Origin: a virus
Lineage: Duplodnaviria > Heunggongvirae > Uroviricota > Caudoviricetes
Length of the DNA stretch: 39,009 bases
Reading direction: 5' to 3' (one strand)
Virus record (IMG/VR): IMGVR_UViG_2540341091_000002
Span: 1-39,009 of that record
The notes under the pieces are model-generated. The model searched no databases. It was not told the origin of the DNA and was given only the letters and a program-made list of their open reading frames with translations. A program made the translations under genes and the position numbers. This document shows positions 1 through 39,009 of this stretch, one piece after another. Each line of letters starts with the position of its first letter. Within the stretch, counting starts at the first letter, position 1.

Positions 1-90
1 TTGCCTCCCCCCCGTTGATGGGTAAAATAGCCGCAATTTTTCGTTTTCAACAAGCGCGGCGCGATGCCGCTTACTCAAGAAGAAAGAATT

Positions 91-165
91 ATGACGTTGT
101 CTCCTTATTTGCAAGAGGTGGCGAAGCGCCGCACTTTTGCCATTATTTCTCACCCCAATAATTAA
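91..165 (+). pseudogene. prfC: 5' fragment of peptide chain release factor 3 gene (prfC) truncated at the prophage junction (attL side)
   Basis: ORF at 91 encodes [22 protein letters not shown], which I recognise as the RF3 N-terminus; it diverges to NN-stop exactly where the GTP-binding P-loop (DAGKTT) should follow. Recognition is from memory, not a search. Confidence 0.6.
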
Positions 166-319
166 GCCTAAATTAAAGCTCTTTTACTCTTTCAAAATCC
201 TTTCAGTTAATTGAGGTTGAGTAATATAACTCATTTAAATACATTTAGTTATGTGGCTTCTTTAATTGAAAATTCTTTCATGTAACTTTAAATCGATCTG
301 CTTGCTTTCATCAAAAATC

Positions 320-378
320 TGTACATATGCTTGTACATAATGTACAAAGCAGCAGAGGTGTTTTGCGATTTGTACAAG
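320..378. repeat. Four copies of TGTACA(W)(R) immediately upstream of the integrase start; possible regulator or integrase binding sites
   Basis: tgtacata at 320 and 332, tgtacaaa at 341, tgtacaag at 371; similar GTAC-core palindromes occur in the cI-cro operator region. Confidence 0.45.
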
Positions 379-385
379 GTGAGTA

Positions 386-1609
386 ATGGCGCTGTCTGAT
401 GCGTGGTTGCGTTCAGTCGTTGGAAAGGAACGTGATAAGGTTTTGGTTAAATCCGATCGTGATGGTCTGTCTGTCAGAGTATCACCGAAAGGTCGCGTAG
501 TGTTCCAATATCGTTATCAATGGGCAGGGAAAGGTGAGCGTCTTGATATCGGAACTTACCCGGCAACTGGATTAAAAGAGGCCAGAGAAGAAGTTATCCG
601 TCTCCGTGGTGAACTCGAGTCAAACCGTAATCCACGATTGGTCAAGCAGGCTGAAAAACGAAAAGCTACTGAAGCCATGACGGTAGAGTCTGTGATCCGT
701 GCCTGGTATGAAGCATATTGTGTAAAAAATAAAAAAGGCTCTGAACAGATACTCCGCTCGTTTGAGCTGCACCTGTTCTCTAAAATCGGGAATATCCCTC
801 ACGATGCAGCTACATTGCATGATTGGTTAGAAGTCCTGGAGCCTCTTAGCACTAAGACTCCAGCAATAGCAGACCGATTGCTAATTAACGCAAAGCAGGC
901 CCATGTCTGGGCGTATAAGAGAAAGCTCATTGAAACTCGCCCGCTGTCGGATATCACGGGTAAAGATATGGATATCCGTAAAGGTCAGAAGAAACGGTTT
1001 CTGACACATGATGAAATTAAAATCCTTTATGCTGCGATCGATGGTTCTCGAATGGTTCCTAAATACCGGGCCTTCATTAAACTATTGCTGCATTTTGGCT
1101 GCCGTAGTTCAGAGCTAATTACCGCCAGGGTGGACGATTTTGATTTCATTAATAAAGTATGGACTGTACCACCAGAACGACATAAGACTGGGGAGATAAC
1201 GGGCGAACCGCTAAAACGGCCCATTATTGAACCGGTTGAAGAGCTTATAAAGTACGCTATTTCTATGAACAATGGTTCCGATATGCTTTTTACTAAGGAA
1301 GGAAGCAGGGAACCCGTTGGTCGGACATCATTGCAGTCGCTGCCTTACAATTTAATGCAGTATGCATGGCGGCGTTTGGGGTATCAATTCCCTCATTGGT
1401 CTCTGCATGATTTGAGGCGAACAGCACGAACAAACTTTTCTGATCTTACTGCGCCTCATATCGCAGAAATAATGCTCGGTCATAAACTGCCGGGGGTATG
1501 GCAAGTTTATGACAAGAGTGATTATTTAGAAGAACAGCGTAAAGCCTACCAGGCATGGTGGGAGAGAGTTGAATCGATTGTTACTTGTTCTGGTTCAGAC
1601 ACCAACTGA
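386..1609 (+). CDS. int: Tyrosine site-specific integrase (P4-type family)
   Basis: 407 aa; N-terminal arm-binding-like region (VSPKGRVVFQYRYQWAGKGERLDIGTYP) and C-terminal catalytic region with HDLRRTARTNF and LGHK...VYD motifs typical of phage integrases; sits next to the disrupted host gene. Confidence 0.9.
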   Translation: MALSDAWLRSVVGKERDKVLVKSDRDGLSVRVSPKGRVVFQYRYQWAGKGERLDIGTYPATGLKEAREEVIRLRGELESNRNPRLVKQAEKRKATEAMTVESVIRAWYEAYCVKNKKGSEQILRSFELHLFSKIGNIPHDAATLHDWLEVLEPLSTKTPAIADRLLINAKQAHVWAYKRKLIETRPLSDITGKDMDIRKGQKKRFLTHDEIKILYAAIDGSRMVPKYRAFIKLLLHFGCRSSELITARVDDFDFINKVWTVPPERHKTGEITGEPLKRPIIEPVEELIKYAISMNNGSDMLFTKEGSREPVGRTSLQSLPYNLMQYAWRRLGYQFPHWSLHDLRRTARTNFSDLTAPHIAEIMLGHKLPGVWQVYDKSDYLEEQRKAYQAWWERVESIVTCSGSDTN

Positions 1610-1781
1610 CAGTTTGCATATTTTGAACGCAATAAAATATGACAGTCCGCTTTGAGCGAGGAGCGGATATATGATGTTTAGAAAACGCGCGATTTGCAGT
1701 TAAGCAATCTAAGTTACTGATGTACTATACTGGAACTGCTGGCCAGTTTGTGTTGAACACCATCATTATCACAATAAGGAA

Positions 1782-3035
1782 ATGAAAGTCGAAATGAATA
1801 CTAAACTTTTGGCCTATTTAAACAATGAGTTACATGGAGTGTGGATAGATAGTGAAAATCGTAATATCCACATAATACTTAAATCAAGCCTTCCTATAAT
1901 TAAATCCGTCTGGTCAGGAGCACCTATCCACTTTTTGGTAGGTTTATCTACTAAAAATATACTAGTGATTGGGATGTTGATTGAAGATAATGTCGATAAT
2001 CCATTTTTACTAGCCTATCCACCAAGAGAGGCAGATGAAATTAAAGGGCTGGATTTGTTATTGTCAGGCGCTTATGATGGTATTCTATTATCATTTTTTG
2101 ACTCGCATACAATGCGTGTTATGGACCTGAAAATAAAAGTTTCGGAAAATTTACCGTGTGAATGTTTAAAAAAATTTTGTGCTAATTCATATTCTCTCAA
2201 TTCAGGATTTAGGGAAGGTAATGAAGCAATGGATGAATTCTGCAACAATGCTTTGACTGGTAACGAGAAAATAATTAGTCTGCCACTAAGTGTAATCGAT
2301 AAAAAATCTTACCTAGCAAGTGTTCATGAACCAAACGATACCGTATTAACATATGAATTTAGCGTCAGTGAAAACGGCTCTGAGGGATATGAGCAGGAAG
2401 CTCTTATATACCATGCTTTGCGGCAGGTCTTTTCACCGGAGGAAGTGTTTTTTTCTCCAGATATTATTGAGGGTAATAAAAAAAGAGAACTAGTTGATAT
2501 TCTTATTGTAGAAAATGACTATGTATTATCTATACAGTCTAAAGCATCATCTTTGATTGAAATGGGTTTAAAATCTCATGAAAAGCTTTGTAGCATGTAT
2601 AAGAAAAAAGCATTGCAAGGGATCGATCAGGTTAAAGGCGTTATCCCAATTCTAAATAATGATGTGGTTATTAATTATGACGGGAGGGAATGCTTAATAA
2701 AGCGCAGAAAGGGTATTTATCATTTAGTGATAATCTCAGATCTTGTTTTAGAGAAAGAAGGTGCTGAAAAGATTTATAACGAAATTAGCAACCTTAAAGA
2801 GTCAAAAGGGGCGAAAGTTTTAGTTATGAGCCTTGAAGGTCTTGTAAATTTTATAAGACTATCAAGATTAAATAAAAGAATGTTTTGGGCAATGCTGGAG
2901 ACTAAATACAAGTTCAGCATAAAAAACCGTACAATTTTAATTAGAGATATCGACTCTAGCCAAGAGAATAATCTACCATTACTTGCCACTGATCAATACC
3001 TATCACTTCTTCGAGGTACGGGAAAATTAAAATAA
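1782..3035 (+). CDS. Hypothetical AT-rich cargo protein; possible PD-(D/E)xK-like nuclease core (candidate defence or abortive-infection gene)
   Basis: 417-aa ORF with AAGGA ribosome-binding site upstream; composition is markedly AT-rich (roughly one-third G+C by eye, against about half in flanking phage genes); residues ~200-255 (EQEALIYHAL...ELVDILIVENDYVLSIQSK) fit an alpha-beta-beta-beta D...QxK pattern; no family recognised. Confidence 0.6.
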   Translation: MKVEMNTKLLAYLNNELHGVWIDSENRNIHIILKSSLPIIKSVWSGAPIHFLVGLSTKNILVIGMLIEDNVDNPFLLAYPPREADEIKGLDLLLSGAYDGILLSFFDSHTMRVMDLKIKVSENLPCECLKKFCANSYSLNSGFREGNEAMDEFCNNALTGNEKIISLPLSVIDKKSYLASVHEPNDTVLTYEFSVSENGSEGYEQEALIYHALRQVFSPEEVFFSPDIIEGNKKRELVDILIVENDYVLSIQSKASSLIEMGLKSHEKLCSMYKKKALQGIDQVKGVIPILNNDVVINYDGRECLIKRRKGIYHLVIISDLVLEKEGAEKIYNEISNLKESKGAKVLVMSLEGLVNFIRLSRLNKRMFWAMLETKYKFSIKNRTILIRDIDSSQENNLPLLATDQYLSLLRGTGKLK

Positions 3036-3220
3036 ATTGTATCAATGATACTGTTGCCACGTATCGAGACTGGCTTATGAACGGAAGGGTTTTCCAGCAG
3101 TTCAGCGACCGGAGCTGCACATCGATGCCGGATTGTGCCTGCAATTATGTACTTGGCTAAGAGGTGCTGCTGGCTCTGGATAGAATAACCCTAACGTCCA
3201 AAGAGCGCGCATTTTCATGT

Positions 3221-3261
3221 AAAAAAATAAATAGCTTGTCTGCTCTTGATACAGAGCAGAC
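3221..3261 (-). terminator. Rho-independent terminator ending the leftward early operon
   Basis: Perfect 9-bp inverted repeat gtctgctct/agagcagac with 6-nt loop (3238-3261); on the minus strand it is followed by a T-rich run (plus-strand aaaaaaataaata at 3221-3233). Confidence 0.5.
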
Positions 3262-3320
3262 AGTCAGATCTGTTTGGCTTGTGCCATAGATGTGCCAGCT
3301 CACATTTGAGCTAATGTTTG

Positions 3321-3515
3321 TTACTCAATTACTCCTGCAAACCTGTATATCTTACGTGATGCCCATTTATTTGGGCAGGATTTAATATCAGGATCTGGAA
3401 AATCAGGCCGATATTTCTGACCAGTCCTCCGGTTTACACTGTTCCAGCGAAGCACCGTCGATATTGAAACGCCACAGAATTCGGCGACTTGTTTTGTTGT
3501 CATTAAGTTGTTCAT
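3321..3515 (-). CDS. Excisionase-like helix-turn-helix DNA-binding protein (AlpA/TorI/Xis type), probable recombination directionality factor
   Basis: Start taken at internal Met (MNNLMTTKQVAEFCGVSISTVLRW...), which forms an ATGA overlap with the upstream gene stop; small HTH protein at the end of the operon near int. Confidence 0.6.
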   Translation of the reverse strand: MNNLMTTKQVAEFCGVSISTVLRWNSVNRRTGQKYRPDFPDPDIKSCPNKWASRKIYRFAGVIE

Positions 3516-3859
3516 TGTTGACCCTCCTGTGGTTGTGCAGTTGAAAGACTCATGCCCGCGCGTTGTTGCCAGACGACCCAGCCGAGAGCCATATCCCACG
3601 CCATGTACTCGTTATCACCGTTTTTTGCTCTCCGACGATCGACTGTTTTACCGAAACGCTTTTCCATAAATAATTCATAGGCTGCGCGTTCATCTGGCTC
3701 AACTTCCAGAGATGCCAGTGCAATCCGTGCCAGTTCTAAATCATCTTCAAGCTCAGCGCGAATCTCAGCGAATGCACTCTGTGTTAAGGCGAACTCAATG
3801 CTCTGCACTTTATTCCGTGCGCGCTCAAGCAGTGCATGGTAGTTAATTTCGGTTGTCAT
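3512..3859 (-). CDS. Hypothetical prophage early protein
   Basis: 115-aa ORF translationally coupled to neighbours on both sides; acidic helical sequence; no family recognised with confidence. Confidence 0.55.
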   Translation of the reverse strand: MTTEINYHALLERARNKVQSIEFALTQSAFAEIRAELEDDLELARIALASLEVEPDERAAYELFMEKRFGKTVDRRRAKNGDNEYMAWDMALGWVVWQQRAGMSLSTAQPQEGQQ

Positions 3860-4734
3860 ACCCCTACCTCTTCGAATTTCAATACCAATTGATCACCCCA
3901 GATTTCACATGACTCTGAACACGAGCCGGTATCGAATCGCCTGGCCTGTACCATCGCCTGATACAAATTTCTGTAGTCGCTGTTGGCAGACATTCTGGCA
4001 ATTCCGTCAAGCGTCAGGTGACCACGGTACATAACGTCTTTACCTGTTCTGCGATGACCATCCCTGACGTGTTTGCCTGTAACCAGCTCATTAAAAACTC
4101 GCATCAGACCAGGTTCGTCTTTACATGCAAGCCCCAGCTTTTGCGTTGACTTTTTGATGCAGAAAACACAGTTCCCGAGATGCTCCGGGATTTGCAAATC
4201 AAAAGGTTGTTTTCGCCACCACCGGATAACATCCGACTTATCAAAATCTGACAGTTCGGCAAGATACCGGACGCCCGATTTCGGTTTCAGCCTACGGGGT
4301 TCGTCTGCACGAATACCCAGCCATGTGATGTAATTACCTCGCCCGAAATGGTTATCGCAGTATTTCGTGAAAGGGATGAGTTTTAGCCTGTCAGTACAGA
4401 ACGCGCCGCCGATGTATGGCGTGCCGTACTTTTTAACCATGTCCATAAACGGTTTAAGTACCGGCATTCGCGTCTGAATATCCTTTGGCTCCCATTCTGT
4501 ATAACCATTTGGCTGCCCAAGCTCAGGATTGATATCGACCTGCAACACAGTTAGTGGTATGCCCCAGAACTTCACAACCTCCCGAATAAAGCGGTATGTC
4601 AGCGGATGTTCGCAACCGGTATCCATAAAGATGTAGCAGACGTTATTGCCAGCCTTTCTTTGTTCTTCCATCAGGTGAACAAGATATGCAGATGTTCTCC
4701 CGCCGGAAAAACTAACTACATGAGTTATGCACAT
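3856..4734 (-). CDS. Phosphoadenosine phosphosulfate (PAPS) reductase family protein, PP-loop ATP pyrophosphatase fold
   Basis: 292 aa; N-terminal VVSFSGGRTS PP-loop-like motif typical of the PAPS-reductase family; 10-bp overlap with upstream gene. Confidence 0.75.
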   Translation of the reverse strand: MCITHVVSFSGGRTSAYLVHLMEEQRKAGNNVCYIFMDTGCEHPLTYRFIREVVKFWGIPLTVLQVDINPELGQPNGYTEWEPKDIQTRMPVLKPFMDMVKKYGTPYIGGAFCTDRLKLIPFTKYCDNHFGRGNYITWLGIRADEPRRLKPKSGVRYLAELSDFDKSDVIRWWRKQPFDLQIPEHLGNCVFCIKKSTQKLGLACKDEPGLMRVFNELVTGKHVRDGHRRTGKDVMYRGHLTLDGIARMSANSDYRNLYQAMVQARRFDTGSCSESCEIWGDQLVLKFEEVGV

Positions 4735-5261
4735 TTGCGTAACTCCGATAACTCGTTAAAACGTTCCATAAACATCCCGTAGGCATGTCCTGGTGCCAGT
4801 GGAATCACTTTGAACATCTCTGTTGCCGGGATACCTTCCAGTACAGGCCAGAAAGAGCCATCATCAAGCCCGAGATCGCGGCGTTCGGTTGCCAGCATAA
4901 TGAGATCGGCATATTTCACTGGCGTGCTCATAACAGGAGGTAACCCGTATTTCTCACGGATTACGGCGTCTATTTTTTCTTCCATCTGTTTATAGTCAGG
5001 AAGAAGGCGTTTCAGTGGCGCGGGGATGTCCTGACAATACGCTTCTGTTGCATCATGCATTAACGCTTCAAAAGCAAACTCCTCCGGAACCAGTTTGCTG
5101 CAAAGCACCGCATGTTGGGCGACGCTGTAGAAGTGTGAAAGATGACCGGCAAAGCGACAGATATTTGAAAGGGAAACTGCGATATCGTTAATCACGATGT
5201 CGTCTTTATTTATCCTGTCATAATAAAAATGCTTCCCGGAAAAAGTTTTAATAAATGACAT
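4725..5261 (-). CDS. yfdR: HD-domain phosphohydrolase (YfdR-like, 5'-deoxynucleotidase family)
   Basis: Start placed at MSFIK (GGAG 6 nt upstream), giving 178 aa; HD motif in ALMHDATEAY; length and neighbours match the CPS-53 yfdP-yfdQ-yfdR arrangement as I recall it. Confidence 0.65.
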   Translation of the reverse strand: MSFIKTFSGKHFYYDRINKDDIVINDIAVSLSNICRFAGHLSHFYSVAQHAVLCSKLVPEEFAFEALMHDATEAYCQDIPAPLKRLLPDYKQMEEKIDAVIREKYGLPPVMSTPVKYADLIMLATERRDLGLDDGSFWPVLEGIPATEMFKVIPLAPGHAYGMFMERFNELSELRKCA

Positions 5262-5389
5262 TTTGTTCTCCACTTTATATGCGCTGCACCGCGCTGAATT
5301 TTGGTTAAAGAAAACCCTCGCCATCAGGCGATTATTGAGTTAATTACGTTTCCATAAATGCCCCCGCAGGGGCATTTGCAGTAATGAAA

Positions 5390-6214
5390 TCAGGCGGTGA
5401 AAGTACCAATAAAGGTTTCTACTTTGCTGTCTTTGAATTTTTCAACAAGCAGATTACGAAATTCGTTAGCCATTTCTTCCTGTACTGCTTCCAGCTGAAT
5501 AATGCGCAGAACCAGTACAGGGCGATCACCAGTGATAATGCTGAGGCGTAATTTAAACGGACGTTCTTTCAGGCCTTCAAACGGAACGCATTTAAACTCA
5601 AATACTACTGGCATAATGTCTTTAGTTTTCGCTTCGACAGACTCCATCAGAGAGCGTTTGCCGCTGAAGTCATTGTCTTCAAAATCAGCGGTCTGGTTTG
5701 CTTCAATCGTGATTTTACGGACCGCCGCAGCCGCTTTTGTTGCCTGAATGGCGTCACCATTAGCATCAAAGCCCACAAGGTAGTCGGCCCAGTCTTCAAT
5801 CCATTCTGCCAGTGACTTCTGGGAGTTACGCTCGCCGTTAACAGACAACAGGGCAGAGAACGGTGCTGTCTTTTTCAGTTTGAGAGTGGCGGTGTTATCT
5901 GCGTGACCTGGTTCATCAATAGTACCCAGGTTAAGCACACTGACGGCACGCATATTATCGGCATCGATAAAGCAGCGGGTGCCTTCATCTGCAAGAACTT
6001 TAGAATAACGGGTAAAGTCATCGATGCTGGCAGTGGAAAGCGCACCACGGAAACGGAAGCGATTTAAATTAAATTTTTCCAGATCATGAATGCGGAAATT
6101 CTCAGGCAATGCCACAGCATCGGCACCAATCTTACTGATAATTTCATTAACACCCTGAGCAGAAATAAGGGCATGGATTTGATTAATTGCGGTTGCGTCT
6201 AAGTTCTGAGACAT
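5390..6214 (-). CDS. yfdQ: YfdQ-like prophage protein (DUF2303 family), function unknown
   Basis: 274 aa, same length and position as CPS-53 YfdQ between YfdP-like and YfdR-like genes; assignment from recollection of the family, not a search. Confidence 0.6.
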
Positions 6215-6278
6215 AATAAGTCCTCACTATATAAAGATATTCAGTGATGAGATAAATAATCAGTTTATTAGAACGATA

Positions 6279-6641
6279 TTAACGACCTGCTGCGCGGAGT
6301 TTTCCGTCAGGTTCACCGGCAAGAGTCAGTAATTGTCCTTGGTCTTCCTGCAGAATAGTCAGGCGACCACCGCGATTGACATACATCGGCGTTTCGGTGG
6401 TGTCTTCTTCGGAAATTTTCCCGCGGTTAGTCGGGCGAACATATGAGAGTTTGTGTTTGATTTTTACACGGTTCTCATCAAACGGTTCGATTTCCAGGTT
6501 GAGCGAGACCTTACCTTTGGTTTTCGTGTTCATCACACCGGAAGCGACTTCACTGAGAACAGCGCCGATTTTGGTTTCAAATACGCCGCCGTCCAGCTCC
6601 CCGATAAATGCCTGCACATCAGTACTGCGTTCGCTAGCCAT
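6279..6641 (-). CDS. yfdP: YfdP-like prophage protein, function unknown
   Basis: Start placed at MASERSTD (AGGAG upstream), giving 120 aa; the longer track ORF has a Cys-rich, improbable N-terminal extension. Confidence 0.55.
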   Translation of the reverse strand: MASERSTDVQAFIGELDGGVFETKIGAVLSEVASGVMNTKTKGKVSLNLEIEPFDENRVKIKHKLSYVRPTNRGKISEEDTTETPMYVNRGGRLTILQEDQGQLLTLAGEPDGKLRAAGR

Positions 6642-7350
6642 TTTGCTGCTCCTCATCATATCGACCCCGCAAGGTCGGTTGGTTTCTCCACAAAACAGAG
6701 AAGAACACCAGCGGTGGCAGCCGCCCGGATGGATTGGGTTATGAGCCCGTCGTCCGGTGATGCCCTTCTCTGTTTTGTAAAAAGAGCGGTACCAGCCGGA
6801 AGCAAGTGTACAAACTGGTACCGCCAAAGCAGTGGCTGTTGTGGTGACCGGTGCTGATCTCCGGCTTGCGGTTATTTCAGACTCTCACGGGCGTTTAATT
6901 GCCCCGCCGAACAGCTCTTTTCCGCAATAGCTGCAATGTCTTTCGCGCATCAGCCTGCGCATTCACCACAACGCTGAGAGCATTGCCGGTGTCCGAATCG
7001 AACGGACCTTTTCCCTGCCCAACCCTCCCATCTGAATGGGACTGTCTGGAATTGAACCAGCACTTATGCCTTGCTCGTCAATGCTCTCATCGTTGCGTCC
7101 TGGTCTCTTCCCAAGCGTCAAACCGAATCGCCACGCTGGTTAGGCGTCTTATCAGCATCCTCATTGACTTGCACATTCCGGCTACCTGGTTTGTTTGCCC
7201 GAGCAAGGAGTGGATTATCCCCTTTAACGTCCCCAGACCGCTAACGACGCATGTGCCATACGCCGTGTTACAACCAAATTTTGTTTGAATCTTGCCTGCC
7301 TCATGTTTCTTTTGGATACATTATGTATCTCATAGGTACATTGTCAAGTA

Positions 7351-7373
7351 TAAAAAAACCTGCCGAAGCAGGT
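7351..7373 (-). terminator. Rho-independent terminator downstream of the repressor gene
   Basis: Hairpin acctgc-cgaa-gcaggt (7358-7373) followed on the minus strand by a run of seven T (plus-strand aaaaaaa at 7351-7357). Confidence 0.6.
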
Positions 7374-7386
7374 TCATAAATATTGA

Positions 7387-8061
7387 TTAGGCCTTTATTG
7401 TGTATCTTCTTGGTTTTCCCGAGAAAATCACTGTACCAATTATAGAGCAATTACCGTTAATCTTAATGTAAGGCTCAGGCCAGTTTGGGTTTAATGCTTT
7501 GAGATAACGCTGTGTTCCATCTTCTATCAACCGCTTGAAGGTGGTTTCGCCTGAATCGTGCATCAATGCAATAACGTCGTCACCGTGGCAGGCAGGGACT
7601 TCAGGATCAACAAAAATCATGTCTCCCGGGCGGTACTCATCAATCATTGAATCACCAATCACCCGCAAGATATAAGTCATTTCGCCACAGGGTACAGGGC
7701 AGGGATAAGTTTCTGCTGTGCTCAAATCAACCTCAGAATAGCCAACTTCTTTCCATGCTCCGGCCTGTACCCATGATATGACAGGGACTAACGTTATTTG
7801 TTTGTTAGTGATTGAAACATCAGGTTTTTTTGTGATGTTCGTGGTCTGGTGTTCTTGATCAAGCCATCCGACAGGCAGGTCGAAACATTTTTCGATGTGC
7901 CTTGCCATGCTGTCACCGATATTTTTAGTAGCACCATCTCCCATAAACCTGCTGGTCTGGGTTGGCTCGCGATCAATCATGGTGGCAAAGGAAGAATTCC
8001 CGCCAACACCATCTCTCAGTTTTCTGGCGTTAGACCGCCGGATGTCATGGACTGTTTTCAT
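7387..8061 (-). CDS. cI: CI-like prophage repressor (N-terminal HTH plus C-terminal S24 LexA-type autopeptidase domain)
   Basis: 224 aa; C-terminal VIGDSM...FKRL gives the Ser/Lys dyad context of S24 peptidases; divergent from a Cro-like gene; no Shine-Dalgarno before the ATG, consistent with a leaderless PRM-type transcript. Confidence 0.85.
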   Translation of the reverse strand: MKTVHDIRRSNARKLRDGVGGNSSFATMIDREPTQTSRFMGDGATKNIGDSMARHIEKCFDLPVGWLDQEHQTTNITKKPDVSITNKQITLVPVISWVQAGAWKEVGYSEVDLSTAETYPCPVPCGEMTYILRVIGDSMIDEYRPGDMIFVDPEVPACHGDDVIALMHDSGETTFKRLIEDGTQRYLKALNPNWPEPYIKINGNCSIIGTVIFSGKPRRYTIKA

Positions 8062-8151
8062 AACGAAATTAAAACCTTTGTACCGATAGGGTACAAGTAT
8101 CTTGAAGGTTCATCTCAATCATGTAATATGTATATCGGAGGTACATATTGT
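8062..8151. promoter_or_regulatory. Divergent promoter/operator region between the repressor and Cro-like genes
   Basis: Palindrome ttgtacc-gatag-ggtacaa at 8078-8096 plus related GTAC-core motifs (catgtaatatgtat, ggtacatattgtat); a related motif (ggtacattgtcaag) lies downstream of cI near 7335. Confidence 0.5.
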
Positions 8152-8352
8152 ATGAAAGCGTATTGGGACTCTTTAACCAAAGAACAGCAGGGCGAGTTGG
8201 CCGGAAAAGTTGGCTCAACACCAGGCTATTTACGGCTGGTTTTCAATGGTTATAAAAAAGCCAGTTTTGTGCTGGCTAAAAAACTTGAGCAATGCACGTC
8301 AGGTGCAATTACGAAATCTGACTTAAGACCGGATATCTATCCGAAAGATTAA
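8152..8352 (+). CDS. Cro-like / YdaS-like small HTH regulator
   Basis: 66-aa ORF starting at ATG 8152 with GGAGG upstream; divergent from cI; basic HTH-like sequence. Confidence 0.65.
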   Translation: MKAYWDSLTKEQQGELAGKVGSTPGYLRLVFNGYKKASFVLAKKLEQCTSGAITKSDLRPDIYPKD

Positions 8353-8383
8353 CAGAACACCTTCAATTTTTAACCACAGAACG

Positions 8384-8947
8384 ATGAGGCTAACCGTGGG
8401 TAAGCATCACTGGAAAGTAGAAAAACAGCCTGAGTGGTACGTGAAAGCTGTCAGAAAAACTATCGCGGCGTTGCCGGGGGGGTACGCTGAAGCTGCTGAG
8501 TGGCTAGATGTAACAGAGAACGCTTTATTCAACCGCCTTCGTGCAGATGGCGATCAGATTTTCCCGCTGGGATGGGCAATGATTTTACAGCGCGCGGCTG
8601 GCACTCACTACATTGCGGATGCTGTCGCACAGTCTGCTGGTGGGGTGTTTGTATCGCTTCCTGAAATTGAGGAAGTAGAGAACGCCGATATAAACCAGCG
8701 CCTGCTGGAAGTCATCGAACAGATCGGGAGTTACTCAAAGCAGATTCGTTCGGCAATCGAAGATGGGGTAGTGGAGCCACACGAGCAGACAGCAATTAAT
8801 GATGAGTTGTATCTGTCAATTTCGAAGCTCCAGGAGCATGCAGCACTGGTCTACAAAATCTTTTGCGCTCCAGAAAAGAGTGACGCCCGCGAGTGTGCAG
8901 CTCCGGGCGTCGTGGCGTTTTGTGTCTGTGGAGAAACTAACGCATGA
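8384..8947 (+). CDS. Hypothetical early regulatory protein (possibly CII-like or YdaT-like)
   Basis: 187-aa ORF directly downstream of Cro-like gene; call is by position only. Confidence 0.45.
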   Translation: MRLTVGKHHWKVEKQPEWYVKAVRKTIAALPGGYAEAAEWLDVTENALFNRLRADGDQIFPLGWAMILQRAAGTHYIADAVAQSAGGVFVSLPEIEEVENADINQRLLEVIEQIGSYSKQIRSAIEDGVVEPHEQTAINDELYLSISKLQEHAALVYKIFCAPEKSDARECAAPGVVAFCVCGETNA

Positions 8948-9780
8948 ACAGTTTAACGGCAAATAACCGTTTGTCGCAACAGCTGGTGGTCAGCGTCGCT
9001 GAACACCTGTTGTTACGGCATGAATGCAGATTACCAAATCTCCTGGCTGTAAGTAACCACAGAGAACTTTACCTGACTGTGGGGGGCGAGTTGTGCAGGA
9101 ACTTAACCGCTGGTTTCGTGACGGAAGAGGACTTTATGTTCATGTTATTCGTTGGGAGCCAGAAACACAGCGCGTTATCTATCTTCGCAAAGACTACCCG
9201 CATGAGTGCTTTAGTCCTTTGTGGAAATTCAAGCGTGATTTTGTTGAGTGTGAAGGACCACCAGCACATTGATTCTGCCATTCCGGGACGTTACACTGTT
9301 CAGGCACCTTATAAAGCGGGTGCCGGGATTGGCGTCCTGGAATTGATCAAGGCGATATATGACGCGCCAGCGTCCTTTTTATCGTCCGCATTTGCTCACA
9401 TCAAAGTTATGGTGGGCTGGGCGGGGGCATCGAAAGATGCGCCGGTTTCCTTGATCACCGGTTACGCCAACCCCGTTCAGTTCACCACCAGCGAAATTGG
9501 CGTTTCCGGTGGTGGAAGTATTTCACCGATCAAGGAGGCTGCCATCATGGCTACTGTCCCAGCCCTCACTCGTCTGAATGATGAAGACTTACATAAACTC
9601 AGTTATGTAACAACTGCACTACGTGCTCTGCGCAAGGTAACTCTTTCGGATCCGCAGGCACATCAGGTTCTGGTAGAAACCCTTCTTAACTTGCAAGCTG
9701 AACGTATTCGTCTGGCGGATAAGGCTAATTTTCATATTCACCGTCTCCTGAATATCAGCGGAGGGCATCGTCATGCTTAA
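8944..9780 (+). CDS. Hypothetical protein; gene structure uncertain (possible frameshift or overlapping small gene at 9093-9272)
   Basis: 278-aa ORF with ATGA coupling to upstream gene; its first third looks compositionally atypical, while an alternative-frame GTG ORF (9093-9272) reads more protein-like. Confidence 0.35.
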   Translation: MNSLTANNRLSQQLVVSVAEHLLLRHECRLPNLLAVSNHRELYLTVGGELCRNLTAGFVTEEDFMFMLFVGSQKHSALSIFAKTTRMSALVLCGNSSVILLSVKDHQHIDSAIPGRYTVQAPYKAGAGIGVLELIKAIYDAPASFLSSAFAHIKVMVGWAGASKDAPVSLITGYANPVQFTTSEIGVSGGGSISPIKEAAIMATVPALTRLNDEDLHKLSYVTTALRALRKVTLSDPQAHQVLVETLLNLQAERIRLADKANFHIHRLLNISGGHRHA

Positions 9781-10009
9781 TCCGTTGCTCCTCAACATTT
9801 ACCGTTTATTTCAGCGTAAAAAAATATCAACACCCACAGTTGGGCAGTGGTACACCACGCCAGCAGGGCATGTTCTACGTGTCAGCCTGGTTGACCGTGA
9901 ATGTCAGAAGGTGATTTGTGAACCGCTGGGCCGTAATTACCGCGTCAGTATGCCGCTTATAGCCTTTCGCTCCGGAAAAAACATGAAGCATCTCGGAGGT
10001 GCAGCATGA
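9773..10009 (+). CDS. Hypothetical small protein
   Basis: 78-aa ORF translationally coupled between neighbouring genes. Confidence 0.4.
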   Translation: MLNPLLLNIYRLFQRKKISTPTVGQWYTTPAGHVLRVSLVDRECQKVICEPLGRNYRVSMPLIAFRSGKNMKHLGGAA

Positions 10010-10824
10010 GTATGGAGCTGATGGTTAAAGCGATGAAAATTCGAGTGGGTAATCCATTGCGAAAACTGGTTCTGATCAAGCTGGCTGATAATGCCAGCGA
10101 TCAGGGTGAGTGCTGGCCCAGCTACCAGCATATTGCTGACCAGTGCGAGATTAGCAAACGTTCTGTGATGAATCATATTGCGGCCCTTTGTGAGTCCGGG
10201 CTGGTAAAAAAAGTCACCCGGAAAGGTGAAAAAGGTAACTCAAGTAATATCTATCTCCTTCATCTGGATGGTGCAGGAGATTCACTAGGGGGTAGTGCAA
10301 ATAATTCACTATCTGGTGCAGCAAATTCACCAGGTAGTGCAGGAGTTGCACCAGGGGGTAGTGCAGGAGATTCACCCAGAACCAGTCACTCTTTTGAACC
10401 AGTCAAAGAACCAGTCAATGAACCAATAGCTGTTGGTGCATCTGCTGATGAGTCTGTGCGAGTTCGTTCAAACCGACCGGAATACTCTCCGGAGTTTGAG
10501 CAGGCATGGCTGGCATATCCCAAACGTGCTGGTGGCAATTCAAAATCTGCAGCCTTCAAAGCCTGGAAAGCCCGTTTGAATGAGGGGGTAAACCCCGAAA
10601 CCATGCTGGAAGGTGTGAAACGCTATGCGGGCTGGGTATCTGCGATGGGTAACAGCGGCACACAATTTGTGAAACAGGCTGTCACGTTCTTTGGTCCGGA
10701 TCGTCATTTCGAAGAATCCTGGGAAGTTCCTGCGGTATCTGCAGCCAGACGTGAGGACCCGTACTTCAAAGCCAGTTACGACAACGTGGACTACAGCCAG
10801 ATCCCGGCAGGATTCAGGGGGTGA
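10006..10824 (+). CDS. Replication initiation / replisome-organiser protein (N-terminal HTH, low-complexity linker, DnaT-like C-terminal region)
   Basis: 272 aa; N-terminal winged-helix-like segment, Gly/Ser/Ala-rich linker, C-terminal region resembling phage replication-protein tails; contains iteron-like DNA repeats. Confidence 0.65.
   Translation: MSMELMVKAMKIRVGNPLRKLVLIKLADNASDQGECWPSYQHIADQCEISKRSVMNHIAALCESGLVKKVTRKGEKGNSSNIYLLHLDGAGDSLGGSANNSLSGAANSPGSAGVAPGGSAGDSPRTSHSFEPVKEPVNEPIAVGASADESVRVRSNRPEYSPEFEQAWLAYPKRAGGNSKSAAFKAWKARLNEGVNPETMLEGVKRYAGWVSAMGNSGTQFVKQAVTFFGPDRHFEESWEVPAVSAARREDPYFKASYDNVDYSQIPAGFRG
10261..10420 (+). repeat. Iteron-like direct repeats inside the replication gene (putative origin)
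   Basis: About five copies of ggtagtgcagg(a)gattcac-like units (10270-10376) followed by three copies of gaaccagtca (10379-10420). Confidence 0.5.
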
Positions 10825-11315
10825 TCATGAGTCTTTTGAATGAAGTTCAGAAATTCATTGAAGCCCATCCGGGGTGTACTTCCGGAGACATTGCGGATGC
10901 TTTTGCAGGTTACTCACGGCAGCGCGTTCTGCAGTCAGCAAGCAAGTTACGTCAGAGTGGGCGTGTGGCTCACCGTTGTGAAGGAGATACACGCAGACAT
11001 TTCCCACGCCTGACTGAGAGAGCGCAGGAGCCGGAACCACAACCAGTTCGTGAAACCAGACCTGTGCGCAATTTCTATGTCGGCACTAACGACCCGCGGG
11101 TGATTTTGTGCCTGACCCGCCAGGCGGAAGAACTGGAGTCCAGGGGCTTATACCGTCGTGCTGCAACGGTGTGGATGGCGGCATTCCGTGAAAGCCACTC
11201 CCAGCCAGAACGAAATAATTTTCTGGCGCGTCGTGAACGGTGTTTACGGAAAAGCAATAAGCGGGCTGCATCAGGTGAAGAGTGGTATCTGTCAGGGAAT
11301 TACGTGGGGGCTTAA
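10821..11315 (+). CDS. Hypothetical regulator, possibly PerC-like transcriptional activator with N-terminal winged helix
   Basis: 164 aa; C-terminal AEELESRGLYRRAATVWMAAF resembles the conserved PerC-family segment as I recall it. Confidence 0.45.
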   Translation: MIMSLLNEVQKFIEAHPGCTSGDIADAFAGYSRQRVLQSASKLRQSGRVAHRCEGDTRRHFPRLTERAQEPEPQPVRETRPVRNFYVGTNDPRVILCLTRQAEELESRGLYRRAATVWMAAFRESHSQPERNNFLARRERCLRKSNKRAASGEEWYLSGNYVGA

Positions 11316-11968
11316 TGAGTAATAAATATTGCCAGGCGCTGGTGGAACTGCGGAACAAACCAGCCCATGAACTGAAGGAAGTGGGCGATCAGTGGCGCAC
11401 GCCGGATAACATTTTCTGGGGAATTAACACCCTGTTTGGTCCGTTTGTTCTGGATCTGTTCACTGACGGTGATAACGCCAAATGTGCCGCGTATTACACG
11501 GCGGAAGACAACGCGCTGGCACATGACTGGTCAGAACGTCTTGCGGAGCTTAAAGGTGCTGCCTTTGGTAATCCCCCATACAGCCGCGCCAGTCAGCATG
11601 AGGGGCAATACATCACCGGCATGCGTTACATCATGAAACATGCCAGTGCCATGCGTGATAAGGGCGGGCGCTATGTTTTCCTGATCAAAGCTGCCACCAG
11701 CGAAGTGTGGTGGCCGGAAGATGCGGACCATATTGCTTTTATTCGCGGGCGTATTGGTTTTGAACTGCCTGCCTGGTTTATCCCGAAGGATGAGAAGCAG
11801 GTGCCGACAGGCGCTTTCTTCGCTGGTGCTATTGCTGTTTTCGACAAGACCTGGAAGGGACCGGCAATCAGCTACATCGGGCGCGATGAACTTGAGGCAT
11901 GTGGTGAGGCGTTTCTGGCGCAGGTTCGCCAGCAGGCAGAAAAACTTGTCAGGGAGATGGCGGCATGA
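11315..11968 (+). CDS. DNA N6-adenine methyltransferase (phage Dam-type, orphan)
   Basis: Start at MSNKY (TAATG overlap with upstream stop); FGNPPYS catalytic motif of N6-adenine methyltransferases. Confidence 0.8.
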   Translation: MSNKYCQALVELRNKPAHELKEVGDQWRTPDNIFWGINTLFGPFVLDLFTDGDNAKCAAYYTAEDNALAHDWSERLAELKGAAFGNPPYSRASQHEGQYITGMRYIMKHASAMRDKGGRYVFLIKAATSEVWWPEDADHIAFIRGRIGFELPAWFIPKDEKQVPTGAFFAGAIAVFDKTWKGPAISYIGRDELEACGEAFLAQVRQQAEKLVREMAA

Positions 11969-12291
11969 CGACGTTAACTCAATGCCAGCAGCAGGTGCTG
12001 GATATGCTGATTTCTTACCAGCAAGAGCGTGGCTTTCCGCCAACCAATCAGGAGGTGGCAACCATGCTGGGATACCGTTCAGTGAATGCAGCGGTGGAGC
12101 ATCTTCGCGCACTGGAGAAAAAAGGCGTCATCACGATAAAGCGTGGCGTGGCCCGGGGTATCACTCTTCATACCGCGGTGAAGGACGACGACAGCGAGGC
12201 GGTCGGGATTATCCGCGCACTGCTTGCCGGTGAGGAAAACGCCAGGCTGCGTGCAGCCCACTGGTTACATGAGAGGGGCCTGAAAGTATGA
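11965..12291 (+). CDS. LexA N-terminal-like winged-helix DNA-binding protein (no peptidase domain)
   Basis: 108 aa; QQQVLDMLISYQQERGFPPTNQEVATMLGYRSVNAAVEHLRALEKKGVI parallels the LexA DNA-binding domain; ATGA-coupled to the methyltransferase. Confidence 0.7.
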   Translation: MTTLTQCQQQVLDMLISYQQERGFPPTNQEVATMLGYRSVNAAVEHLRALEKKGVITIKRGVARGITLHTAVKDDDSEAVGIIRALLAGEENARLRAAHWLHERGLKV

Positions 12292-12677
12292 AGCTGATCC
12301 TGCCTTTCCCGCCCAGCGTGAACACGTACTGGCGACACCCCAACAAAGGGGCGTTTGCAGGTAAGAGCCTGATAAGCGCGGCGGGGCGCAAATTCCAGAG
12401 CGCGGCGTGTGCAGCAATAGTTGAGCAGTTACGTCGTCTGCCGAAACCAACGTCGGCACCTGCTTCAGTGGAGATCGTGTTGTTTCCTCCGGATAACCGG
12501 ATCCGCGATCTGGACAACTATAACAAGGCGCTGTTTGACGCCCTGACCCACGCGGGTGTGTGGGAAGACGACAGACAGGTGAAAAGAATGCTGGTGGAGT
12601 GGGGACCGGTTATCCCGAAAGGGAAGGTCGAGATCACTATCAGTAAGTACGAGAAAACGGCGGGTGCAGCCGCCTGA
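12288..12677 (+). CDS. rusA: RusA-family Holliday junction resolvase
   Basis: 129 aa; N-terminal LPFPPSVNTYWRH and conserved DLDNYNKALFDALTHAGVWEDD acidic motif typical of RusA. Confidence 0.85.
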   Translation: MKLILPFPPSVNTYWRHPNKGAFAGKSLISAAGRKFQSAACAAIVEQLRRLPKPTSAPASVEIVLFPPDNRIRDLDNYNKALFDALTHAGVWEDDRQVKRMLVEWGPVIPKGKVEITISKYEKTAGAAA

Positions 12678-12696
12678 TTAAGAGGAGAAACGAAGT

Positions 12697-13506
12697 ATGA
12701 ATAATCTGATGGTTATTGATGGTATTGAAGTTCGTCGTGATGCTTATGGGCGTTACAGCCTGAACGATCTGCACAGGGCAGCCGGGGGAGAACAAAAAAA
12801 CCGCCCGAAATACTGGCTCTCCAATAAGCAAACCTGTGAATTGATTGAACAACTTTTCACCGAGGGTGGAATTCCGCCTCTGGAACAAAATCAACCAGTT
12901 AGCGTCATTAATGGCGGAAATAACCAGGGGACGTATGTCTGCAAAGAACTGGTGTATGCCTATGCAATGTGGATCAGCCCGTCATTCCATCTGAAGGTGA
13001 TCCGTACTTTCGATATGGTAACCAGCGCACCGGAAAAATTATCCGGACAGGCTGCTGACAAGATGCAGGCTGGTGTGATTCTGCTGGACTTTATGCGTCG
13101 GGAGTTAAACCTGTCTAACTCTTCAGTGCTTGGTGCCTGTCAGAAACTCCAGGAGGCTGTTGGCTTACCGAATCTGGCACCGCGCTATGCCATTGATGCT
13201 CCTGCTGATGCACACGATGGCTCAAGTCGCCCGACACTGTCACTGAGTGCACTGCTGAAACAGTATGGTATCCGCCTGACGGCTAATCAGGCATATCACC
13301 AGATGGTGAAGCTGGGGATCGTCGAGCAGCGCGAACGATACAGCCGTACCGGGATTAACAACATCAAAAAATTCTGGTCGCTGACGGCGAAAGGCTGCAT
13401 GTTCGGCAAGAACATCACCAGTCCCGCAAATCCGCGCGAGACGCAGCCGCATTTCTTCGAATCCCGATTCCCTGAGCTGTTAAAGCTGCTCGATACCGTT
13501 CATTGA
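12697..13506 (+). CDS. KilA-N domain protein (antirepressor-like)
   Basis: 269 aa; N-terminal IDGIEVRRDAYGRYSLNDLHRAAGG segment typical of KilA-N/Bro-N proteins; paralogous N-terminus to the 17686 gene. Confidence 0.65.
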   Translation: MNNLMVIDGIEVRRDAYGRYSLNDLHRAAGGEQKNRPKYWLSNKQTCELIEQLFTEGGIPPLEQNQPVSVINGGNNQGTYVCKELVYAYAMWISPSFHLKVIRTFDMVTSAPEKLSGQAADKMQAGVILLDFMRRELNLSNSSVLGACQKLQEAVGLPNLAPRYAIDAPADAHDGSSRPTLSLSALLKQYGIRLTANQAYHQMVKLGIVEQRERYSRTGINNIKKFWSLTAKGCMFGKNITSPANPRETQPHFFESRFPELLKLLDTVH

Positions 13507-13507
13507 G

Positions 13508-14503
13508 GTGACCGTGAGAGCACTACTGACCCCTGAAATTGCCCCGCGTATGGGGATCGTATTGTTCAGGCCAGGTTCAGAGCTGATGCCCCTGTTTATG
13601 CAGGGGCGTGTCCTGCTGGAGCCTGAGCCAGAACGTTATTCATCTTTCGCCAGTGGTGCCGTTCCGGCGGCATCACAACCGCTGGCGGATGATCCTGCCG
13701 TTCGGGCCGTGTTCCGCAATGAGGCAGTGATCCGTCGTGCTGGTGGCGTGGAATGTCTTGAAAGCTGGTTACTTCGTGAAAAAGGCTGCCAGTGGCCTCA
13801 TTCCGACTGGCACAGCGAGAACATGACCACAATGCGACACGCTCCGGGCGCAATCCGTCTGTGCTGGCACTGCGATAACCAGCTGCGCGATCAGTTCACG
13901 GAACGGCTGGAATCAATGGCAACGGATAACTGTGCCCGCTGGGTGTTGTCTGTAGTCCGTCGGGATCTCGGTTTTGATGATAACCATGCCGTGACAATGC
14001 CGGAACTGTGCTGGTGGCTGATTCGTAATGACCTGGCGGATGCCTTACCTGAAAGCGCAGCCCGTAAGGCGCTGAGATTACCGAAACCTGTTGTGCCGTC
14101 TGTCACCCGGGAAAGTGACCTTGTGCCTTCGGTTCCTGCCACCAGCATCATCCAGGATAAAGCGAAAAAGGTGCTGGCGCTGAAAGTGGATCCGGAGTCG
14201 CCGGAGTCTTTTATGTTACGCCCAAAACGCCGCCGCTGGGTTAATGAAAAGTACACGCGCTGGGTTAAGACACAGCCGTGTGCATGTTGTGGAAAGCCTG
14301 CTGATGATCCCCACCACCTGATAGGCCACGGTCAGGGTGGAATGGGTACAAAAGCGCATGACCTCTTTGTGTTGCCTTTGTGCAGAAAGCATCACGACGA
14401 GCTGCATGCGGATACCGTGGCATTTGAAGAAAAGTATGGCTCTCAGCTGGAGCTGATATTTCGTTTTATCGATCGTGCGCTGGCAATTGGCGTATTGGCG
14501 TAA
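13508..14503 (+). CDS. DUF968-type prophage protein with C-terminal HNH-like Cys/His motif
   Basis: 331 aa; C-terminal CACCGKPADDPHHL...LCRKHHDELH cluster; commonly found upstream of Q in lambdoid prophages. Confidence 0.6.
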   Translation: MTVRALLTPEIAPRMGIVLFRPGSELMPLFMQGRVLLEPEPERYSSFASGAVPAASQPLADDPAVRAVFRNEAVIRRAGGVECLESWLLREKGCQWPHSDWHSENMTTMRHAPGAIRLCWHCDNQLRDQFTERLESMATDNCARWVLSVVRRDLGFDDNHAVTMPELCWWLIRNDLADALPESAARKALRLPKPVVPSVTRESDLVPSVPATSIIQDKAKKVLALKVDPESPESFMLRPKRRRWVNEKYTRWVKTQPCACCGKPADDPHHLIGHGQGGMGTKAHDLFVLPLCRKHHDELHADTVAFEEKYGSQLELIFRFIDRALAIGVLA

Positions 14504-14516
14504 GTGGAGAACGAGC

Positions 14517-15269
14517 ATGAACCTTGAAGCCTTACCAAAATATTACTCCCCAAAATCTCCAAAATTGAGCGATGACGCACCGGCGACAGGCTCAGGTGGT
14601 TTAACGATTACGGATGTGATGGCTGCGCAGGGGATGGTGCAGTCGAAAGCACCGCTTGGGTTTGCCTTATTCCTGGCAAAAGTTGGTGTTCAGGATCCTC
14701 AATTTGCGATTGAAGGTCTGCTCAATTACGCGATGGCACTGGATAACCCGACATTGAACAAATTGAGTGAAGAAACCCGGTTACAGATCATCCCTTACCT
14801 TGTGAATTTTGCCTTTGCTGATTATTCCAGGTCTGCGGCAAGTAAGGCTCGCTGTGAGCATTGTGCTGGTACTGGATTTCATAATGTATTGCGCGAAGTG
14901 GTGAAACACTCCAGAAGCGGGGAATCTGTTATCAAGGAAGAGTGGGTGAAGGAACTATGTCAGCATTGCCATGGTAAGGGAGAAGTCAGCACAGCGTGCA
15001 GAGGGTGTAAGGGTAAAGGTATTGTCCTGGATGAAAAAAGAACCCGGCTTCATGGTGTGCCTGTTTATAAGATTTGTGGGCGTTGCAATGGCAACCGGTT
15101 TAGCCGTTTACCAACCACACTGGCGCGGCATCATGTCCAGAAGCTGGTACCGGATCTGACGGATTATCAGTGGTACAAAGGATATGCAGATGTCATTGAT
15201 AAACTGGTGACAAAGTGCTGGCAGGAAGAAGCATATGCTGAGGCGCAATTAAGAAAAGTGACGAGATAA
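14517..15269 (+). CDS. Q: Late-gene antitermination protein Q
   Basis: Start at MNLEAL with GGAGA upstream; four CxxC pairs (CEHCAG, CQHCHG, CRGCKG, CGRCNG); positioned just upstream of a promoter/terminator pair and the lysis genes. Confidence 0.8.
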   Translation: MNLEALPKYYSPKSPKLSDDAPATGSGGLTITDVMAAQGMVQSKAPLGFALFLAKVGVQDPQFAIEGLLNYAMALDNPTLNKLSEETRLQIIPYLVNFAFADYSRSAASKARCEHCAGTGFHNVLREVVKHSRSGESVIKEEWVKELCQHCHGKGEVSTACRGCKGKGIVLDEKRTRLHGVPVYKICGRCNGNRFSRLPTTLARHHVQKLVPDLTDYQWYKGYADVIDKLVTKCWQEEAYAEAQLRKVTR

Positions 15270-15295
15270 ATGATTTTCGCCGAAGATGGCGACAT

Positions 15296-15340
15296 GATTC
15301 TTGCATTTTTCAAAAAATCTGGTTAGGATTTTCCTAACGA
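15296..15340 (+). promoter_or_regulatory. Candidate late promoter (PR-prime equivalent) and Q-utilisation region
   Basis: ttgcat and a taggat-like element with near-17-bp spacing between Q stop and the downstream terminator; assignment positional and weak. Confidence 0.3.
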
Positions 15341-15378
15341 TGGGCTTTGTATGTCTGCCGTTAACGAAATCATAACAA

Positions 15379-15400
15379 ACCTCGCTTCGGCGGGGTTTTT
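15379..15400 (+). terminator. Rho-independent terminator downstream of Q (tR-prime equivalent)
   Basis: Stem cctcgc / gcgggg closing a ttcg tetraloop, followed by ttttt. Confidence 0.6.
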
Positions 15401-15419
15401 GCTTTTCTGGAGGTCAATA

Positions 15420-15677
15420 ATGCAGGGCGAAAAGCAGCAGCCATATTTTTTTAACCCTGGTATGACTGTTGAACAGCTTGAAGACTGGCTGGAGCAGCAA
15501 AAGCTTCATCTAAGCCGCTATAACCGTCTGGTAAAAGAAAAAGCAGAGCTTGAAGAACGGCTCAGTGATATTTCTGTGGAAATTGAACGAATGTCTGCTG
15601 GTGGTTTTAACGGAAAGTTGAGTTTCCCTTGGGAGTCAAGTTCGCTTCTGAGAAATCATCAACAGGGTAGTGTTTGA
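15420..15677 (+). CDS. Small late-expressed hypothetical protein (coiled-coil-like), cargo position between Q terminator and lysis genes
   Basis: 85-aa ORF from ATG 15420 with GGAGG 6 nt upstream; the longer track ORF would span the terminator. Confidence 0.5.
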   Translation: MQGEKQQPYFFNPGMTVEQLEDWLEQQKLHLSRYNRLVKEKAELEERLSDISVEIERMSAGGFNGKLSFPWESSSLLRNHQQGSV

Positions 15678-15756
15678 CTGAAATAATAAACAGAATGTCA
15701 TTAAGATCCCTTCCCCTCATATCTGAGAGGACCAACAGCAATTAAGAGGGGGCTAA

Positions 15757-16143
15757 ATGTCCGATCCGATTTCCGGTACTGGGCTGGCTGGTGGTGCCCT
15801 GACGGGGGCCAGTGTTTATGGACTGCTGACCGGAACTGATTACGGCGTTGTATTTGGCGCATTTGCAGGGGCTGTATTCTACATAGCAACAGCAGCAGAT
15901 CTGAGTGCATCGCGCCGACTGGCATATTTTATCGTGTCATATATTGCCGGGATTCTTTGCTCTGGGTTGGTTGGCTCCAAGCTGGCGAACTTGACCGGAT
16001 ACAGTGATAAACCTCTGGATGCTATTGGTGCCGTAATCGTCTCTGCTTTAGCCGTTAAAATCCTGACGTTCCTGAATAATCAGGATATCGGCTCGCTGGT
16101 GGCGCTCATAACGCGCCGGGGAGGTTCAGGTGGAGCTAAATGA
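15757..16143 (+). CDS. Putative holin (Gly/Ala-rich multi-pass membrane protein)
   Basis: 128 aa with several hydrophobic segments and charged C-terminus; strong RBS (agagggggc); first gene of the lysis cassette. Confidence 0.6.
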   Translation: MSDPISGTGLAGGALTGASVYGLLTGTDYGVVFGAFAGAVFYIATAADLSASRRLAYFIVSYIAGILCSGLVGSKLANLTGYSDKPLDAIGAVIVSALAVKILTFLNNQDIGSLVALITRRGGSGGAK

Positions 16144-16411
16144 CCCGACAGCAACTATAAATGCGCTGTTATGTGCTTGTGTTGTTATTACTCTGATGTT
16201 TTATCGTCGTGGTGATTCGCGGCATCGTCCTTGGGTTTCACGTTTAGCCTGGCTGATTACTGTTACATACAGTGCTGTTCCGTTGGCCTATCTCTGTGGG
16301 ATTTATCCCCATTCCTCATGGCCCATTATCGTGGCGAACACTATTTTTCTTTCCGTGCTGGTGGCCGTAAGAGGCAACGTTGCACGTCTGGTTGATCATC
16401 TGAGGCACTAA
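16130..16411 (+). CDS. Second small membrane protein of the lysis cassette (holin/antiholin-like)
   Basis: 93 aa with about three hydrophobic helices; overlaps the upstream gene end and abuts the endolysin start. Confidence 0.5.
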   Translation: MELNDPTATINALLCACVVITLMFYRRGDSRHRPWVSRLAWLITVTYSAVPLAYLCGIYPHSSWPIIVANTIFLSVLVAVRGNVARLVDHLRH

Positions 16412-17025
16412 TGAACCAACAATTATTTCAAAAGGCGGCTGGTATTAGCGCCGGGCTGGCTGCGCGCTGGTTTCCGCACATTGATGCGGCGATGAAGGAA
16501 TTCGGCATTACAGCACCAGCGGATCAGGCAATGTTTATTGCTCAGGTAGGCCATGAGTCGATGGGGTTTAGCGCCGTAGTTGAAAATTTTAACTACACAC
16601 CATCTGCGCTTGTGGCGACGTTCGGAAAGAGGATCACACAGCAGCAGGCTGATGCCCTTGGCAGAACATCCGGACATGCAGCTCGTCAGGATGCTATTGC
16701 CAATCTTGTGTATAGCAACCGGCTGGGTAACAAAGCACCCGGTGATGGCTGGAAATATCGCGGTAGAGGATTAATTCAAATCACTGGCCTCCATAATTAT
16801 CGCATCTGTGGCGCGGCGCTGAAGTTAGATCTGGTGACTTCACCTGAACAACTGGAGCAGGATCTACAGGCCGCGCGCTCAGCTGCATGGTTCTACACAT
16901 CTAAAGGCTGCATGGTCTACGGTGCCGATATTAATCGTGTTACGCGCATCATTAACGGCGGTCTGAACGGTATTGAGGATCGTAAGATTCGATACAACAA
17001 GGCGCGGGCGGCGCTGCTGGTATGA
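16411..17025 (+). CDS. Endolysin, glycoside hydrolase family 19-type
   Basis: 204 aa; AQVGHESMGF and GRGLIQITGLHNY motifs characteristic of GH19 lysozyme-like enzymes; located between holin and spanin genes. Confidence 0.8.
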   Translation: MNQQLFQKAAGISAGLAARWFPHIDAAMKEFGITAPADQAMFIAQVGHESMGFSAVVENFNYTPSALVATFGKRITQQQADALGRTSGHAARQDAIANLVYSNRLGNKAPGDGWKYRGRGLIQITGLHNYRICGAALKLDLVTSPEQLEQDLQAARSAAWFYTSKGCMVYGADINRVTRIINGGLNGIEDRKIRYNKARAALLV

Positions 17026-17483
17026 AGACGAGTTATTGGGCGCTCATTTTAACGTTTATTGCTTGTATTGCTGGTGGTCTTGTCTGGTCAGCTAATCATT
17101 ACCACAATAAAGCCATTGAATACAAAAAACAGCGCGATGAAAACGCTATGGCATTAGATTCGGCTATGGCGACGATCTCTGATATGCAGAAGCGTCAACG
17201 TGACGTAGCAGAACTCGATGCCAGATATACAAAGGAGCTTGCTGATGCTAACGCCACTATCGAAAGTCTCCGTGCTGATGTTTCTGCTGGTCGTAAGCGC
17301 CTGCAAGTCTCCGCCACCTGTGCAAAGTCAACGACCGGAGCCAGCAGCATGGGCGATGGAGAAAGCCCAAGACTTACAGCAGATGCTGAACTCAATTATT
17401 ACCGTCTCCGAAGTGGAATAGACAGGATAACCGCGCAGGTTAACTACCTGCAGGAGTACATCAGGGCTCAGTGCCTGAAATAA
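17022..17483 (+). CDS. Rz-type inner-membrane spanin (i-spanin)
   Basis: 153 aa; N-terminal transmembrane helix followed by coiled-coil periplasmic region; follows endolysin with ATGA coupling. Confidence 0.8.
   Translation: MKTSYWALILTFIACIAGGLVWSANHYHNKAIEYKKQRDENAMALDSAMATISDMQKRQRDVAELDARYTKELADANATIESLRADVSAGRKRLQVSATCAKSTTGASSMGDGESPRLTADAELNYYRLRSGIDRITAQVNYLQEYIRAQCLK
17245..17421 (+). CDS. Rz1-type outer-membrane lipoprotein spanin (o-spanin) embedded in the +1 frame of Rz
   Basis: Signal peptide ending in lipobox VVSAC followed by proline-rich mature region (KSPPPVQSQRPEP); fully nested within Rz. Confidence 0.75.
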   Translation: MLTPLSKVSVLMFLLVVSACKSPPPVQSQRPEPAAWAMEKAQDLQQMLNSIITVSEVE

Positions 17484-17515
17484 TTTTTTTGCAAATCACA
17501 AAGTCCATTTAATGA

Positions 17516-17538
17516 GCCTCGCGATGCGGGGCTTTTTT
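17516..17538 (+). terminator. Rho-independent terminator after the lysis cassette
   Basis: 7-bp stem gcctcgc / gcggggc with 3-nt loop followed by tttttt. Confidence 0.65.
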
Positions 17539-17685
17539 ATGTCCGCAGTAAACGCGCTTCACACGCGCGACTTATGAACACAGAACCTTTCAGGATGACC
17601 CTTGAGGATGCCGGTTTGGTGATCGGTACCTTTCTGTGGGCCGGAATCCTGTGTGACAAGGTTCATCACTAAAAGGTAATTACTG

Positions 17686-18216
17686 ATGAAGTACCCAACA
17701 GTTATTGTCAATGGTGTGTCCGTTCGTGTTGATGAGGATGGACGCTACAACTTAAACGATCTCCATGCAGCAGCAGTTGCAAATGGAGAGGCTACAGAGC
17801 AACAGCGCCCAAGCCAGTTTTTGCGTAGCGCGCAGATAAAACGCTTCATAAAAGCACTGGAGGCCAAAGTGCAAAAAAGCACTTTGGAACAAATTCAGCC
17901 ACTTAAAATAATCAAAGGTGGTGCAGAACCAGGTGTGTGGGGTGTTGAACTTCTGGCAATCAGATATGCAGCATGGATTAAGCCGGAATTTGAAATCGAA
18001 GTTTATGAAGTTTTCAAAACGGTTGTCCGTCTCGGCGTTGGCGCAATGTCCCGTCTGAATAGAATCGATCACATCATCAATACTGAAACCAAAGCGATAA
18101 GCCAGTGCGCAAGCCAAATGGCTAAGTGGGGCGTTGGTGGGCGAAAAAGATTGCTTCATGTTGCACGTGAGAGAGCGGCAAATGAAGTGCAAATGTATTT
18201 GCCCGGAATGGTGTGA
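17686..18216 (+). CDS. KilA-N domain protein (second copy), moron position between lysis and packaging genes
   Basis: 176 aa; N-terminus VNGVSVRVDEDGRYNLNDLHAAA parallels the 12697 gene; isolated by terminators and non-coding DNA. Confidence 0.6.
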   Translation: MKYPTVIVNGVSVRVDEDGRYNLNDLHAAAVANGEATEQQRPSQFLRSAQIKRFIKALEAKVQKSTLEQIQPLKIIKGGAEPGVWGVELLAIRYAAWIKPEFEIEVYEVFKTVVRLGVGAMSRLNRIDHIINTETKAISQCASQMAKWGVGGRKRLLHVARERAANEVQMYLPGMV

Positions 18217-18531
18217 TTTCGCAGGTTAATCCAGTTTTTGCATTACGGCAGTACAGCGAAACAACCCAAGCCAGTAAGTGGGGAAATAACACTGGCAGCC
18301 ACTGAAAGATGAACCTCCAGCCTTATGGCAAAAAAGATTCTTTGTGGTGGCGGACTGATGGAAAGACATCGGTTATTGCAGAGGCCATTCAATGAGTGGT
18401 CTCGACAATGGCTTATACCCTGCACGGGATAACTTAACTGATATCCCTTTTAACGGATAAACGGAGCCAATAATGGCAGAGAATGTCGGCATTATGGCAG
18501 TGAAATTTGGATAAATCGGAGATTAGTACAT

Positions 18532-18882
18532 ATGCCGCCACGAATCCCAAAAGCCTGCCGTGTTCGCGGTTGCCGCCATACCACCACAGATCCGTCAGGC
18601 TATTGTGAAAGCCACAAAAGCGAAGGCTGGAAGCAATACAAACCTGGACAATCCCGTCATCAGCGCGGCTACGGTTCGAAGTGGGACAGTATCCGCGTGC
18701 GCATATTGAAGCGTGACAAAGGCCTGTGTCAGTTATGTCTGCGTGCTGGTGTGGTGCGTGAGGCGAAAACCGTTGACCACATCATTCCTAAAGCGCATGG
18801 CGGCACTGATGCCGACAGTAATCTGCAGAGTCTGTGCTGGCCCTGCCATAAGGCGAAGACGGCCCGTGAACGGTTAAAGTGA
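18532..18882 (+). CDS. HNH endonuclease (packaging-associated)
   Basis: 116 aa; Cys-rich N-terminus and DHIIPKAHGGTDADSNLQSLCWPCHKAK HNH motif; immediately upstream of terminase small subunit. Confidence 0.85.
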   Translation: MPPRIPKACRVRGCRHTTTDPSGYCESHKSEGWKQYKPGQSRHQRGYGSKWDSIRVRILKRDKGLCQLCLRAGVVREAKTVDHIIPKAHGGTDADSNLQSLCWPCHKAKTARERLK

Positions 18883-18908
18883 TAATAATTCTCAACTGTC
18901 TGAGGGGA

Positions 18909-18968
18909 GGGGCGGGTCAAATCCCTGTGACCTGACGTCTTCCGGACTGCCCGCCCCATCGTTTTTTT
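18909..18968 (+). terminator. Structured hairpin with T-run after the HNH gene (terminator-like)
   Basis: Perfect 8-bp arms ggggcggg (18909-18916) and cccgcccc (18950-18957) enclosing a 33-nt loop, followed by atcgttttttt. Confidence 0.45.
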
Positions 18969-19007
18969 ATACCCGCGAAAAATGAAATTTAACCAGGAGT
19001 GCCGCAT

Positions 19008-19493
19008 ATGGCTGGAACGGCGGGGCGTTCCGGGCGTCGCCCCAAGCCAACGGCGCGCAAGGCGCTGGCCGGAAACCCCGGCAAGCGAGCCCTGAATAAA
19101 GATGAACCTGTTTTTACGCCCATCAAAGGTGTTGAGCCACCGGAGTGGTTCGCTGAAGAAGATCTCCCTCTCGCCACGATCATGTGGCAACTGACAACCA
19201 AAGAACTCTGCGGTCAGGGCCTGCTGTGCGTGACTGACCTCGCGGTGCTTGAGCGGTGGTGCGTGGCCTACGAGTTCTGGCGACGTGCCGTGAAAAATAT
19301 TGCCAGACAGGGCAACACCATCACCGGTGCAATGGGCGGTATGGTCAAAAATCCGGAGCTGACCGCCAAAAAAGAACAGGAGTCCGAGATGAGCAGTACG
19401 GGGGCAATGCTCGGACTCGACCCCAGCAGCCGCCAGCGTCTGATTGGCCTGGCGGGGAAGAAGAAAGCCACTAACCCGTTTCTGACAATCTGA
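19008..19493 (+). CDS. Terminase small subunit (P27-type family)
   Basis: Start at [14 protein letters not shown] with AGGAG 8 nt upstream; basic N-terminus; directly precedes large terminase. Confidence 0.8.
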
Positions 19494-19506
19494 AAATCAT
19501 CGAATC

Positions 19507-21240
19507 ATGAGCCGGAAATCTTACCCCAACGTAAATGCAGCCAATCAGTATGCCCGTGATGTCGTGCGCGGAAAGATTGTTGCCTGCCAGTTTGTGATTC
19601 AGGCCTGCCAGCGCCATCTTGATGACCTGATGGCGGAAAAAAGTAAGTCGTTTCGTTACCGCTTCGACAAGGACCTGGCTGAACGGGCCGCGAAATTTAT
19701 TCAGCTGTTGCCGCACACCAAGGGGGAGTGGGCATTCAAACGGATGCCCATCACGCTGGAGCCGTGGCAGCTATTTGTGATCTGCTGTGCGTTTGGCTGG
19801 GTCAATAAAGGCACCCGGTTGCGCCGCTTCCGGGAGGTGTACACCGAAATCCCCCGTAAGAACGGCAAATCAGCAATCTCTGCCGGTGTTGCCCTGTATT
19901 GTTTTGCCTGTGATAACGAGTTTGGCGCGGAAGTGTATTCCGGTGCCACGACAGAGAAACAGGCGTGGGAAGTCTTTCGCCCGGCGCGACTGATGTGTAA
20001 ACGCACACCCATGCTGACGGAAGCGTTCGGGATTGAGGTTAACGCCTCAAACATGAACCGTCCGGAGGATGGCGCGCGGTTTGAACCGCTGATCGGCAAC
20101 CCCGGTGATGGTTCATCACCCCACTGTGCCGTGGTTGATGAATATCACGAGCATGCCACCGATGCGCTTTATACCACAATGCTTACCGGGATGGGGGCGC
20201 GACGTCAGCCACTGATGTGGGCCATCACCACCGCCGGGTACAACATTGAGGGGCCGTGCTACGACAAGCGGCGGGAAGTCATCGAGATGCTCAACGGCTC
20301 GGTGCCTAACGATGAACTGTTCGGGATCATCTATACCGTTGATGAAGGTGACGACTGGACCGACCCGCAGGTGCTGGAAAAAGCCAATCCAAATATTGGC
20401 GTGTCGGTTTATCGCGAATTTTTGTTAAGTCAGCAGCAGCGTGCGAAAAATAACGCCCGTCTGGCAAACGTCTTTAAAACGAAACACCTCAATATCTGGG
20501 TGTCGGCACGTTCGGCGTATTTCAACCTGGTGAGCTGGCAGAGCTGCGAGGATAAATCACTGACCCTTGAGCAGTTCGAGGGGCAGCCGTGCATTCTGGC
20601 CTTTGACCTGGCGCGTAAGCTGGATATGAACAGCATGGCGCGACTTTATACCCGCGAGATTGACGGTAAAACGCATTACTACAGTGTGGCCCCGCGCTTC
20701 TGGGTACCGTATGACACGGTGTACAGCGTCGAGAAAAATGAAGATAGACGGACAGCCGAACGCTTTCAGAAATGGGTGGAAATGGGCGTCCTGACCGTTA
20801 CCGATGGTGCAGAGGTGGATTATCGCTACATCCTCGAAGAGGCCAAAGCGGCGAACAAAATCAGCCCGGTCAGTGAGTCACCCATCGACCCCTTCGGGGC
20901 GACCGGGCTGTCACATGACCTTGCTGATGAAGATCTGAATCCCGTCACTATCGTCCAGAACTTCGCCAATATGTCCGATCCGATGAAAGAGCTGGAAGCA
21001 GCGATTGAATCGGGACGCTTTCATCATGACGGCAATCCCATCATGACCTGGTGTATCGGCAATGTGGTCGGCAAAAACATGCCTGGTAACGATGATTTAG
21101 TGAAGCCCGTCAAGGAGCAGGCGGAAAACAAAATCGATGGTGCGGTTGCACTGATTATGGCGATCGGTCGGGCAATGCTCAAAGAACCTGGCGATTTCCT
21201 CTCATCTCTTGATCCGGACGATGATCTCTTAATTCTATGA
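19507..21240 (+). CDS. Terminase large subunit
   Basis: 577 aa; ATPase region ([12 protein letters not shown] Walker A-like; VVDEYHE Walker B-like) and C-terminal nuclease-like region; size and position typical. Confidence 0.9.
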
Positions 21241-21398
21241 AATCACTAATTGCTGATGTTATCGGGCTGACTGGTTTTGGCCTGCTTACGTGCGGAGTTT
21301 ACCTGCAGTTTGGTATGGCTCCGGCTCTGATTTTGTCCGGTGCTTTACTGCTGGTGGGTGCACTGGTTATGGTCAGAAGGGGGACGCGTGCTGCTTGA
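21237..21398 (+). CDS. Small hydrophobic membrane protein (hypothetical) between terminase and portal
   Basis: 53-aa ORF ([26 protein letters not shown]...) with ATGA overlap on the terminase stop; two predicted hydrophobic helices; below the track length cutoff. Confidence 0.4.
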
Positions 21399-22614
21399 TG
21401 CTCTGTTCAGAAGTAAATCACTGGAGAATCCTTCCACCCCGATAACCGGGGATGCCGTTGATACTGATGGGCTGTTCCGGGCAGACGTTTATGTCAGTCC
21501 TGAAACTGCGATGAAACTGGCTGCGGTGTATTCCTGTATCTATGTCCTGTCTTCCAGCCTTGCCCAGATGCCGTTGCATGTTATGCGCAGGCACAATGGG
21601 AAGGTTGAGCCCGCACGCGATCATCCGGCGTTTTATCTGGTTCATGATGAGCCCAATACCTGGCAAACCAGTTACAAATGGCGCGAACTGAAGCAACGTC
21701 ACATCCTTGGCTGGGGGAATGGGTATACCTGGGTGAAACGTAATCGTCGCGGTGAAGTCATATCCCTGGATTGCTGTATGCCGTGGGAAACGACGCTGAT
21801 GAATACTGGTGGCCGATACACCTACGGTTTGTACAACGAATATGGGGCGTTTGCGATCAGCCCCGACGATATGATCCACATCCGAGCGCTGGGTAATAAT
21901 CAGAAGATGGGGCTGAGTCCGATTATGCAACATGCCGAAACAATAGGCATGGGGATGAGCGGTCAGAAGTACACAGAAAGCTTCTTCAGCGGTAATGCCC
22001 GTCCGGCGGGGATAGTATCCGTTAAAAGCGGACTCAATAAGGAAAGCTGGGGCTGGCTTAAAGAACAGTGGCAGAAGGCATCGCAGGCGTTACGCCGCCA
22101 GGAAAACAAAACCATGCTGCTGCCAGCCGATCTGGATTACAAGGCACTGACTGTGTCGCCAGTTGACGCTCAGATCATTGACATGATGAAGCTGAACCGT
22201 TCAATGATCGCCGGTATTTTCAATATTCCTGCGCACATGATTAATGACCTCGAAAAAGCCACCTTCTCCAATATTTCTGCGCAGGCGATTCAGTTTGTCC
22301 GCTACACGATGATGCCGTGGGTGACGAACTGGGAGCAGGAGCTTAACCGTCGCTTGTTTACCCGCGCTGAGTTAGCCGCCGGGTATTACGTCAGGTTCAA
22401 TCTGACGGGGCTTTTACGCGGAACTCCGCAGGAGCGCGCGCAATTCTATCACTTCGCTATTACCGATGGATGGATGAGCCGTAATGAGGCCCGCGCATTT
22501 GAGGATATGAATCCGGTTGAAGGGCTGGACGAGATGCTGGTAAGCGTGAATGCTGCTAACCCGGCAGGAGATTTTAAGCCCCCAAAAAACGATGAGGGAA
22601 AAACCAATGAATGA
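21340..22614 (+). CDS. Portal protein (HK97-type family)
   Basis: 424-aa ORF in canonical position after terminase; true start uncertain (may be downstream of 21340). Confidence 0.8.
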   Translation: MLYCWWVHWLWSEGGRVLLDALFRSKSLENPSTPITGDAVDTDGLFRADVYVSPETAMKLAAVYSCIYVLSSSLAQMPLHVMRRHNGKVEPARDHPAFYLVHDEPNTWQTSYKWRELKQRHILGWGNGYTWVKRNRRGEVISLDCCMPWETTLMNTGGRYTYGLYNEYGAFAISPDDMIHIRALGNNQKMGLSPIMQHAETIGMGMSGQKYTESFFSGNARPAGIVSVKSGLNKESWGWLKEQWQKASQALRRQENKTMLLPADLDYKALTVSPVDAQIIDMMKLNRSMIAGIFNIPAHMINDLEKATFSNISAQAIQFVRYTMMPWVTNWEQELNRRLFTRAELAAGYYVRFNLTGLLRGTPQERAQFYHFAITDGWMSRNEARAFEDMNPVEGLDEMLVSVNAANPAGDFKPPKNDEGKTNE

Positions 22615-23209
22615 CCGTGAAATCCGTTGTTACAGCGGTGAGGTGCGTGCTGAGCGGCATGACGATAACCCGGCGCACATTATCGGTTATGGATCGGTGT
22701 TTGACTGTCGTTCTGAGCTGATATTCGGTTCATTCCGCGAAATCATCCGGCCCGGCGCTTTTGACGATGTGCTTGGTGATGATGTACGCGCACTGTTTAA
22801 CCACGATCCTAATTTTATTCTTGGGCGTAGTGCAGCAGGCACGCTGAATCTTTCAGTTGATGAGCGCGGATTACGCTATGACATCCAGGCTCCGGAGACA
22901 CAGACCATTCGTGATCTGGTGCTGGCCCCGATGCAACGTGGAGATATTAACCAGTCATCTTTCGCTTTCCGTGTCGCCCGTGACGGTGAGGAGTGGTATC
23001 AGGATGAGGACGGGGTTGTTATTCGCGAGATAACCCGCTTTTCCCGTCTGCTGGATGTCAGTCCTGTGACATATCCTGCCTATCAGGAGGCTGACTCGGC
23101 TGTTCGCTCCATGAAAGCATGGCAGGAGGCGCGCAACAGTGGCGCGCTACAGAAAGCCATTAATCAACGTATGGCGCGTGAACGCGTCCTGACCCTTCTT
23201 AACGCGTAA
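22607..23209 (+). CDS. Prohead maturation protease (HK97-type, peptidase U35-like)
   Basis: Start at MNDREIR (8-bp overlap with portal); located between portal and major capsid genes. Confidence 0.8.
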   Translation: MNDREIRCYSGEVRAERHDDNPAHIIGYGSVFDCRSELIFGSFREIIRPGAFDDVLGDDVRALFNHDPNFILGRSAAGTLNLSVDERGLRYDIQAPETQTIRDLVLAPMQRGDINQSSFAFRVARDGEEWYQDEDGVVIREITRFSRLLDVSPVTYPAYQEADSAVRSMKAWQEARNSGALQKAINQRMARERVLTLLNA

Positions 23210-23219
23210 AGGAAACATC

Positions 23220-24449
23220 ATGAAACTGCATGAACTGAAACAGAAACGTAATACTATCGCAACTGACATGCGCGCCCTGAATGAAAAAATTGGTGATAAC
23301 GCATGGACGGAAGAGCAGCGCACTGAGTGGAACAAAGCAAAATCCGAACTGGAAGCGCTTGATGAACGAATTGCACGCGAAGAAGAACTGCGTCGTCAGG
23401 ATCAGGCGTACATTGAAAGCAATGAGGAAGAGCAGCGTCAGAATCTTGATCAGGAAAACAATCCGCAACAGGATGAGAAACGAGCTCAGGTTTTTGATAA
23501 GTGGATGCGTCACGGTGCCAGTGAGCTGACATCAGAAGAACGAAAGGCGTTGCGTGAACTTCGTGCCCAGGGTGTAGCTCAGGATGAAAAGGGCGGATAT
23601 ACCGTACCAGAAACATTCCTGGCGAAAGTTGTTGAGAAGATGAAATCCTACGGTGGCATCGCCAGTGTGGCGCAGATTCTGACCACTTCTGACGGTCGCA
23701 CTATGGAGTGGGCAACAGCTGATGGTACTTCCGAAGTTGGTGTTCTGCTGGGCGAAAATGAAGAAGCCGGTGAAGAAGACACCGATTTCGGTATGGGAAG
23801 TCTTGGGGCGCTCAAAATGACATCGAAAATCATTCGTGTGTCTAATGAGTTGCTGCAGGACAGCGCGATCGATATGGAAGCTTATCTTGCCCGTCGCATT
23901 GCTGAACGTATTGGTCGTGGTGAAGCCCGTTATCTGATTCAGGGAACTGGTGCTGGTACGCCTAAACAACCCAAAGGGCTGGTCGCATCTGTGACCGGCA
24001 CAACACAGACTGCCGCGGCAAATACGGTGAAGTGGCAGGAAATTCTGGCTCTGAAACACAGCATTGATCCTGCATATCGTCGCGGGCCGAAATTCCGCCT
24101 GGCGTTTAACGATAATACGCTGAAACTGATCAGTGAGATGGAAGACGGTCAGGGACGCCCTTTATGGTTGCCGGATATTGTTGGTGTGGCACCTGCTTCA
24201 GTGTTGAATGTACCGTATGTCATTGATCAGGAAATTGATGATATCGGGGCGGGTAAAAAATTCATGTTCTGTGGTGACTTTGATCGCTTCATTATCCGTC
24301 GTGTGCGATACATGATTCTTAAACGTCTGGTTGAGCGTTACGCGGAATATGATCAGACTGGTTTTCTGGCCTTCCATCGTTTTGACTGTATCCTGGAAGA
24401 CACCTCTGCCATTAAAGCGCTGGTGGGGAAAGGTAGCGTTGGTGGTTGA
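23220..24449 (+). CDS. Major capsid protein (HK97 fold) with N-terminal coiled-coil scaffolding (delta) domain
   Basis: 409 aa; first ~120 residues highly charged coiled-coil, typical of HK97-type capsid precursors. Confidence 0.85.
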   Translation: MKLHELKQKRNTIATDMRALNEKIGDNAWTEEQRTEWNKAKSELEALDERIAREEELRRQDQAYIESNEEEQRQNLDQENNPQQDEKRAQVFDKWMRHGASELTSEERKALRELRAQGVAQDEKGGYTVPETFLAKVVEKMKSYGGIASVAQILTTSDGRTMEWATADGTSEVGVLLGENEEAGEEDTDFGMGSLGALKMTSKIIRVSNELLQDSAIDMEAYLARRIAERIGRGEARYLIQGTGAGTPKQPKGLVASVTGTTQTAAANTVKWQEILALKHSIDPAYRRGPKFRLAFNDNTLKLISEMEDGQGRPLWLPDIVGVAPASVLNVPYVIDQEIDDIGAGKKFMFCGDFDRFIIRRVRYMILKRLVERYAEYDQTGFLAFHRFDCILEDTSAIKALVGKGSVGG

Positions 24450-24475
24450 TTAGTCTTTTTACGTAATACAGCACG

Positions 24476-24517
24476 CCGCGTAATGCGGTTTTTTTGTGCC
24501 CGCGTTCTGGCGGGCAC
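24476..24517 (+). terminator. Hairpin pair between capsid and connector genes (weak terminator plus strong stem directly upstream of the RBS)
   Basis: ccgc-gtaat-gcgg followed by seven T, then perfect 8-bp stem gtgcccgc / gcgggcac ending 1 nt before AGGAGG and the connector ATG. Confidence 0.45.
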
Positions 24518-24527
24518 AGGAGGTTTT

Positions 24528-24851
24528 ATGCTGTTAAAAATGGAAGAGATTAAGCTTCAGCTCCGTCTGGATGATGATTTCTCTGATGAAGATGAGTTGC
24601 TTGAACTGCTTGGTAAGGCCGCTCAGAGTCGTACGGAAAACTTCCTTAACCGTAAGTTGTATGCAACCGCAGATGACAGGCCTGCGGATGATCCTGATGG
24701 GCTTGTGATATCTGATGATGTGAAGCTGGCGCTTCTGCTACTTGTCAGCCATTTCTACGAAAACCGCTCAACGGTTACAGACGTTGAGAAAATGGAGTTG
24801 CCAATGAGTTTTAACTGGTTGGTTGTTCCTTATCGCCTTATACCACTATGA
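24528..24851 (+). CDS. Head-tail connector protein (gp6-like)
   Basis: Start at MLLKMEE with AGGAGG upstream; small acidic protein in conserved position after the capsid gene. Confidence 0.65.
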   Translation: MLLKMEEIKLQLRLDDDFSDEDELLELLGKAAQSRTENFLNRKLYATADDRPADDPDGLVISDDVKLALLLLVSHFYENRSTVTDVEKMELPMSFNWLVVPYRLIPL

Positions 24852-25258
24852 AAATTCGTCAGGCGCAGACCAGCGCAACCTACATTCTGCCGGACCCCGG
24901 CGAACTGAATAAACGCGTCCTGATCCGCCAGCGGGTGGATATGCCCGCGGATAACTTTGGCGTGGAGCCTCAATACCCGGTTGCGTTCCGGGCATGGGCG
25001 AAGGTTATCCAGACCAGTGCCACCACCTGGCAGGAAACCGCGCAGACCGGAGACGCCATCACCCATTACATCACCATTCGCTACCGCCGGGGGATCACTG
25101 CTGATTATGAGGTGGTCTGTGATGACAGTGTGTACCGGGTGAAACGTCAGCGCGATCTGAACGGGGCGCGGCGCTTTCTGCTGCTGGAGTGTACGGAGCT
25201 GGGCGAATGTAGGCAGAGTCACGGAGGCAGCAATGGCGACTCCCTTTTTTCACGTTGA
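24848..25258 (+). CDS. Head closure / head-tail adaptor protein
   Basis: 136-aa ORF, ATGA-coupled, in conserved order after the connector. Confidence 0.55.
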   Translation: MKIRQAQTSATYILPDPGELNKRVLIRQRVDMPADNFGVEPQYPVAFRAWAKVIQTSATTWQETAQTGDAITHYITIRYRRGITADYEVVCDDSVYRVKRQRDLNGARRFLLLECTELGECRQSHGGSNGDSLFSR

Positions 25259-25739
25259 TGTTCAGCAGCCCGCCGAGATGCGCTTTAACCGCGCCCGTGT
25301 CCGGCGGGCGTTTGTCACGATTGGGCAGCGTCATATGCGTGATGCCCGTCGGCTGGTGATGCGCCGTGCGCGGTCGGCACCGGGTGAAAACCCCGGTTAT
25401 CAGACCGGACGCCTGGCTCGTTCGATTGGTTATATGGTGCCGAGAGCCAGTAAAAAGCGAGCCGGTTTTATGACACGCATTGCCCCTAACCAGCGCAACG
25501 GGAAGGGGAACCGGATGATCTCTGGTGACTTCTATCCGGCGTTTCTGTTTTTTGGTGTCCGGGGAGGAGCAAAACGTCGTCGTAGTCATCATCGTGGTGC
25601 ATCCGGTGGCAGCGGCTGGCGACTGGCTCCACGTAATAACTTCATGGTGGAAACGCTTGAAAAGAACCGCAGCTGGACACGCTATTTTCTGGCGCGGGAA
25701 TTGCGTAAATCACTGAAGCCGGAGCGACGACACAGATGA
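25233..25739 (+). CDS. HK97 gp10-family virion protein (neck / tail completion)
   Basis: 168 aa, basic; sequence and position resemble HK97 gp10-family proteins. Confidence 0.6.
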   Translation: MATPFFHVDVQQPAEMRFNRARVRRAFVTIGQRHMRDARRLVMRRARSAPGENPGYQTGRLARSIGYMVPRASKKRAGFMTRIAPNQRNGKGNRMISGDFYPAFLFFGVRGGAKRRRSHHRGASGGSGWRLAPRNNFMVETLEKNRSWTRYFLARELRKSLKPERRHR

Positions 25740-26296
25740 AACTGACGCCTGTTATTGCTGCACTGCGTGCCCGCTGTCCGTATTTTGAAAACCGGGTTGC
25801 AGGCGCGGCCCAGTTCAAAAATCTGCCGGAGGTCGGAAAGCTGAAACTCCCGGCGGCATATGTTGTACCGGGTGATGATTCTCCGGGAGAAAACAAAAGC
25901 CAGACCGACTACTGGCAGGAGCTGAAAGAGGGTTTCTCCGTGGTTGTCATACTGAGTAACGGGCGTGATGAGCGCGGTCAGTTTGCCTCGTATGATGTGG
26001 TGGACGATGTCCGGCAGATGCTCTTTAAGGCTCTGCTGGGCTGGAACCCGGAGGCGTGCGGTAACCCGATTACCTATGACGGCGGCACGTTGCTGGATCT
26101 GAATCGTCATGAGCTGATTTATCAGTTCGATTTTTCGGTCATCAGCGAGCTGACTGAAGACGATACCCGCCATCAGGATGACCTGAACAGTCTGGATGAA
26201 CTGCAAACGCTGGCGATTGATGTTGATTATCTCGAGCCCGGTAACGGGCCTGACGGCGATATCGAACATCACACCGAAATAACCCTTCCTTCCTGA
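25736..26296 (+). CDS. Virion structural protein (putative tail terminator / sheath-proximal protein)
   Basis: 186-aa acidic ORF between head-completion genes and the tail sheath gene; call by position. Confidence 0.5.
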   Translation: MKLTPVIAALRARCPYFENRVAGAAQFKNLPEVGKLKLPAAYVVPGDDSPGENKSQTDYWQELKEGFSVVVILSNGRDERGQFASYDVVDDVRQMLFKALLGWNPEACGNPITYDGGTLLDLNRHELIYQFDFSVISELTEDDTRHQDDLNSLDELQTLAIDVDYLEPGNGPDGDIEHHTEITLPS

Positions 26297-26304
26297 GGAT
26301 CCTC

Positions 26305-26475
26305 ATGTTTGTGAAACCTGTTAAAGGGCGGTCAGTTCCTGACCCTGCCCGCGGCGACCTTTTGCCCGCCGAAGGGCGAAATGTTGACGAGAACAACTAC
26401 TGGCTGCGCCGTGAAGCAGCGGGTGATATCCGGCGCGTGAATAAAAAGGTGAACACCGATGACGATAAGCTTTAA
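26305..26475 (+). CDS. Small hypothetical protein preceding the tail sheath gene
   Basis: 56-aa ORF (MFVKPVKGRSVPDPARGDLLPAEGRN...) with GAGGA upstream; overlaps the sheath start; below track cutoff. Confidence 0.4.
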   Translation: MFVKPVKGRSVPDPARGDLLPAEGRNVDENNYWLRREAAGDIRRVNKKVNTDDDKL

Positions 26476-27955
26476 CACCATTCCGTCGAATACGCTGGTT
26501 CCGCTGTTTTATGCGGAAATGGATAACCAGGCGGCGAATACTGCACAGGACAGCGGAGCATCGCTGCTGATTGGTCATGCCAATAACGGTGCAGAGATTG
26601 TTGCCAACAGTCTGGTACTGATGCCGTCGGCAGACTATGCACGCCAGATTTGTGGTGCGGGAAGTCAGCTGGCGCGTATGGTCGAGGCTTATCGCCAGAC
26701 TGACCCGTTTGGCGAGCTGTATGTGATTGCCGTTCCTGAATCCACAGGCGCGGCGGCAACGGTTACGCTGACGGTGACCGGGGAAGCAACCGAAAGCGGC
26801 ACGGTGAATGTCTATGTGGGACGTACCCGCGTGCAGGCTCCGGTGACCAACGGCGATAACGTCACGACGATTGCCAGCAGTATCCAGGATGCCATCAATG
26901 CCGTTCCGGCCCTGCCGTTTACAGCTTCATCTTCGGCTGGTGTTGTCACGCTGACCGCGCGTCATAAGGGGCTTTGCGGGAATGAAATTCCTGTCAGCCT
27001 CAATTACTACGGCTTCGGTGGGGGTGAAGTGCTGCCTGCGGGCGTACAGATTGCCGTGGCGACGGGGACCGCCGGAACGGGCGCTCCGGTTCTCACCGGC
27101 GCGGTGGCTGCAATGGCGGATGAGCCGTTTGATTATATCGGTCTGCCGTTCAACGACACGGCCTCCGTTAACACGCTGGTGACCGAGATGAACGATACCA
27201 GCGGTCGCTGGAGCTATGCGCGTCAGCTGTATGGTCATGTGTATACGGCAAAGACCGGTACGCTGTCAGAACTGGTGACCGCAGGTGACCAGTTTAACCA
27301 GCAGCACATTACCCTGGCGGGGTACGAAAAAGAGACCCAGACGCCTGCCGACGAGCTGGCGGCAAGCCGTACCGCCCGCGCAGCGGTGTTTATTCGCAAC
27401 GATCCGGCACGTCCCACGCAGACCGGTGAGCTGGTGGGTATGCTGCCTGCGCCGAAGGGGAAACGGTTCACGATGACTGAACAACAGACCCTGTTGTCTC
27501 ATGGCGTGGCAACGGCGTATGTCGAAAGCGGGGTACTGCGCATTCAGCGTGATGTCACCACGTACAGGAAAAACGCTTACGGGGTTGCGGATAACAGCTA
27601 CCTCGACAGTGAGACGCTGCATACCAGCGCGTATGTACTGCGCAAACTGAAATCCGTCATTACCAGTAAGTACGGGCGTCACAAGCTTGCCAGTGACGGT
27701 ACCCGCTTTGGTCCCGGTCAGGCAATTGTCACCCCGGCGGTGATCAAAGGGGAACTGCTGGCAACCTACCGTCAGCTTGAGCGTGCGGGGATCGTGGAAA
27801 ACTACGAACTTTTTAAGCAGTACCTGGTTGTGGAGCGTGATGCCAGCGATCCGAACCGCCTGAACACGCTGTTCCCGCCTGACTATGTTAACCAGTTGCG
27901 TGTCTTTGCCGTGGTTAACCAGTTCCGTCTTCAGTATTCAGAGGAGTCTGCATAA
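26459..27955 (+). CDS. Contractile tail sheath protein (Mu gpL-like)
   Basis: 498 aa; size and order (sheath, tube, chaperone, tape measure) fit Mu-type myovirus tails. Confidence 0.8.
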   Translation: MTISFNTIPSNTLVPLFYAEMDNQAANTAQDSGASLLIGHANNGAEIVANSLVLMPSADYARQICGAGSQLARMVEAYRQTDPFGELYVIAVPESTGAAATVTLTVTGEATESGTVNVYVGRTRVQAPVTNGDNVTTIASSIQDAINAVPALPFTASSSAGVVTLTARHKGLCGNEIPVSLNYYGFGGGEVLPAGVQIAVATGTAGTGAPVLTGAVAAMADEPFDYIGLPFNDTASVNTLVTEMNDTSGRWSYARQLYGHVYTAKTGTLSELVTAGDQFNQQHITLAGYEKETQTPADELAASRTARAAVFIRNDPARPTQTGELVGMLPAPKGKRFTMTEQQTLLSHGVATAYVESGVLRIQRDVTTYRKNAYGVADNSYLDSETLHTSAYVLRKLKSVITSKYGRHKLASDGTRFGPGQAIVTPAVIKGELLATYRQLERAGIVENYELFKQYLVVERDASDPNRLNTLFPPDYVNQLRVFAVVNQFRLQYSEESA

Positions 27956-28311
27956 TGGCCCGTATCGGGGGAACCTGTTATTTCAAAATTGACGGTCAGC
28001 AGCTATCGCTGACCGGCGGCATTGAGGTGCCCATGAACAGGATGGTTAATGATGACATCATCGGCCTGGACGGTTCAGTGGACCGCAAGGAAACTCACCG
28101 TGCGCCTTATGTCAAAGGGACCTTCAAGGTGCCGAAGAATTTTCCGGTGGGCAAAATCACCTCGTCTGATGAGATGACAATCACTGCCGAGCTGGCGAAC
28201 GGTCAGGTCTATGTACTGTCGTCTGCCTGGCTGCACGGCGAAGCGAACCATAATGCCGAAGAAGGCACGGTCGATCTTGAGTTCCACGGTGAAGAAGGGG
28301 ATTACCAGTAA
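27955..28311 (+). CDS. Tail tube protein (Mu gpM-like)
   Basis: 118 aa; TAATG-coupled to the sheath gene; canonical position. Confidence 0.75.
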   Translation: MARIGGTCYFKIDGQQLSLTGGIEVPMNRMVNDDIIGLDGSVDRKETHRAPYVKGTFKVPKNFPVGKITSSDEMTITAELANGQVYVLSSAWLHGEANHNAEEGTVDLEFHGEEGDYQ

Positions 28312-28580
28312 TGAAAGAGCTTGAGTTAAAGAAACCGATTACCGCTCATGGCGAGACACTCTCCGTACTGGAGTTTGATGAGCCCACCGGGAAAGATGTC
28401 CGCGAGCTGGGGTATCCCTACCAGATGAATCAGGATGAGTCCGTCAGACTTCTGGCGCATGTGGTATCGAAATATATTGTGCGGCTGGCGAAAGTGCCGC
28501 AAAGCTCTGTCGACCAGATGTCTCCGGCAGACCTGAATGCAGCGGCGTGGCTTGTGGCTGGTTTTTTCCTCCAGGCCTGA
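28311..28580 (+). CDS. Tail assembly chaperone (short, in-frame product)
   Basis: 89-aa ORF between tube and tape-measure genes; contains the slippery heptamer near its 3' end. Confidence 0.65.
   Translation: MKELELKKPITAHGETLSVLEFDEPTGKDVRELGYPYQMNQDESVRLLAHVVSKYIVRLAKVPQSSVDQMSPADLNAAAWLVAGFFLQA
28562..28568 (+). other. Programmed -1 ribosomal frameshift site (T_TTT_TTC) giving an extended chaperone ending at 28729
   Basis: Heptamer ttttttc in the zero frame (ggt ttt ttc) 10 nt before the chaperone stop; the -1 frame (track ORF 28547-28729) stays open to the tape-measure start. Confidence 0.55.
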
Positions 28581-28721
28581 CGGCTGAATACCTTACTGAT
28601 CGCTTCTTTGATTGCGCCAGCTACTGGCGCATTAATCCTTTCGAATTGCTGAATATGCCGATCAGTGAAATTCCCTTGCTGGTCAGTCAGGCAAACAGGA
28701 TAGAGCAGGAGAAACGCACAC

Positions 28722-30557
28722 ATGGCTGAATTTGAGCTTAAGGCGTTGATCACCGGTGTCGACAGACTTTCTCCCGCGCTGTCGAAAATGCAAAAGAAAA
28801 TACGGGGATTTAAACGCCAGGCGGAAGAAGCGTCACAGGGTGGGCTGGCGCTTGGTGGCGGACTGGCAGCGGGTCTGACGCTTTCCCTGAAATCTTATGC
28901 CGATCAGGAAAACGCCGCCACCGGGCTGAAAGTCGCCATGATGGATGCGAATGGCGAGGTTGGAAAGCGCTTTCAGGACATCAATAAACTGGCTATTGGC
29001 CTGGGTAACCAGCTTCCCGGTACAACGGCTGATTTCCAGAACATGATGCAGATGCTGGTGCGTCAGGGGATCCCGGCAGAAAACATTCTTGGCGGTGTGG
29101 GTAAAGCGACAGCTTATCTTGCGGTACAACTGAAAAAAACACCGGAAGCGGCTGCTGAGTTTGCTGCAAAGATGCAGGATGCTACCGGAACGGCGTCAGA
29201 AGACATGATGGGGCTGTTCGACACTATCCAGAAGGCGTTTTATCTGGGCGTTGACGATACCAACATGTTGTCCTTCTTCACTAAAACCAGTTCTGTTCTG
29301 AAGATGGTGAACAAGGACGGTCTTCAGGCTGCACAGAGCCTTGCCCCCATCAGCGTCATGATGGATCAGATGGGGATGAACGGGGAGTCGGCAGGTAATG
29401 CCCTGCGAAAAGTTATCCAGTCCGGATTAAGCGTTAAGAAAATCAGGGACGTCAATAAAATCATGGCCCGCCAGAAACTCGGGGTACAGCTCGATTTTAC
29501 TGACGGCAAAGGAAGTTTTGGCGGTCTTGATAACATGTTCAGGCAACTGGCAAAGCTGCGAAAACTGACCGACGTTAAGCGAACAGGTGTACTTAAGGCA
29601 ATATTTGGTGATGATGCCGAAACCCTTCAGGTGGTCAATGCACTAATCGATAAAGGAAAGGATGGCTACGATCAGATCCAGCAGAAGATGAATAAACAGG
29701 CCAGCCTGAATAAACGTGTTCAGGCCCAGCTTGGTACGCTGTCCAACCTGTGGGAGGCAATGACGGGGACCGCAACTAACGGCCTTGCGGCTATTGGCGG
29801 CGCATTTTCTGGTGACGCCAAAAATATCACGCAATGGCTGGGGGAGTTGGGGGAAAAATTCACGAAGTTTGCGGATGAAAATCCCCGGGTTATTCGCGGC
29901 GTCGTCGGGCTTGCTGCCGGTCTTGCGATTCTGAAACTGGGATTGATGGGCGTTGGCAGTGCCATCAGTATTGTCAGCAGGCTCATGTCGATGACGCCGA
30001 TTGGCATGATTGCGACGGCGATAGCCCTGGCTGCGGGATTAATTATCACTAACTGGGATGTTGTCGGACCTTATTTTAAGAAACTCTGGGAAACCATTGG
30101 TCCTTATTTTGAGACTGGCTGGGAACTCCTTAAGAAAGTTTTTGCCTGGTCGCCGCTGGGGATGGTGATCAATAACTGGGGGCCGGTTGTTAAGTGGTTT
30201 CAGGATATGTGGGACAAGCTGAAGCCAATTATTGAGTGGTTTACCGACAGTTCCGGTGACACGGTCGATGCCATTAACTCGGCGCAGTGGGGGGCGGGTG
30301 CTTATGATGCTTATGGGACGGGAATACCGGCACGGGGATACACACCTTATCCGGCGGTGGATCCGGCTCAGTCAAACAACGCCTCCGATGCCACAGGCCC
30401 GAATCCCTTCATGATTAACAAAGCTTCTGCGCCAAAAGTTGATGGTGAGATCAAGGTCTCTTTTGTGAATTCGCCTCCGGGTATGCGGGTTATGGAAACG
30501 CGATCCAGCGGTTTTGATGTCAGCCATGATGTTGGCTATACGCGCTTTGGCAGGTAA
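28722..30557 (+). CDS. Tail tape measure protein
   Basis: 611 aa; helical Ala/Gly/Leu-rich with hydrophobic central segment and aromatic-rich C-terminus; follows the frameshifted chaperone. Confidence 0.85.
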   Translation: MAEFELKALITGVDRLSPALSKMQKKIRGFKRQAEEASQGGLALGGGLAAGLTLSLKSYADQENAATGLKVAMMDANGEVGKRFQDINKLAIGLGNQLPGTTADFQNMMQMLVRQGIPAENILGGVGKATAYLAVQLKKTPEAAAEFAAKMQDATGTASEDMMGLFDTIQKAFYLGVDDTNMLSFFTKTSSVLKMVNKDGLQAAQSLAPISVMMDQMGMNGESAGNALRKVIQSGLSVKKIRDVNKIMARQKLGVQLDFTDGKGSFGGLDNMFRQLAKLRKLTDVKRTGVLKAIFGDDAETLQVVNALIDKGKDGYDQIQQKMNKQASLNKRVQAQLGTLSNLWEAMTGTATNGLAAIGGAFSGDAKNITQWLGELGEKFTKFADENPRVIRGVVGLAAGLAILKLGLMGVGSAISIVSRLMSMTPIGMIATAIALAAGLIITNWDVVGPYFKKLWETIGPYFETGWELLKKVFAWSPLGMVINNWGPVVKWFQDMWDKLKPIIEWFTDSSGDTVDAINSAQWGAGAYDAYGTGIPARGYTPYPAVDPAQSNNASDATGPNPFMINKASAPKVDGEIKVSFVNSPPGMRVMETRSSGFDVSHDVGYTRFGR

Positions 30558-30580
30558 TGAAAAATTAATCTGTTAATGAG

Positions 30581-30602
30581 TCCCACTCCGGTGGGATTTT
30601 TT
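30581..30602 (+). terminator. Rho-independent terminator between tape-measure and baseplate genes
   Basis: Perfect 6-bp stem tcccac / gtggga with tccg loop followed by tttttt. Confidence 0.6.
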
Positions 30603-30617
30603 ATGTACGGAGTTTAT

Positions 30618-31946
30618 ATGACGTGGAAAGACAGACTTCAGGACGCGTCATTTCGCGGTGTGCCGTTTAAGGTTGAAGAAGAAAGTGCGGGAACCGGTCG
30701 TCGTGTGGAAACGCACGAATACCCGAACCGCGACAAACCCTATACCGAAGACCTGGGGAAAATCACTTTCCGCCCGTCCATCACAGCTTATGTGGTGGGA
30801 GATGACTGCTTTGACCAGCGCGATCGCCTGATTGACGCGCTGAATAAACCCGGTCCCGGCACGCTTGTCCATCCGACTTACGGTGAGCTGAAAGTCTGTG
30901 TTGACGGGGAAGTTCGGGTCAGCACATCGAAGAGTGAAGGGCGTATTGTCCGCTTTGACCTGAAGTTTGTCGAAGCGGGAGAACTCTCTTACCCCACTTC
31001 AGGTGCGGCGACGGCGCAGACGCTGATGTCATCCTGTTCTGCACTGGATGACTGCATCAGTGACAGCTTCAGTGGTTTCAGTATCGATGGCGTGGCGGAT
31101 TTTGTGCAGAACGACGTCGTCGGTAATGCCGGCACAATGCTGGGGTATGTTTCTGATGCGATGAAAGTGGTGGATTCTGCCGTATCGGATGCCGCCAGGC
31201 TGTTGCAGGGGGATATCTCGGTACTTCTGCCGCCGCCATCGTCAGGCAAAAATTTCGTTGAGCAGGTGCAGAAAATGTGGCGTACCGGGAAACGCCTTTA
31301 TGGTAACGCCAGCGACCTGGTCACCATGATCAAAACGCTTTCCGGTGTCAGCCTCGGCAGCGATCTGCAACCGCGCGGTGTCTGGAAAACGGACAGTAAA
31401 ACCACCGCCACGGCGACGCAGCAGCGTAACGTGGTTGCCAGCATCCTTCGTACGACCGCAATCAGCGAAGCGGCGTATGCCGTCACCCGATTGCCTGCGC
31501 CAACAACTTCCGCGGTGATGCAGAATGCCGCAGTGGGGCAGGCAACAACACCCGCGCAGAGCACTGGCTGGCCTTCCGTCACGCATCCGGCACTGAACAA
31601 TGCACCGGCGGTGAAAAACACGGTTGACCTGCCGACGTGGGAAGAACTGACTGACATTCGCGACACACTGAATACGGCAATTGATAAGGAGTTGTCCCGT
31701 ACAACCAGTGATGCGCTGTTTCTGGCGCTGCGCCGGGTGAAAGCAGATCTGAATGCGGATATCAACACGCGCCTTGAACAGTCTGCACGGATCATTCAGC
31801 GCACGCCGGATGAGGTTTTACCCGCGCTGGTGCTGGCGGCGACCTGGTTTGATAACGCGGCGCGTGACGCGGACATTATCCGGCGTAATGCCATTACACA
31901 TCCCGGCTTTGTGCCGGTGATCCCTCTGAAGGTGCCAGTGCAATGA
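30618..31946 (+). CDS. DNA circularisation protein (Mu gpN-like tail/baseplate protein)
   Basis: Start at MTWKDRLQ with GGAG 5 nt upstream, after the terminator; size and position after tape measure match Mu N-like proteins. Confidence 0.7.
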   Translation: MTWKDRLQDASFRGVPFKVEEESAGTGRRVETHEYPNRDKPYTEDLGKITFRPSITAYVVGDDCFDQRDRLIDALNKPGPGTLVHPTYGELKVCVDGEVRVSTSKSEGRIVRFDLKFVEAGELSYPTSGAATAQTLMSSCSALDDCISDSFSGFSIDGVADFVQNDVVGNAGTMLGYVSDAMKVVDSAVSDAARLLQGDISVLLPPPSSGKNFVEQVQKMWRTGKRLYGNASDLVTMIKTLSGVSLGSDLQPRGVWKTDSKTTATATQQRNVVASILRTTAISEAAYAVTRLPAPTTSAVMQNAAVGQATTPAQSTGWPSVTHPALNNAPAVKNTVDLPTWEELTDIRDTLNTAIDKELSRTTSDALFLALRRVKADLNADINTRLEQSARIIQRTPDEVLPALVLAATWFDNAARDADIIRRNAITHPGFVPVIPLKVPVQ

Positions 31947-33022
31947 ACGACAATGTCACGCTACGGGTAAATGGCCGGGAGTGGAATGGCTGGACATCGG
32001 TGCGCATCGGTGCCGGTATTGAACGGCTGGCGCGAGATTTCAGTGTGGAGATCACTCGCCAGTGGCCGGGAGATGAGGGTATCACCACGCTTCAGCCGCG
32101 CATTAAAAACGGTTCAAAAGTGGAAGTGCTGATTGGTGATGAGCTGGTGATCACCGGCTGGGTGGAGGCGACTCCCGTTCGTTACGATGCCCGTTCGGTC
32201 AGCACCGGTATTGCCGGACGTAGTCTGACGGCTGACCTGATTGACTGTGCAGCCGAACCGACACAGTTTAACGGACGCTCGCTGGTGCAGATTGCGCAGG
32301 CGCTTGCTGCGCCTTTCGGCATTGAGGTGGTGAACAGCGGTGCGCCGTCGGGTGTTATTCCTGATGTTCAGCCTGATCACGGTGAAACGGTGATTGAGGT
32401 GATCAACAAAATACTCGGTCAGCAGCAGGCGCTGGCTTACGACGACCCGCACGGCAGGCTGGTGATTGGCGGTATTGGCTCAACGCGGGCACATACCGCG
32501 CTGGTACTCGGGGAAAACATCCTTTCCTGTGATACGGAGAAGAGTATCCGGGAGCGGTTTTCTGTTTACCAGGTGGCGGGGCAGCGTGCCGGAAACGACG
32601 ATGATTTCGGTGAGGCCACCACCACCGCGCTGCGGGCACGCACAGAGGACGCATTTATTGCCCGTTACCGTCCGATGTATATCAGGCAGACAGGGCAGGC
32701 CACGGGGGCAGGTTGTATTGCGCGTGCTGACTTTGAAGCCCGACAACGGGCGGCGCGGACGGATGAAACCACCTATGTGGTGCAGGGCTGGCGACAGGGT
32801 AACGGTACGCTGTGGCAGCCCAACCAGCGGGTGATTGTCTTCGATCCGGTCTGTGGTTTCGACAATACCGAACTGCTTGTCTCGGAAGTCACGTTTACTC
32901 AGGACCAGAACGGCACCCTGACGGAAATCCGTGTCGGCCCGCCTGATGCTTATCTGCCTGAACCCGAAGCCCCCGGCGCGCGGAAAAAGAAAAAAGCCAG
33001 AGTACAGGAGGACCCGTTCTGA
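31943..33022 (+). CDS. Baseplate hub / tail protein (Mu gpP-like)
   Basis: 359 aa, ATGA-coupled, conserved order in Mu-type baseplate modules. Confidence 0.7.
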   Translation: MNDNVTLRVNGREWNGWTSVRIGAGIERLARDFSVEITRQWPGDEGITTLQPRIKNGSKVEVLIGDELVITGWVEATPVRYDARSVSTGIAGRSLTADLIDCAAEPTQFNGRSLVQIAQALAAPFGIEVVNSGAPSGVIPDVQPDHGETVIEVINKILGQQQALAYDDPHGRLVIGGIGSTRAHTALVLGENILSCDTEKSIRERFSVYQVAGQRAGNDDDFGEATTTALRARTEDAFIARYRPMYIRQTGQATGAGCIARADFEARQRAARTDETTYVVQGWRQGNGTLWQPNQRVIVFDPVCGFDNTELLVSEVTFTQDQNGTLTEIRVGPPDAYLPEPEAPGARKKKKARVQEDPF

Positions 33023-33570
33023 TGAGGACGATTGAAGCCATGCAGCGACAACTCCTCGGCCTGATTGGGCGGGCCGTGGTGAAAAGCATCAGTGCCGCCA
33101 CGAAATGTCAGACCGTGGATGTGTTCCTGATTGCCGGTGAACCCAAAGCCGGGGTTGAACATCTTGAACCCTACGGTTTTACCGCAAGGGCAAACAGCGG
33201 TGCGGAAGCGGTGGTGTTGTTTCCGGATGGCGACCGTTCTCATGCGGTGGTTGTTACGGTGTCGGACCGTCGCTACCGCCTGAAAGGGCTGCAGACGGGT
33301 GAGGTGGCTGTCTATGACGATCAGGGGCAGTCCGTGACGCTGACCCGGGAGGGGATCGTGGTGGACGGTGCAGGTAAAACGATCACGTTTCGCAATGCAC
33401 CTGAAGCACGTTTTGAAATGGACCTGGAAGTGACAGGACAGGTGAAAGACCTGTGCGACTCCGGCGGCACCACCATGTCAGCGATGCGGCTTGCCTATAA
33501 CGGGCATAGTCACAGAGAGAACGGTCAGGGCAGTAACACCGACAAACCGGATAAAGCGATGGAGGCATGA
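33022..33570 (+). CDS. Baseplate assembly protein V-like (central spike)
   Basis: 182 aa; position and size fit gpV/gp45-type spike proteins. Confidence 0.7.
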   Translation: MRTIEAMQRQLLGLIGRAVVKSISAATKCQTVDVFLIAGEPKAGVEHLEPYGFTARANSGAEAVVLFPDGDRSHAVVVTVSDRRYRLKGLQTGEVAVYDDQGQSVTLTREGIVVDGAGKTITFRNAPEARFEMDLEVTGQVKDLCDSGGTTMSAMRLAYNGHSHRENGQGSNTDKPDKAMEA

Positions 33571-33995
33571 TGGAACTGTGGCTGACGGTGAACGGTAAAC
33601 GCACCTGCGCCAGCGCACCGCTGGATCCGCTGACCCGCGCCGTGGTGATTTCCCTGTTTACCTGGCGGCGGGCGGAGCCTGATGACAACGCCGACGTCCC
33701 GATGGGATGGTGGGGGGATACCTGGCCTGCGGTACAGAATGACCGTTACGGCTCCCGACTGTGGCTGCTTCAGCGCAGCAAACTGACCAATCAGCTGGTG
33801 CAGACGGTAAGGGGGTATATCCGCGAATGCCTGCAATGGATGATTGATGATGGCGTGGTGTCCCGTATTGATCTGGATATCCGCCGCACCGGGATTAATG
33901 AACTGGGTAACAGTATCACTCTCTGGCGTCGTGACGGACCGGTAATGATTTCTTTTGATGATCTGTGGAGTGCGATAACGCATGGCGGACAGTGA
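33567..33995 (+). CDS. Baseplate protein (GP46-like / gpW-like)
   Basis: 142 aa, translationally coupled between the V-like and J-like genes. Confidence 0.65.
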   Translation: MMELWLTVNGKRTCASAPLDPLTRAVVISLFTWRRAEPDDNADVPMGWWGDTWPAVQNDRYGSRLWLLQRSKLTNQLVQTVRGYIRECLQWMIDDGVVSRIDLDIRRTGINELGNSITLWRRDGPVMISFDDLWSAITHGGQ

Positions 33996-35040
33996 ATTTC
34001 AGCGCCCGACGCTGGCAGAAAATATCAGTATGCTCCGTAACGATTTATTCGCCAGGCTGGACGTCAGCGACACGCTCCGGCGCATGGATGAAGACGTGCG
34101 GGCAAAGGTGTATGCGGCGGCGCTGCATACGGTTTACGGGTACATCGATTATCTGGCAATGAACATGCTGCCTGACCTGTGCGATGAGTCCTGGCTGGCG
34201 CGACATGCTGCGATGAAACGGTGTCCGCGCAAGGGGGCCACGGCTGCCAGCGGGTATATGCGCTGGGAAGGTGTCAGCGATGGCCTGAAGGTGACTGCCG
34301 GGAGCGTGATTCAGCGCGATGACCTGGTTCAGTACACGGCAACTGCTGATGCAACCAGCTCCGGTGGTGTCCTGCGCGTGCCGATCACTTGCTCAAGTGC
34401 AGGCGCGGTCGGTAACGCTGACGACGGTACGGCATTAATCCTGGTCACGCCGGTGAATGGTCTGCCGTCTTCCGGTGTTGCAGATACTCTGACTGGCGGA
34501 TTCGATACTGAAGATCTGGAAACGTGGCGCGCCCGCGTCATTGAGCGGTATTACTGGACGCCGCAGGGCGGGGCTGACGGGGACTATGTCGTCTGGGCTA
34601 AAGAAGTGCCCGGCATTACCCGCGCATGGACATACCGTCACTGGATGGGAACGGGAACTGTCGGTGTGATGATTGCCAGCAGTGACCTGATTAATCCCAT
34701 TCCGGAAGAATCAACGGAAACGGCGGCAAGACAACATATCGGGCCACTGGCCCCGGTGGCAGGCTCTGATTTGTATGTGTTCAGGCCGGTGGCACATACG
34801 GTGGATTTTCATATCCGCGTGACGCCGGACACACCGGAAATACGGGCTGCCATCACCGCGGAGTTGCGTTCGTTCCTGCTGCGTGATGGTTATCCGCAGG
34901 GAGAACTGAAGGTATCGCGTATCAGTGAGGCGATTTCCGGTGCGAACGGGGAATACAGCCATCAGTTGCTTACACCGGCAGACAATATCTCCATTGCAAA
35001 AAATGAACTGGCGGTACTGGGGACGATTTCATGGACGTGA
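33982..35040 (+). CDS. Baseplate J-like protein
   Basis: 352 aa; canonical position before the tail-fibre genes. Confidence 0.75.
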
Positions 35041-35615
35041 CAAACGATGATTACATCCGTCTGTTGTCGGCACTGTTGCCCCCCGGTCCGGCGTGGTCAG
35101 CCAGCGATCCGGCGATTGCCGGTGCGGCACCGTCATTAACCCGCGTTCATCAGCGTGCGGATGCCCTGATGCGGGAGCTGGATCCGCGCACTACCACTGA
35201 ACTGATAAACCGCTGGGAGCGTCTGTGCGGTCTGCCGGATGAATGTATTCCCGCAGGGACACAGACCCTTCGCCAGCGTCAGCAACGGCTGGATGCGAAG
35301 GTTAACCTGTCGGGTGGCATCAACGAGGATTTTTATCTTGCACAGCTTGCTGCCCTGGGCAGACCAGATGCCACCATCACGCGATACGACAAAAGCACGT
35401 TCACCTGCTCATCGGCCTGTACTGACGCTGTGAACGCGCCTGAATGGCGGTATTACTGGCAGGTCAACATGCCAGCCGCCACCAACACCACCTGGATGAC
35501 ATGTGGCGATCCCTGTGATTCCGCACTGCGTATCTGGGGCGACACCGTTGTCGAGTGTGTGCTTAACAAACTCTGCCCGTCGCATACCTACGTAATTTTT
35601 AAATATCCGGAGTAA
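35031..35615 (+). CDS. Tail protein (Mu gp48-like / YmfQ-like, DUF2313 family)
   Basis: 194 aa; same length and position as e14 YmfQ-type proteins immediately upstream of the tail fibre gene. Confidence 0.65.
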
Positions 35616-35618
35616 TCC

Positions 35619-36269
35619 ATGCATCGTATAGACACGAAAACTGCGCAGAAGGATAAGTTCGGCGCGGGTAAGAACGGTTTTACCCGTGGTAACCCCCAGA
35701 CCGGCACGCCTGCCACCGATCTGGATGATGACTACTTTGACATGTTGCAGGAGGAGCTTTGCAGCGTTGTGGAGGCGTCCGGTGCCAGCCTGGAGAAGGG
35801 GCGGCACGACCAGCTGCTTACCGCGCTTCGTGCGCTGCTGTTAAGCCGCAAGAATCCGTTTGGTGATATCAAATCGGATGGCACGGTGAAAACGGCTCTC
35901 GAAAACCTTGGTTTGGGAGAAGCGGCGAAAAGGGATGTAGGCACAGGAGAAAATCAGATACCGGATATGTCAGCCTGGAAAAGAAATCCGAGTTCTAATC
36001 GCTGGAGAAAATTGCCTGATGGAACCATCATTCAAATGGGAATATCAGCATCAGGGCCATTAGGCTCACCTGTAAATATCACCCTGCCGATATCTTTCAG
36101 CAATACCAATTATTGTGTTGTTGCATCGTACGATAATGCACGGTCAGGTGTGTCAACAATGGTTAGTTTTGCAGCATTACCTGTTTCACCATCGCAATTT
36201 TCCCTGATGTCATCTGTGACTGAGCAAGGAATAAATCCTTTTGCTTACTGGATTGCTTTTGGAGATTGA
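35619..36269 (+). CDS. Tail fibre protein (constant N-terminus fused to the variable C-terminal cassette currently in the expressed orientation)
   Basis: 216 aa; the crossover site lies within the codons for ENLGLGE; followed by a tail-fibre assembly gene. Confidence 0.75.
35896..35921. repeat. Left recombination site of the invertible tail-fibre segment (gix/pix-like, 26 bp, dyad-symmetric)
   Basis: ctctcgaaaacc-tt-ggtttgggagaa; half-sites match in 9 of 12 positions; the reverse complement shares a 14-bp perfect core with the site at 37701. Confidence 0.6.
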
Positions 36270-36272
36270 TAA

Positions 36273-36692
36273 ATGGACAGATACTTCTATTCACAAAAAG
36301 AAAATGGTTTTTTTACCGATTTAAATAAAGCACCTTCAGATGCTGTTGAGATAACCACGGATGAATGGCTATCACTACTGGATGGTCAGGATAATGGCAT
36401 GAAAATAGTCAGCAATCAGGAGGGATATCCGGTTTTGACAGAGCAACCACCTTTATCAAAAGAAAACCTTATTGCATTGGCAGAGTTGAAAAAAGGAAAA
36501 CTTATTAATGAAGCCAACGAGCACATGAACAGCAGGCAATGGCCTGGTAAAGCGGCTATTGGTCGTCTGAAAGGTGAGGAACTGGCGCAATATAATTTGT
36601 GGCTGGATTATCTGGACGCACTGGAGCTGGTCGATACTTCCAGTGCGCCAGATATTGAATGGCCTACGCCTCCGGCAGTTCAGGCCAGATGA
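36273..36692 (+). CDS. Tail fibre assembly protein (Tfa), expressed orientation
   Basis: 139 aa; C-terminus DIEWPTPPAVQAR resembles Tfa C-termini; directly follows the tail fibre gene. Confidence 0.8.
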   Translation: MDRYFYSQKENGFFTDLNKAPSDAVEITTDEWLSLLDGQDNGMKIVSNQEGYPVLTEQPPLSKENLIALAELKKGKLINEANEHMNSRQWPGKAAIGRLKGEELAQYNLWLDYLDALELVDTSSAPDIEWPTPPAVQAR

Positions 36693-37257
36693 TATCCGGC
36701 GCGGTGCTGGTATCTGTTACCGTCACCGCGTCAATGTAATCCAGCACGGCGTTAAGTCGGGTTGTTTCTGCCTGCGTCAGTTTCCGTCCGGCCTGCAATT
36801 TCAGTTGAATCAGACTAATGGAAGCCATTGCAGTATCAATCAGTGACTGACGTTGTGCTTCTGCCGCGTCTACTGCGGCGCTATGCTGTGCCTCGGTATC
36901 CGTCACCCATTTCTCACCATCCCATTTATCGTATGGCGTTAACGGTGAAAGCGTGACATAACCGTCTTTGATGGCACCGATATAATCCACTGTAACAGCT
37001 GCGCCATTTTCTGTTGAGTAAACAGTCTCATTGCGATGGTCTTCTTCATGGCTCCATCCCTTACCCGTAAATACTGCCACTTTTCCCGGAATGTTTTCGC
37101 CAGGGTCAATACCAGTGGAACAGGCGGGCATACTTACGCCAGTATTAATATATTCATCAGACCAGCCCGTATACTCAGATGTTTCAGCATCATAATAAAA
37201 ACAACGCATATCGCCCGGCACTGTAGCCAGCCCATTTTCATCAAAAACAGGTTTCAT
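36664..37257 (-). CDS. Tail fibre assembly protein (alternative Tfa, inverted orientation)
   Basis: 197 aa; C-terminus DIIWPELPEA parallels the plus-strand Tfa; convergent 3' ends overlap, as in Mu U/U' and e14 tfaP/tfaE. Confidence 0.8.
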   Translation of the reverse strand: MKPVFDENGLATVPGDMRCFYYDAETSEYTGWSDEYINTGVSMPACSTGIDPGENIPGKVAVFTGKGWSHEEDHRNETVYSTENGAAVTVDYIGAIKDGYVTLSPLTPYDKWDGEKWVTDTEAQHSAAVDAAEAQRQSLIDTAMASISLIQLKLQAGRKLTQAETTRLNAVLDYIDAVTVTDTSTAPDIIWPELPEA

Positions 37258-37726
37258 TATTTAGCCCTCACCAGAAAGTTAAATGCAATATTTCGCGGTC
37301 TGACTGCAACAAAATTCACACCATCACCCACAGAGTTACTGGTGAAATTAAATCGTGAAAATCCTGGCTGATTTCCGGCGATGCCATCATGAAAGTTAAT
37401 TGCGTGTCCCGCACCTTCGCCTATATTCCCGGCAAACTGAGAAAAGTTTGTAGCGTTCTGCCAGCTTAATAATTCGCGACCACCGTCTACACCTCGCCCG
37501 TCATCCCAGACACGAATGAAATCACCGCGTGCGTCAGGTAATGCCAGCGCCGGAAACACTTTCGCCAGCACAGGGTAATCAGTGGCAGAAAATTTCGCCC
37601 CGTTGAACTTCAAAAACACCATACTGGACCAGCTGTCGATTACAGTATTTGGCATTGCAGCGGACGGCCAGAAGAACGGAACGCCAATAGCTGGAGAACC
37701 TTCTCCCAAACCAACGTTTATGAAAA
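37257..37726 (-). CDS. Silent alternative tail-fibre C-terminal cassette (no own start; expressed only after inversion). Boundaries approximate
   Basis: Open frame continues from the right crossover site (encoding GLGEG, matching LGLGE in the expressed gene); the track ORF's apparent start MSGNIGANP lies inside the IS2 end and is artefactual. Confidence 0.6.
37701..37726. repeat. Right recombination site of the invertible tail-fibre segment (inverted copy of the 35896 site)
   Basis: ttctcccaaaccaacgtttatgaaaa; first 14 bp identical to the reverse complement of the left site, 19 of 26 overall. Confidence 0.6.
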
Positions 37727-37780
37727 TGCAGAAATAACGAGCAAATGGCATCATTCCTGCTTTTGTCAGTGGATTTGCCC

Positions 37781-38686
37781 CTATATTTCCAGACATCTGT
37801 TATCACTTAACCCATTACAAGCCCGCTGCCGCAGATATTCCCGTGGCGAGCGATAACCCAGCGCACTATGCGGATGCCATTCGTTATAATGCTCGAACGC
37901 CTCTGCAAGGTTCTTTGCTGCCGTTAACCCGTCTGGTTTGGGCATGATACTGATGTAGTCACGCTTTATCGTTTTCACGAAGCTCTCTGCTATTCCGTTA
38001 CTCTCCGGACTCCGCACCGCCGTGTTCTTCGGTTCAAGTCCCAACATCCGGGCGAACTGGCGTGTTTCATTAGCCCGGTAGCATGAACCATTATCCGTCA
38101 GCCACTCCACTGGAGACGACGGAAGATCGTTGCCGAAGCGGCGTTCCACCGCTCCCAGCATGACGTCCTGTACTGTTTCACTGTTGAAGCCGCCGGTAGT
38201 GACCGCCCAGTGCAGTGCCTCACGATCACAGCAGTCCAGCGCGAACGTGACACGCAGTCTCTCTCCGTTATCACAGCAGAACTCGAACCCGTCAGAGCAC
38301 CATCGCTGATTGCTTTCTTTCACGGCCACTCTGCCTGTATGTGCCCGTTTCGATGGCGGTACAGCAGGTTTTCGCTCAAGCAACAGCGCATTCTGGCGCA
38401 TGATCCGGTAAACACGTTTGGCATTGATCGCAGGCATACCATCAAGTTCTGCCTGTCTGCGAAGCAGCGCCCATACCCGACGATAACCATACGTGGGCAG
38501 CTCTCCGATAACATGGTGTATACGGAGAAGCACATCCGTATCATCAGTGTGACGACTGCGGCGGCCATCCATCCAGTCATCGGTTCGTCTGAGAATGACG
38601 TGCAACTGCGCACGCGACACCCGGAGACAACGGCTGACTAAGCTTACTCCCCATCCCCGGGCAATAAGGGCGCGTGCGCTATCCAC
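37781..38686 (-). CDS. insD: IS2 transposase OrfB (InsD; DDE integrase-like catalytic domain)
   Basis: 301 aa beginning [16 protein letters not shown]; recognised as IS2 InsD. Confidence 0.9.
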
Positions 38687-39009
38687 TTTTTTGCCCGTCC
38701 ATATTCAACGGCTTCTTTGAGGAGTTCATTTTCCATCGTTTTCTTGCCGAGCAGGCGCTGGAGTTCTTTAATCTGCTTCATGGCGGCAGCAAGTTCAGAG
38801 GCAGGAACAACCTGTTCTCCGGCGGCGACAGCAGTAAGACTTCCTTCCTGGTATTGCTTACGCCAGAGAAATAACTGGCTGGCTGCTACACCATGTTGCC
38901 GGGCAACGAGGGAGACCGTCATCCCCGGTTCAAAGCTCTGCTGAACAATTGCGATCTTTTCCTGTGTGGTACGCCGTCTGCGTTTCTCCGGCCCTAAGAC
39001 ATCAATCAT
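38644..39009 (-). CDS. insC: IS2 OrfA (InsC; HTH DNA-binding component of the transposase)
   Basis: 121 aa beginning [33 protein letters not shown]; start codon at the last three bases of the window. Confidence 0.9.

Follow-up and report, generated by a model that had tools for sequence, protein, structure and literature searches.

prfC, the gene for release factor 3 (RF3), is a recognised integration locus of Stx phages (PMC10132054). Ogura et al. reported in 2007 that an Stx1 phage at prfC changes the N-terminus of RF3 and removes the native ribosome-binding site and promoter; by their account, transcription and translation of prfC in a lysogen of this kind were unknown, and the gene is not essential (PMC2323221). 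Bobay et al. listed prfC among the genes disrupted by prophages, and lepA is a prophage hotspot in Salmonella (PMC3603311). The integrases of the cdtI phage and of SXT have been placed in one prfC-targeting cluster (PMC8138268), the SXT/R391 family being defined by an integrase nearly identical to IntSXT (PMC2791158). According to a passage of PMC8409611 that cites Hochhut and Waldor (1999), SXT supplies both a promoter and an N-terminus for prfC. For the elements that integrate in dusA, a lacZ fusion revealed that the gene is still expressed, at a lower level (PMC8409611).

This integration site is already in the literature, and so are the altered RF3 N-terminus, the loss of the native expression signals and the relationship to SXT. 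Here, we compare one further locus with these systems. The window (the whole stretch of viral DNA analysed, 39,009 nucleotides) begins with a junction of this kind: positions 1-385 are very probably an attL, left by a temperate phage that belongs to the cdtI/Stx1 'prfC' type and whose integration regenerates a hybrid prfC at attR. The coordinates of all the features are listed in Table 1.

Table 1. Features of the window, with position, strand and basis of the assignment.
Feature	Position	Strand	Basis
yjjG-prfC intergenic region, host	1..90	+	100% identity to K-12
prfC stub at attL (22 native codons, then phage Asn-Asn-stop)	91..165	+	ORF and K-12 alignment
attL core, 14 bp, ATTATTTCTCACCC (prfC codons 18-21 and two bases of codon 22)	142..155		four-way alignment
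P' arm of the phage attachment site, 230 bp	156..385	+	also in 33 phage records and attP
TGTACA(A/T)A repeats, candidate arm-type integrase sites	320-327, 332-339, 341-348, 369-376		motif scan
Tyrosine integrase, 407 aa, P4/SXT class	386..1609	+	Pfam
Prophage body: cargo ORF, early region with CI-like repressor, lysis, terminase, portal, capsid, contractile tail, baseplate, tail fibres	1610..37769		Pfam and FAM21845 annotation
Cargo ORF, 417 aa, 34% G+C, between int and the putative excisionase	1782-3035	+	ORF
Candidate excisionase, small helix-turn-helix protein, weak assignment	3321..3599	-	HTH_17 E = 9e-4
PAPS-reductase-family protein	3856-4734	-	partial PADLOC match to SspD (E = 3e-15, N-terminal half only)
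isrK	9304-9380	+	Rfam 59.6 bits, above gathering score
C4 antisense RNA	9405-9492	+	Rfam 82.3 bits, above gathering score
IS2 copy, in the tail-fibre region, cut by the window end	37770..39009	-	NCBIfam; terminal repeat read
IS2 TnpB	37781-38686	-	NCBIfam 725 bits
IS2 TnpA	38644-39009	-	NCBIfam 276 bits

The left junction and the prfC stub

The yjjG-prfC spacer of K-12, together with nucleotides 1-65 of prfC, is 100% identical to window positions 1-155 (E = 3e-74), and this stretch is matched in 5,424 of the 5,426 complete E. coli genomes. The stop codon of the K-12 yjjG directly precedes the base equivalent to position 1. From the ATG at 91, the reading frame runs through 22 native RF3 codons (91-156), continues with AAT AAT TAA and ends at 165. 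Host identity ends at 155/156, where the window reads CACCC/CAATAA and K-12 reads CACCC/GGACGC (the slash marks the break), that is, at the His-Pro directly before the DAGKTT of RF3. With presence defined as a match to at least 80% of window 1-385, attL was found in 700 of the 5,426 genomes.

These observations bear out what the sequence-only reading had proposed, namely a prophage with an integrase directed at the start of the prfC coding sequence, leaving the first 22 codons of RF3 intact before the frame diverges and stops. The alignment of 91-165 with the start of prfC, which it had put forward as a check, was run and holds, and the same junction recurs in the 700 genomes. An intact prfC immediately upstream would have spoken against it, but in all related genomes the upstream gene is yjjG, and the remainder of prfC lies past the far end of the prophage, as had been presumed, in every related genome inspected. 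Its description of prfC as truncated at attL holds for the stub; the gene itself is not left truncated, because attP carries a replacement 5' end that yields a full-length hybrid at attR in the relatives.

In IAI39 and FAM21845, PGAP labels the same stub a pseudogene and incomplete; it should not be mistaken for a decaying gene. The best sigma-70-like match upstream of the native prfC, a putative promoter by consensus match only, consists of TTGCCT (1-6), a 16-nt spacer and TAAAAT (23-28). A simple scan predicted no terminator between the stub and int.

The attachment core and the phage arms

When the attB of K-12, the window and two lysogen right junctions are aligned, ATTATTTCTCACCC is the sole block common to all four sequences. 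This 14-bp core is identical across attB, attL, attR and attP. With one mismatch allowed, it occurs once in the window, against 0.02 occurrences expected by chance, and neither attR nor a second core copy was found in the 39 kb; the attR of this genome is not visible because the window ends inside IS2.

The integrase gene and the P' arm (window 156-1700) are matched by 33 phage records at 95-98% identity over 93-97% of this stretch, including cdtI, Ayreon (propagated on K-12), 2H10, and Stx1a and Stx2c phages. In the free genomes of cdtI and Ayreon, attP has the order phage arm, ATG and 16 codons, ATTATTTCTCACCC, CAATAATTAAGCC..., int, and thus corresponds to the left side of attR, the core and the right side of attL. 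Because attP is seen directly in these two phages, the scheme in which attP and attB give attL and attR could be read from the sequence. The base left of the core differs between them: it is of the host type in the Ayreon attP (TTTGCCATT...; L093 2480-2500), as against TTTGCAATT in cdtI (L094 2480-2500), and it extends the identity of Ayreon with attB to 20 bp. This base could be the footprint of a past cycle of integration and excision, or a plain mutation.

Four of the six TGTACAWA matches of the whole 39-kb window are clustered within 57 bp (320-376), just 5' of int. Several copies are also present in the P arm, in attR as in attP, two of them directly 5' of the hybrid ATG. The N-terminal domain of the integrase may bind these repeats as arm-type sites.

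The right junction and the hybrid prfC in related lysogens

The right junction was inspected in eight lysogens (IAI39, FAM21845, EC25, O145:H28 RM12581, O103:H2 12009, ETEC-2265, an O111:H8 strain and FY10), and the phage P arm adjoins prfC in 699 of the 5,426 E. coli genomes. The prfC at attR is 1,587 nt long and carries no pseudogene flag in all eight; in the seven where it was translated (all but IAI39), it encodes 528 residues with one terminal stop. Its start is identical in the eight lysogens and consists of the phage-derived ATGACAAGCCTTTTGGCCGCAGAGGTAGCGAAAAGAAGAACCTTTGCA followed by the core, so that the upstream region, the ATG and the first 16 codons are supplied by the phage. The N-terminus of the hybrid RF3 is accordingly MTSLLAAE..., versus MTLSPYLQE... 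in the native protein. At least 1,000 contigs carry each of four hybrid RF3 variants, among which is the UniProt entry RF3_ECOK1.

Two further features of these junctions were recorded. In FY10 (L091 944-1800), IS26 removed nearly the whole prophage, leaving 95 bp of the phage arm and an intact hybrid prfC, a 'scar' that fixes the phage-type RF3 N-terminus in a phage-free strain. In IAI39 (L002 48650-48700), and also in L086-L090, a perfect LexA-box-like CTGT-N8-ACAG lies 5' of a divergent DinI-like gene; this gene borders the phage arm at attR and is frameshifted in several lysogens.

The integrase would thus recombine the 14-bp core of attP with its exact counterpart in the host prfC (codons 18-22). 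Integration would split the gene: attL would retain the native promoter region and 22 codons, in the form of a dead 24-codon stub pointing into int, and the rest of prfC would be moved about 40 kb away, to attR. There, the diverged prfC start that attP holds left of the core would rebuild a complete 528-codon hybrid, and excision would restore the native prfC. In the present genome, the expected signature of attR would be ...TGTACATAATCAA(A/C)GAGACAACAATTATGACAAGCCTTTTGGCCGCAGAGGTAGCGAAAAGAAGAACCTTTGCAATTATTTCTCACCCGGACGCCGGTAAG, in frame with the full prfC and followed by osmY. The same attR is presumably present in this genome and the prophage presumably still excisable.

Coding constraint and probable expression of the hybrid gene

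Just left of the core, a comparison of 27 nt between phage and host shows eight differences, spread over six codons and all synonymous. These 27 nt encode Glu8-Ala16 in the phage copy and Glu9-Ala17 in the native prfC. Only one in 2,000,000 random variants with eight substitutions kept the peptide. As 8 of the 27 nt differ and the peptide is unchanged, the constraint is on the peptide and not on the DNA. The first seven to eight residues, the part that is changed in the hybrid, also vary in sequence and length among the prfC of other genera, whereas a 10-residue segment is invariant among them. In these alignments, the synonymous pattern points to constraint at the protein level at some stage, not necessarily today. 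It could have been inherited from a foreign prfC once captured by the phage, and not result from selection within the phage.

No strong sigma-70 consensus promoter was found in the phage arm 5' of the hybrid ATG, and shuffled sequence gave candidates as good as those of the arm. The most promising of the weak candidates, an extended -10 element (TGcTATGCT), is 82 nt 5' of the ATG and is identical in all eight lysogens (FY10, which has retained it, included). The sequence-only reading had suggested that expression of the host prfC may depend on phage-supplied sequence, and a phage-supplied start is indeed present in the related genomes. From the intact gene in the sampled lysogens, the coding constraint on the cassette and the SXT and dusA precedents, we infer that the hybrid prfC is transcribed from a phage promoter and yields a working RF3.

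A more elaborate arrangement can be envisaged, in which integration swaps promoters, the phage leader driving prfC in the lysogen while int falls behind the native prfC promoter. In the free phage, the prfC-like leader (a presumed promoter, an ATG and a 23-codon ORF) is located directly 5' of int on the same strand. We consider such a swap improbable; if it did occur, the att cassette would be both a gene-repair device and an integration-state switch for int and RF3, and about 13% of E. coli strains would be on phage-controlled RF3 with an altered N-terminus.

The complete 528-codon frame, free of a pseudogene flag in 8 of 8 sampled lysogens, is difficult to reconcile with the view that integration merely inactivates a dispensable prfC and that the in-frame phage sequence at attR is incidental. 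We regard this view as very unlikely, even though prfC is non-essential and its expression in a lysogen was not established by Ogura et al. (PMC2323221), Bobay et al. classed it as disrupted (PMC3603311) and no strong promoter is predicted 5' of the hybrid ATG. An unexpressed gene would be expected to have decayed in some of the 700 genomes, eight nucleotide differences in 27 would not be expected to leave the amino acids without a single change, and FY10 has kept the hybrid prfC with 95 bp of phage upstream DNA despite the near-total loss of the prophage. Moreover, SXT, which has the same core, is described in the passage of PMC8409611 cited above as supplying a working promoter and N-terminus.

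The prfC-like stretch of attP might also be att homology or core-binding sequence only, its coding capacity being a by-product without selection on RF3. Some similarity to attB is expected there, because the core-type sites of tyrosine integrases flank the crossover; however, left of the core the DNA has diverged (8 of 27 nt) and the peptide is kept exactly, which is a protein-level signature, and the similarity reaches back 48 nt from the core to an in-frame ATG. A start codon, the frame and the conserved peptide are likewise preserved in the SXT cassette, which otherwise looks unrelated. There is in our opinion very little chance that att homology is the whole explanation.

If the hybrid is a working gene, as we prefer to read it, about one in eight E. 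coli genomes would make RF3 from phage-supplied start signals and with a changed N-terminus. The intact hybrid genes argue against the 'disrupted' label of PMC3603311, and the prfC of such strains should not be scored as disrupted.

The prophage body and the end of the window

The element had been called a prophage from the sequence alone, and this was confirmed by the Pfam matches to a CI-like S24 repressor, large terminase, portal, HK97-type capsid and tail sheath in the window, as well as by a homologous prophage in FAM21845. The latter, 40 kb long, is the closest relative among complete genomes (93% of window 1-25000 at 98.3%); it is flanked by yjjG and prfC, and its annotated genes extend from int to the tail fibres by way of the lysis, head and contractile tail genes. 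No conjugative transfer genes were found among the ORFs scanned or in the FAM21845 prophage. That the junction arose in assembly or through an IS-mediated rearrangement, or that the element is an SXT/R391 conjugative element and not a phage, as the IS2 at the window end and the use of the prfC site by SXT/R391 might suggest, can be practically dismissed, the identical junction being present in 700 independent complete genomes, attP in packaged phage genomes, the integrase being 39% identical to the SXT-type Int, and the window having phage head, tail and lysis genes without transfer genes.

The IS2 copy truncates a minus-strand tail-fibre gene (37257-37796), and the window stops at the start codon of TnpA. 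A defective prophage is possible, as is a right end rearranged by IS2.

The ORF at 1782-3035 gave no matches in Pfam, NCBIfam or PADLOC and looks like a cargo or defence slot. Other prfC prophages have defence genes at their ends (a dCTP deaminase, Dsr1, and a reverse transcriptase with a SLATT protein). The gene of the PAPS-reductase-family protein lies within a yfdP-yfdQ-yfdR-like block shared with genes of the CPS-53 prophage of K-12. Finally, isrK and the C4 antisense RNA stand side by side in the early region, as an RNA-based immunity or anti-repressor control module of the P1/P7 and Gifsy kind.

The integrase and its relatives

The integrase contains the Pfam domains PF13356 (Arm-DNA-bind_3, DUF4102), PF22022 (Phage_int_M) and PF00589 (the catalytic domain). 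Its R-K-H-R-H-Y catalytic set is intact, and the residues concerned (R240, K267, H341, R344, H366 and Y375) are invariant or nearly so in an alignment of 17 relatives. The gene is about 96-98% identical in nucleotides to the int of cdtI and of Ayreon. By its domains, by the identity of int and the arm, and by its core, the int-attP module belongs to the cdtI/Stx-type prfC-integrating group, in the SXT cluster of the IntSXT subgroup. The candidate excisionase matches the Gifsy-1 Xis model with E = 7e-4, below the cut-off of that model.

A scan for integrase relatives, with one genome per species, led to 80 loci. At 32 of them, int is found 199-238 bp 3' of a prfC stub on the same strand; the genera include Pantoea, Xenorhabdus, Serratia, Pseudomonas, Acinetobacter and Methylomonas, in addition to Burkholderiaceae and others. 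At another 19, the stub is that of lepA and ends ...IRNFSIIAHID, the integrase being 44-49% identical to that of the window and located 193-222 bp 3' of the stub. In the one lepA-stub locus that was inspected, the upstream region is rseC-lepA. The lepA stub ends ...MKNIRNFSIIAHID/; lepA encodes a translational GTPase paralogous to RF3, and these codons are the homologues of the prfC core. The integrases of this group have apparently switched between corresponding sites in the paralogous genes prfC and lepA, a shift for which no statement was found in the literature searched.

The remaining 29 loci have no prfC stub, lepA stub or tRNA upstream; loci without either stub include some in Xenorhabdus/Photorhabdus (L027, L028, L035 and L044) and in Acinetobacter (L080, L081 and L083). 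Scans for tRNA genes were empty in the window and 45 related loci, so the integrase group is not tRNA-targeting at those loci.

Comparison with known systems

The dusA elements (for example IMEVchUSA3) likewise integrate at the 5' end of a conserved gene and supply it with a promoter and an N-terminus. They use another target gene and another integrase lineage; the analogy is one of design only. The prophages at the 5' end of lepA, which we take to be of the Gifsy-1 type, also have a different target gene, and their junction falls about 5 nt further into the gene than at prfC.

The comparison with SXT/R391 could be made on E. coli cq9, which carries an SXT/R391-type element at the same place in prfC. 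The SXT-type Int of cq9 and the integrase of the window are 39% identical over their full length, far from the near identity to IntSXT that defines the family, and in place of conjugative transfer genes and the SetCD/SetR backbone the window has phage genes. SXT/R391 are conjugative elements, whereas the element described here is a phage. The core is nevertheless the same as that of the cq9 element, and SXT/R391 elements target it at the 5' end of prfC, their attP reading ATCATCTCTCACCC against ATTATTTCTCACCC in attB. The cq9 attL reads ...GCCATTATTTCTCACCC/TGATGCC and its attR ...GCTATCATCTCTCACCC/GGACGCC, which places the exchange within TCTCACCC. Both systems have homologous integrases and arm repeats of the GTACAAA type, GTGTACAAA being repeated in both arms of the cq9 element.

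Like the phage, the cq9 element brings its own start codon, with 17 codons, and gives a full-length prfC of 1,590 nt. The SXT-type cassette begins MANQDFLNEIN... and the protein has 529 residues, compared with 528 for the phage type. The SXT-type int lies 1.3 kb from the core and points towards attL, whereas the phage int is 230 bp away and points inward. The SXT type was found at prfC in 7 of the 5,426 E. coli genomes, versus 700 for the phage type. The 39% identity to IntSXT was not retained on its own as proof of specific kinship; relatives at 44-49% target lepA. The shared core and arm repeats are a stronger link to SXT than the identity of the integrases.

The described phages at prfC are the closest. 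The int gene and P' arm of cdtI, the O103:H2 Stx1 phage, the CC119 Stx1a/Stx2c phages and Ayreon are 95-98% identical in nucleotides to those of the window. The rest of the genome is mosaic, and the window copy carries an IS2. The window encodes an HK97-type head and a contractile tail, without stx or cdt, whereas cdtI and the prfC Stx phages are long-tailed lambdoid phages. Phage cdtI, the O103:H2 Stx1 phage and Ayreon share their core, and the prfC start that they supply, with the prophage type of the window.

What the first reader, a model, noticed from the sequence alone, without database searches (positions are those of the whole stretch)
1782..3035. AT-rich 417-aa cargo gene between integrase and excisionase: candidate undescribed defence or abortive-infection protein
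The gene sits in the classic integrase-adjacent accessory slot and its base composition is far more AT-rich than the rest of the phage, which argues for separate acquisition. I recognise no known family. Residues ~200-255 have the layout of a PD-(D/E)xK nuclease core: an Glu-containing helix (EQEALIYHAL), then strands EVFFSP, ELVDILIV (Asp) and YVLSIQSK (QxK), flanked by a ~200-aa N-terminal and ~160-aa C-terminal region of unknown function. A single-gene architecture with a variable sensor plus nuclease would fit systems such as Shedu or Abi proteins, but that link is speculative.
Basis: partly seen in the sequence, partly recalled or inferred. Interest (0 to 1): 0.72.

Follow-up and report, generated by a model that had tools for sequence, protein, structure and literature searches.

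The report
Prophage cargo nuclease, probable anti-phage defence
An AT-rich gene slotted next to the integrase of an E. coli prophage encodes a two-domain protein, an unknown acidic N-terminal domain fused to a FokI/NERD-like DNA-cutting domain, and it sits in the places where mobile elements keep anti-phage genes, so it is most likely an untested single-gene defence nuclease.

Summary
There is an intact 417-codon ORF at 1782-3035 (+); the real start is probably ATG 1794, giving 413 aa. Its GC is 0.34 against 0.51 for the window, the lowest of any same-sized stretch. It lies in a sharply bounded swappable cassette (~1652-3237) between the integrase and the terminator of the leftward early operon.

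The N-terminal ~195 aa form a separate, acidic domain with its own near-invariant residues and no detectable relatives.

Family members (225 representatives) are lone genes in the documented P2 and P4 defence hotspots, beside PD-T7-1, and in phage-plasmids and plasmid islands. Sister phages carry a dGTPase defence gene in the same slot.

Best reading: a stand-alone, sensor-gated defence nuclease. This is a new variant of a known kind, experimentally untested. It is not Shedu.

The parts
1652..3237 (.). Swappable cargo cassette: the stretch with no homology to sister phages that share the integrase and the early-left operon
   Evidence: blastn against five related phages. Left homology ends at 1588-1651 and right homology resumes at 3238-3251. 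Other phages hold 239-, 377-, 408- (dGTPase) and 438/517-aa unrelated genes here.
1794..3035 (+). Coding sequence, 413 aa from the likely start; an alternative in-frame ATG at 1782 gives the 417 aa used for residue numbering in this report
   Evidence: ORF list; RefSeq start; homolog N-termini; SD spacing.
1782..2375 (+). N-terminal domain (residues 1-198): alpha/beta, acidic (pI ~5.0), family-specific, no recognisable relatives. Near-invariant W21, K34, K41, D69, P74, D151; position 108 is E in 82% of the family and S here. Residues 121-165 are the most variable part. Proposed sensor or regulatory module.
   Evidence: Model at pLDDT ~90; conservation; pI and per-segment conservation; no similarity to the C-domain; no Pfam or PDB sequence hit.
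2376..2939 (+). PD-(D/E)xK nuclease domain (residues 199-386) of FokI / BspD6I / NERD type
2397..2543 (+). Catalytic core codons: E206 (2397-2399), D239 (2496-2498), Q252 (2535-2537), K254 (2541-2543); E236 (2487-2489) is also 99% conserved
   Evidence: E206, D239 and K254 are invariant in 131 sequences. Position 252 is E 101 / Q 28 / S 2.
2628..2639 (+). Q283 (invariant) and G286 (99%) on the long helix after the core
2940..3032 (+). C-terminal tail (residues 387-417) with DxDSSxExNLP, invariant in the Enterobacterales clade but absent from the wider family; low model confidence (pLDDT ~60). Role unknown.
386..1609 (+). Tyrosine integrase, left flank of the slot
   Evidence: Pfam; RefSeq annotation.
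3237..3262 (-). Terminator-like hairpin plus T-run ending the leftward early operon. It marks the right edge of the cassette and shields the cargo gene from antisense read-through.
   Evidence: Consensus scan; coincides with the homology breakpoint. Function is inferred.
3321..3524 (-). Small HTH protein, possible excisionase
   Evidence: Sub-threshold HTH_17/MerR/HTH_23 hits.

Best explanation
The gene is a lysogen-carried, single-gene anti-phage defence candidate. It is a two-domain enzyme: a family-specific acidic N-terminal domain (~195 aa) controls a C-terminal FokI/BspD6I/NERD-type PD-(D/E)xK endonuclease domain, whose active site is E206, D239, Q252 and K254 with help from E236 and Q283. 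Proposed mechanism, by analogy only: in the resting lysogen the nuclease is inactive. During superinfection the N-domain recognises a phage-derived cue, more likely a protein or small ligand than DNA. This allows the single-active-site cleavage domains to pair or oligomerise, as FokI must, and to cut nucleic acid. That either destroys the invader or aborts the infection. What is shown: the ORF, its foreign composition, cassette-like exchange, the nuclease fold, an intact conserved catalytic site, the lone-gene architecture, and residence in documented defence hotspots. What is inferred: the defence function, the trigger, the substrate (DNA or RNA), and activation by oligomerisation.
Against: There is no experimental evidence. 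No paper mentions any of its accessions, and it is absent from the DefensePredictor tables. There is no hit to any of 5027 PADLOC models, for the query or consistently for its relatives. No promoter was found upstream by the consensus scan, so expression in the lysogen is unproven. The catalytic Glu of the wider family is Gln in this clade, which might lower or alter activity. No sequenced phage isolate carries the gene (0 of 50,697), and 75 of 5426 complete E. coli genomes do. Guilt by location is probabilistic: the DefensePredictor authors report 45% validation even for high-scoring candidates, and only 1 of 24 for remote homologs with low scores.
Confidence: 0.6

Rival explanations
1. It is a solitary restriction endonuclease of Type IV (modification-dependent) or Type IIS-like design. 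The N-domain binds DNA directly, either modified bases or a sequence, and the FokI-like domain cuts nearby, with no sensing of phage proteins.
For: The closest structures are the cleavage modules of Type IIS enzymes (FokI, BspD6I), which pair a separate recognition domain with a non-specific cleavage domain. No methyltransferase lies next to the gene in any context, as expected for Type IV enzymes. Prophages often carry such enzymes (general knowledge).
Confidence: 0.17
2. It is an RNA-targeting NERD-type nuclease that cleaves phage or host transcripts (like ZwsA) rather than DNA.
Against: The best structural matches by a clear margin are DNA endonucleases. ZwsA has a different architecture (VHS, DUF647, S4 RNA-binding domain) and no such RNA-binding module is present here.
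Confidence: 0.08
3. It is a selfish or addiction-type toxin, or another phage-serving nuclease (homing, recombination, host-DNA degradation during lytic growth), with no role in defence.
Against: No conserved antitoxin, immunity or secretion partner is found in nine contexts. The gene is insulated from the phage's early operon by a terminator and lies outside replication and recombination modules. It is freely replaced by unrelated genes in otherwise near-identical phages, so it is dispensable for the phage life cycle. It occupies slots that different element types reserve for defence cargo.
Confidence: 0.1
4. It is a decaying or inactive remnant: the E252Q change has killed the nuclease and the gene is drifting.
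For: Gln replaces the family's usual catalytic Glu. One Klebsiella plasmid copy is cut by IS5, and shorter or partial entries occur in the protein cluster.
Against: Q252 is fixed across a clade spanning 54-99% identity, with every other catalytic residue intact and full-length ORFs in E. coli, Serratia, Morganella, Yersinia and Salmonella. Q occurs in 28 of 131 family members and is a recognised NERD variant. The 75 complete-genome E. coli copies are at least 99% identical and intact.
Confidence: 0.05

Closest known systems
FokI cleavage domain and the catalytic domains of N.BspD6I / R.BspD6I small subunit (Type IIS restriction, PD-(D/E)xK)
   Different: There is no sequence-level match to FokI_cleav or any PDB chain. 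The N-terminal partner domain is unrelated and acidic rather than a DNA-recognition module. No methyltransferase is present. Whether it must dimerise like FokI is unknown.
NERD (nuclease-related domain, Pfam PF08378) proteins used in defence: HEC-02B, Nhi-like, Mokosh type I, viperin-associated NERD, ZwsA
   Same: 24 of 121 relatives hit NERD (best E 8.8e-6), over essentially the whole NERD profile (residues 212-314 in P0018). They share the (D/E/Q)xK signature and the E/D/ExK spacing of ZwsA.
   Different: The query itself gives no NERD hit even at E<=10. The known NERD defence proteins work with an ABC ATPase or a helicase, or carry VHS/S4 domains. This one is a lone gene with a different, undescribed N-domain, and the PADLOC NERD models do not match it.
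DefensePredictor single-gene PD-(D/E)xK systems DS-26 (WP_054626965.1, FokI_cleav/NERD-like, 532 aa) and DS-37 (WP_000982358.1, NERD-like, 463 aa) of E. coli
   Same: Same concept: one E. coli accessory gene with a FokI/NERD-like nuclease plus an unrelated extra domain, experimentally validated as anti-phage.
   Different: hhalign of the family profile against both gives probability below 1%, although the supplement sequences are truncated at 399 aa. Lengths and N-terminal regions differ. They are not the same family.
Shedu (SduA, DUF4263)
   Different: No PADLOC Shedu or Pfam DUF4263 hit. The structural score is far below that of the FokI/BspD6I-type domains. It is not a member.

Membership tests
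PD-(D/E)xK nuclease superfamily | Alpha-beta-beta-beta-alpha-beta core fold | tested here: met
PD-(D/E)xK nuclease superfamily | Conserved acidic residue(s) plus (D/E/Q)xK on adjacent strands, and a Glu on the first helix | tested here: met
   E206, D239 and K254 are invariant in 131/131. Position 252 is E 101 / Q 28 / S 2.
PD-(D/E)xK nuclease superfamily | Metal-dependent phosphodiester cleavage | not testable with these tools
   Needs purified protein.
Pfam NERD (PF08378) | Score at or above the curated gathering cut-off (22.1 bits) | tested here: not met
   The query has no hit at E<=10. P0018 scores 17.0 bits, below the cut-off. 24 of 121 relatives hit at E<=0.01. The best, at E 8.8e-6, would be about 27 bits by extrapolation, which is an inference and not a printed score. 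The family is therefore a distant NERD-like branch and the query is not a formal member.
FokI-type cleavage domain (Pfam FokI_cleav, PF09254) | Sequence match to the family model | tested here: not met
   No Pfam hit for the query or for 121 relatives. No PDB sequence hit with the family profile. Only structural similarity is seen.
Shedu (SduA / DUF4263) | Match to the Shedu / DUF4263 models | tested here: not met
Any known or candidate defence system in PADLOC-DB 2.0.0 | Match to one of 5027 models | tested here: not met
   Zero hits for the query. Only scattered single weak hits among 121 relatives.
DefensePredictor DS-26 / DS-37 | Detectable homology to the validated proteins | tested here: not met
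   hhalign probability 0.5% for both. Caveat: the sequences available were cut at 399 aa.
Defence-hotspot cargo of mobile elements (operational class) | Located in documented defence hotspots and interchangeable with known defence genes | tested here: met
   P2 GpA-GpQ slot and P4 int-to-delta slot, both as defined in PMC13586616. A dGTPase occupies the same lambdoid slot. PD-T7-1 is an immediate neighbour.
Type II/IIS restriction-modification | Cognate methyltransferase nearby | tested here: not met
   None is adjacent in the window or in the chromosomal, prophage and satellite contexts. A phage N6-adenine methyltransferase lies ~1.2 kb away on the Salmonella phage-plasmid, but it belongs to the phage backbone.
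Toxin-antitoxin / two-gene Abi | Conserved adjacent partner gene | tested here: not met
   The neighbours differ in every context, and there is no conserved flanking DNA or small ORF.
Anti-phage defence system (functional definition) | Reduces phage plating or causes abortive infection when expressed | not testable with these tools
   No publication mentions the protein.

The most novel reading that the evidence does not exclude
The ~195-aa acidic N-terminal domain is a previously unrecognised sensor fold. It detects a phage protein or infection-specific metabolite and licenses dimerisation of a FokI-like non-specific cleavage domain. That would define a new, widespread (225+ clusters) family of single-chain 'sensor-FokI' immune nucleases carried by lambdoid, P2 and P4 elements and by phage-plasmids. 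Its near-invariant K34/K41/D69/E108/D151 would form the ligand site.
Probability: 0.25. Interest if true: 0.65.

Novelty: new variant of a known kind. Interest (0 to 1): 0.5.

Why it matters
If validated, this would add a named single-gene defence family found in about 1.4% of complete E. coli genomes, including APEC and ExPEC strains, and across Enterobacterales mobile elements. It would also mark the int-proximal slot of this prophage group as a defence hotspot, alongside the P2 and P4 ones, and supply a new sensor domain coupled to a FokI-type cleavage module. The last point is of some engineering interest, because FokI-type domains are the cutting part of ZFNs and TALENs. It also bears on phage therapy and host-range prediction for the strains that carry the gene. 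It would not change how defence is understood: single proteins that pair a sensor with a PD-(D/E)xK nuclease are already a common, well-populated category.

Tried and rejected
(1) Direct family assignment failed. The query gave nothing in Pfam, NCBIfam or PADLOC. PHROGs gave only its own family of unknown function, phrog_30399. phmmer against the PDB gave a spurious malic-enzyme fragment.

It was replaced by a model from a 131-sequence alignment.

(3) Identifying the N-domain led nowhere. The profile search against the PDB found nothing. BFVD gave only generic nuclease hits at poor TM-scores. AFDB50 was unavailable. An internal duplication of the nuclease domain was rejected (hhalign probability 1%).

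(4) P0050, a 2283-aa protein with 23 matches to residues 42-116, turned out to be a T9SS-secreted repeat protein (CHU_C, DUF5489). The match is most likely a repeat or composition artefact.

(5) I thought by eye that DS-26 shared the 'VD...xSKA...KG..Q' motifs. hhalign did not support this, so the idea was dropped.

(7) The promoter scan found no sigma-70-like site upstream of the gene on the + strand, so expression remains open.

Full report
OBSERVATION. The window contains an intact ORF at 1782-3035 on the + strand (417 codons), exactly as reported. With the gene's own base composition the per-codon stop probability is 0.081, so 417 stop-free codons have a chance of about 4e-16. The gene has GC 0.338 (GC3 0.285) against 0.509 for the window. 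It is the lowest-GC 1254-nt stretch in the whole 39 kb, z = -3.4. Upstream lies a tyrosine integrase at 386-1609 (Pfam Phage_integrase, Arm-DNA-bind_3, Phage_int_M). Downstream, on the opposite strand, lies the phage's leftward early operon: a small HTH ORF, a PAPS-reductase-like gene, then yfdR, yfdQ and yfdP. The 'excisionase' is a 67-aa HTH ORF with only sub-threshold HTH_17/MerR hits, so it is plausible but not established. The real start is probably ATG 1794 (413 aa). All distant homologs start at the equivalent Met, RefSeq calls it there, and the AAGGA Shine-Dalgarno directly abuts ATG 1782. Residue numbers below use the 417-aa frame.

A SWAPPABLE CASSETTE. blastn against five sequenced relatives with the same integrase shows that homology stops at 1588-1651 and resumes at 3238-3251. 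The right breakpoint coincides with a terminator-like hairpin (3237-3262, minus strand) that ends the leftward operon. Between these points the relatives carry different AT-rich genes (GC 0.31-0.37). PhiR63_1 has a 377-aa gene and phage 2H10 a 239-aa gene. Stx1a and Stx2c phages have a 438/517-aa gene with a hydrophobic N-terminus. Stx2c_EH0430 has a 408-aa dGTPase that matches the PADLOC dGTPase defence model at 6e-105. So ~1652-3237 is an exchangeable single-gene cargo slot, and a known defence gene occupies it in a sister phage. In E. coli the gene occurs in 75 of 5426 complete genomes at 99% identity or more, once per genome. In the four copies examined it sits with the same integrase at the same site downstream of yjjG, while the immunity regions differ. 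The exact protein is seen on 635 contigs of E. coli and Shigella and is always called 'hypothetical'. No sequenced phage isolate encodes it (0 of 50,697).

WHAT THE PROTEIN IS. The query hits nothing in Pfam, NCBIfam or PADLOC. PHROGs gives only its own family of unknown function, phrog_30399. The word-indexed search found 13 close clusters (54-99% identity) in E. coli, Serratia, Morganella and Yersinia. The exhaustive profile search found 225 representatives at E<=1e-3, 81 of them at E<=1e-10, nearly all ~400 aa and aligned end to end. Mean identity across 131 full-length members is about 21%. Even so, E206, D239, K254 and Q283 are invariant, and G202, P226, E236 and G286 are at least 99% conserved. 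Position 252 is Glu in 101, Gln in 28 and Ser in 2. The wider family therefore has a canonical E...D...ExK nuclease signature and this clade carries the QxK variant, which the literature describes as within the NERD signature (D/E/Q)xK.

CONTEXT ACROSS THE FAMILY. Nine independent neighbourhoods were read.
- The E. coli int-proximal slot.
- A P2-like prophage, between tail genes gpS and gpV, next to a DUF6602/PD-DExK gene.
- A Morganella lambdoid prophage end, directly beside a PD-T7-1 homolog at 1.6e-156.
- A Yersinia plasmid island with Mrr_cat, PLD and HEPN genes.
- A P4-like satellite, between delta and the integrase.
- A P2/186-like prophage, between GpA and the portal gene.
- An integrase-bearing island.
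- A Salmonella IncFIB plasmid with phage-type genes (thymidylate synthase, DHFR, phage N6-adenine methyltransferase, Rha regulator), probably a phage-plasmid, where the gene lies next to an IS110 transposase.
- A Klebsiella plasmid copy cut by IS5.

A 2026 survey states that most P4 defence systems lie between the integrase and psu-delta-sid, and many P2 systems between GpA and GpQ (PMC13586616). Two family members sit in exactly those places. No neighbour is shared between contexts, and no flanking DNA is conserved. The gene is 10-19 GC points below its flanks in every Enterobacterales host. This is the behaviour of a self-contained, horizontally shuttled defence cargo gene.

MECHANISM. What is shown is a conserved, apparently catalytically competent FokI/NERD-like nuclease domain fused to a conserved acidic domain, encoded as a lone gene in defence slots. 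What I infer is that the N-domain keeps the nuclease off until it meets an infection cue. Because each FokI-type domain has only one active site, activation would then involve pairing or oligomerisation, followed by cleavage of phage DNA, or of all DNA in an abortive-infection mode. I put 0.6 on 'stand-alone sensor-gated defence nuclease'. The rivals are a solitary Type IV or IIS-like restriction enzyme whose N-domain reads DNA (0.17), an RNA-cutting NERD enzyme like ZwsA (0.08), a selfish toxin or phage-intrinsic nuclease (0.10), and an inactive remnant (0.05). The first two rivals are also defence functions, so 'defence of some kind' totals about 0.85 on my estimate.

COMPARISON WITH KNOWN SYSTEMS. 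It works like the growing class of single-protein PD-(D/E)xK defence nucleases. DefensePredictor alone validated 13 systems with such domains in E. coli. These include DS-26 (FokI_cleav/NERD-like) and DS-37 (NERD-like). It is not a detectable homolog of either one (hhalign probability below 1%, on truncated sequences). It is not Shedu. It is not any PADLOC 2.0.0 system or candidate. Known NERD defence proteins act with ABC ATPases or helicases, or carry other domains. No paper in the searchable library mentions any of its accessions, and it is absent from the DefensePredictor tables. The Brenes and Laub 2025 prophage screen could not be read here, so prior testing there cannot be excluded.

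VERDICT. The novelty class is a new variant of a known kind: a familiar effector fold combined with an undescribed N-domain, in a sizeable unannotated family. Interest is moderate at 0.5. It is a good, well-defined candidate for experimental validation, but specialists now expect many such genes, and nothing here contradicts current understanding.

Noticed in passing
window 35903-35922 and 37700-37719 (with ORFs 35619-36692 + and 36664-38686 -): A 20-nt inverted repeat, 95% complementary and 1777 nt apart, with an AAACC..GGTTT core. It brackets convergent tail-fibre-region ORFs at the right end of the prophage. This looks like a Gin/Cin/Pin-type invertible host-range segment. The partial ORF at 38644-39009 (-) could be the invertase.
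   Followed up: partly
L002 2046-3599 (-) and L010 2222-3538 (-): Stx2c and Stx1a converting phages, same slot as the finding: An unrelated AT-rich (GC 0.33) 517/438-aa gene with a hydrophobic, probably membrane-spanning N-terminus occupies the int-proximal slot of many Stx phages. It has no Pfam or PADLOC hit and is another uncharacterised defence-slot candidate.
   Followed up: partly
L007 1627-2760 (+) (phage PhiR63_1 from ECOR13) and L008 2282-3001 (+) (phage 2H10): Two more unrelated AT-rich cargo genes (377 aa at GC 0.32; 239 aa at GC 0.31) in the same slot. Neither has a Pfam or PADLOC hit.
   Followed up: partly
L003 9351-10667 (+): The P2-type prophage copy of the family sits next to a 438-aa DUF6602 protein that also hits the PADLOC 'PD_DExK' CRISPR-associated model (7.9e-8). 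The DefensePredictor plating tables list a construct named '6602' (WP_021529611.1, 253 aa, PD-(D/E)xK) with 3.8-4.7 log reductions against phages Candy and RB69. DUF6602-type proteins may therefore be defence genes too.
   Followed up: partly
window 3856-4734 (-) and 4725-5324 (-): The leftward early operon encodes a PAPS-reductase-family protein (the Pfam match covers only the N-terminal 70 residues), overlapping the yfdR 5'-deoxynucleotidase gene. These nucleotide-metabolism genes are conserved in this prophage group; their role, possibly DNA modification or counter-defence, was not examined.
   Followed up: no
P0050 (2283 aa): A giant T9SS-secreted repeat protein (CHU_C signal, DUF5489) gave 23 separate matches to residues 42-116 of the family profile at E 2.9e-17. 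This is probably a repeat or composition artefact, but a real shared beta-rich module was not ruled out.
   Followed up: partly
window residues 387-417 of the protein (nt 2940-3032): The C-terminal tail motif D-x-D-S-S-x-E-x-N-L-P is invariant across the 54-99% identity Enterobacterales clade but missing from the wider family, and it is modelled at low confidence. It may be a clade-specific regulatory or interaction peptide.
   Followed up: no
window 1-385: The window starts in host DNA. In RefSeq, a truncated 'hypothetical protein, partial' remnant lies just before the integrase, downstream of yjjG. Stx phages with the same integrase annotate a 14-bp insertion duplication that maps to about window 142-155, the likely att core.
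   Followed up: partly

Follow-up and report, generated by a model that had tools for sequence, protein, structure and literature searches.

The yfdP-yfdQ-yfdR early operon of an Escherichia coli lambda-like prophage carries a copy of ninC

Introduction

The closest described relatives of the genes considered here are found in E. coli K-12, in a Vibrio phage and in phage lambda. K-12 YfdR binds DnaA in a manner that depends on Phe46, and its affinity for nucleotides is far below that of YfbR (PMC4776307). Initiation from oriC is inhibited in vivo by multicopy yfdQRS or yfdQRT and in vitro by YfdQRST extracts (PMC4776307). The DnaA effect in K-12 was seen on overexpression only, the authors allow for a possible artefact, and deletion of yfdQRST has no initiation phenotype (PMC4776307). 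Deletion of yfdQ from K-12 results in weak sensitivity to MMS. In K-12 yfdR is followed by yfdS, a DUF551 gene (PMC10834534). In Vibrio phage 44E38.1 a two-gene insert, p0018 and p0019, confers escape from Dnd (preprint 10.1101/2021.05.05.442762) and is cited in the same sense in PMC13551039; the anti-Dnd phenotype was mapped to the insert, i.e., a PAPS-Dam fusion together with a DUF6475 gene, and not to the PAPS domain alone (10.1101/2021.05.05.442762). The lambda ninC gene is dispensable for growth in the laboratory.

Here we compare these systems with a leftward operon in a window of 39,009 nucleotides (the whole stretch of DNA analysed), which is an SfV/CPS-53-like lambdoid prophage of E. 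coli integrated beside yjjG. The identity and order of the genes, the conservation of motifs, the patterns of co-occurrence and the RNA structure were observed in the present work; the papers cited above are the source for the binding of DnaA by K-12 YfdR and for the Vibrio phage insert's anti-Dnd phenotype.

Results

Gene layout of the operon

All five genes between positions 3512 and 6641 were confirmed as minus-strand open reading frames, and both positions are exact gene limits in the RefSeq annotation of near-identical genomes. The coding features and the hairpin that follows them are:

6279..6641, minus strand: yfdP, 120 aa, 98% identical to K-12 YfdP, phrog_204
5390..6214, minus strand: yfdQ (DUF2303), 274 aa, 98% identical to K-12 YfdQ
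4725..5261, minus strand: yfdR, HD-domain 5'-deoxynucleotidase-like, 178 aa, 97% identical to K-12 YfdR
3856..4734, minus strand: lambda NinC homologue, PP-loop "PAPS-reductase-like" protein, 292 aa, 79% identical to NinC
3512..3859, minus strand: yfdT-like gene, 115 aa, C-terminal part YfdT-like, phrog_660
3321..3515, minus strand: excisionase-like xis, 64 aa from an ATG at 3515, phrog_1553 "excisionase" (E 7.7e-35)
3237..3262, minus strand: terminator-like hairpin after xis, 10 pairs followed by a T-run
11282..11968, plus strand: Dam-type phage N6-adenine DNA methyltransferase in the rightward operon, TIGR01712 (E 1.7e-76)

The operon is flanked by a cI/S24-type repressor gene (7387-8061) and by xis/int, and thus occupies the place of lambda red/gam, as a first-pass annotation of this DNA had proposed. 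The four family calls of that annotation (PAPS-reductase, HD, DUF2303, YfdP-like) were likewise right, as judged from profile matches and identity to the K-12 proteins. Its description of a translationally coupled run applies to part of the operon: yfdR overlaps the NinC-homologue (PAPS) gene by 10 nt and the latter overlaps the yfdT-like gene by 4 nt (ATGA), whereas gaps of 64 nt and 128 nt separate yfdP from yfdQ and yfdQ from yfdR, respectively. The second gap shrinks to 65 nt if yfdR starts at an alternative upstream ATG at 5324 (ORF 4725-5324, 199 aa). The yfdT-like gene overlaps xis by 4 nt; xis is the final gene of the leftward transcript, and the hairpin behind it is the probable end of the operon.

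YfdQ belongs to DUF2303 (PF10065, E 2.8e-91) and matches PDB entry 9o7m ("YfdQ protein", 36 chains; E 5.9e-45), and the fold search gave no relative besides that entry. YfdR scores 25.2 bits against the YfbR-like family PF12917, slightly below the cut-off of 25.9 bits, also matches PF13023 and phrog_318, and aligns its HD motif with that of PDB 2gz4 (E 1.5e-13). The C-terminal 79 aa of the yfdT-like protein are 73% identical to K-12 YfdT; neither Pfam nor PDB gave a match to this protein. The oriC experiments in K-12 used YfdS or YfdT as partner, not NinC; the present operon is without yfdS, and its yfdT-like gene product has a diverged N-terminus.

Leader RNA, promoter and terminator candidates

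Upstream of yfdP the following features were found on the minus strand:

7320..7347, minus strand: promoter-like site, candidate pL, TTGACA and CATAAT separated by 16 nt, 11 of 12 consensus matches
6779..6825, minus strand: intrinsic-terminator-like element of the operon leader, with a U-tract behind a GC-rich hairpin (6786-6825)
6682..6783, minus strand: conserved structured leader RNA, about 102 nt, three-way junction supported by covariation

The repressor gene is followed by a terminator-like hairpin (7356-7375), and candidate pL comes immediately downstream of this hairpin. Candidate pL is a consensus match only, and the region shows no enrichment of promoter-like sites (4 against 7.5 expected). 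The stem of the terminator-like element covaries between genera in the alignment and folds in structure prediction. A hairpin scan with a loop limit of 3-8 nt did not list this element, probably because its loop is too large.

In the leader RNA a long stem (P1) is joined by the P2 arm, whose apical loop reads GGG-CUCAUAA-CCC, and by P3, a variable hairpin. About 40 nt lie between the end of the RNA and the start codon of yfdP. In the alignment 98.1% of cells were paired, against just 40-62% in slid controls, and compensatory changes occurred in 13 of the 34 pairs, a count reached by none of 500 shuffles. The folding z-score was -5.95, and the model scored 106 bits for the minus strand but 37 bits for the plus strand. 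There is a single copy in the window, and in other genomes the RNA is always found directly 5' of yfdP. It matched no Rfam family, and it was detected neither in the K-12 stretch nor in the two most K-12-like loci.

Spread and co-occurrence of the genes

Of 5426 complete E. coli genomes, 3172 carry parts of the region and 271 the full arrangement, and the RefSeq annotation of these regions agrees with the gene identities given here. The first-pass annotation regarded the operon as a module, a claim that co-occurrence does not bear out. Of 80 YfdQ loci in species-representative genomes, 79 have YfdP upstream, 58 have YfdR downstream and none has a NinC-type PAPS-reductase gene. The YfdP-YfdQ pair is also found in Xylella and Xanthomonas phages, e.g., in Xylella phage Usme, whose YfdP is 39% identical. 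Seen from the other side, 80 loci carry the NinC alleles nearest to this one (93-99% identical), and 63 of them have yfdR directly upstream; NinC homologues otherwise occur in unrelated contexts, namely the nin regions of lambda and Oslo, one phage of the Drexlerviridae, one of the Casjensviridae and a Vibrio phage. Given these unrelated contexts and the absence of NinC from the 80 YfdQ loci, the pairing of HD and PP-loop genes is a local juxtaposition in E. coli-type prophages and no conserved pair. Dam genes are near YfdQ in 32 of the 80 loci irrespective of the presence of NinC, and their co-presence in the window is therefore weak evidence for a partnership.

The closest relative, which spans 93% of the first 25 kb, has no Red, RecET or Erf gene in its annotation. 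The window holds 19 Chi sites against 1.4 expected, an excess in keeping with a phage that depends on the RecBCD of its host and not on a recombinase of its own.

The NinC homologue

The slot after yfdR, held by yfdS in K-12, is here occupied by a protein that is 79% identical to lambda NinC over 285 residues. The PP-loop is intact, as S8, S10-G11-G12-R13, S15 and D38-T39-G40 are invariant, and there are six conserved cysteines (C113, C126, C189, C192, C272 and C276) which, judged from the sequence, probably carry an Fe-S cluster or a persulfide. PAPS_reduct (PF01507) matches at 35.8 bits against a cut-off of 22.5 bits, over residues 5-71 only, i.e., just 65 of 175 profile positions. The SGGxxS PP-loop is kept, where the aligned position reads SSSFG in CysH and SFSGAE in APS reductase. 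APS and PAPS reductases are the best fold matches, followed by the sulfur transferases LarE and TtuA. Among PADLOC families SspD is the best match (3.4e-15), followed by BrxP (3e-4) and DndC (7e-3), and the protein is closer to the DNA-phosphorothioation enzymes SspD/DndC than to CysH of sulfate assimilation.

Over its full length the NinC homologue shares 55% of its residues with the PAPS domain of p0018 from Vibrio phage 44E38.1. On the 495-position fusion profile phrog_33262 it matches positions 2-273 and the Dam methyltransferase of the window matches 283-492, so that the latter is a possible functional partner. In Salmonella phage Oslo NinC directly follows a Dam-type methylase. The window encodes no DndA/D/E or SspA/B/C partners. 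The suggestion of an anti-defence role thus has homology on its side for the PAPS gene alone, by way of the PAPS-Dam homologue associated with Dnd escape, and does not extend to the other genes: YfdP, YfdQ and YfdR match no PADLOC or anti-defence family.

Discussion

The operon is of a common type that annotations already recognise, the early operon yfdP-yfdQ-yfdR of lambda-like prophages in E. coli, and here a ninC copy is added to it. It is a juxtaposition of known parts rather than a new pathway of nucleotide metabolism. We favour the view, with a probability of roughly 0.55, that this is an early-left (pL-type) operon of an SfV/CPS-53-like lambdoid prophage in which a core and a NinC slot are separable and have the following roles. 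The operon begins with the conserved core, which consists of yfdP and yfdQ and in most cases also of yfdR behind them; in a large subset of loci the structured leader RNA precedes it. By near-identity to the K-12 protein, YfdR is expected to be a low-affinity dNMP phosphatase that binds domain I of DnaA and that, with YfdQ and a downstream partner, may hinder DnaB loading at oriC. The most likely role of the core would be host takeover, with initiation on the host chromosome held back early after induction or infection. The variable slot after yfdR holds the NinC homologue, a predicted PP-loop ATP-pyrophosphatase-type enzyme that most likely serves, alone or possibly with the phage Dam methylase, as a DNA-modification counter-defence against phosphorothioate-dependent (Dnd-type) restriction. 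The yfdT-like gene and xis close the transcript. By analogy we infer that the DnaA activity of K-12, the anti-Dnd activity of the Vibrio phage insert and the physiological role apply to this prophage.

It is conceivable that a single pathway unites YfdP and YfdQ with the HD hydrolase and the PP-loop enzyme and acts on nucleotide pools or on the second messengers of CBASS, Thoeris or Pycsar. The genes are co-transcribed, with yfdR and the PAPS gene overlapping, nucleotide hydrolysis is typical of HD enzymes, 5'-deoxynucleotidases are the closest characterised relatives of YfdR, and the arrangement is stable in the closest relatives. On the other hand no NinC-type gene stands beside YfdQ/YfdR in the 80 species-level loci, NinC occurs without an HD gene in lambda, Oslo, GaoY1-9D, JC01 and Vibrio phages, and the core proteins lack defence-related matches. 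The manipulation of nucleotide pools or signalling proposed by the first-pass annotation finds no direct support; the published data on YfdR point to DnaA binding and a block of host replication initiation, with a nucleotide affinity far below that of YfbR, and we consider a single pathway very unlikely. The position of Red/Gam, which yfdP, yfdQ and yfdR occupy, could also suggest an unrecognised module for recombination or control of RecBCD. This would fit the lack of an annotated recombinase in the closest prophage relative, the operon of Xylella phage Usme, in which YfdP-YfdQ are joined by a recombinase, an exonuclease and an SSB, and the weak MMS sensitivity of the yfdQ deletion; the 36 chains of 9o7m could mean ring or filament assemblies like those of annealing proteins. 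However, the trio is also present in ArgO145, a phage with a complete Rec module, and the authors of that study hold a recombination role unlikely (PMC12315714). In Shigella phage Ss-VASD a recombinase and an endonuclease precede the trio, YfdQ does not resemble Rad52, RecT, Erf, Sak4 or Gam in its fold, and the Chi excess fits use of host RecBCD. We give such a replacement of Red/Gam little credence.

That the PAPS gene itself is a genuine auxiliary metabolic gene of the CysH type, which would raise assimilatory sulfate reduction in the course of infection, is suggested by its common product name, by the PHROG category "moron, auxiliary metabolic gene", by a match to phrog_424 (named "phosphoadenosine phosphosulfate reductase"), by the PF01507 score and by the best fold matches. 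The catalytic motif of CysH is ECGLH. The C-terminus of the NinC homologue reads GSCSESCE instead, about 100 C-terminal residues have no CysH counterpart (the fold alignment covers about 180 aa), and the score against the NCBIfam CysH equivalog is 20.2 bits against a cut-off of 154 bits. With the short Pfam match, the ATP-type PP-loop absent from CysH and APS reductase, and SspD as best defence-library match, a role in sulfate assimilation is extremely improbable. An active PP-loop/Fe-S enzyme with a substrate unrelated to Dnd, be it tRNA/RNA thiolation (TtuA/NcsA-like) or another modification that depends on adenylation, is somewhat easier to imagine, although we still think it unlikely. The fold search also gives the sulfur transferases TtuA, NcsA and LarE as well as MesJ/TilS, a PP-loop with cysteine motifs is generic to the superfamily, and the anti-Dnd phenotype is not assigned to the PAPS domain by itself. 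The matches to tRNA-modifying enzymes (E about 4e-3 to 6e-3) are nevertheless weaker than those to APS/PAPS reductases, the occurrence of such proteins fused to, or encoded next to, DNA adenine methyltransferases suggests that the substrate is DNA, and the best defence-family match is an enzyme of DNA phosphorothioation.

Comparison with known systems

In gene order and position the operon resembles yfdP-yfdQ-yfdR-yfdS-yfdT of K-12 CPS-53 (KpLE1) and orf29-31 of Shigella phage SfV, and the prophage is of like type, its early genes being lambdoid and its structural region SfV-like. YfdP, YfdQ and YfdR are 97-98% identical to those of CPS-53 and the last gene is yfdT-like in both, whereas the 292-aa NinC homologue replaces the 120-aa YfdS and the yfdT-like protein differs in its N-terminal third. 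CPS-53 is a 10-kb remnant, while the 39-kb prophage of the window looks largely intact; the annotation of its closest relative runs from the integrase to the head, tail and baseplate genes. Compared with E. coli YfbR, a housekeeping 5'-deoxynucleotidase (PDB 2paq), YfdR shares the HD fold and motif and the RefSeq product name, but the similarity is marginal (E 0.36 to 2paq; 21 bits against an NCBIfam equivalog cut-off of 122 bits), the nucleotide affinity is much lower, and DnaA binding is undescribed for YfbR.

DndC and SspD, the ATP-pyrophosphatase subunits of DNA phosphorothioation, belong to the same PP-loop "PAPS-reductase-like" superfamily as the NinC homologue. The SspD model matches residues 5-152, i.e., its N-terminal half only, DndC models score it weakly, and its conserved cysteines would fit Fe-S or persulfide chemistry. 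Unlike in Dnd/Ssp systems, there are no neighbouring genes for a cysteine desulfurase, a DndD/SspC ATPase or a DndE/SspB partner. Every PP-loop and cysteine motif recurs in p0018 of Vibrio phage 44E38.1 (Piel et al. 2022); the PAPS and Dam halves of that fusion are here separate genes, 6.5 kb apart on opposite strands, and the gene beside the fusion, which is DUF6475 and not HD, is absent. Lambda NinC (Orf290, lambdap64) is of about the same length and has every conserved motif in common with the present protein, but its gene lies in the rightward nin region between ninB and ninD, whereas here the gene is part of a leftward operon and overlaps yfdR.

Organization of the leftward operon

The stretch 3512-6641 that a first-pass annotation had singled out holds five genes on the - strand, and their limits equal those in the RefSeq annotation of near-identical DNA.

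Genes in and around the leftward operon (positions, strand, description)
386-1609 (+), integrase
1782-3035 (+), 417-aa gene of low G+C, between int and xis
3321-3515 (-), excisionase-like gene, end of the leftward block
3512-3859 (-), unnamed (yfdT-like) gene, 115 aa
3856-4734 (-), PAPS-reductase family gene (NinC homologue), 292 aa
4725-5261 (-), yfdR, 178 aa
5390-6214 (-), yfdQ, 274 aa
6279-6641 (-), yfdP, 120 aa
7387-8061 (-), S24/LexA-type repressor
11282-11968, Dam-type methylase gene, separate from the NinC homologue (TIGR01712, E 1.7e-76)

The family assignments made at that stage were also correct. The yfdQ product matches DUF2303 (PF10065) with an E-value of 2.8e-91, the 292-aa protein scores above the gathering score of PAPS_reduct over residues 5-71 only, the yfdR product has borderline scores to HD/YfbR-like models, and strong PHROG matches were obtained for all operon genes. 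The proposed translational coupling of the genes is borne out in the distal half of the operon, where yfdR overlaps the PAPS gene by 10 nt, the PAPS gene overlaps the 115-aa gene by 4 nt and the latter overlaps xis by 4 nt, but not in the proximal half, where yfdP and yfdQ are 64 nt apart and yfdQ and yfdR 128 nt.

The window is a prophage of E. coli, and the complete genome nearest to it is that of strain FAM21845 (98.3% identity over 93% of the first 25 kb). In that genome the element is inserted adjoining yjjG; the early-right genes that follow are lambdoid, the head is of HK97 type and the contractile tail of Mu/SfV type. As a gene set, the operon is not new and has been annotated before. 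Of 5426 complete E. coli genomes, 3172 contain part of the region and 271 the whole arrangement, which PGAP annotates there in the way given above; among deposited phages 112 records contain parts of it, none of which covers 80% of the region. The operon is of little importance as a gene set, since it is annotated across hundreds of complete genomes of E. coli, a phenotype has been published for the K-12 counterpart of its core, and its odd member is lambda ninC.

Chi sites (GCTGGTGG) occur 19 times in the window, where 1.4 would be expected at random. The + strand carries 15 of them, and the whole set falls within 8636-27437, the rightward early and structural region. With this number of Chi sites, and with no recombinase module in the annotation of the closest relative, the prophage belongs to a class of lambdoid phages that has been described as Chi-rich and lacking a Rec module (PMC12315714).

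Two further regions deserve mention. The 417-aa gene at 1782-3035 (+) has a G+C content of 0.34 against about 0.5 elsewhere and a sole match, to phrog_30399, with no match in Pfam, NCBIfam or PADLOC. In the related prophage H85, which matches the same 25-kb query, an "anti-phage dCTP deaminase" is annotated somewhere under the match. The int-xis gap is a possible hot spot for cargo or defence genes. To the right of the repressor gene, Rfam matches at gathering level were obtained for the isrK Hfq-binding RNA (9304-9380, +, 59.6 bits) and for C4 antisense RNA (9405-9492, +, 82.3 bits), both within a mechanically called 278-aa ORF (8944-9780). These matches suggest a P1/P7-type antisense-controlled antirepressor (immI-like) region adjoining the lambdoid immunity region.

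A conserved core with a variable slot

The order yfdP-yfdQ-yfdR, on a single strand and at the start of a leftward operon beside the repressor gene, is that of the K-12 cryptic prophage CPS-53 (KpLE1), to whose MG1655 proteins the window products are 98% (YfdP), 98% (YfdQ) and 97% (YfdR) identical. Identity to YfdT is 73% over the last 79 residues of the 115-aa protein. The difference lies in between: in K-12 the 120-aa DUF551 protein YfdS is encoded between yfdR and yfdT (PMC10834534), whereas in the window this slot holds the PAPS-reductase gene.

To what extent these genes travel together was judged from 80 YfdQ loci in species-representative genomes, with YfdQ identities of 41-98% and a range from Enterobacterales to Marinobacter, Hahella and Photobacterium. 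YfdP was directly upstream of YfdQ in 79 of the 80, at a median offset of -420 nt. YfdR was downstream of YfdQ in 58, giving the order P-Q-R; 37-38 of those also have a cI-like gene upstream. Unbiased clustering of the neighbouring ORFs agreed with these counts, and the YfdP-YfdQ pair was also found in Xylella and Xanthomonas phages. A NinC homologue was present in none of the 80 loci, which leaves the earlier proposal of one unified nucleotide-metabolism or anti-signalling module unsupported. When the comparison is centred on NinC instead, yfdR precedes the gene in 63 of the 80 closest alleles (93-99% identical), and most of the rest are compatible with truncation at a contig end. The NinC scan of IMG/VR returned alleles of this 93-99% identity only, and co-occurrence at greater distance was therefore judged from the YfdQ scan and from individual phage records. 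The combination of an HD protein and a PP-loop protein is thus stable within E. coli-type prophages as a local arrangement, but it is not a conserved functional pair, and the slot after yfdR is variable, with yfdS in K-12 and the NinC homologue in the window.

Another protein was noted in the distal part of the yfdQ operon. It is about 190 aa long, is encoded 2-3 kb downstream of yfdQ in 24 of the 80 loci (within L091-L170 of the YfdQ comparison), and its gene is absent from the window. We judge it from its sequence to be a probable DEDDh 3'-5' exonuclease of the Rv2179c-like type; the PF16473 assignment was made only for a NinC neighbour in Cronobacter phage JC01. Possibly this gene, too, recurs in the variable distal slots.

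The only YfdQ relative with a solved structure is PDB 9o7m ("YfdQ protein", 36 chains, E 5.9e-45), the sequence of which is 95-99% identical to Xanthomonas/Xylella phage proteins of the Usme/MET23-P3 group. Searches of the literature by entry, YfdQ and DUF2303 found no paper on it, and a fold search with a YfdQ model (pLDDT 77.5) gave no other informative relative. In phages of the same group (locus L171, 4532-5786) a YfdP homologue (39% identical) is encoded directly upstream of the YfdQ homologue, in an early operon that also encodes a recombinase, an exonuclease and SSB. YfdP-YfdQ is a near-universal pair that opens many early-left operons and for which a structure now exists.

A structured RNA in the operon leader

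The operon has a long leader, and its promoter-like and terminator-like elements are all on the - strand.

Candidate regulatory elements of the leftward operon (positions, strand, description)
7347-7320 (-), strong promoter-like site (TTGACA, 16 nt, CATAAT), after the terminator-like hairpin that follows the repressor gene
6825-6779 (-), GC-rich hairpin (6786-6825) and U-tract in the leader
6783-6682 (-), structured leader RNA, three-way junction of about 102 nt, directly after the GC-rich hairpin and upstream of yfdP
3262-3237 (-), terminator-like hairpin after xis, probable end of the operon

The leader RNA block is better conserved between genera than the flanking leader. A three-way junction accommodates 26 distinct sequences with 98.1% of cells paired, and 13 of the 34 pairs show compensatory changes; one pair is G-C in 13, C-G in 12 and U-A in one. 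None of 500 shuffles reached the observed compensation, and slid controls paired only 40-62%. The window sequence has a folding z-score of -5.95, and the covariance model gives 106 bits for the operon strand and 37 bits for the opposite one. Among the 80 YfdQ loci the RNA was found in 31, at 90-115 bits and always just upstream of yfdP, and it occupies the same position in phage mEp460. Weaker matches in Serratia, Yersinia, Proteus and Morganella keep chiefly the long outer stem.

The RNA has no family in Rfam 15, and comparison with described elements gave no identification. The GGGCUCAUAACCC loop recalls the anticodon arm of tRNA-Met, yet ARAGORN finds no tRNA and Rfam returns nothing at E <= 1. 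AgvB, with 51-60 nt and a location 3' of PR', is a different element, and the Pas sRNA preprint does not mention the leader locus. A nut- or put-like site with a second copy in the rightward operon is contradicted by the covariance model, which finds a single copy in the window. Our guess would be that the RNA is processed by RNase III or that it is a leader to which a protein binds. In most genera CACAACA, the consensus that the GcvB R1 seed targets, stands in the 5' strand of the long stem, the 3' strand being GU-rich; the window copy has CAAAACA at this place. A leader RNA supported by covariation in front of yfdP may control the expression of such operons.

A second conserved block, at 6960-7110 of the long leader, is kept in 9-15 loci. 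An ORF on the plus strand at 6899-7288, of unusual composition (rich in Cys, Arg and Thr), has a counterpart that is annotated as hypothetical in mEp460; the two are 74% identical, apart from a gap of 20 residues. It is not treated as a gene here; it could be a gene, an RNA element or pL-proximal regulatory DNA.

The NinC homologue is probably not a sulfate-assimilation enzyme

The 292-aa protein is 79% identical to lambda NinC (Orf290) over 285 residues, i.e., full length, and matches phrog_424 with an E-value of 4.8e-91. In lambda, ninC is a non-essential gene of the nin region to which a function was never assigned. NinC-type homologues are found in 589 phage records and in varied contexts, which include the nin regions of lambda and Oslo, a Drexlerviridae phage, a Casjensviridae phage and Vibrio phages; in Oslo the gene directly follows a Dam-type methylase gene. 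An alignment of 23 homologues of 50-80% identity has an invariant PP-loop (S8, S10-G11-G12-R13 and S15, i.e., SxSGGRxS), an invariant D38-T39-G40 and six invariant cysteines (C113, C126, C189, C192, C272 and C276), of which C272 falls to at least 90% conservation when 27 sequences are aligned.

The family name invites the interpretation that the protein is a PAPS reductase of sulfate assimilation. The adenine-nucleotide alpha-hydrolase fold was indeed recovered when a predicted model (pLDDT 85.8, built from an alignment without the lambda NinC row) was compared by Foldseek, and the best matches were the APS/PAPS reductases 2goy, 6vpu and 1sur (E 4e-5 to 1e-4, probability 1.0, about 180 aa), followed by the sulfur transferases LarE and TtuA/NcsA. 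CysH-type PAPS reductases have a C-terminal catalytic ECGLH cysteine motif and a degenerate P-loop. At the aligned position CysH and APS reductases do not have SGGxxS, the window protein reading SGGRTS where CysH reads SSSFGIQ, and the C-terminus of the window protein, DTGSCSESCE, differs from the CysH catalytic motif. The PAPS_reduct Pfam match spans 65 of the 175 profile positions, and the score against the CysH equivalog NF002537 (NCBIfam) is 20.2 bits, far below the 154-bit cut-off. This score, the PP-loop and the C-terminus make a CysH enzyme very unlikely. The best PADLOC match is SspD (E 3.4e-15, N-terminal half only), with weak matches to BrxP and DndC (6.5e-3 to 7.6e-3 for the latter). 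Neither the window ORFs at 1-12 kb nor the annotated closest relative yielded a cysteine desulfurase, an ATPase or a DNA-binding/nicking partner. On the PP-loop, the CysH score, the C-terminus, the predicted fold and the SspD match, we place the protein in the PP-loop "PAPS-reductase-like" superfamily, where its type is probably nearer to that of the DNA phosphorothioation enzymes than to sulfate-assimilation CysH.

Comparison with known systems

The yfdPQR trio, two members of which have no known function, occurs both in the presence and in the absence of a recombination module and is for that reason unlikely to be such a module (PMC12315714). In K-12, yfdQRST was found as a multicopy suppressor of over-initiation, initiation at oriC was inhibited by yfdQRS or yfdQRT in several genetic backgrounds, and purified YfdR bound DnaA in a manner that needs Phe46 of domain I (Noguchi and Katayama, PMC4776307). 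The nucleotide affinity of YfdR was much lower than that of YfbR, deletion of yfdQRST had no phenotype, and the effect of overexpression was considered a possible artefact by the authors (PMC4776307). As YfdR of the window is 97% identical to the K-12 protein, the properties of the latter are the best available guide to the prophage. It is with moderate confidence, and by analogy with the K-12 orthologue, that we suggest that the core may serve as an early brake on initiation of the host chromosome, analogous to lambda P acting on DnaA.

The anti-defence role that was earlier proposed for the operon is plausible for the PP-loop gene only; a literature search combining PAPS reductase, prophage and anti-defense found nothing. 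Fusions of a NinC homologue with a Dam methyltransferase exist (PF01507 + PF05869), one of them being p0018 of Vibrio phage 44E38.1, the PAPS domain of which is 55% identical to the window protein over its full length (285 aa). Moving p0018 and the adjacent p0019 into a sensitive phage allowed growth on a Dnd host (Piel et al., preprint 10.1101/2021.05.05.442762), a result cited in the same sense elsewhere (PMC13551039). Escape from DndFGH restriction was shown for the two-gene insert and not for the PAPS domain by itself (10.1101/2021.05.05.442762), and p0019, a DUF6475 protein, is absent from the window. As this neighbour is unrelated to YfdR, the Vibrio fusion has no HD partner, and a conserved HD-PAPS pair is rejected here as well.

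Within the window the two halves of the fusion family phrog_33262, a profile of 495 positions, are matched by separate genes, the NinC homologue fitting positions 2-273 (E 4.6e-90) and the Dam gene at 11282-11968 positions 283-492. This amounts to a Rosetta-stone-type link between the two, which is only suggestive of a functional connection; Dam genes are common near YfdQ regardless of the presence of NinC. It is tempting to speculate that the NinC homologue, and lambda NinC with it, transfers sulfur in the manner of DndC/SspD and together with the separate Dam would form a split version of the PAPS-Dam fusion, modifying or masking phage DNA against phosphorothioate-dependent restriction, in an operon governed by a structured leader RNA of a family new to Rfam. 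This reading is tentative, and we would give it a probability of about 0.3. NinC, YfdP-YfdQ and the leader RNA are all open to study in ordinary E. coli strains, and the function of the NinC family has become directly testable through the Dam fusion and the Vibrio anti-Dnd result. The Vibrio system and the window also differ in how Dam is encoded: in p0018 the Dam domain is part of the same polypeptide, whereas the NinC homologue of the window stops at residue 292 and Dam is encoded separately.

Follow-up and report, generated by a model that had tools for sequence, protein, structure and literature searches.

We propose that ORF85, a small gene that this prophage carries behind its late terminator and ahead of its lysis genes, is the surviving half of an uncharacterised two-gene cassette, the other half of which, judged from sequence comparison, has been deleted here. 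The 85-aa gene of this prophage would be neither a toxin nor a lysis gene, and what fills the slot would be an orphaned half-cassette. The window, by which we mean the whole stretch of DNA analysed (39,009 nucleotides), contains the features collected in Table 1. The prophage adjoins yjjG, at a truncated open reading frame in the expected place of prfC, the insertion site named in the sequence-only reading from which this analysis departs.

Table 1. Features of the late region and their positions in the window.
Feature	Position	Strand	Remarks
Late antiterminator Q gene	14517..15269	+	250 aa from the RefSeq start; open frame from GTG 14475; phrog_127
pR'-type promoter	15301..15329	+	-35 TTGCAT 15301-06, 17-nt spacer, -10 TAGGAT 15324-29; read from sequence
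AACGATGGG	15336..15344	+	6 nt 3' of -10; putative transcript start and sigma70-dependent pause element for Q loading
tR'-type intrinsic terminator	15377..15405	+	AAACCTCGC-TTCG-GCGGGGTTT followed by TTGCTTTTC; terminator scan, 9 pairs, 5 GC
Shine-Dalgarno GGAGG	15410..15414	+	5 nt 5' of the ORF85 ATG; read from sequence
ORF85	15420..15677	+	85 aa, soluble; ATG 15420, stop 15675-15677; phrog_3501 member
T7 run in ORF85 codons Y9-F10-F11	15446..15452	+	recurrent frameshift site among relatives
Decayed partner terminator	15534..15563	-	antisense to ORF85 codons 39-48; -5.0 kcal/mol
Partner remnant (pseudogene), 39 codons	15607..15729	-	partner residues 83-143 with an internal 22-codon (66-bp) deletion; overlaps the last 23 ORF85 codons
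Lysis cassette	15757..17483	+	holin PF16931 15757-16143; holin PF05449 16130-16411; GH19 endolysin 16411-17025; Rz 17022-17483; embedded Rz1-like ORF 17218-17421

The late control region and the slot behind it

The range 15296-15677 takes in a promoter of the pR' type, its leader, a terminator of the tR' type and ORF85. The preceding gene encodes a Q protein that matches PF03589 Antiterm (E 2.7e-54), contains a DnaJ CXXCXGXG zinc finger, and is labelled antitermination protein by RefSeq in an identical prophage. The promoter escaped the consensus promoter scan because its -10 falls below the scan threshold; set against lambda pR' (TTGACT-17-TAAATT-6-AACGATGGG), its arrangement of TTGCAT-17-TAGGAT-6-AACGATGGG presents the identical nonamer at the identical spacing. 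We take the role of this nonamer as a pause element for Q loading from lambda Q biology, and it is predicted here on that assumption. The terminator hairpin is present in both the MFE and the centroid folds, and a GC hairpin with a T tract occupies the equivalent place in 13 of the 15 upstream sequence types, with differing stem sequences; each variant's own hairpin was used instead of an alignment-based covariation test, which was blurred by register shifts.

A polymerase starting at pR' (about 15336) would halt at 15377-15405 unless modified by Q. The ribosome-binding site of ORF85 begins 5 nt past the T tract and, because it lies right behind the terminator, synthesis of the protein is to be expected almost exclusively during lytic growth. 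The window has the layout of a lambda-type Q-dependent late unit, with Q, a promoter with its pause element and a terminator ahead of the late genes, and ORF85 is predicted to be the first cistron of the late transcript. The small late ORF of 85 aa that the sequence-only reading had placed behind a tR'-type terminator (15377-15405) and upstream of the holin (15757) is thus found there, with its ATG at 15420, and the Q-dependent position ascribed to it agrees with the lambda-like pR' and nonamer, then the terminator, that follow the Q gene. As in lambda, an intrinsic terminator would have to be read through by Q-modified polymerase. The window differs from lambda in its Q, which belongs to another family (PF03589 with a zinc finger), in its leader, which has about 65 nt where that of lambda has about 194, and in a translated gene that starts 15 nt past the T tract, the S gene of lambda being placed about 400 nt further on.

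The interval from Q to the holin comprises 487 nt, in which stxA and stxB are absent and ORF85 is the sole gene, the first holin beginning 80 nt past it; the absence of stx had been correctly read. This slot, past the late terminator and ahead of the lysis genes, is the place where phages carry the genes for Shiga toxin and for other conversion functions. The 3' end of Q together with pR' (15200-15362) shares 90-94% identity with SfV and with 15 Stx2c-converting phages. In these phages a terminator stands at the equivalent position, and they part from the window there, with other genes behind it; since the sequence past the terminator is unrelated to that of the window, we read this point as a mosaic joint and the slot as one for exchangeable cargo, as had been claimed. 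The window differs from them in that its cargo is not a toxin and would be one member, that on the late strand, of a two-gene cassette. ST64B, on the other hand, is 80% identical to the window over 15377-15680 behind a different Q, and the tR'-type terminator is for this reason assigned to the cassette module. Direct repeats of the terminator and Shine-Dalgarno sequence flank the cassette in L089-type loci only, and were for that reason discarded as its general boundary.

Coding evidence and the ORF85 family

The phrog_3501 profile covers ORF85 almost from end to end, residues 1-84 of the protein aligning with positions 1-84 of the 85 in the profile (E 1.2e-54). A longer reading of 108 aa from an ATG at 15351 runs through the terminator, and was rejected because the profile and the homologues start at its M24, that is at 15420. 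Across the homologous loci the ATG is kept together with CTGGAGG or CTGGGGG, and the N-terminal half of the protein is conserved among 34 aligned homologues. The length of the T run varies in relatives, being T6 in L049-51 and L134 and T8 in L052 and L118. Over codons 1-58 dN/dS is 0.14. In codons 1-37, which are free of any overlap with partner elements, pN/pS is 0.20 with a pS of 0.49, whereas in codons 38-85, which overlap the terminator and the coding sequence of the partner described below, pN/pS is raised (0.38 and 0.72) and pS is lowered. The conservation of codons 38-85 can be partly explained by these partner constraints, and it is this overlap that would favour a non-coding interpretation, in which the conservation stems solely from a leader or terminator RNA and from the partner's 3' end on the other strand. 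We give such an interpretation almost no credence in view of the values for codons 1-37, the conserved Shine-Dalgarno sequence and ATG, the confident helix model and the Rfam search of 15000-16000, which returned sub-threshold matches only, driven by the terminator. By its full-length family match and its pattern of substitution, ORF85 is a genuine protein-coding gene.

The protein starts with a QQPYFFNPGM motif followed by a long helix; AlphaFold2 models residues 17-60 as one helix (pLDDT about 90-95), in keeping with the coiled-coil-like character first suspected. ORF85 has neither a transmembrane segment nor a dual start, neither a signal peptide nor a toxin-like domain. The modelled product is small and cytoplasmic, a conserved peptide at the N terminus being followed by an amphipathic helix of about 44 residues; such a build would suit a binding or oligomerising protein and not an enzyme. 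The homology and structure search suggested for the 85-aa protein yielded the full-length phrog_3501 membership and this one-helix model. Sequence searches of Pfam, NCBIfam, PADLOC and PDB gave nothing beyond noise, and Foldseek against PDB returned one match (E 4.7), a lone helix being uninformative. The homologues form 59 clusters, exclusively from Enterobacterales; when 1.84 billion representatives were searched exhaustively with an HMM, the family proved small (31 clusters at 50% identity, each of 45-126 aa), with no fusion to a known domain. In the literature searched, no function is given for this family (sb50 in ST64B, WP_001569330) or for the partner (ECs1072, NF033230); the matches for "sb50" were primer names and strain numbers.

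The convergent partner and its loss

The sole constant neighbour of the ORF85 family is a gene of about 148 codons on the opposite strand, annotated as "ECs1072 family" (NF033230, phrog_5286), which converges on ORF85 and overlaps its 3' end. A full partner is present at every homologue of 76% identity or less, and all of the 80 loci found through the partner carry a convergent ORF85 homologue, with an overlap of 59-86 nt. Outside the clade of the window, ORF85 is never seen without it. The pair accompanies three Q types (PF03589, Sb49-type and PF06323) as well as unrelated holins and endolysins, and it also occurs in two further diverged E. coli types. The ORF85 family as a whole is found with at least three unrelated holin types (PF16931 with PF05449, the P22 gp13-like Sb51, and PF16080). 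The ORF85 family therefore appears, from gene order and sequence, to be one half of an obligate convergent pair overlapping at the 3' ends, and the claim that a small protein takes the slot by itself finds no support: it belongs, family-wide, to a pair of which the window has lost one member. The cassette is distributed over many prophages of Salmonella, Citrobacter, Klebsiella, Enterobacter and E. coli, including the O157 namesake ECs1072. In ST64B an intact partner gene occupies 36429-36869 on the minus strand and is left unannotated in the original record AY055382.

This association bears on two other explanations. ORF85 could be a lysis accessory, similar in size and location to T4 RIII, that would be made just ahead of the holins and modulate their timing from the cytoplasm; it is small, soluble and helical, and in the window it is the first late cistron, directly ahead of the holin. 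We consider this very unlikely, since the family lies 0.4-2.3 kb from the lysis genes, with other genes and the opposite-strand gene between, and accompanies those unrelated holins and varied endolysins (GH19, lambda-R-like, PF00959), while the ECs1072-family gene alone is constant and ORF85 has no membrane segment or dual start. Neither a constant holin family nor a membrane- or holin-derived sequence, as expected of an antiholin or an RIII-like protein, was found. The sequence-only reading had foreseen that ORF85 might prove to be a conserved lysis accessory protein of related phages: it is indeed conserved at this position in them, but it travels with the partner and not with any type of holin, endolysin or Q. 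ORF85 could also be stand-alone late cargo, an effector, freed at lysis like Stx, whose target is either the host or eukaryotic. It sits in the stx slot of phages with the same Q and pR', and its expression would depend on Q. Nonetheless, a single 85-aa helix from a tiny family, which lacks a signal peptide, a toxin-like domain and a promoter or terminator of its own, and which outside the clade of the window always accompanies the partner, makes this highly improbable.

The partner has a conserved promoter, TTGATA-18-CACAAT, lying inside a covarying palindrome (TTGATATTGT-N15-ACAATATCAA). Its own terminator is antisense within ORF85 codons 39-48, on the minus strand (AGCCGCTCTTCAAGAGCGGC followed by TTTTTCTTT), and folds in all 15 partner-containing variants (-8.5 to -17.9 kcal/mol, 14 of them at -12 or below); the idea that a bidirectional tR' ends the partner transcript was dropped once this dedicated terminator was found. 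The pair might be a regulatory switch, in which, in the lysogen, a DNA-binding partner would repress its own promoter and perhaps further promoters of the phage or the host, and ORF85 would be a late anti-repressor or co-factor, so that here the switch would be lost and ORF85 left; we judge this unlikely. Among the unique sequences of partner-containing cassettes, ORF85 is disrupted in 8/71 and the longer partner in 2/71, the two genes being under different selection.

In the window, the partner is reduced to a remnant, and ORF85 is for this reason read as an orphan. The remnant aligns with the partner family profile (hhalign probability 97.5%, E 8.5e-12); its boundaries were set by tblastn and blastn, the DNA homology to full cassettes stops at about 15706, and N and L stand in place of D134 and W135, which are invariant in the family. 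Annotation pipelines overlook it. In the window type (48 loci), GCA GAG replaces GCC GCT (A43E), a change by which the antisense terminator is broken. The window accordingly lacks an intact partner, and its antisense terminator is predicted not to work. The full E. coli cassette of L089, searched against complete E. coli genomes, gave no match by megablast and, by blastn, only the same 100 genomes of the orphan type.

Could ORF85 be a functionless relic in this prophage, intact solely because too little time has passed since the deletion? The partner and its terminator have decayed, 4/31 unique partnerless cassettes carry a frameshift or a nonsense mutation (L050 has both), and the partnerless copies have too few substitutions within the clade for dN/dS to show selection. 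We nevertheless hold this to be quite unlikely: the orphan form, found in 100 of 5,426 complete E. coli genomes and in Salmonella phages, is intact in most copies, and the comparison of 8/71 disruptions with the partner against 4/31 without it, a rate taken as no higher, gives no sign of relaxed selection after partner loss. The precedent of phi80, in which ati acts alone, would moreover supply a selective reason for its retention.

A possible antagonist pair and its known counterparts

The explanation that we tentatively prefer, by analogy, is that the late, Q-dependent ORF85 antagonises a partner expressed in the lysogen, and that it is orphaned here. The partner would be a function of the lysogen, probably an immunity or exclusion protein borne by the prophage and possibly a DNA-binding one. 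ORF85 would be its lytic-phase antagonist, binding and neutralising it, while the convergent late transcription and antisense pairing would shut off partner expression. The layout of the cassette, which combines a lysogen-strand gene under an operator-like promoter, a late partner dependent on Q and an antisense terminator within the latter, would match the logic demonstrated for Tai/Ati in phi80, that of a prophage carrying a defence and switching it off in its own lytic cycle. The orphan ORF85 would be either a relic without a target or a stand-alone antagonist kept for growth on lysogens of the full cassette. ECs1072 was detected, with growth-phase regulation, in uninduced cultures of O157 Sakai (PMC2241611); this single mention in the literature is in a microarray table.

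Several observations weigh against an antagonist. The similar rates of ORF85 disruption with and without the partner, the constraints that the partner places on codons 38-85, and the lack of homology to Tai or Ati together with a geometry unlike that of phi80 all count here. About 10% of the partner-containing cassettes combine a broken ORF85 with an intact partner, which is awkward if ORF85 is indispensable and expected in defective, domesticated prophages; and no homology ties either protein to defence, neither one matching a PADLOC-DB 2.0 model nor showing a defence link in Pfam, PDB, BFVD or PADLOC. In its fuller form, the proposal is that the phrog_3501/ECs1072 pair constitutes an undescribed immunity/counter-immunity (or toxin/antidote) system, a convergent 'non-contiguous operon' under Q with the defence terminator antisense in the antidote, of which ORF85 would found a late anti-defence family and the orphan copy would serve as stand-alone counter-defence on full-cassette lysogens; we regard this as rather doubtful. 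If true, the known defence/anti-defence pairs would gain a new member, and the design of the non-contiguous operon a second, independent instance.

A moron, in the sense attributed to Juhala et al. 2000, is reportedly an extra gene between conserved modules, lambda bor being the lambdoid example. The cassette is likewise an insert between conserved modules, and the lost partner, a gene of the other strand equipped with both a promoter and a terminator, would fit the definition. ORF85 itself would not: the T tract leaves only 15 nt before its ATG, with no promoter of its own; the sole promoter-like match nearby (15659-15687) lies at its 3' end, and no terminator of its own follows in 15678-15756. 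The self-contained moron of the sequence-only reading is therefore replaced by a gene that would depend on the late operon.

Of the systems known, the Tai/Ati pair of phi80 comes closest, in architecture though not through homology. In this phage, the Q operon contains taiEcA on the other strand, the late 76-aa AtiEcA neutralises Tai through binding, the level of Tai is lowered by Q expression, and ati alone, when transplanted, allows HK106 to infect phi80 lysogens (He et al. 2024, Nat Commun, PMC11364771). Homology was not detected by hhalign, either between ORF85 and AtiEcA (phi80 orf64; probability 0.5%) or between the partner and TaiEcA (phi80 orf63; 0.25% against its single sequence and 0.09% between the two profiles, the TaiEcA subfamily being the one compared). 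The phi80 pair is divergent, with overlapping 5' ends, and stands after the lysis genes and before cos, whereas the present cassette is convergent, with overlapping 3' ends, and stands between tR' and the lysis genes; the opposite-strand protein has 203 aa in TaiEcA against 148 aa in the partner; and activity is demonstrated for phi80, whereas the present pair is known from its genes, with the partner deleted in the window. What the two systems share is their setting in lambdoid prophages of Enterobacterales, an opposite-strand gene that interrupts the Q-controlled late operon, with lysogen expression demonstrated for Tai and presumed for the partner, and, adjoining and overlapping it, a small gene on the late strand, of 76 aa in phi80 and 85 aa here.

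The late gene ORF85 and its control region

The 85-aa ORF (ORF85) that a sequence-only reading had placed between a terminator and the holin is confirmed, as is the absence of stx, none being found between the Q region and the lysis genes of the window. ORF85 matches the phrog_3501 profile end to end (E 1.2e-54). A word-indexed search gave 59 homologue clusters, all from Enterobacterales and all unnamed, and when 1.84 billion representatives were searched exhaustively with a profile, just 31 clusters (45-126 aa) came up, none of them a fusion. The N-terminal half is near-invariant (MQxxKQQPYFFNPGMTxEQLEDWLxQQKxHLxxxNRLVKEKAALEERL) and the tail looser; the dN/dS ratio over codons 1-58 is 0.14 (Nei-Gojobori, 34 distinct coding sequences). 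Judged on this conservation, ORF85 is a real gene, and a non-coding artefact is hardly credible. The 108-aa version from ATG 15351, mechanically the longest ORF, was rejected: it translates across the terminator, and the PHROG profile and all the homologues begin at its M24, i.e. at 15420. The hairpin is also translated in N-terminally extended database entries, such as a Kluyvera entry of 104 aa and the 119-aa Sb50 of the original ST64B record, whose start lies upstream of the terminator.

ORF85 encodes a small, soluble protein of helical build, which AlphaFold2, given the ORF85 alignment, models as a single helix of residues 17-60 (pLDDT ~90-95), preceded by a conserved extended N-terminal peptide and followed by a poorly defined tail. 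The homology and structure search proposed earlier yields a family and a helix, but nothing resembling ORF85 in Pfam, NCBIfam, PADLOC, the PDB sequences or Foldseek; no Rfam family covers the region.

The promoter, whose TTGCAT lies 32 nt after the Q stop, has the layout of lambda pR' (TTGACT-17-TAAATT-6-AACGATGGG): promoter, spacing and -10-like initial transcribed element are arranged as in the lambda Q-loading site. In lambda, this element at pR' serves Q loading. The T tract of the terminator ends 5 nt upstream of the Shine-Dalgarno sequence of ORF85, whose expression is predicted to need polymerase that initiates at pR' and reads through tR', and so would be Q-dependent. Two KilA-N domain genes flank the Q-lysis region, one (12697-13506) preceding DUF968/HNH (13508-14503) and the other (17686-18216) directly following Rz.

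Features of the ORF85 region and of its partner
Feature	Position	Strand	Remarks
Q antiterminator gene	14517-15269	+	PF03589, E 2.7e-54; DnaJ-type CXXCXGXG zinc finger
pR'-type promoter	TTGCAT 15301-06, 17 nt, TAGGAT 15324-29, 6 nt, AACGATGGG	+	read from sequence
tR'-type terminator	15377-15405	+	9-bp GC-rich hairpin with T tract
Shine-Dalgarno GGAGG	15410-15414	+	read from sequence
ORF85	ATG 15420, stop 15675-15677	+	85 aa
Partner remnant	15607-15729	-	family profile alignment, probability 97.5%
Lysis genes	80 nt 3' of ORF85	+	holins PF16931 and PF05449, GH19 endolysin, Rz with embedded Rz1-like ORF
Partner promoter and inverted repeat	L054 4634-4668; equivalents in L071, L093, L100, L102		loci carrying ORF85 homologues

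The opposite-strand partner

Mapping of ORFs on both strands of diverged loci revealed a minus-strand gene of ~148 aa, facing the ORF85 homologue in convergent orientation and extending over its 3' end. This partner is a member of phrog_5286 and falls under NCBIfam NF033230 (a hypothetical equivalog named 'ECs1072 family phage-associated protein'). It is full-length beside every ORF85 homologue at most 76% identical to that of the window, including ST64B (L002, AY055382 36146-36869), where it is intact by tblastn (36429-36869, minus) and unannotated in the original record. A search seeded with the partner gave 80 viral loci, all 80 with a convergent ORF85 homologue and an overlap of 59-86 nt, and an exact-protein look-up added two further E. 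coli types in which the pair follows a PF06323 (phage-82-type) Q. Three Q families and a number of unrelated holins and endolysins accompany the pair, whose distance to the lysis genes is 0.4-2.3 kb, with a variable set of genes in the gap; this excludes a dedicated lysis accessory. The earlier reading had named a conserved lysis accessory as the outcome that would overturn it; the pair proves independent of any particular Q, holin or endolysin type, and a role in the timing of lysis is improbable.

The partner has a canonical intrinsic terminator on the minus strand (AGCCGCTCTTCAAGAGCGGC plus TTTTTCTTT), whose reverse complement forms ORF85 codons 39-48 (KEKAALEERL) and which folds at -8.5 to -17.9 kcal/mol in 15/15 partner-containing variants (<=-12 in 14/15). 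Its presence accounts for the rise of pN/pS in ORF85 from codon 38 on (0.20 in codons 1-37, 0.38 in codons 38-58, 0.72 in codons 59-85) and for the drop of pS from 0.49 to 0.28 across the same bins, and makes the partner mRNA antisense to the ORF85 mRNA over about the final 145 nt of the latter. By the 3' overlap and the embedded terminator, ORF85 is genetically locked to the ECs1072-family gene. The proposal of an autonomous late cargo stands as regards the exchange slot and the Q dependence suggested by the pR'/tR' layout, but not as regards a self-contained, stx-like moron, the opposite-strand partner being obligate; as a whole it is very improbable.

Immediately upstream of the partner ATG, a promoter-like TTGATA-18-CACAAT lies within an inverted repeat, TTGATATTGT-N15-ACAATATCAA, whose 10-bp arms covary between lineages (TTGAT/ATCAA vs CTGAT/ATCAG) and which looks like an operator. 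This repeat, together with a weak HTH hint, speaks for a regulator/anti-regulator switch pair, an alternative that we regard as unlikely.

Two further observations concern the cassette formed by the pair. In the gene overlap (window 15643-15652 and equivalents, e.g. L089 4404-4413), most full cassettes carry the palindrome TGGGATCCCA, which encodes W-D-P on both strands (...FPWDPSP... in ORF85, ...DWDPKENS... in the partner) and is mutated to TGGGAGTCAA in the window. In the E. coli locus L089 (also L091 and L092), direct repeats of terminator tail and Shine-Dalgarno sequence (GGGGCTTTTRCGTTTCTGGAGG; 3872-3893 and 4633-4654) lie on either side of the cassette, the downstream copy being followed by a 3-codon ORF (MHQ*). 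These repeats, not seen in cassette types other than the L089-type, suggest insertion or excision via recombination between terminator-SD linkers.

A degraded cassette in a mosaic slot

In the clade whose ORF85 is at least 91% identical to that of the window, only partner residues ~83-143 are left. The window copy also misses 66 bp internally and no longer has D134 and W135, which are invariant in the family; its homology to full cassettes at the DNA level ends at ~15706, the partner promoter and inverted repeat having been deleted, and the antisense terminator, changed from GCC GCT to GCA GAG (A43E in ORF85), folds at only -5.0 kcal/mol. The truncation, the lost residues and the broken terminator make the partner a pseudogene here, which leaves ORF85 alone next to the holin: the feature in the window is a degraded form of the cassette.

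Among unique cassette sequences, ORF85 is disrupted in 4/31 partnerless (window type) and 8/71 partner-containing cassettes, i.e. without excess decay after partner loss, and the partner in 2/71 of the latter. The ORF85 disruptions are nonsense codons and frameshifts in the T7 run 15446-15452, with about six independent events in partner-containing cassettes. Per codon, ORF85 is disrupted more than the partner (binomial p ~0.03 on independent events, suggestive only), which agrees with selection on the partner in the lysogen and a need for ORF85 in lytic growth alone. With the partner lost, ORF85 of this prophage has no cognate target in cis, and is a relic or, alternatively, an antagonist that on its own is of use against full-cassette lysogens; that the feature is a functionless relic we consider rather unlikely. 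The T7 run (codons Y9-F10-F11), a recurrent frameshift site among relatives, is T6 in L049-51 and L134 and T8 in L052 and L118; errors in sequencing the homopolymer, decay and slippage-prone phase variation are possible causes.

The prophage, a myovirus of the SfV/ST64B kind, has inserted next to yjjG, at a truncated ORF in the expected place of prfC. At its left end (1-3035), a tyrosine integrase (386-1609) adjoins yjjG and a fragment of 23 codons that bears the annotation of a truncated hypothetical protein. Strain YD786 has an otherwise identical late region at a different locus, adjoining a dusA fragment, so that the same late module occurs in prophages at different attachment sites. Many E. 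coli prophages match the tail-fibre assembly region (~36200-39009) only piecewise, no complete E. coli genome covers at least 80% of it, and the best matches carry an annotated IS3-family transposase beneath.

Escherichia phage SKA5 and Salmonella phage 118970_sal3 contain the full 601-bp region (97.8-97.9% identity), as do, at >=80% coverage, 100 of 5,426 complete E. coli genomes, where the annotation is 'hypothetical protein' throughout. SfV and 15 Stx2c-converting phages share only 15200-15362, the end of Q and pR' (90-94% identity), and continue with their own terminator in the equivalent place and then unrelated genes, whereas ST64B has another Q (Sb49) and shares only 15377-15680, beginning with the first terminator base and ending with the ORF (80%). 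The slot is therefore an exchange point, and the terminator moves with ORF85, not with Q. Most relatives have a GC hairpin and T tract immediately 5' of CTGGAGG-N5-8-ATG, with differing stems (CCTCGC/GCGGGG, CCCTGCC/GGCGGGG, GCCTCGCC/GTGCGGGGC, CCCGC/GCGGG). One group (L067, L077, L079-L081 and related) carries instead a tRNA-like 3' end, GGTTCGATTCCGTCAACCAGCACCA, ~60-90 nt upstream of the ORF85 homologue, reminiscent of those Stx phages that have tRNA genes upstream of stx. In L059, a 407-aa STAND/AAA ATPase (2659-3882; PF20703 nSTAND1, E 3.5e-10; weak PADLOC PDC-S59 match) lies between Q and the ORF85 homologue, a further sign of a slot gathering defence-like cargo.

Proposed mechanism and comparison with phi80 Tai/Ati

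ECs1072 transcripts, regulated by growth phase, have been detected in uninduced O157 Sakai (PMC2241611), from which we infer that the partner would be a lysogen-phase function. ORF85 would be its lytic-phase antagonist, acting through binding, and silencing of the partner would be aided by convergent late transcription and antisense pairing. This is the logic experimentally shown for phi80, in which taiEcA (orf63), on the opposite strand within the Q operon, is expressed constitutively and its product is neutralised by AtiEcA (orf64, 76 aa, late strand); TaiSalB binds AtiSalB, the level of Tai falls when Q is expressed, mutants without atiEcA survive only through tai inactivation, and HK106 given atiEcA infects phi80 lysogens (PMC11364771).

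Membership of the pair in the Tai/Ati system fails: hhalign gave probabilities below 1% in each of three comparisons, of ORF85 with AtiEcA, of the partner with TaiEcA, and of the partner profile with a Tai profile built from 14 sequences. The cassette has a convergent 3' overlap and precedes the lysis genes, whereas Tai/Ati has a divergent 5' overlap and follows them. In L054, a 158-aa minus-strand ORF after the lysis genes (7732-8208) starts MQSEDDIGVVLRLHLVTEKIIEAW, resembling the TaiEcA-family motif DDDxGTTLRLHLLCERMVEAW, so that this phage may carry a Tai-like gene besides the ORF85/ECs1072 cassette.

We found no paper on phrog_3501 or the ECs1072 family, which databases list only as hypothetical proteins, and it appears not to have been described that the two genes are obligately paired, overlap in 3' regions and have a terminator concealed within coding sequence. 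The value of ORF85 is as a pointer to the full cassette, which is directly testable. Systems of this kind, in which an opposite-strand prophage function inside the Q operon goes with a small late antagonist, are known from a single study of 2024, and the cassette would be a further example if its function is as proposed. Given the lack of homology and the different geometry and position, our claim is limited to the tentative one, which we hold at a little under an even chance, that ORF85 and its partner work like phi80 Tai/Ati.

Follow-up and report, generated by a model that had tools for sequence, protein, structure and literature searches.

Organization of the locus

The DNA analyzed here is a stretch of 39,009 nt (the window), in which the region of interest begins behind a baseplate gene and ends at a copy of the insertion sequence IS2. 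The following features were assigned to it, from left to right.

35031-35615, plus strand: ymfQ-type baseplate gene of the Mu gp48 family (Pfam Phage_Mu_Gp48, E 4.5e-27)
35619-36269, plus strand: tail-fibre gene as now assembled, 216 aa (open reading frame list, PHROG and Pfam)
35896-35921, minus strand: crossover site pixL (26/26 positions against the published pixL and K-12 e14; 1 mismatch to the Din consensus)
36273-36692, plus strand: cassette A tail-fibre assembly gene, 139 aa (Pfam Caudo_TAP, E 2.3e-26; PHROG 188, tail fibre assembly, E 1.5e-53)
36664-37257, minus strand: cassette B tail-fibre assembly gene, 197 aa, now silent (Pfam Caudo_TAP, E 1.2e-27; PHROG 105, tail fibre assembly, E 6e-85)
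37257-37712, minus strand: silent fibre C-terminal cassette B (in-silico inversion and translation; PHROG 3100 and 523, tail (collar) fibre, E 2.6e-53 and 6.6e-43)
37701-37726, plus strand: crossover site pixR (26/26 positions against the published pixR and K-12 e14; 1 mismatch to the Din consensus)

The counterpart of the first of these genes is annotated as a YmfQ family protein in loci that are 99% identical, and the gene preceding it encodes a Baseplate_J protein (Pfam). Because the genes upstream of it are of the Mu gp48/YmfQ and Baseplate_J types, the fibre gene is placed at the end of a contractile-tail late operon. It is composed of a constant part (35619-35909), which encodes residues 1-97 and extends up to the crossover, and the variable fibre part of cassette A (35910-36269). 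Residues 1-103 match a PHROG tail fibre family (phrog_1396, E 9e-74), and residues 131-215 match the Pfam family Gp53-like_C (E 5e-13). The first 100 residues of the protein are essentially the same as those of StfP of Escherichia coli K-12, with divergence after that point.

A sequence-only reading of the window had described two convergent cassettes, each with a fibre C-terminus and its assembly gene, and this layout agrees with the open reading frame list and the Pfam and PHROG assignments. All four cassette reading frames match tail-fibre or assembly families, and the two assembly genes overlap by 29 bp at their 3' ends. The fibre frame of cassette B, which also has a Pfam Collar match below threshold, ends at 37257 on the minus strand and runs outward through the right site, and the resulting minus-strand frame (37257-37796) carries a ...MMPFARYFCIFINVGLGEG... 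leader. Searches of PDB sequences with the two fibres returned marginal matches only (E 0.004-0.06).

Crossover sites

The left 26-bp site (35896-35921) reads CTCTCGAAAACC TT GGTTTGGGAGAA, which on the minus strand is TTCTCCCAAACC AA GGTTTTCGAGAG, and the right 26-bp site (37701-37726) reads TTCTCCCAAACC AA CGTTTATGAAAA. Each consists of 12-bp half-sites flanking a 2-bp core, and the two sites lie in inverted orientation, so that the core dinucleotides, TT at 35908-35909 and AA at 37713-37714, are one core on opposite strands. The inner half-sites of the two sites are perfect inverted copies of each other. Consistent with this, a repeat finder reported inverted-repeat arms of 20 nt at 35903-35922 and 37700-37719, which are 95% complementary and 1777 nt apart. 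The 14-mer TTCTCCCAAACCAA was found exactly twice in the window, on opposite strands; the search tolerated up to 2 mismatches, and at that setting shuffled sequences yielded 0.35 matches.

The sequence-only reading had proposed two dyad-symmetric 26-bp sites in inverted orientation, bounding an element at 35896-37726, and had called them gix/pix-like. These positions turned out to be the exact outer edges of the two sites. Neither dyad is perfect: counted by eye, symmetry holds at 10/12 positions of the left site and at 8/12 of the right. The likeness to pix sites can be sharpened to identity. Table 3 of PMC3241671 gives pixL as TTCTCCCAAACC AA GGTTTTCGAGAG and pixR as TTCTCCCAAACC AA CGTTTATGAAAA; the reverse complement of the left site is pixL and the right site is pixR, with 26/26 positions in each case. 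The same two 26-bp strings are present in the e14 element of K-12 MG1655, where they lie at the ends of stfP-tfaP-tfaE-stfE, and both were also found in every close relative examined.

The Din consensus, TTCNNNNAAACN NA NGTTTNNNNGAA, was taken from the same table. A search of the 39,009-nt window for TTCNNNNAAACNNANGTTTNNNNGAA, tolerating as many as 3 mismatches, matched nowhere but at these two sites, and each differs from the consensus by 1 mismatch on its best strand. With only two consensus matches in 39 kb, a multi-site system of the Min or shufflon type was ruled out.

Short inverted repeats are common, with 14 pairs listed in this 6-kb stretch, and the pair described here might in principle be a chance repeat in a mosaic tail-fibre region without any site-specific recombination. 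The 26/26 identity to both published pix sites is the first of three observations that speak against this reading, to which we assign a negligible probability; the other two are the reading frame and the orientations found in relatives, as follows.

Reading frame across the junction

The left site spans the fibre codons (A)LENLGLGE, in agreement with the earlier placement of the site at the LGLGE codons. The segment was inverted in silico by flipping 35910-37712, that is, at the central dinucleotides. In the inverted form, the fibre frame reads ...ENLGLGEGSPAIGVPFF... through the junction without a change of frame and encodes a protein of 248 aa, which comprises the constant N-terminus (residues 1-100) and cassette B. 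The silent cassette had been expected to resume in frame, and it does so. The stop codon of the 248-aa fibre overlaps the start of the 197-aa Caudo_TAP assembly gene. Thus, one constant 5' part joins alternative 3' parts, giving 216 or 248 aa, each followed by its own assembly gene. The frame is kept exactly across the junctions, which is the second observation against a chance repeat.

Both orientations among relatives

Orientations were counted in 5426 complete E. coli genomes. The orientation of the window was found full-length with both flanks in two of them, UTAK-14 and O121 WL1277, the latter with an extra IS3-family insertion within one assembly gene. The predicted inverted form was found in 12 of the 5426, in each case at 100% coverage as a single aligned piece with 97.4-99.2% identity. 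Both orientations that an active switch would produce are therefore found at the population level across the genomes of relatives (2 versus 12).

The most direct comparison is between UTAK-14 and UTAK-10. Over their 10-kb loci the flanks are 99.95-99.98% identical, and the sole difference is an inversion of 1817 bp, with the two alignments overlapping on the 20-bp repeat. The annotation of UTAK-10 includes the predicted 248-aa fused fibre, the sequence of which was read from its locus. At the level of aligned genomes, this is the pattern that site-specific inversion at precisely these two sites leaves behind. That both orientations occur between flanks of 99.9% identity, and that the breakpoints fall on the repeat, is the third observation against a chance repeat, and together with the pix identity it refutes that reading. 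The UTAK-14 and UTAK-10 isolates come from the same source type (veal).

Relationship to the e14 P segment and other inversion systems

The closest known system is the P segment of e14 in K-12 (stfP-tfaP-tfaE-stfE with pinE), which was described by Plasterk and van de Putte in 1985, as cited in PMC4272514 and PMC12529663. Besides identical pixL and pixR sites (26/26), it shares with the window the gene order, the convergent layout and assembly genes that overlap by 29 bp. Over 931 bp of ymfQ and the constant part of the fibre gene, the DNA identity is 96%. In contrast, the cargo has diverged, with protein identities of 60% overall for StfP (concentrated in the constant N-terminus), 55% for TfaP, 63% for TfaE and 43% for StfE, and the DNA conserved inside the segment is limited to the site regions and approximately 420 bp around the 3' ends of the assembly genes. 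The pinE gene of K-12 occupies the same position as in the relatives that lack IS2, and its product is 94% identical to theirs, whereas in the window IS2 lies between pixR and the pinE position. In addition, K-12 e14 is a remnant, whereas the window prophage has a full Mu/SfIV-like head and contractile-tail structural module; its head, sheath, tube and baseplate genes are apparently complete and 99.1% identical over 19 kb to the UTAK-14 prophage.

Judged from these comparisons, the segment is the e14 P segment, a system known since the 1980s, here carrying other cassette alleles, and over a dozen sequenced E. coli genomes contain the very same segment. Its one local oddity is the IS2 that lies between pixR and the place of pinE. 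We consider it very probable that the prophage belongs to the e14 family and that the region is its invertible P segment, a tail-fibre switch of the Din family (Hin/Gin/Cin/Pin).

Other members of this family resemble the segment in architecture. In the G segment of Mu (Gin/gix; S, U, S', U'), the constant fibre 5' part likewise lies outside the segment, which holds two convergent cassettes of fibre tip and assembly gene, and the invertase gene lies just past the distal site and is transcribed away from it, as is pinE in the relatives. The gix sites follow the common Din consensus, but their core is GA rather than AA, and the G segment is approximately 3 kb long, compared with 1.8 kb here; Mu S and U showed no tblastn similarity to the fibre and assembly proteins of the window at E <= 1e-3. 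The C segment of P1 (Cin/cix) has Din-family sites with the AA core found here, and the stretch of pinE that corresponds to nt 19-90 of cin, annotated as the Cin enhancer, aligns closely with it. However, the C segment is 4.2 kb long, cin flanks it on the opposite side and is transcribed in its direction, and the cargo is unrelated to that of the window by tblastn. The Min system of p15B and the Rci shufflons also vary the C-terminus of a fibre or pilus tip by site-specific inversion, and the mix sites of p15B fit the same Din consensus, but these systems have six or more sites and many segments, compared with two sites in 39 kb here, and the shufflons use a tyrosine recombinase.

A different role for the segment is raised by the K-12 element, where inversion of the P segment was reported to generate StfE2, a product that prevents T2 from adsorbing (PMC12529663, 2025). 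By extension, the short minus-strand frames (equivalents of StfE and StfE2) might have been domesticated by the host to block the adsorption of other phages, rather than to set the host range of the prophage itself. The window retains an equivalent minus-strand frame with its leader (37257-37796), and UTAK-10 has an annotated 132-aa StfE2-type frame. However, the apparently complete virion module of the window prophage means that an ordinary virion role is available, the cassette tips are only partly like those of K-12, as the StfE and overall StfP identities indicate, and a promoter scan near IS2 found no promoter-like site for the minus-strand frame. We therefore regard an anti-phage function as improbable, and the Din-family fibre switch as the reading to be carried forward.

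The invertase gene pinE and the IS2 insertion

The sequence-only reading had expected a serine invertase gene beyond IS2. Relatives without the insertion have such a gene, as pinE is annotated 54 nt after pixR in UTAK-14, UTAK-10 and O121 WL1277. Within the 39-kb window, which ends inside IS2, tblastn with Pin found no encoded serine recombinase. The Pin proteins of the relatives are 94% identical to K-12 PinE, 82-83% to P1 Cin and 79% to Mu Gin. In addition, the first 150 nt of their pinE genes are a close match to cin over the stretch that is annotated as the Cin enhancer in P1, and on this similarity the 5' DNA of pinE contains a candidate enhancer.

Beyond pixR, the window carries the following features.

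37727-37769, plus strand: remnant of the pixR-pinE spacer, the first 43 of the relatives' 54 nt (compared with UTAK-14 and K-12)
37770-39009, minus strand: IS2, 1240 bp of the element (Pfam; 98-99% identity to annotated IS2 copies)
37781-38686, minus strand: insD (Pfam rve, rve_3 and HTH_21)
38644-39009, minus strand: insC (Pfam HTH_Tnp_1)

Homology to the relatives ends at 37769, and the right inverted-repeat end of IS2 abuts the spacer at 37770. Thousands of E. coli records carry annotated IS2 copies that share 98-99% identity with this element. The window stops at the start codon of insC, and about 92 bp more would be needed to reach the far end of IS2. In the relatives, the uninterrupted sequence continues GGAGATCTACC ATG; IS2 thus entered 11 nt ahead of the start codon expected for pinE and just before the GGAG of its Shine-Dalgarno sequence. 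As insD and insC are on the minus strand, transcription of IS2 proceeds in the direction of the segment and not of pinE. A query spanning the pixR-IS2 junction found no place covering at least 80% of its length in the 5426 complete E. coli genomes. The exact junction 39-mer had 0 matches in GTDB representative genomes, IMG/VR and JGI metagenomes, and the chimeric 179-aa junction frame had no exact record in the protein index.

Since a native promoter would now be 1.3 kb away behind an oppositely transcribed IS2, expression of pinE in the strain of the window is probably reduced. The argument that IS2 cuts pinE off from its promoter is drawn only from the 11-nt distance, and a promoter scan of UTAK-14 found no sigma-70-like site upstream of pinE. 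This raises the question of whether the segment is a locked relic, namely, a genuine P segment in which IS2 has silenced or removed pinE, with the fibre frozen in the cassette A orientation unless a Din invertase is supplied in trans. The position and orientation of IS2 and the lack of an invertase gene within the window by tblastn are in line with this, and in genome L007 IS2 truncates a pin-family gene beside a similar segment. Moreover, K-12 mutants of pinE, and of pinE and pinQ, were reported to be locked in one orientation (PMC12529663).

Several considerations nevertheless point the other way. Genomes with a match hold a median of 2 matching places each, so that a related prophage, possibly with an invertase, may be present. 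IS2 usually makes a 5-bp target duplication, and such a duplication would leave the pinE Shine-Dalgarno and coding sequence intact. Invertases act at very low levels, and the enhancers of the Din family work at kilobase distances. Din invertases also cross-complement, as exemplified by PinQ of the Qin prophage, which inverts the K-12 e14 segment (PMC12529663). On balance, we consider permanent locking a serious prospect that falls somewhat short of an even chance, and it would leave the identification of the region as a P segment as it is.

A more elaborate consequence of the insertion can also be imagined. The minus-strand chimeric frame (37257-37796) has its start within the end of IS2 and shares sequence there with the stop codon of insD. 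IS2 might thus have rewired the switch in two ways, by uncoupling pinE from its promoter, with the fibre frozen or flipped only by the invertase of another prophage, and by transposase read-through that would drive the chimeric frame to yield a free StfE-type fibre-tip protein acting on the host surface like StfE2. We hold this combination to be highly improbable, and return to the Pin/pix fibre switch in what follows.

A model for the switch and its implications

In the Hin/Gin/Cin/Pin family, a serine invertase dimer sits on each site and the sites join a Fis-bound enhancer, which usually lies within the 5' end of the invertase gene; the four strands are then cleaved at the 2-bp core, and rotation of the subunits exchanges them. 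Segments of this family flip at low frequency, and a lysogen population consequently yields virions with either fibre tip. Accordingly modelled, the constant fibre 5' part (35619-35909) would be expressed from the late tail operon, and a Pin-type invertase would pair pixL with pixR, cut the 2-bp cores and rotate the strands, so that 35910-37712 flips. The present orientation would give the 216-aa fibre with the Gp53-like C-terminus and the 139-aa assembly protein, and the inverted one the 248-aa fibre with the collar-type C-terminus and the 197-aa assembly protein. The strand-exchange chemistry and the dependence of this segment on Fis and an enhancer are proposed by analogy with the Din family, and a change of receptor or host range upon inversion would likewise be expected from that family. 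In the strain of the window, IS2 would leave pinE at best separated from any native upstream promoter, and flipping may be slowed, need a related invertase in trans, or be lost. For K-12, inversion of the P segment by PinE and PinQ has been shown experimentally, with co-existing orientations in cultures (PMC12529663, PMC4272514).

The correct label for the region is a Pin/pix invertible tail-fibre switch, and its importance beyond annotation is small. In near-identical genomes, automated annotation names its parts "hypothetical protein" or "incomplete phage tail protein", and assemblies of such strains can legitimately differ by a 1.8-kb inversion. As the cassette alleles differ from those of K-12, they may recognize other receptors. 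In addition, the IS2 beside pixR offers a natural case in which to ask if switching continues once the invertase has been parted from its site and promoter.

The prophage that carries the segment is itself composite. Its left 7 kb is 99.9% identical to prophages with a different tail module, which in P21_SE1_04.20 is lambdoid, and this pattern of identities, set beside the structural module shared with UTAK-14, marks the window prophage as a mosaic.

The IS2 element beside the invertible segment and the reading frame it extends

The following features lie within or next to the invertible P segment.

36664-36692, 29-bp overlap of the 3' ends of the two convergent assembly genes
37257-37796, minus strand, 179-aa ORF that begins within IS2 and extends into the silent fibre cassette
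37770-39009, IS2 copy whose transposase genes read toward the invertible segment

Judged from IS2-free relatives, IS2 was inserted 11 nt upstream of the expected start of pinE, the serine invertase gene, and the start codon of insC forms the exact end of the window. At the other end of the element, the start ATG of the 179-aa ORF lies within IS2 and the ORF overlaps the insD stop codon, after which it crosses the spacer at pixR, the right-hand site of the segment, and continues into the silent fibre cassette. This ORF is the counterpart of K-12 stfE but carries an IS2-derived extension, and it had no entry in the protein index. Inside the segment, the only long stretch conserved in K-12 is the approximately 420 bp around the assembly-gene overlap (90.5%); K-12 e14 has an equivalent 3'-end overlap of convergent assembly genes at 5518-5546 of its locus (L003).

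Related segments in other genomes

In E. coli NZ_CM151362.1, a pin-family recombinase gene is truncated by IS2 (3581-5301 of locus L007) and adjoins a different fibre segment, which opens with an identical pixR sequence. This IS2 insertion, independent of the one in the window, is the second at such a locus. In O121 WL1277, the sole genome besides UTAK-14 in the window orientation among complete E. coli genomes, an IS3-family element is positioned inside the cassette A assembly gene (5091-6304 of locus L002). UTAK-14 (NZ_CP168998.1) has two copies of the segment in two prophages, at 1336980-1339252 and 5052891-5055160, which are in opposite orientations relative to their own constant regions; the copy in the window state shows 99.1% identity, the inverted copy 97.4%.

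Mosaic structure and left part of the prophage

The prophage is a mosaic: 74 complete genomes have prophages that match its left 7 kb (1-7000) at 99.9% identity, and at least one of these (L006) carries a lambdoid siphovirus tail module, in contrast to the contractile-tail module in the window. The left part includes the following features.

386-1609, prophage integrase
1782-3035, 417-aa ORF adjoining the integrase
3856-4734, minus strand, 292-aa PAPS-reductase-domain protein in the early region of the prophage

Pfam, NCBIfam and PADLOC gave no match for the 417-aa ORF, a possible cargo or defence gene in a region that appeared AT-rich by eye. The 292-aa protein gave an SspD-like match in PADLOC (E 3e-15).

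Follow-up and report, generated by a model that had tools for sequence, protein, structure and literature searches.

The window analysed here, a 39,009-nt stretch of viral DNA (IMG/VR record IMGVR_UViG_2540341091_000002), is the left 39 kb of a prophage. Its content includes Mu-like genes for tail and baseplate, a gene of the YmfQ family and a tail-fibre segment that is invertible; no tRNA gene was found in it. The displaced native 5' end of prfC lies at 91-155, with a 14-bp attL core, ATTATTTCTCACCC, at 142-155, and the same ATTATTTCTCACCC recurs 48 nt into a reconstituted prfC past the right end of the prophage. The attL core and the prfC 5' end identify the window as one prfC-integrated, e14-like prophage. 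The native start of prfC has been left behind at attL, while a replacement 5' end supplied by the phage is found at attR (approximately positions 1742-1790, reverse strand, of L011, the corresponding locus of E. coli APEC O78). The stretch from the invertase gene pin to attR contains protease and DinI genes, both of which are thereby assigned to the prophage. Integration in prfC follows the strategy that e14 uses at icd, but here at the 5' end of the gene, and, unlike e14, the prophage is full-length.

A pair of 20-nt inverted repeats was found at 35903-35922 and 37700-37719; read in their sequence context, these resolve into two 26-bp hix-like crossover sites. The left one, pix-like and lying within the tail-fibre gene, occupies 35896-35921 (CTCTCGAAAACC-TT-GGTTTGGGAGAA), and the right one 37701-37726 (TTCTCCCAAACC-AA-CGTTTATGAAAA). 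The cores of both are the repeats given for the P segment of e14, TTGGTTTGGGAGAAGG and CCTTCTCCCAAACCAA (PMC12529663). The expressed tail-fibre gene (35619-36269, plus strand, an open reading frame of 216 aa with a Pfam Gp53-like_C match) is made up of a constant N-terminal part and a gp53-like C-terminal part, joined at the left crossover site, and is followed by the tail-fibre assembly gene of the expressed variant (36273-36692, plus strand, 139 aa, Pfam Caudo_TAP). On the opposite strand lie the assembly gene of the silent alternative set (36664-37257, minus strand, 197 aa, also Caudo_TAP), whose exact protein is present in relatives, and an open reading frame for the silent alternative fibre C-terminus, which has no start of its own (37257-37712, minus strand) and is labelled in RefSeq, in relatives, as "phage tail protein, missing N-terminus". 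At locus L013 (NZ_CP126931.1, positions 1426-2172) the constant part joined to the alternative C-terminus makes a 248-aa tail-fibre protein, WP_137544414.1, to which RefSeq gives the name "integrase"; this looks like an annotation error.

The locus thus has two inverted 26-bp sites at the ends of a segment in which alternative fibre C-termini and their assembly genes oppose each other, as in the Fis/enhancer-dependent switches of the Gin/Cin/Pin/Hin type. A close known counterpart, with the same crossover repeats, is the P segment of e14 in K-12 with its invertase PinE (ymfQ-stfP-tfaP / tfaE-stfE-pinE). The two segments share the arrangement of two opposed fibre C-termini, each with an assembly gene, as well as an invertase gene beginning about 54 bp outside the right site, and they are similar in length (1,805 bp here vs. 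1,797 bp in e14). The G segment of Mu with Gin, the C segment of P1 with Cin and the Hin system of Salmonella likewise have 26-bp hix-like sites with a central AA/TT, an invertase gene that adjoins the segment, and an enhancer in the 5' coding part of that gene.

Immediately outside the right crossover site, after a gap of exactly 43 bp (37727-37769), the window runs into an insertion sequence, IS2, in minus orientation, of which the first 1,240 of 1,331 bp are included (37770-39009, 99.6-100% identity to annotated IS2 and InsD records). Its right inverted repeat, IRR, occupies 41 bp (37770-37810, terminus TGGATTTGCCCCTATATTTCC...). Both transposase frames are on the minus strand: orfB (InsD, 37781-38686, 301 aa, with HTH_21, rve and rve_3 domains) and orfA (InsC, 38644-39009, 121 aa, HTH_Tnp_1), the ATG of the latter being the final three bases of the window. 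The minus strand also has the A6G frameshift motif, AAAAAAG (38692-38686).

A search with the 197-aa assembly protein led to a single locus that matches the window in gene order, IS2 included, namely that of E. coli APEC O78 (CP004009.1, L011); the final 8,346 bases of the window are identical to it, with 0 mismatches. CP004009.1 therefore serves to follow the element past position 39009, as the initial annotation had suggested doing in search of its far end, a target-site duplication and an invertase gene, and all three were seen there, the last as a truncated gene. The IS2 continues for 91 further bases, ending ...GGGGGCCAGTCTA, for a total of 1,331 bp, and is followed by GTCAG and then by GGAGATCTACC-ATG of pin. 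GTCAG at 37765-37769 is the other copy of the target duplication. The termini in APEC O78, TGGATTTGCCCC... and TAGACTGGCCCCC..., start with 5'-TGG at IRR and 5'-TAG at the left repeat, IRL; IRR faces the invertible segment and IRL faces pin. IS2 is defined by a length of 1,331 bp and by terminal inverted repeats, 41 and 42 bp long, that match imperfectly (PMC3299598), and the element agrees with known IS2 in its near-identity, its length and termini, its orfA and orfB with the A6G motif and the DDE (rve) domain, and its 5-bp duplication. A chance resemblance is not a concern, since 1,240 nt match a known element near-perfectly and the junction is sharp. The inserted element is complete and apparently intact.

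IS2 is multicopy in E. coli, and the junction is absent from other complete genomes, so that one might suspect an assembly artefact in which a repeat has been collapsed or misplaced. The precise junctions, the exact length of 1,331 bp, the perfect 5-bp direct duplication, and the empty site in relatives, where GTCAG is present as a single copy, are together the signature of a real transposition, and we consider an artefact hardly credible. Both junctions are absent from all 5,426 complete E. coli genomes searched, which marks the insertion as strain-specific, and exact-junction searches of the genome_contigs, viral_contigs and metagenome_contigs collections likewise gave no match.

What the element interrupted can be read from the closest IS-free relatives among those 5,426 genomes, O121 WL1277 and UTAK-14 (99.1% identity). 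Both follow the window collinearly as far as ...CTTTTGTCAG; directly after it comes GGAGATCTACC-ATG, the start of a gene of 184 codons that RefSeq names pinE. In the native state, 54 bp of leader separate the crossover site from the pin ATG; alignment with UTAK-14 shows that 37727-37769 (plus strand) are the first 43 of these, now severed from pin. The IS2 landed 11 bp 5' of the ATG and just 5' of the GGAG Shine-Dalgarno sequence, that is, between the leader adjoining the crossover site and the Shine-Dalgarno. The initial annotation was thus correct in placing IS2 43 bp outside the right site, in expecting the invertase gene immediately outside that site, where UTAK-14 has pinE exactly, and in supposing a displacement of more than 1.3 kb, the actual shift being 1,336 bp (1,331 bp of IS2 and the 5-bp duplication). 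Its further suggestion that the invertase might be disrupted by the insertion does not hold, the coding sequence being untouched by the element. No other invertase gene was found in the window.

The pin open reading frame behind the IS2 has 118 codons, as against 184 in full-length pinE. It is identical to full-length pinE over the first 286 nt and shows six scattered differences between nt 287 and 341, after which homology is wholly gone. The remnant is thus a mosaic (L011 3785-4141, minus strand; L013 3588-4107), as if nt 287-341 had been taken from another invertase gene. In the Pfam matches the Resolvase domain stops at position 124 of a 145-position profile and HTH_7 is absent, while the protein of the full-length relative has both Resolvase and HTH_7; most of helix E and the whole helix-turn-helix DNA-binding domain are missing. 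Serine invertases require the helix E of about 35 residues and the C-terminal DNA-binding domain (PMC4513852), and with both affected the product of the remnant cannot be an invertase. The catalytic domain, helix E and C-terminal helix-turn-helix of a complete adjacent serine invertase are accordingly not all present, which makes the locus a derived member of the Gin/Cin/Pin/Hin family that lacks an invertase. In APEC E19025, a close relative, the same reading frame is annotated in RefSeq as "recombinase family protein, missing C-terminus", with "S24 family peptidase, frameshifted, missing N-terminus" directly behind it; the paired annotations indicate an internal deletion that fused pin to an S24-peptidase gene. 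In this, as in the IS2 in the leader, the locus is unlike the e14 P segment, pin being a 118-codon remnant fused to an S24-peptidase fragment. A second defective pin allele, of 105 codons and diverging after approximately codon 53-66, was also seen in other relatives (L012 7417-7734; L009 5160-5477), which shows that the invertase gene has been lost more than once in this prophage family.

The identical truncated allele, with the IS2 target empty, is present at six further loci (L003-L007 and L010) and in 18 complete E. coli genomes, and the IS2 is found in only one of the truncated-allele genomes. The truncation is therefore the older event, and the IS2 struck an existing pseudogene. From the pin ATG to +1,297 the arm has one variable site across seven loci, which implies that the truncation happened once; the whole right arm is nearly invariant, too little varied for SNP density in the pin remnant relative to its neighbours to speak for or against selection on an enhancer.

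These findings bear on the idea that it was the IS2 which inactivated the invertase and so locked the fibre segment. The position of the element is what such an account would call for: an IS2 between the leader and the Shine-Dalgarno and ATG must sever pin from any promoter located at the crossover site or close to it. The native pin promoter was not located by consensus scans, and the separation is argued from position. The truncation of pin is, however, independent of the IS2, and carriers of the truncated allele are found with the segment in both orientations, which argues against locking; we therefore regard this account as very unlikely. In supposing that the invertase is non-functional the initial annotation was right as to the defect and wrong as to its cause, which is the older 3' truncation after nt 341 rather than the insertion.

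The reading that we prefer, with a probability of roughly 85%, is that the IS2 sits in the leader of an already dead pin gene, next to an orphan fibre switch, in a prfC-integrated prophage of the e14 family carried by APEC O78 or an identical strain. An older deletion removed pin after nt 341 and fused the remnant to the S24-peptidase fragment; later, IS2 transposed into the leader, 54 bp long, that separates pin from the right crossover site. The insertion would then have had no effect on the supply of invertase, and would count as a neutral event, specific to this strain, in a region undergoing decay. The fibre switch itself may be regarded as an orphan, with both 26-bp sites intact and an enhancer presumably retained, by homology, and with a segment that would flip only when the invertase of another prophage acts in trans. 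The insertion is real and strain-specific, and probably of little consequence, a case of ordinary prophage decay built from known elements; it lies in an already published genome.

A different possibility is that the insertion brought a promoter of its own. Just inside IRL, IS2 carries PIRL, a weak promoter directed inward; it also has an outward -35 in IRR that makes the junction promoter and, together with a resident -10, fusion promoters (PMC3299598, PMC9330008). Such fusion promoters are known at ampC (Jaurin and Normark 1983) and at acrEF, where the same element, again with a 5-bp duplication, was inserted only a few bp ahead of the gene. An outward promoter here might drive the pin remnant or, on the other side, the silent fibre and assembly genes. 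In the activating cases at ampC and acrEF, however, the -35 of IRR faces the gene and pairs with a resident -10, whereas here it is IRL that faces the pseudogene, and the documented mechanism is therefore inapplicable to pin. A relaxed scan did give a weak outward match across IRL toward pin, TTAAGA-17-GATACT, agreeing at 8 of 12 positions, which is at chance level, and the standard promoter scan found no outward IS2 promoter on the IRL side; the pin remnant would in any case be incapable of making an active invertase. This sigma-70-like match lies at approximately L011 4187-4215 and ends 46 bp before the pin ATG. The proposal that pin had come under an outward IS2 promoter can thus be set aside as unlikely, given the facing of IRL, the location of the outward -35 in IRR and the pseudogene status of pin.

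On the other side of the element, the documented -35 in IRR needs a -10 in the flank, and the flank at that position (C-TGACAA) offers TGACAA, by inspection a poor -10. There is also a reading frame of 179 codons (37257-37796, minus strand) that starts at an ATG within IRR at 37796, overlaps the end of orfB and, crossing the 43-bp leader and then the crossover site without a change of frame, extends into the silent fibre C-terminus. In principle this fusion could be expressed by read-through of the transposase transcript, which speaks for an effect on the silent fibre genes, but no gene call is on record for its product with either of two alternative starts. Taking both sides of the element together, we think an outward IS2 promoter very unlikely.

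If the segment has lost its own invertase, its orientation in relatives becomes of interest. Among carriers of the truncated allele it lies as in the window at L003, L010 and L011, and in the opposite orientation at L004-L007 and L013, so that both orientations are found among relatives with the same truncated pin; this evidence is drawn from relatives that, apart from L011, are free of the IS2. The clearest comparison is between L003 and L004 (GCA_051022455.1 and GCA_039548595.1, both drafts), between which no mismatch remains in the first 9,530 nt after an in-silico flip, a span taking in the baseplate and protease genes, the segment, and the remnants of pin and of the S24 gene. Their sole difference over that length is that the 1,805-bp segment is flipped, and both have the truncated pin, from which it follows that the segment was inverted after the loss of the cis invertase. 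The suggestion that the insertion might hold the segment in its present orientation finds no support in this pair or in the mixed orientations of the truncated-allele carriers.

The simplest explanation of both orientations beside a dead cis gene is that invertase is supplied in trans, and the segment is probably flipped by invertases encoded elsewhere, as far as these sequence comparisons can tell. There is precedent in K-12, where PinQ, encoded by prophage Qin, can invert the P segment of e14, likewise a case of a segment flipped by the invertase of another prophage; this was shown with overexpressed PinQ, and deletion of pinE left the P segment locked in spite of a chromosomal pinQ (PMC12529663). 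Flipping in trans at native levels of expression is thus not guaranteed. A chimeric query for pinE-like 3' halves gave a second place in 9 of the 18 complete genomes with the truncated allele, a count that is ambiguous.

Unlike the Gin, Cin and Hin systems, the present one has no functional cis invertase, and its presumed enhancer lies about 1.4 kb from the nearest site. In Mu, the Fis sites fall inside the gin reading frame (PMC3378877). The first 341 nt of pin are retained in the remnant, and a Fis-dependent enhancer may well have been kept in this 5' part of the gene. Its position there is presumed from homology with gin and hin. Measured in this way, the distance between the enhancer and the right site would grow from about 90 bp to about 1.4 kb with the IS2 in place. 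With Hin, a site-enhancer spacer of 868 bp, against a native 99 bp, still allows recombination, with more processive exchange and multiple subunit rotations (PMC3798978). Displacement of the enhancer is thus the one plausible mechanical effect of the IS2, in which control limiting exchange to a single round would be relaxed, by analogy with Hin. A fuller version, in which the pin remnant serves as the cis Fis enhancer of an orphan switch run by borrowed invertases and the IS2 shift measurably alters the rate or fidelity of flipping, is a speculation that we judge unlikely; were it true, the enhancer at about 1.4 kb in APEC O78 would lead to more processive exchange.

The order of events found here suggests that the host-range switch of a prophage can decay stepwise, with truncation of the invertase first and an insertion sequence in its leader next, and that what appears to be a knock-out by an insertion sequence can be secondary to an older lesion outside the window. 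The presence of the switch in both orientations after its own invertase was lost fits recent evidence for the cross-action of Pin-family invertases between the segments of different prophages.

Other insertion sequences were seen close by in the same prophage family. O121 WL1277 has an IS3-family element in the assembly gene within the segment (L002 4991-6204), the SDH protease gene at locus L010 is interrupted by an insertion sequence (2861-4089), and strain N9 carries IS1A near the same region; the right arm of the prophage seems to be either a frequent target for such elements or poorly selected.
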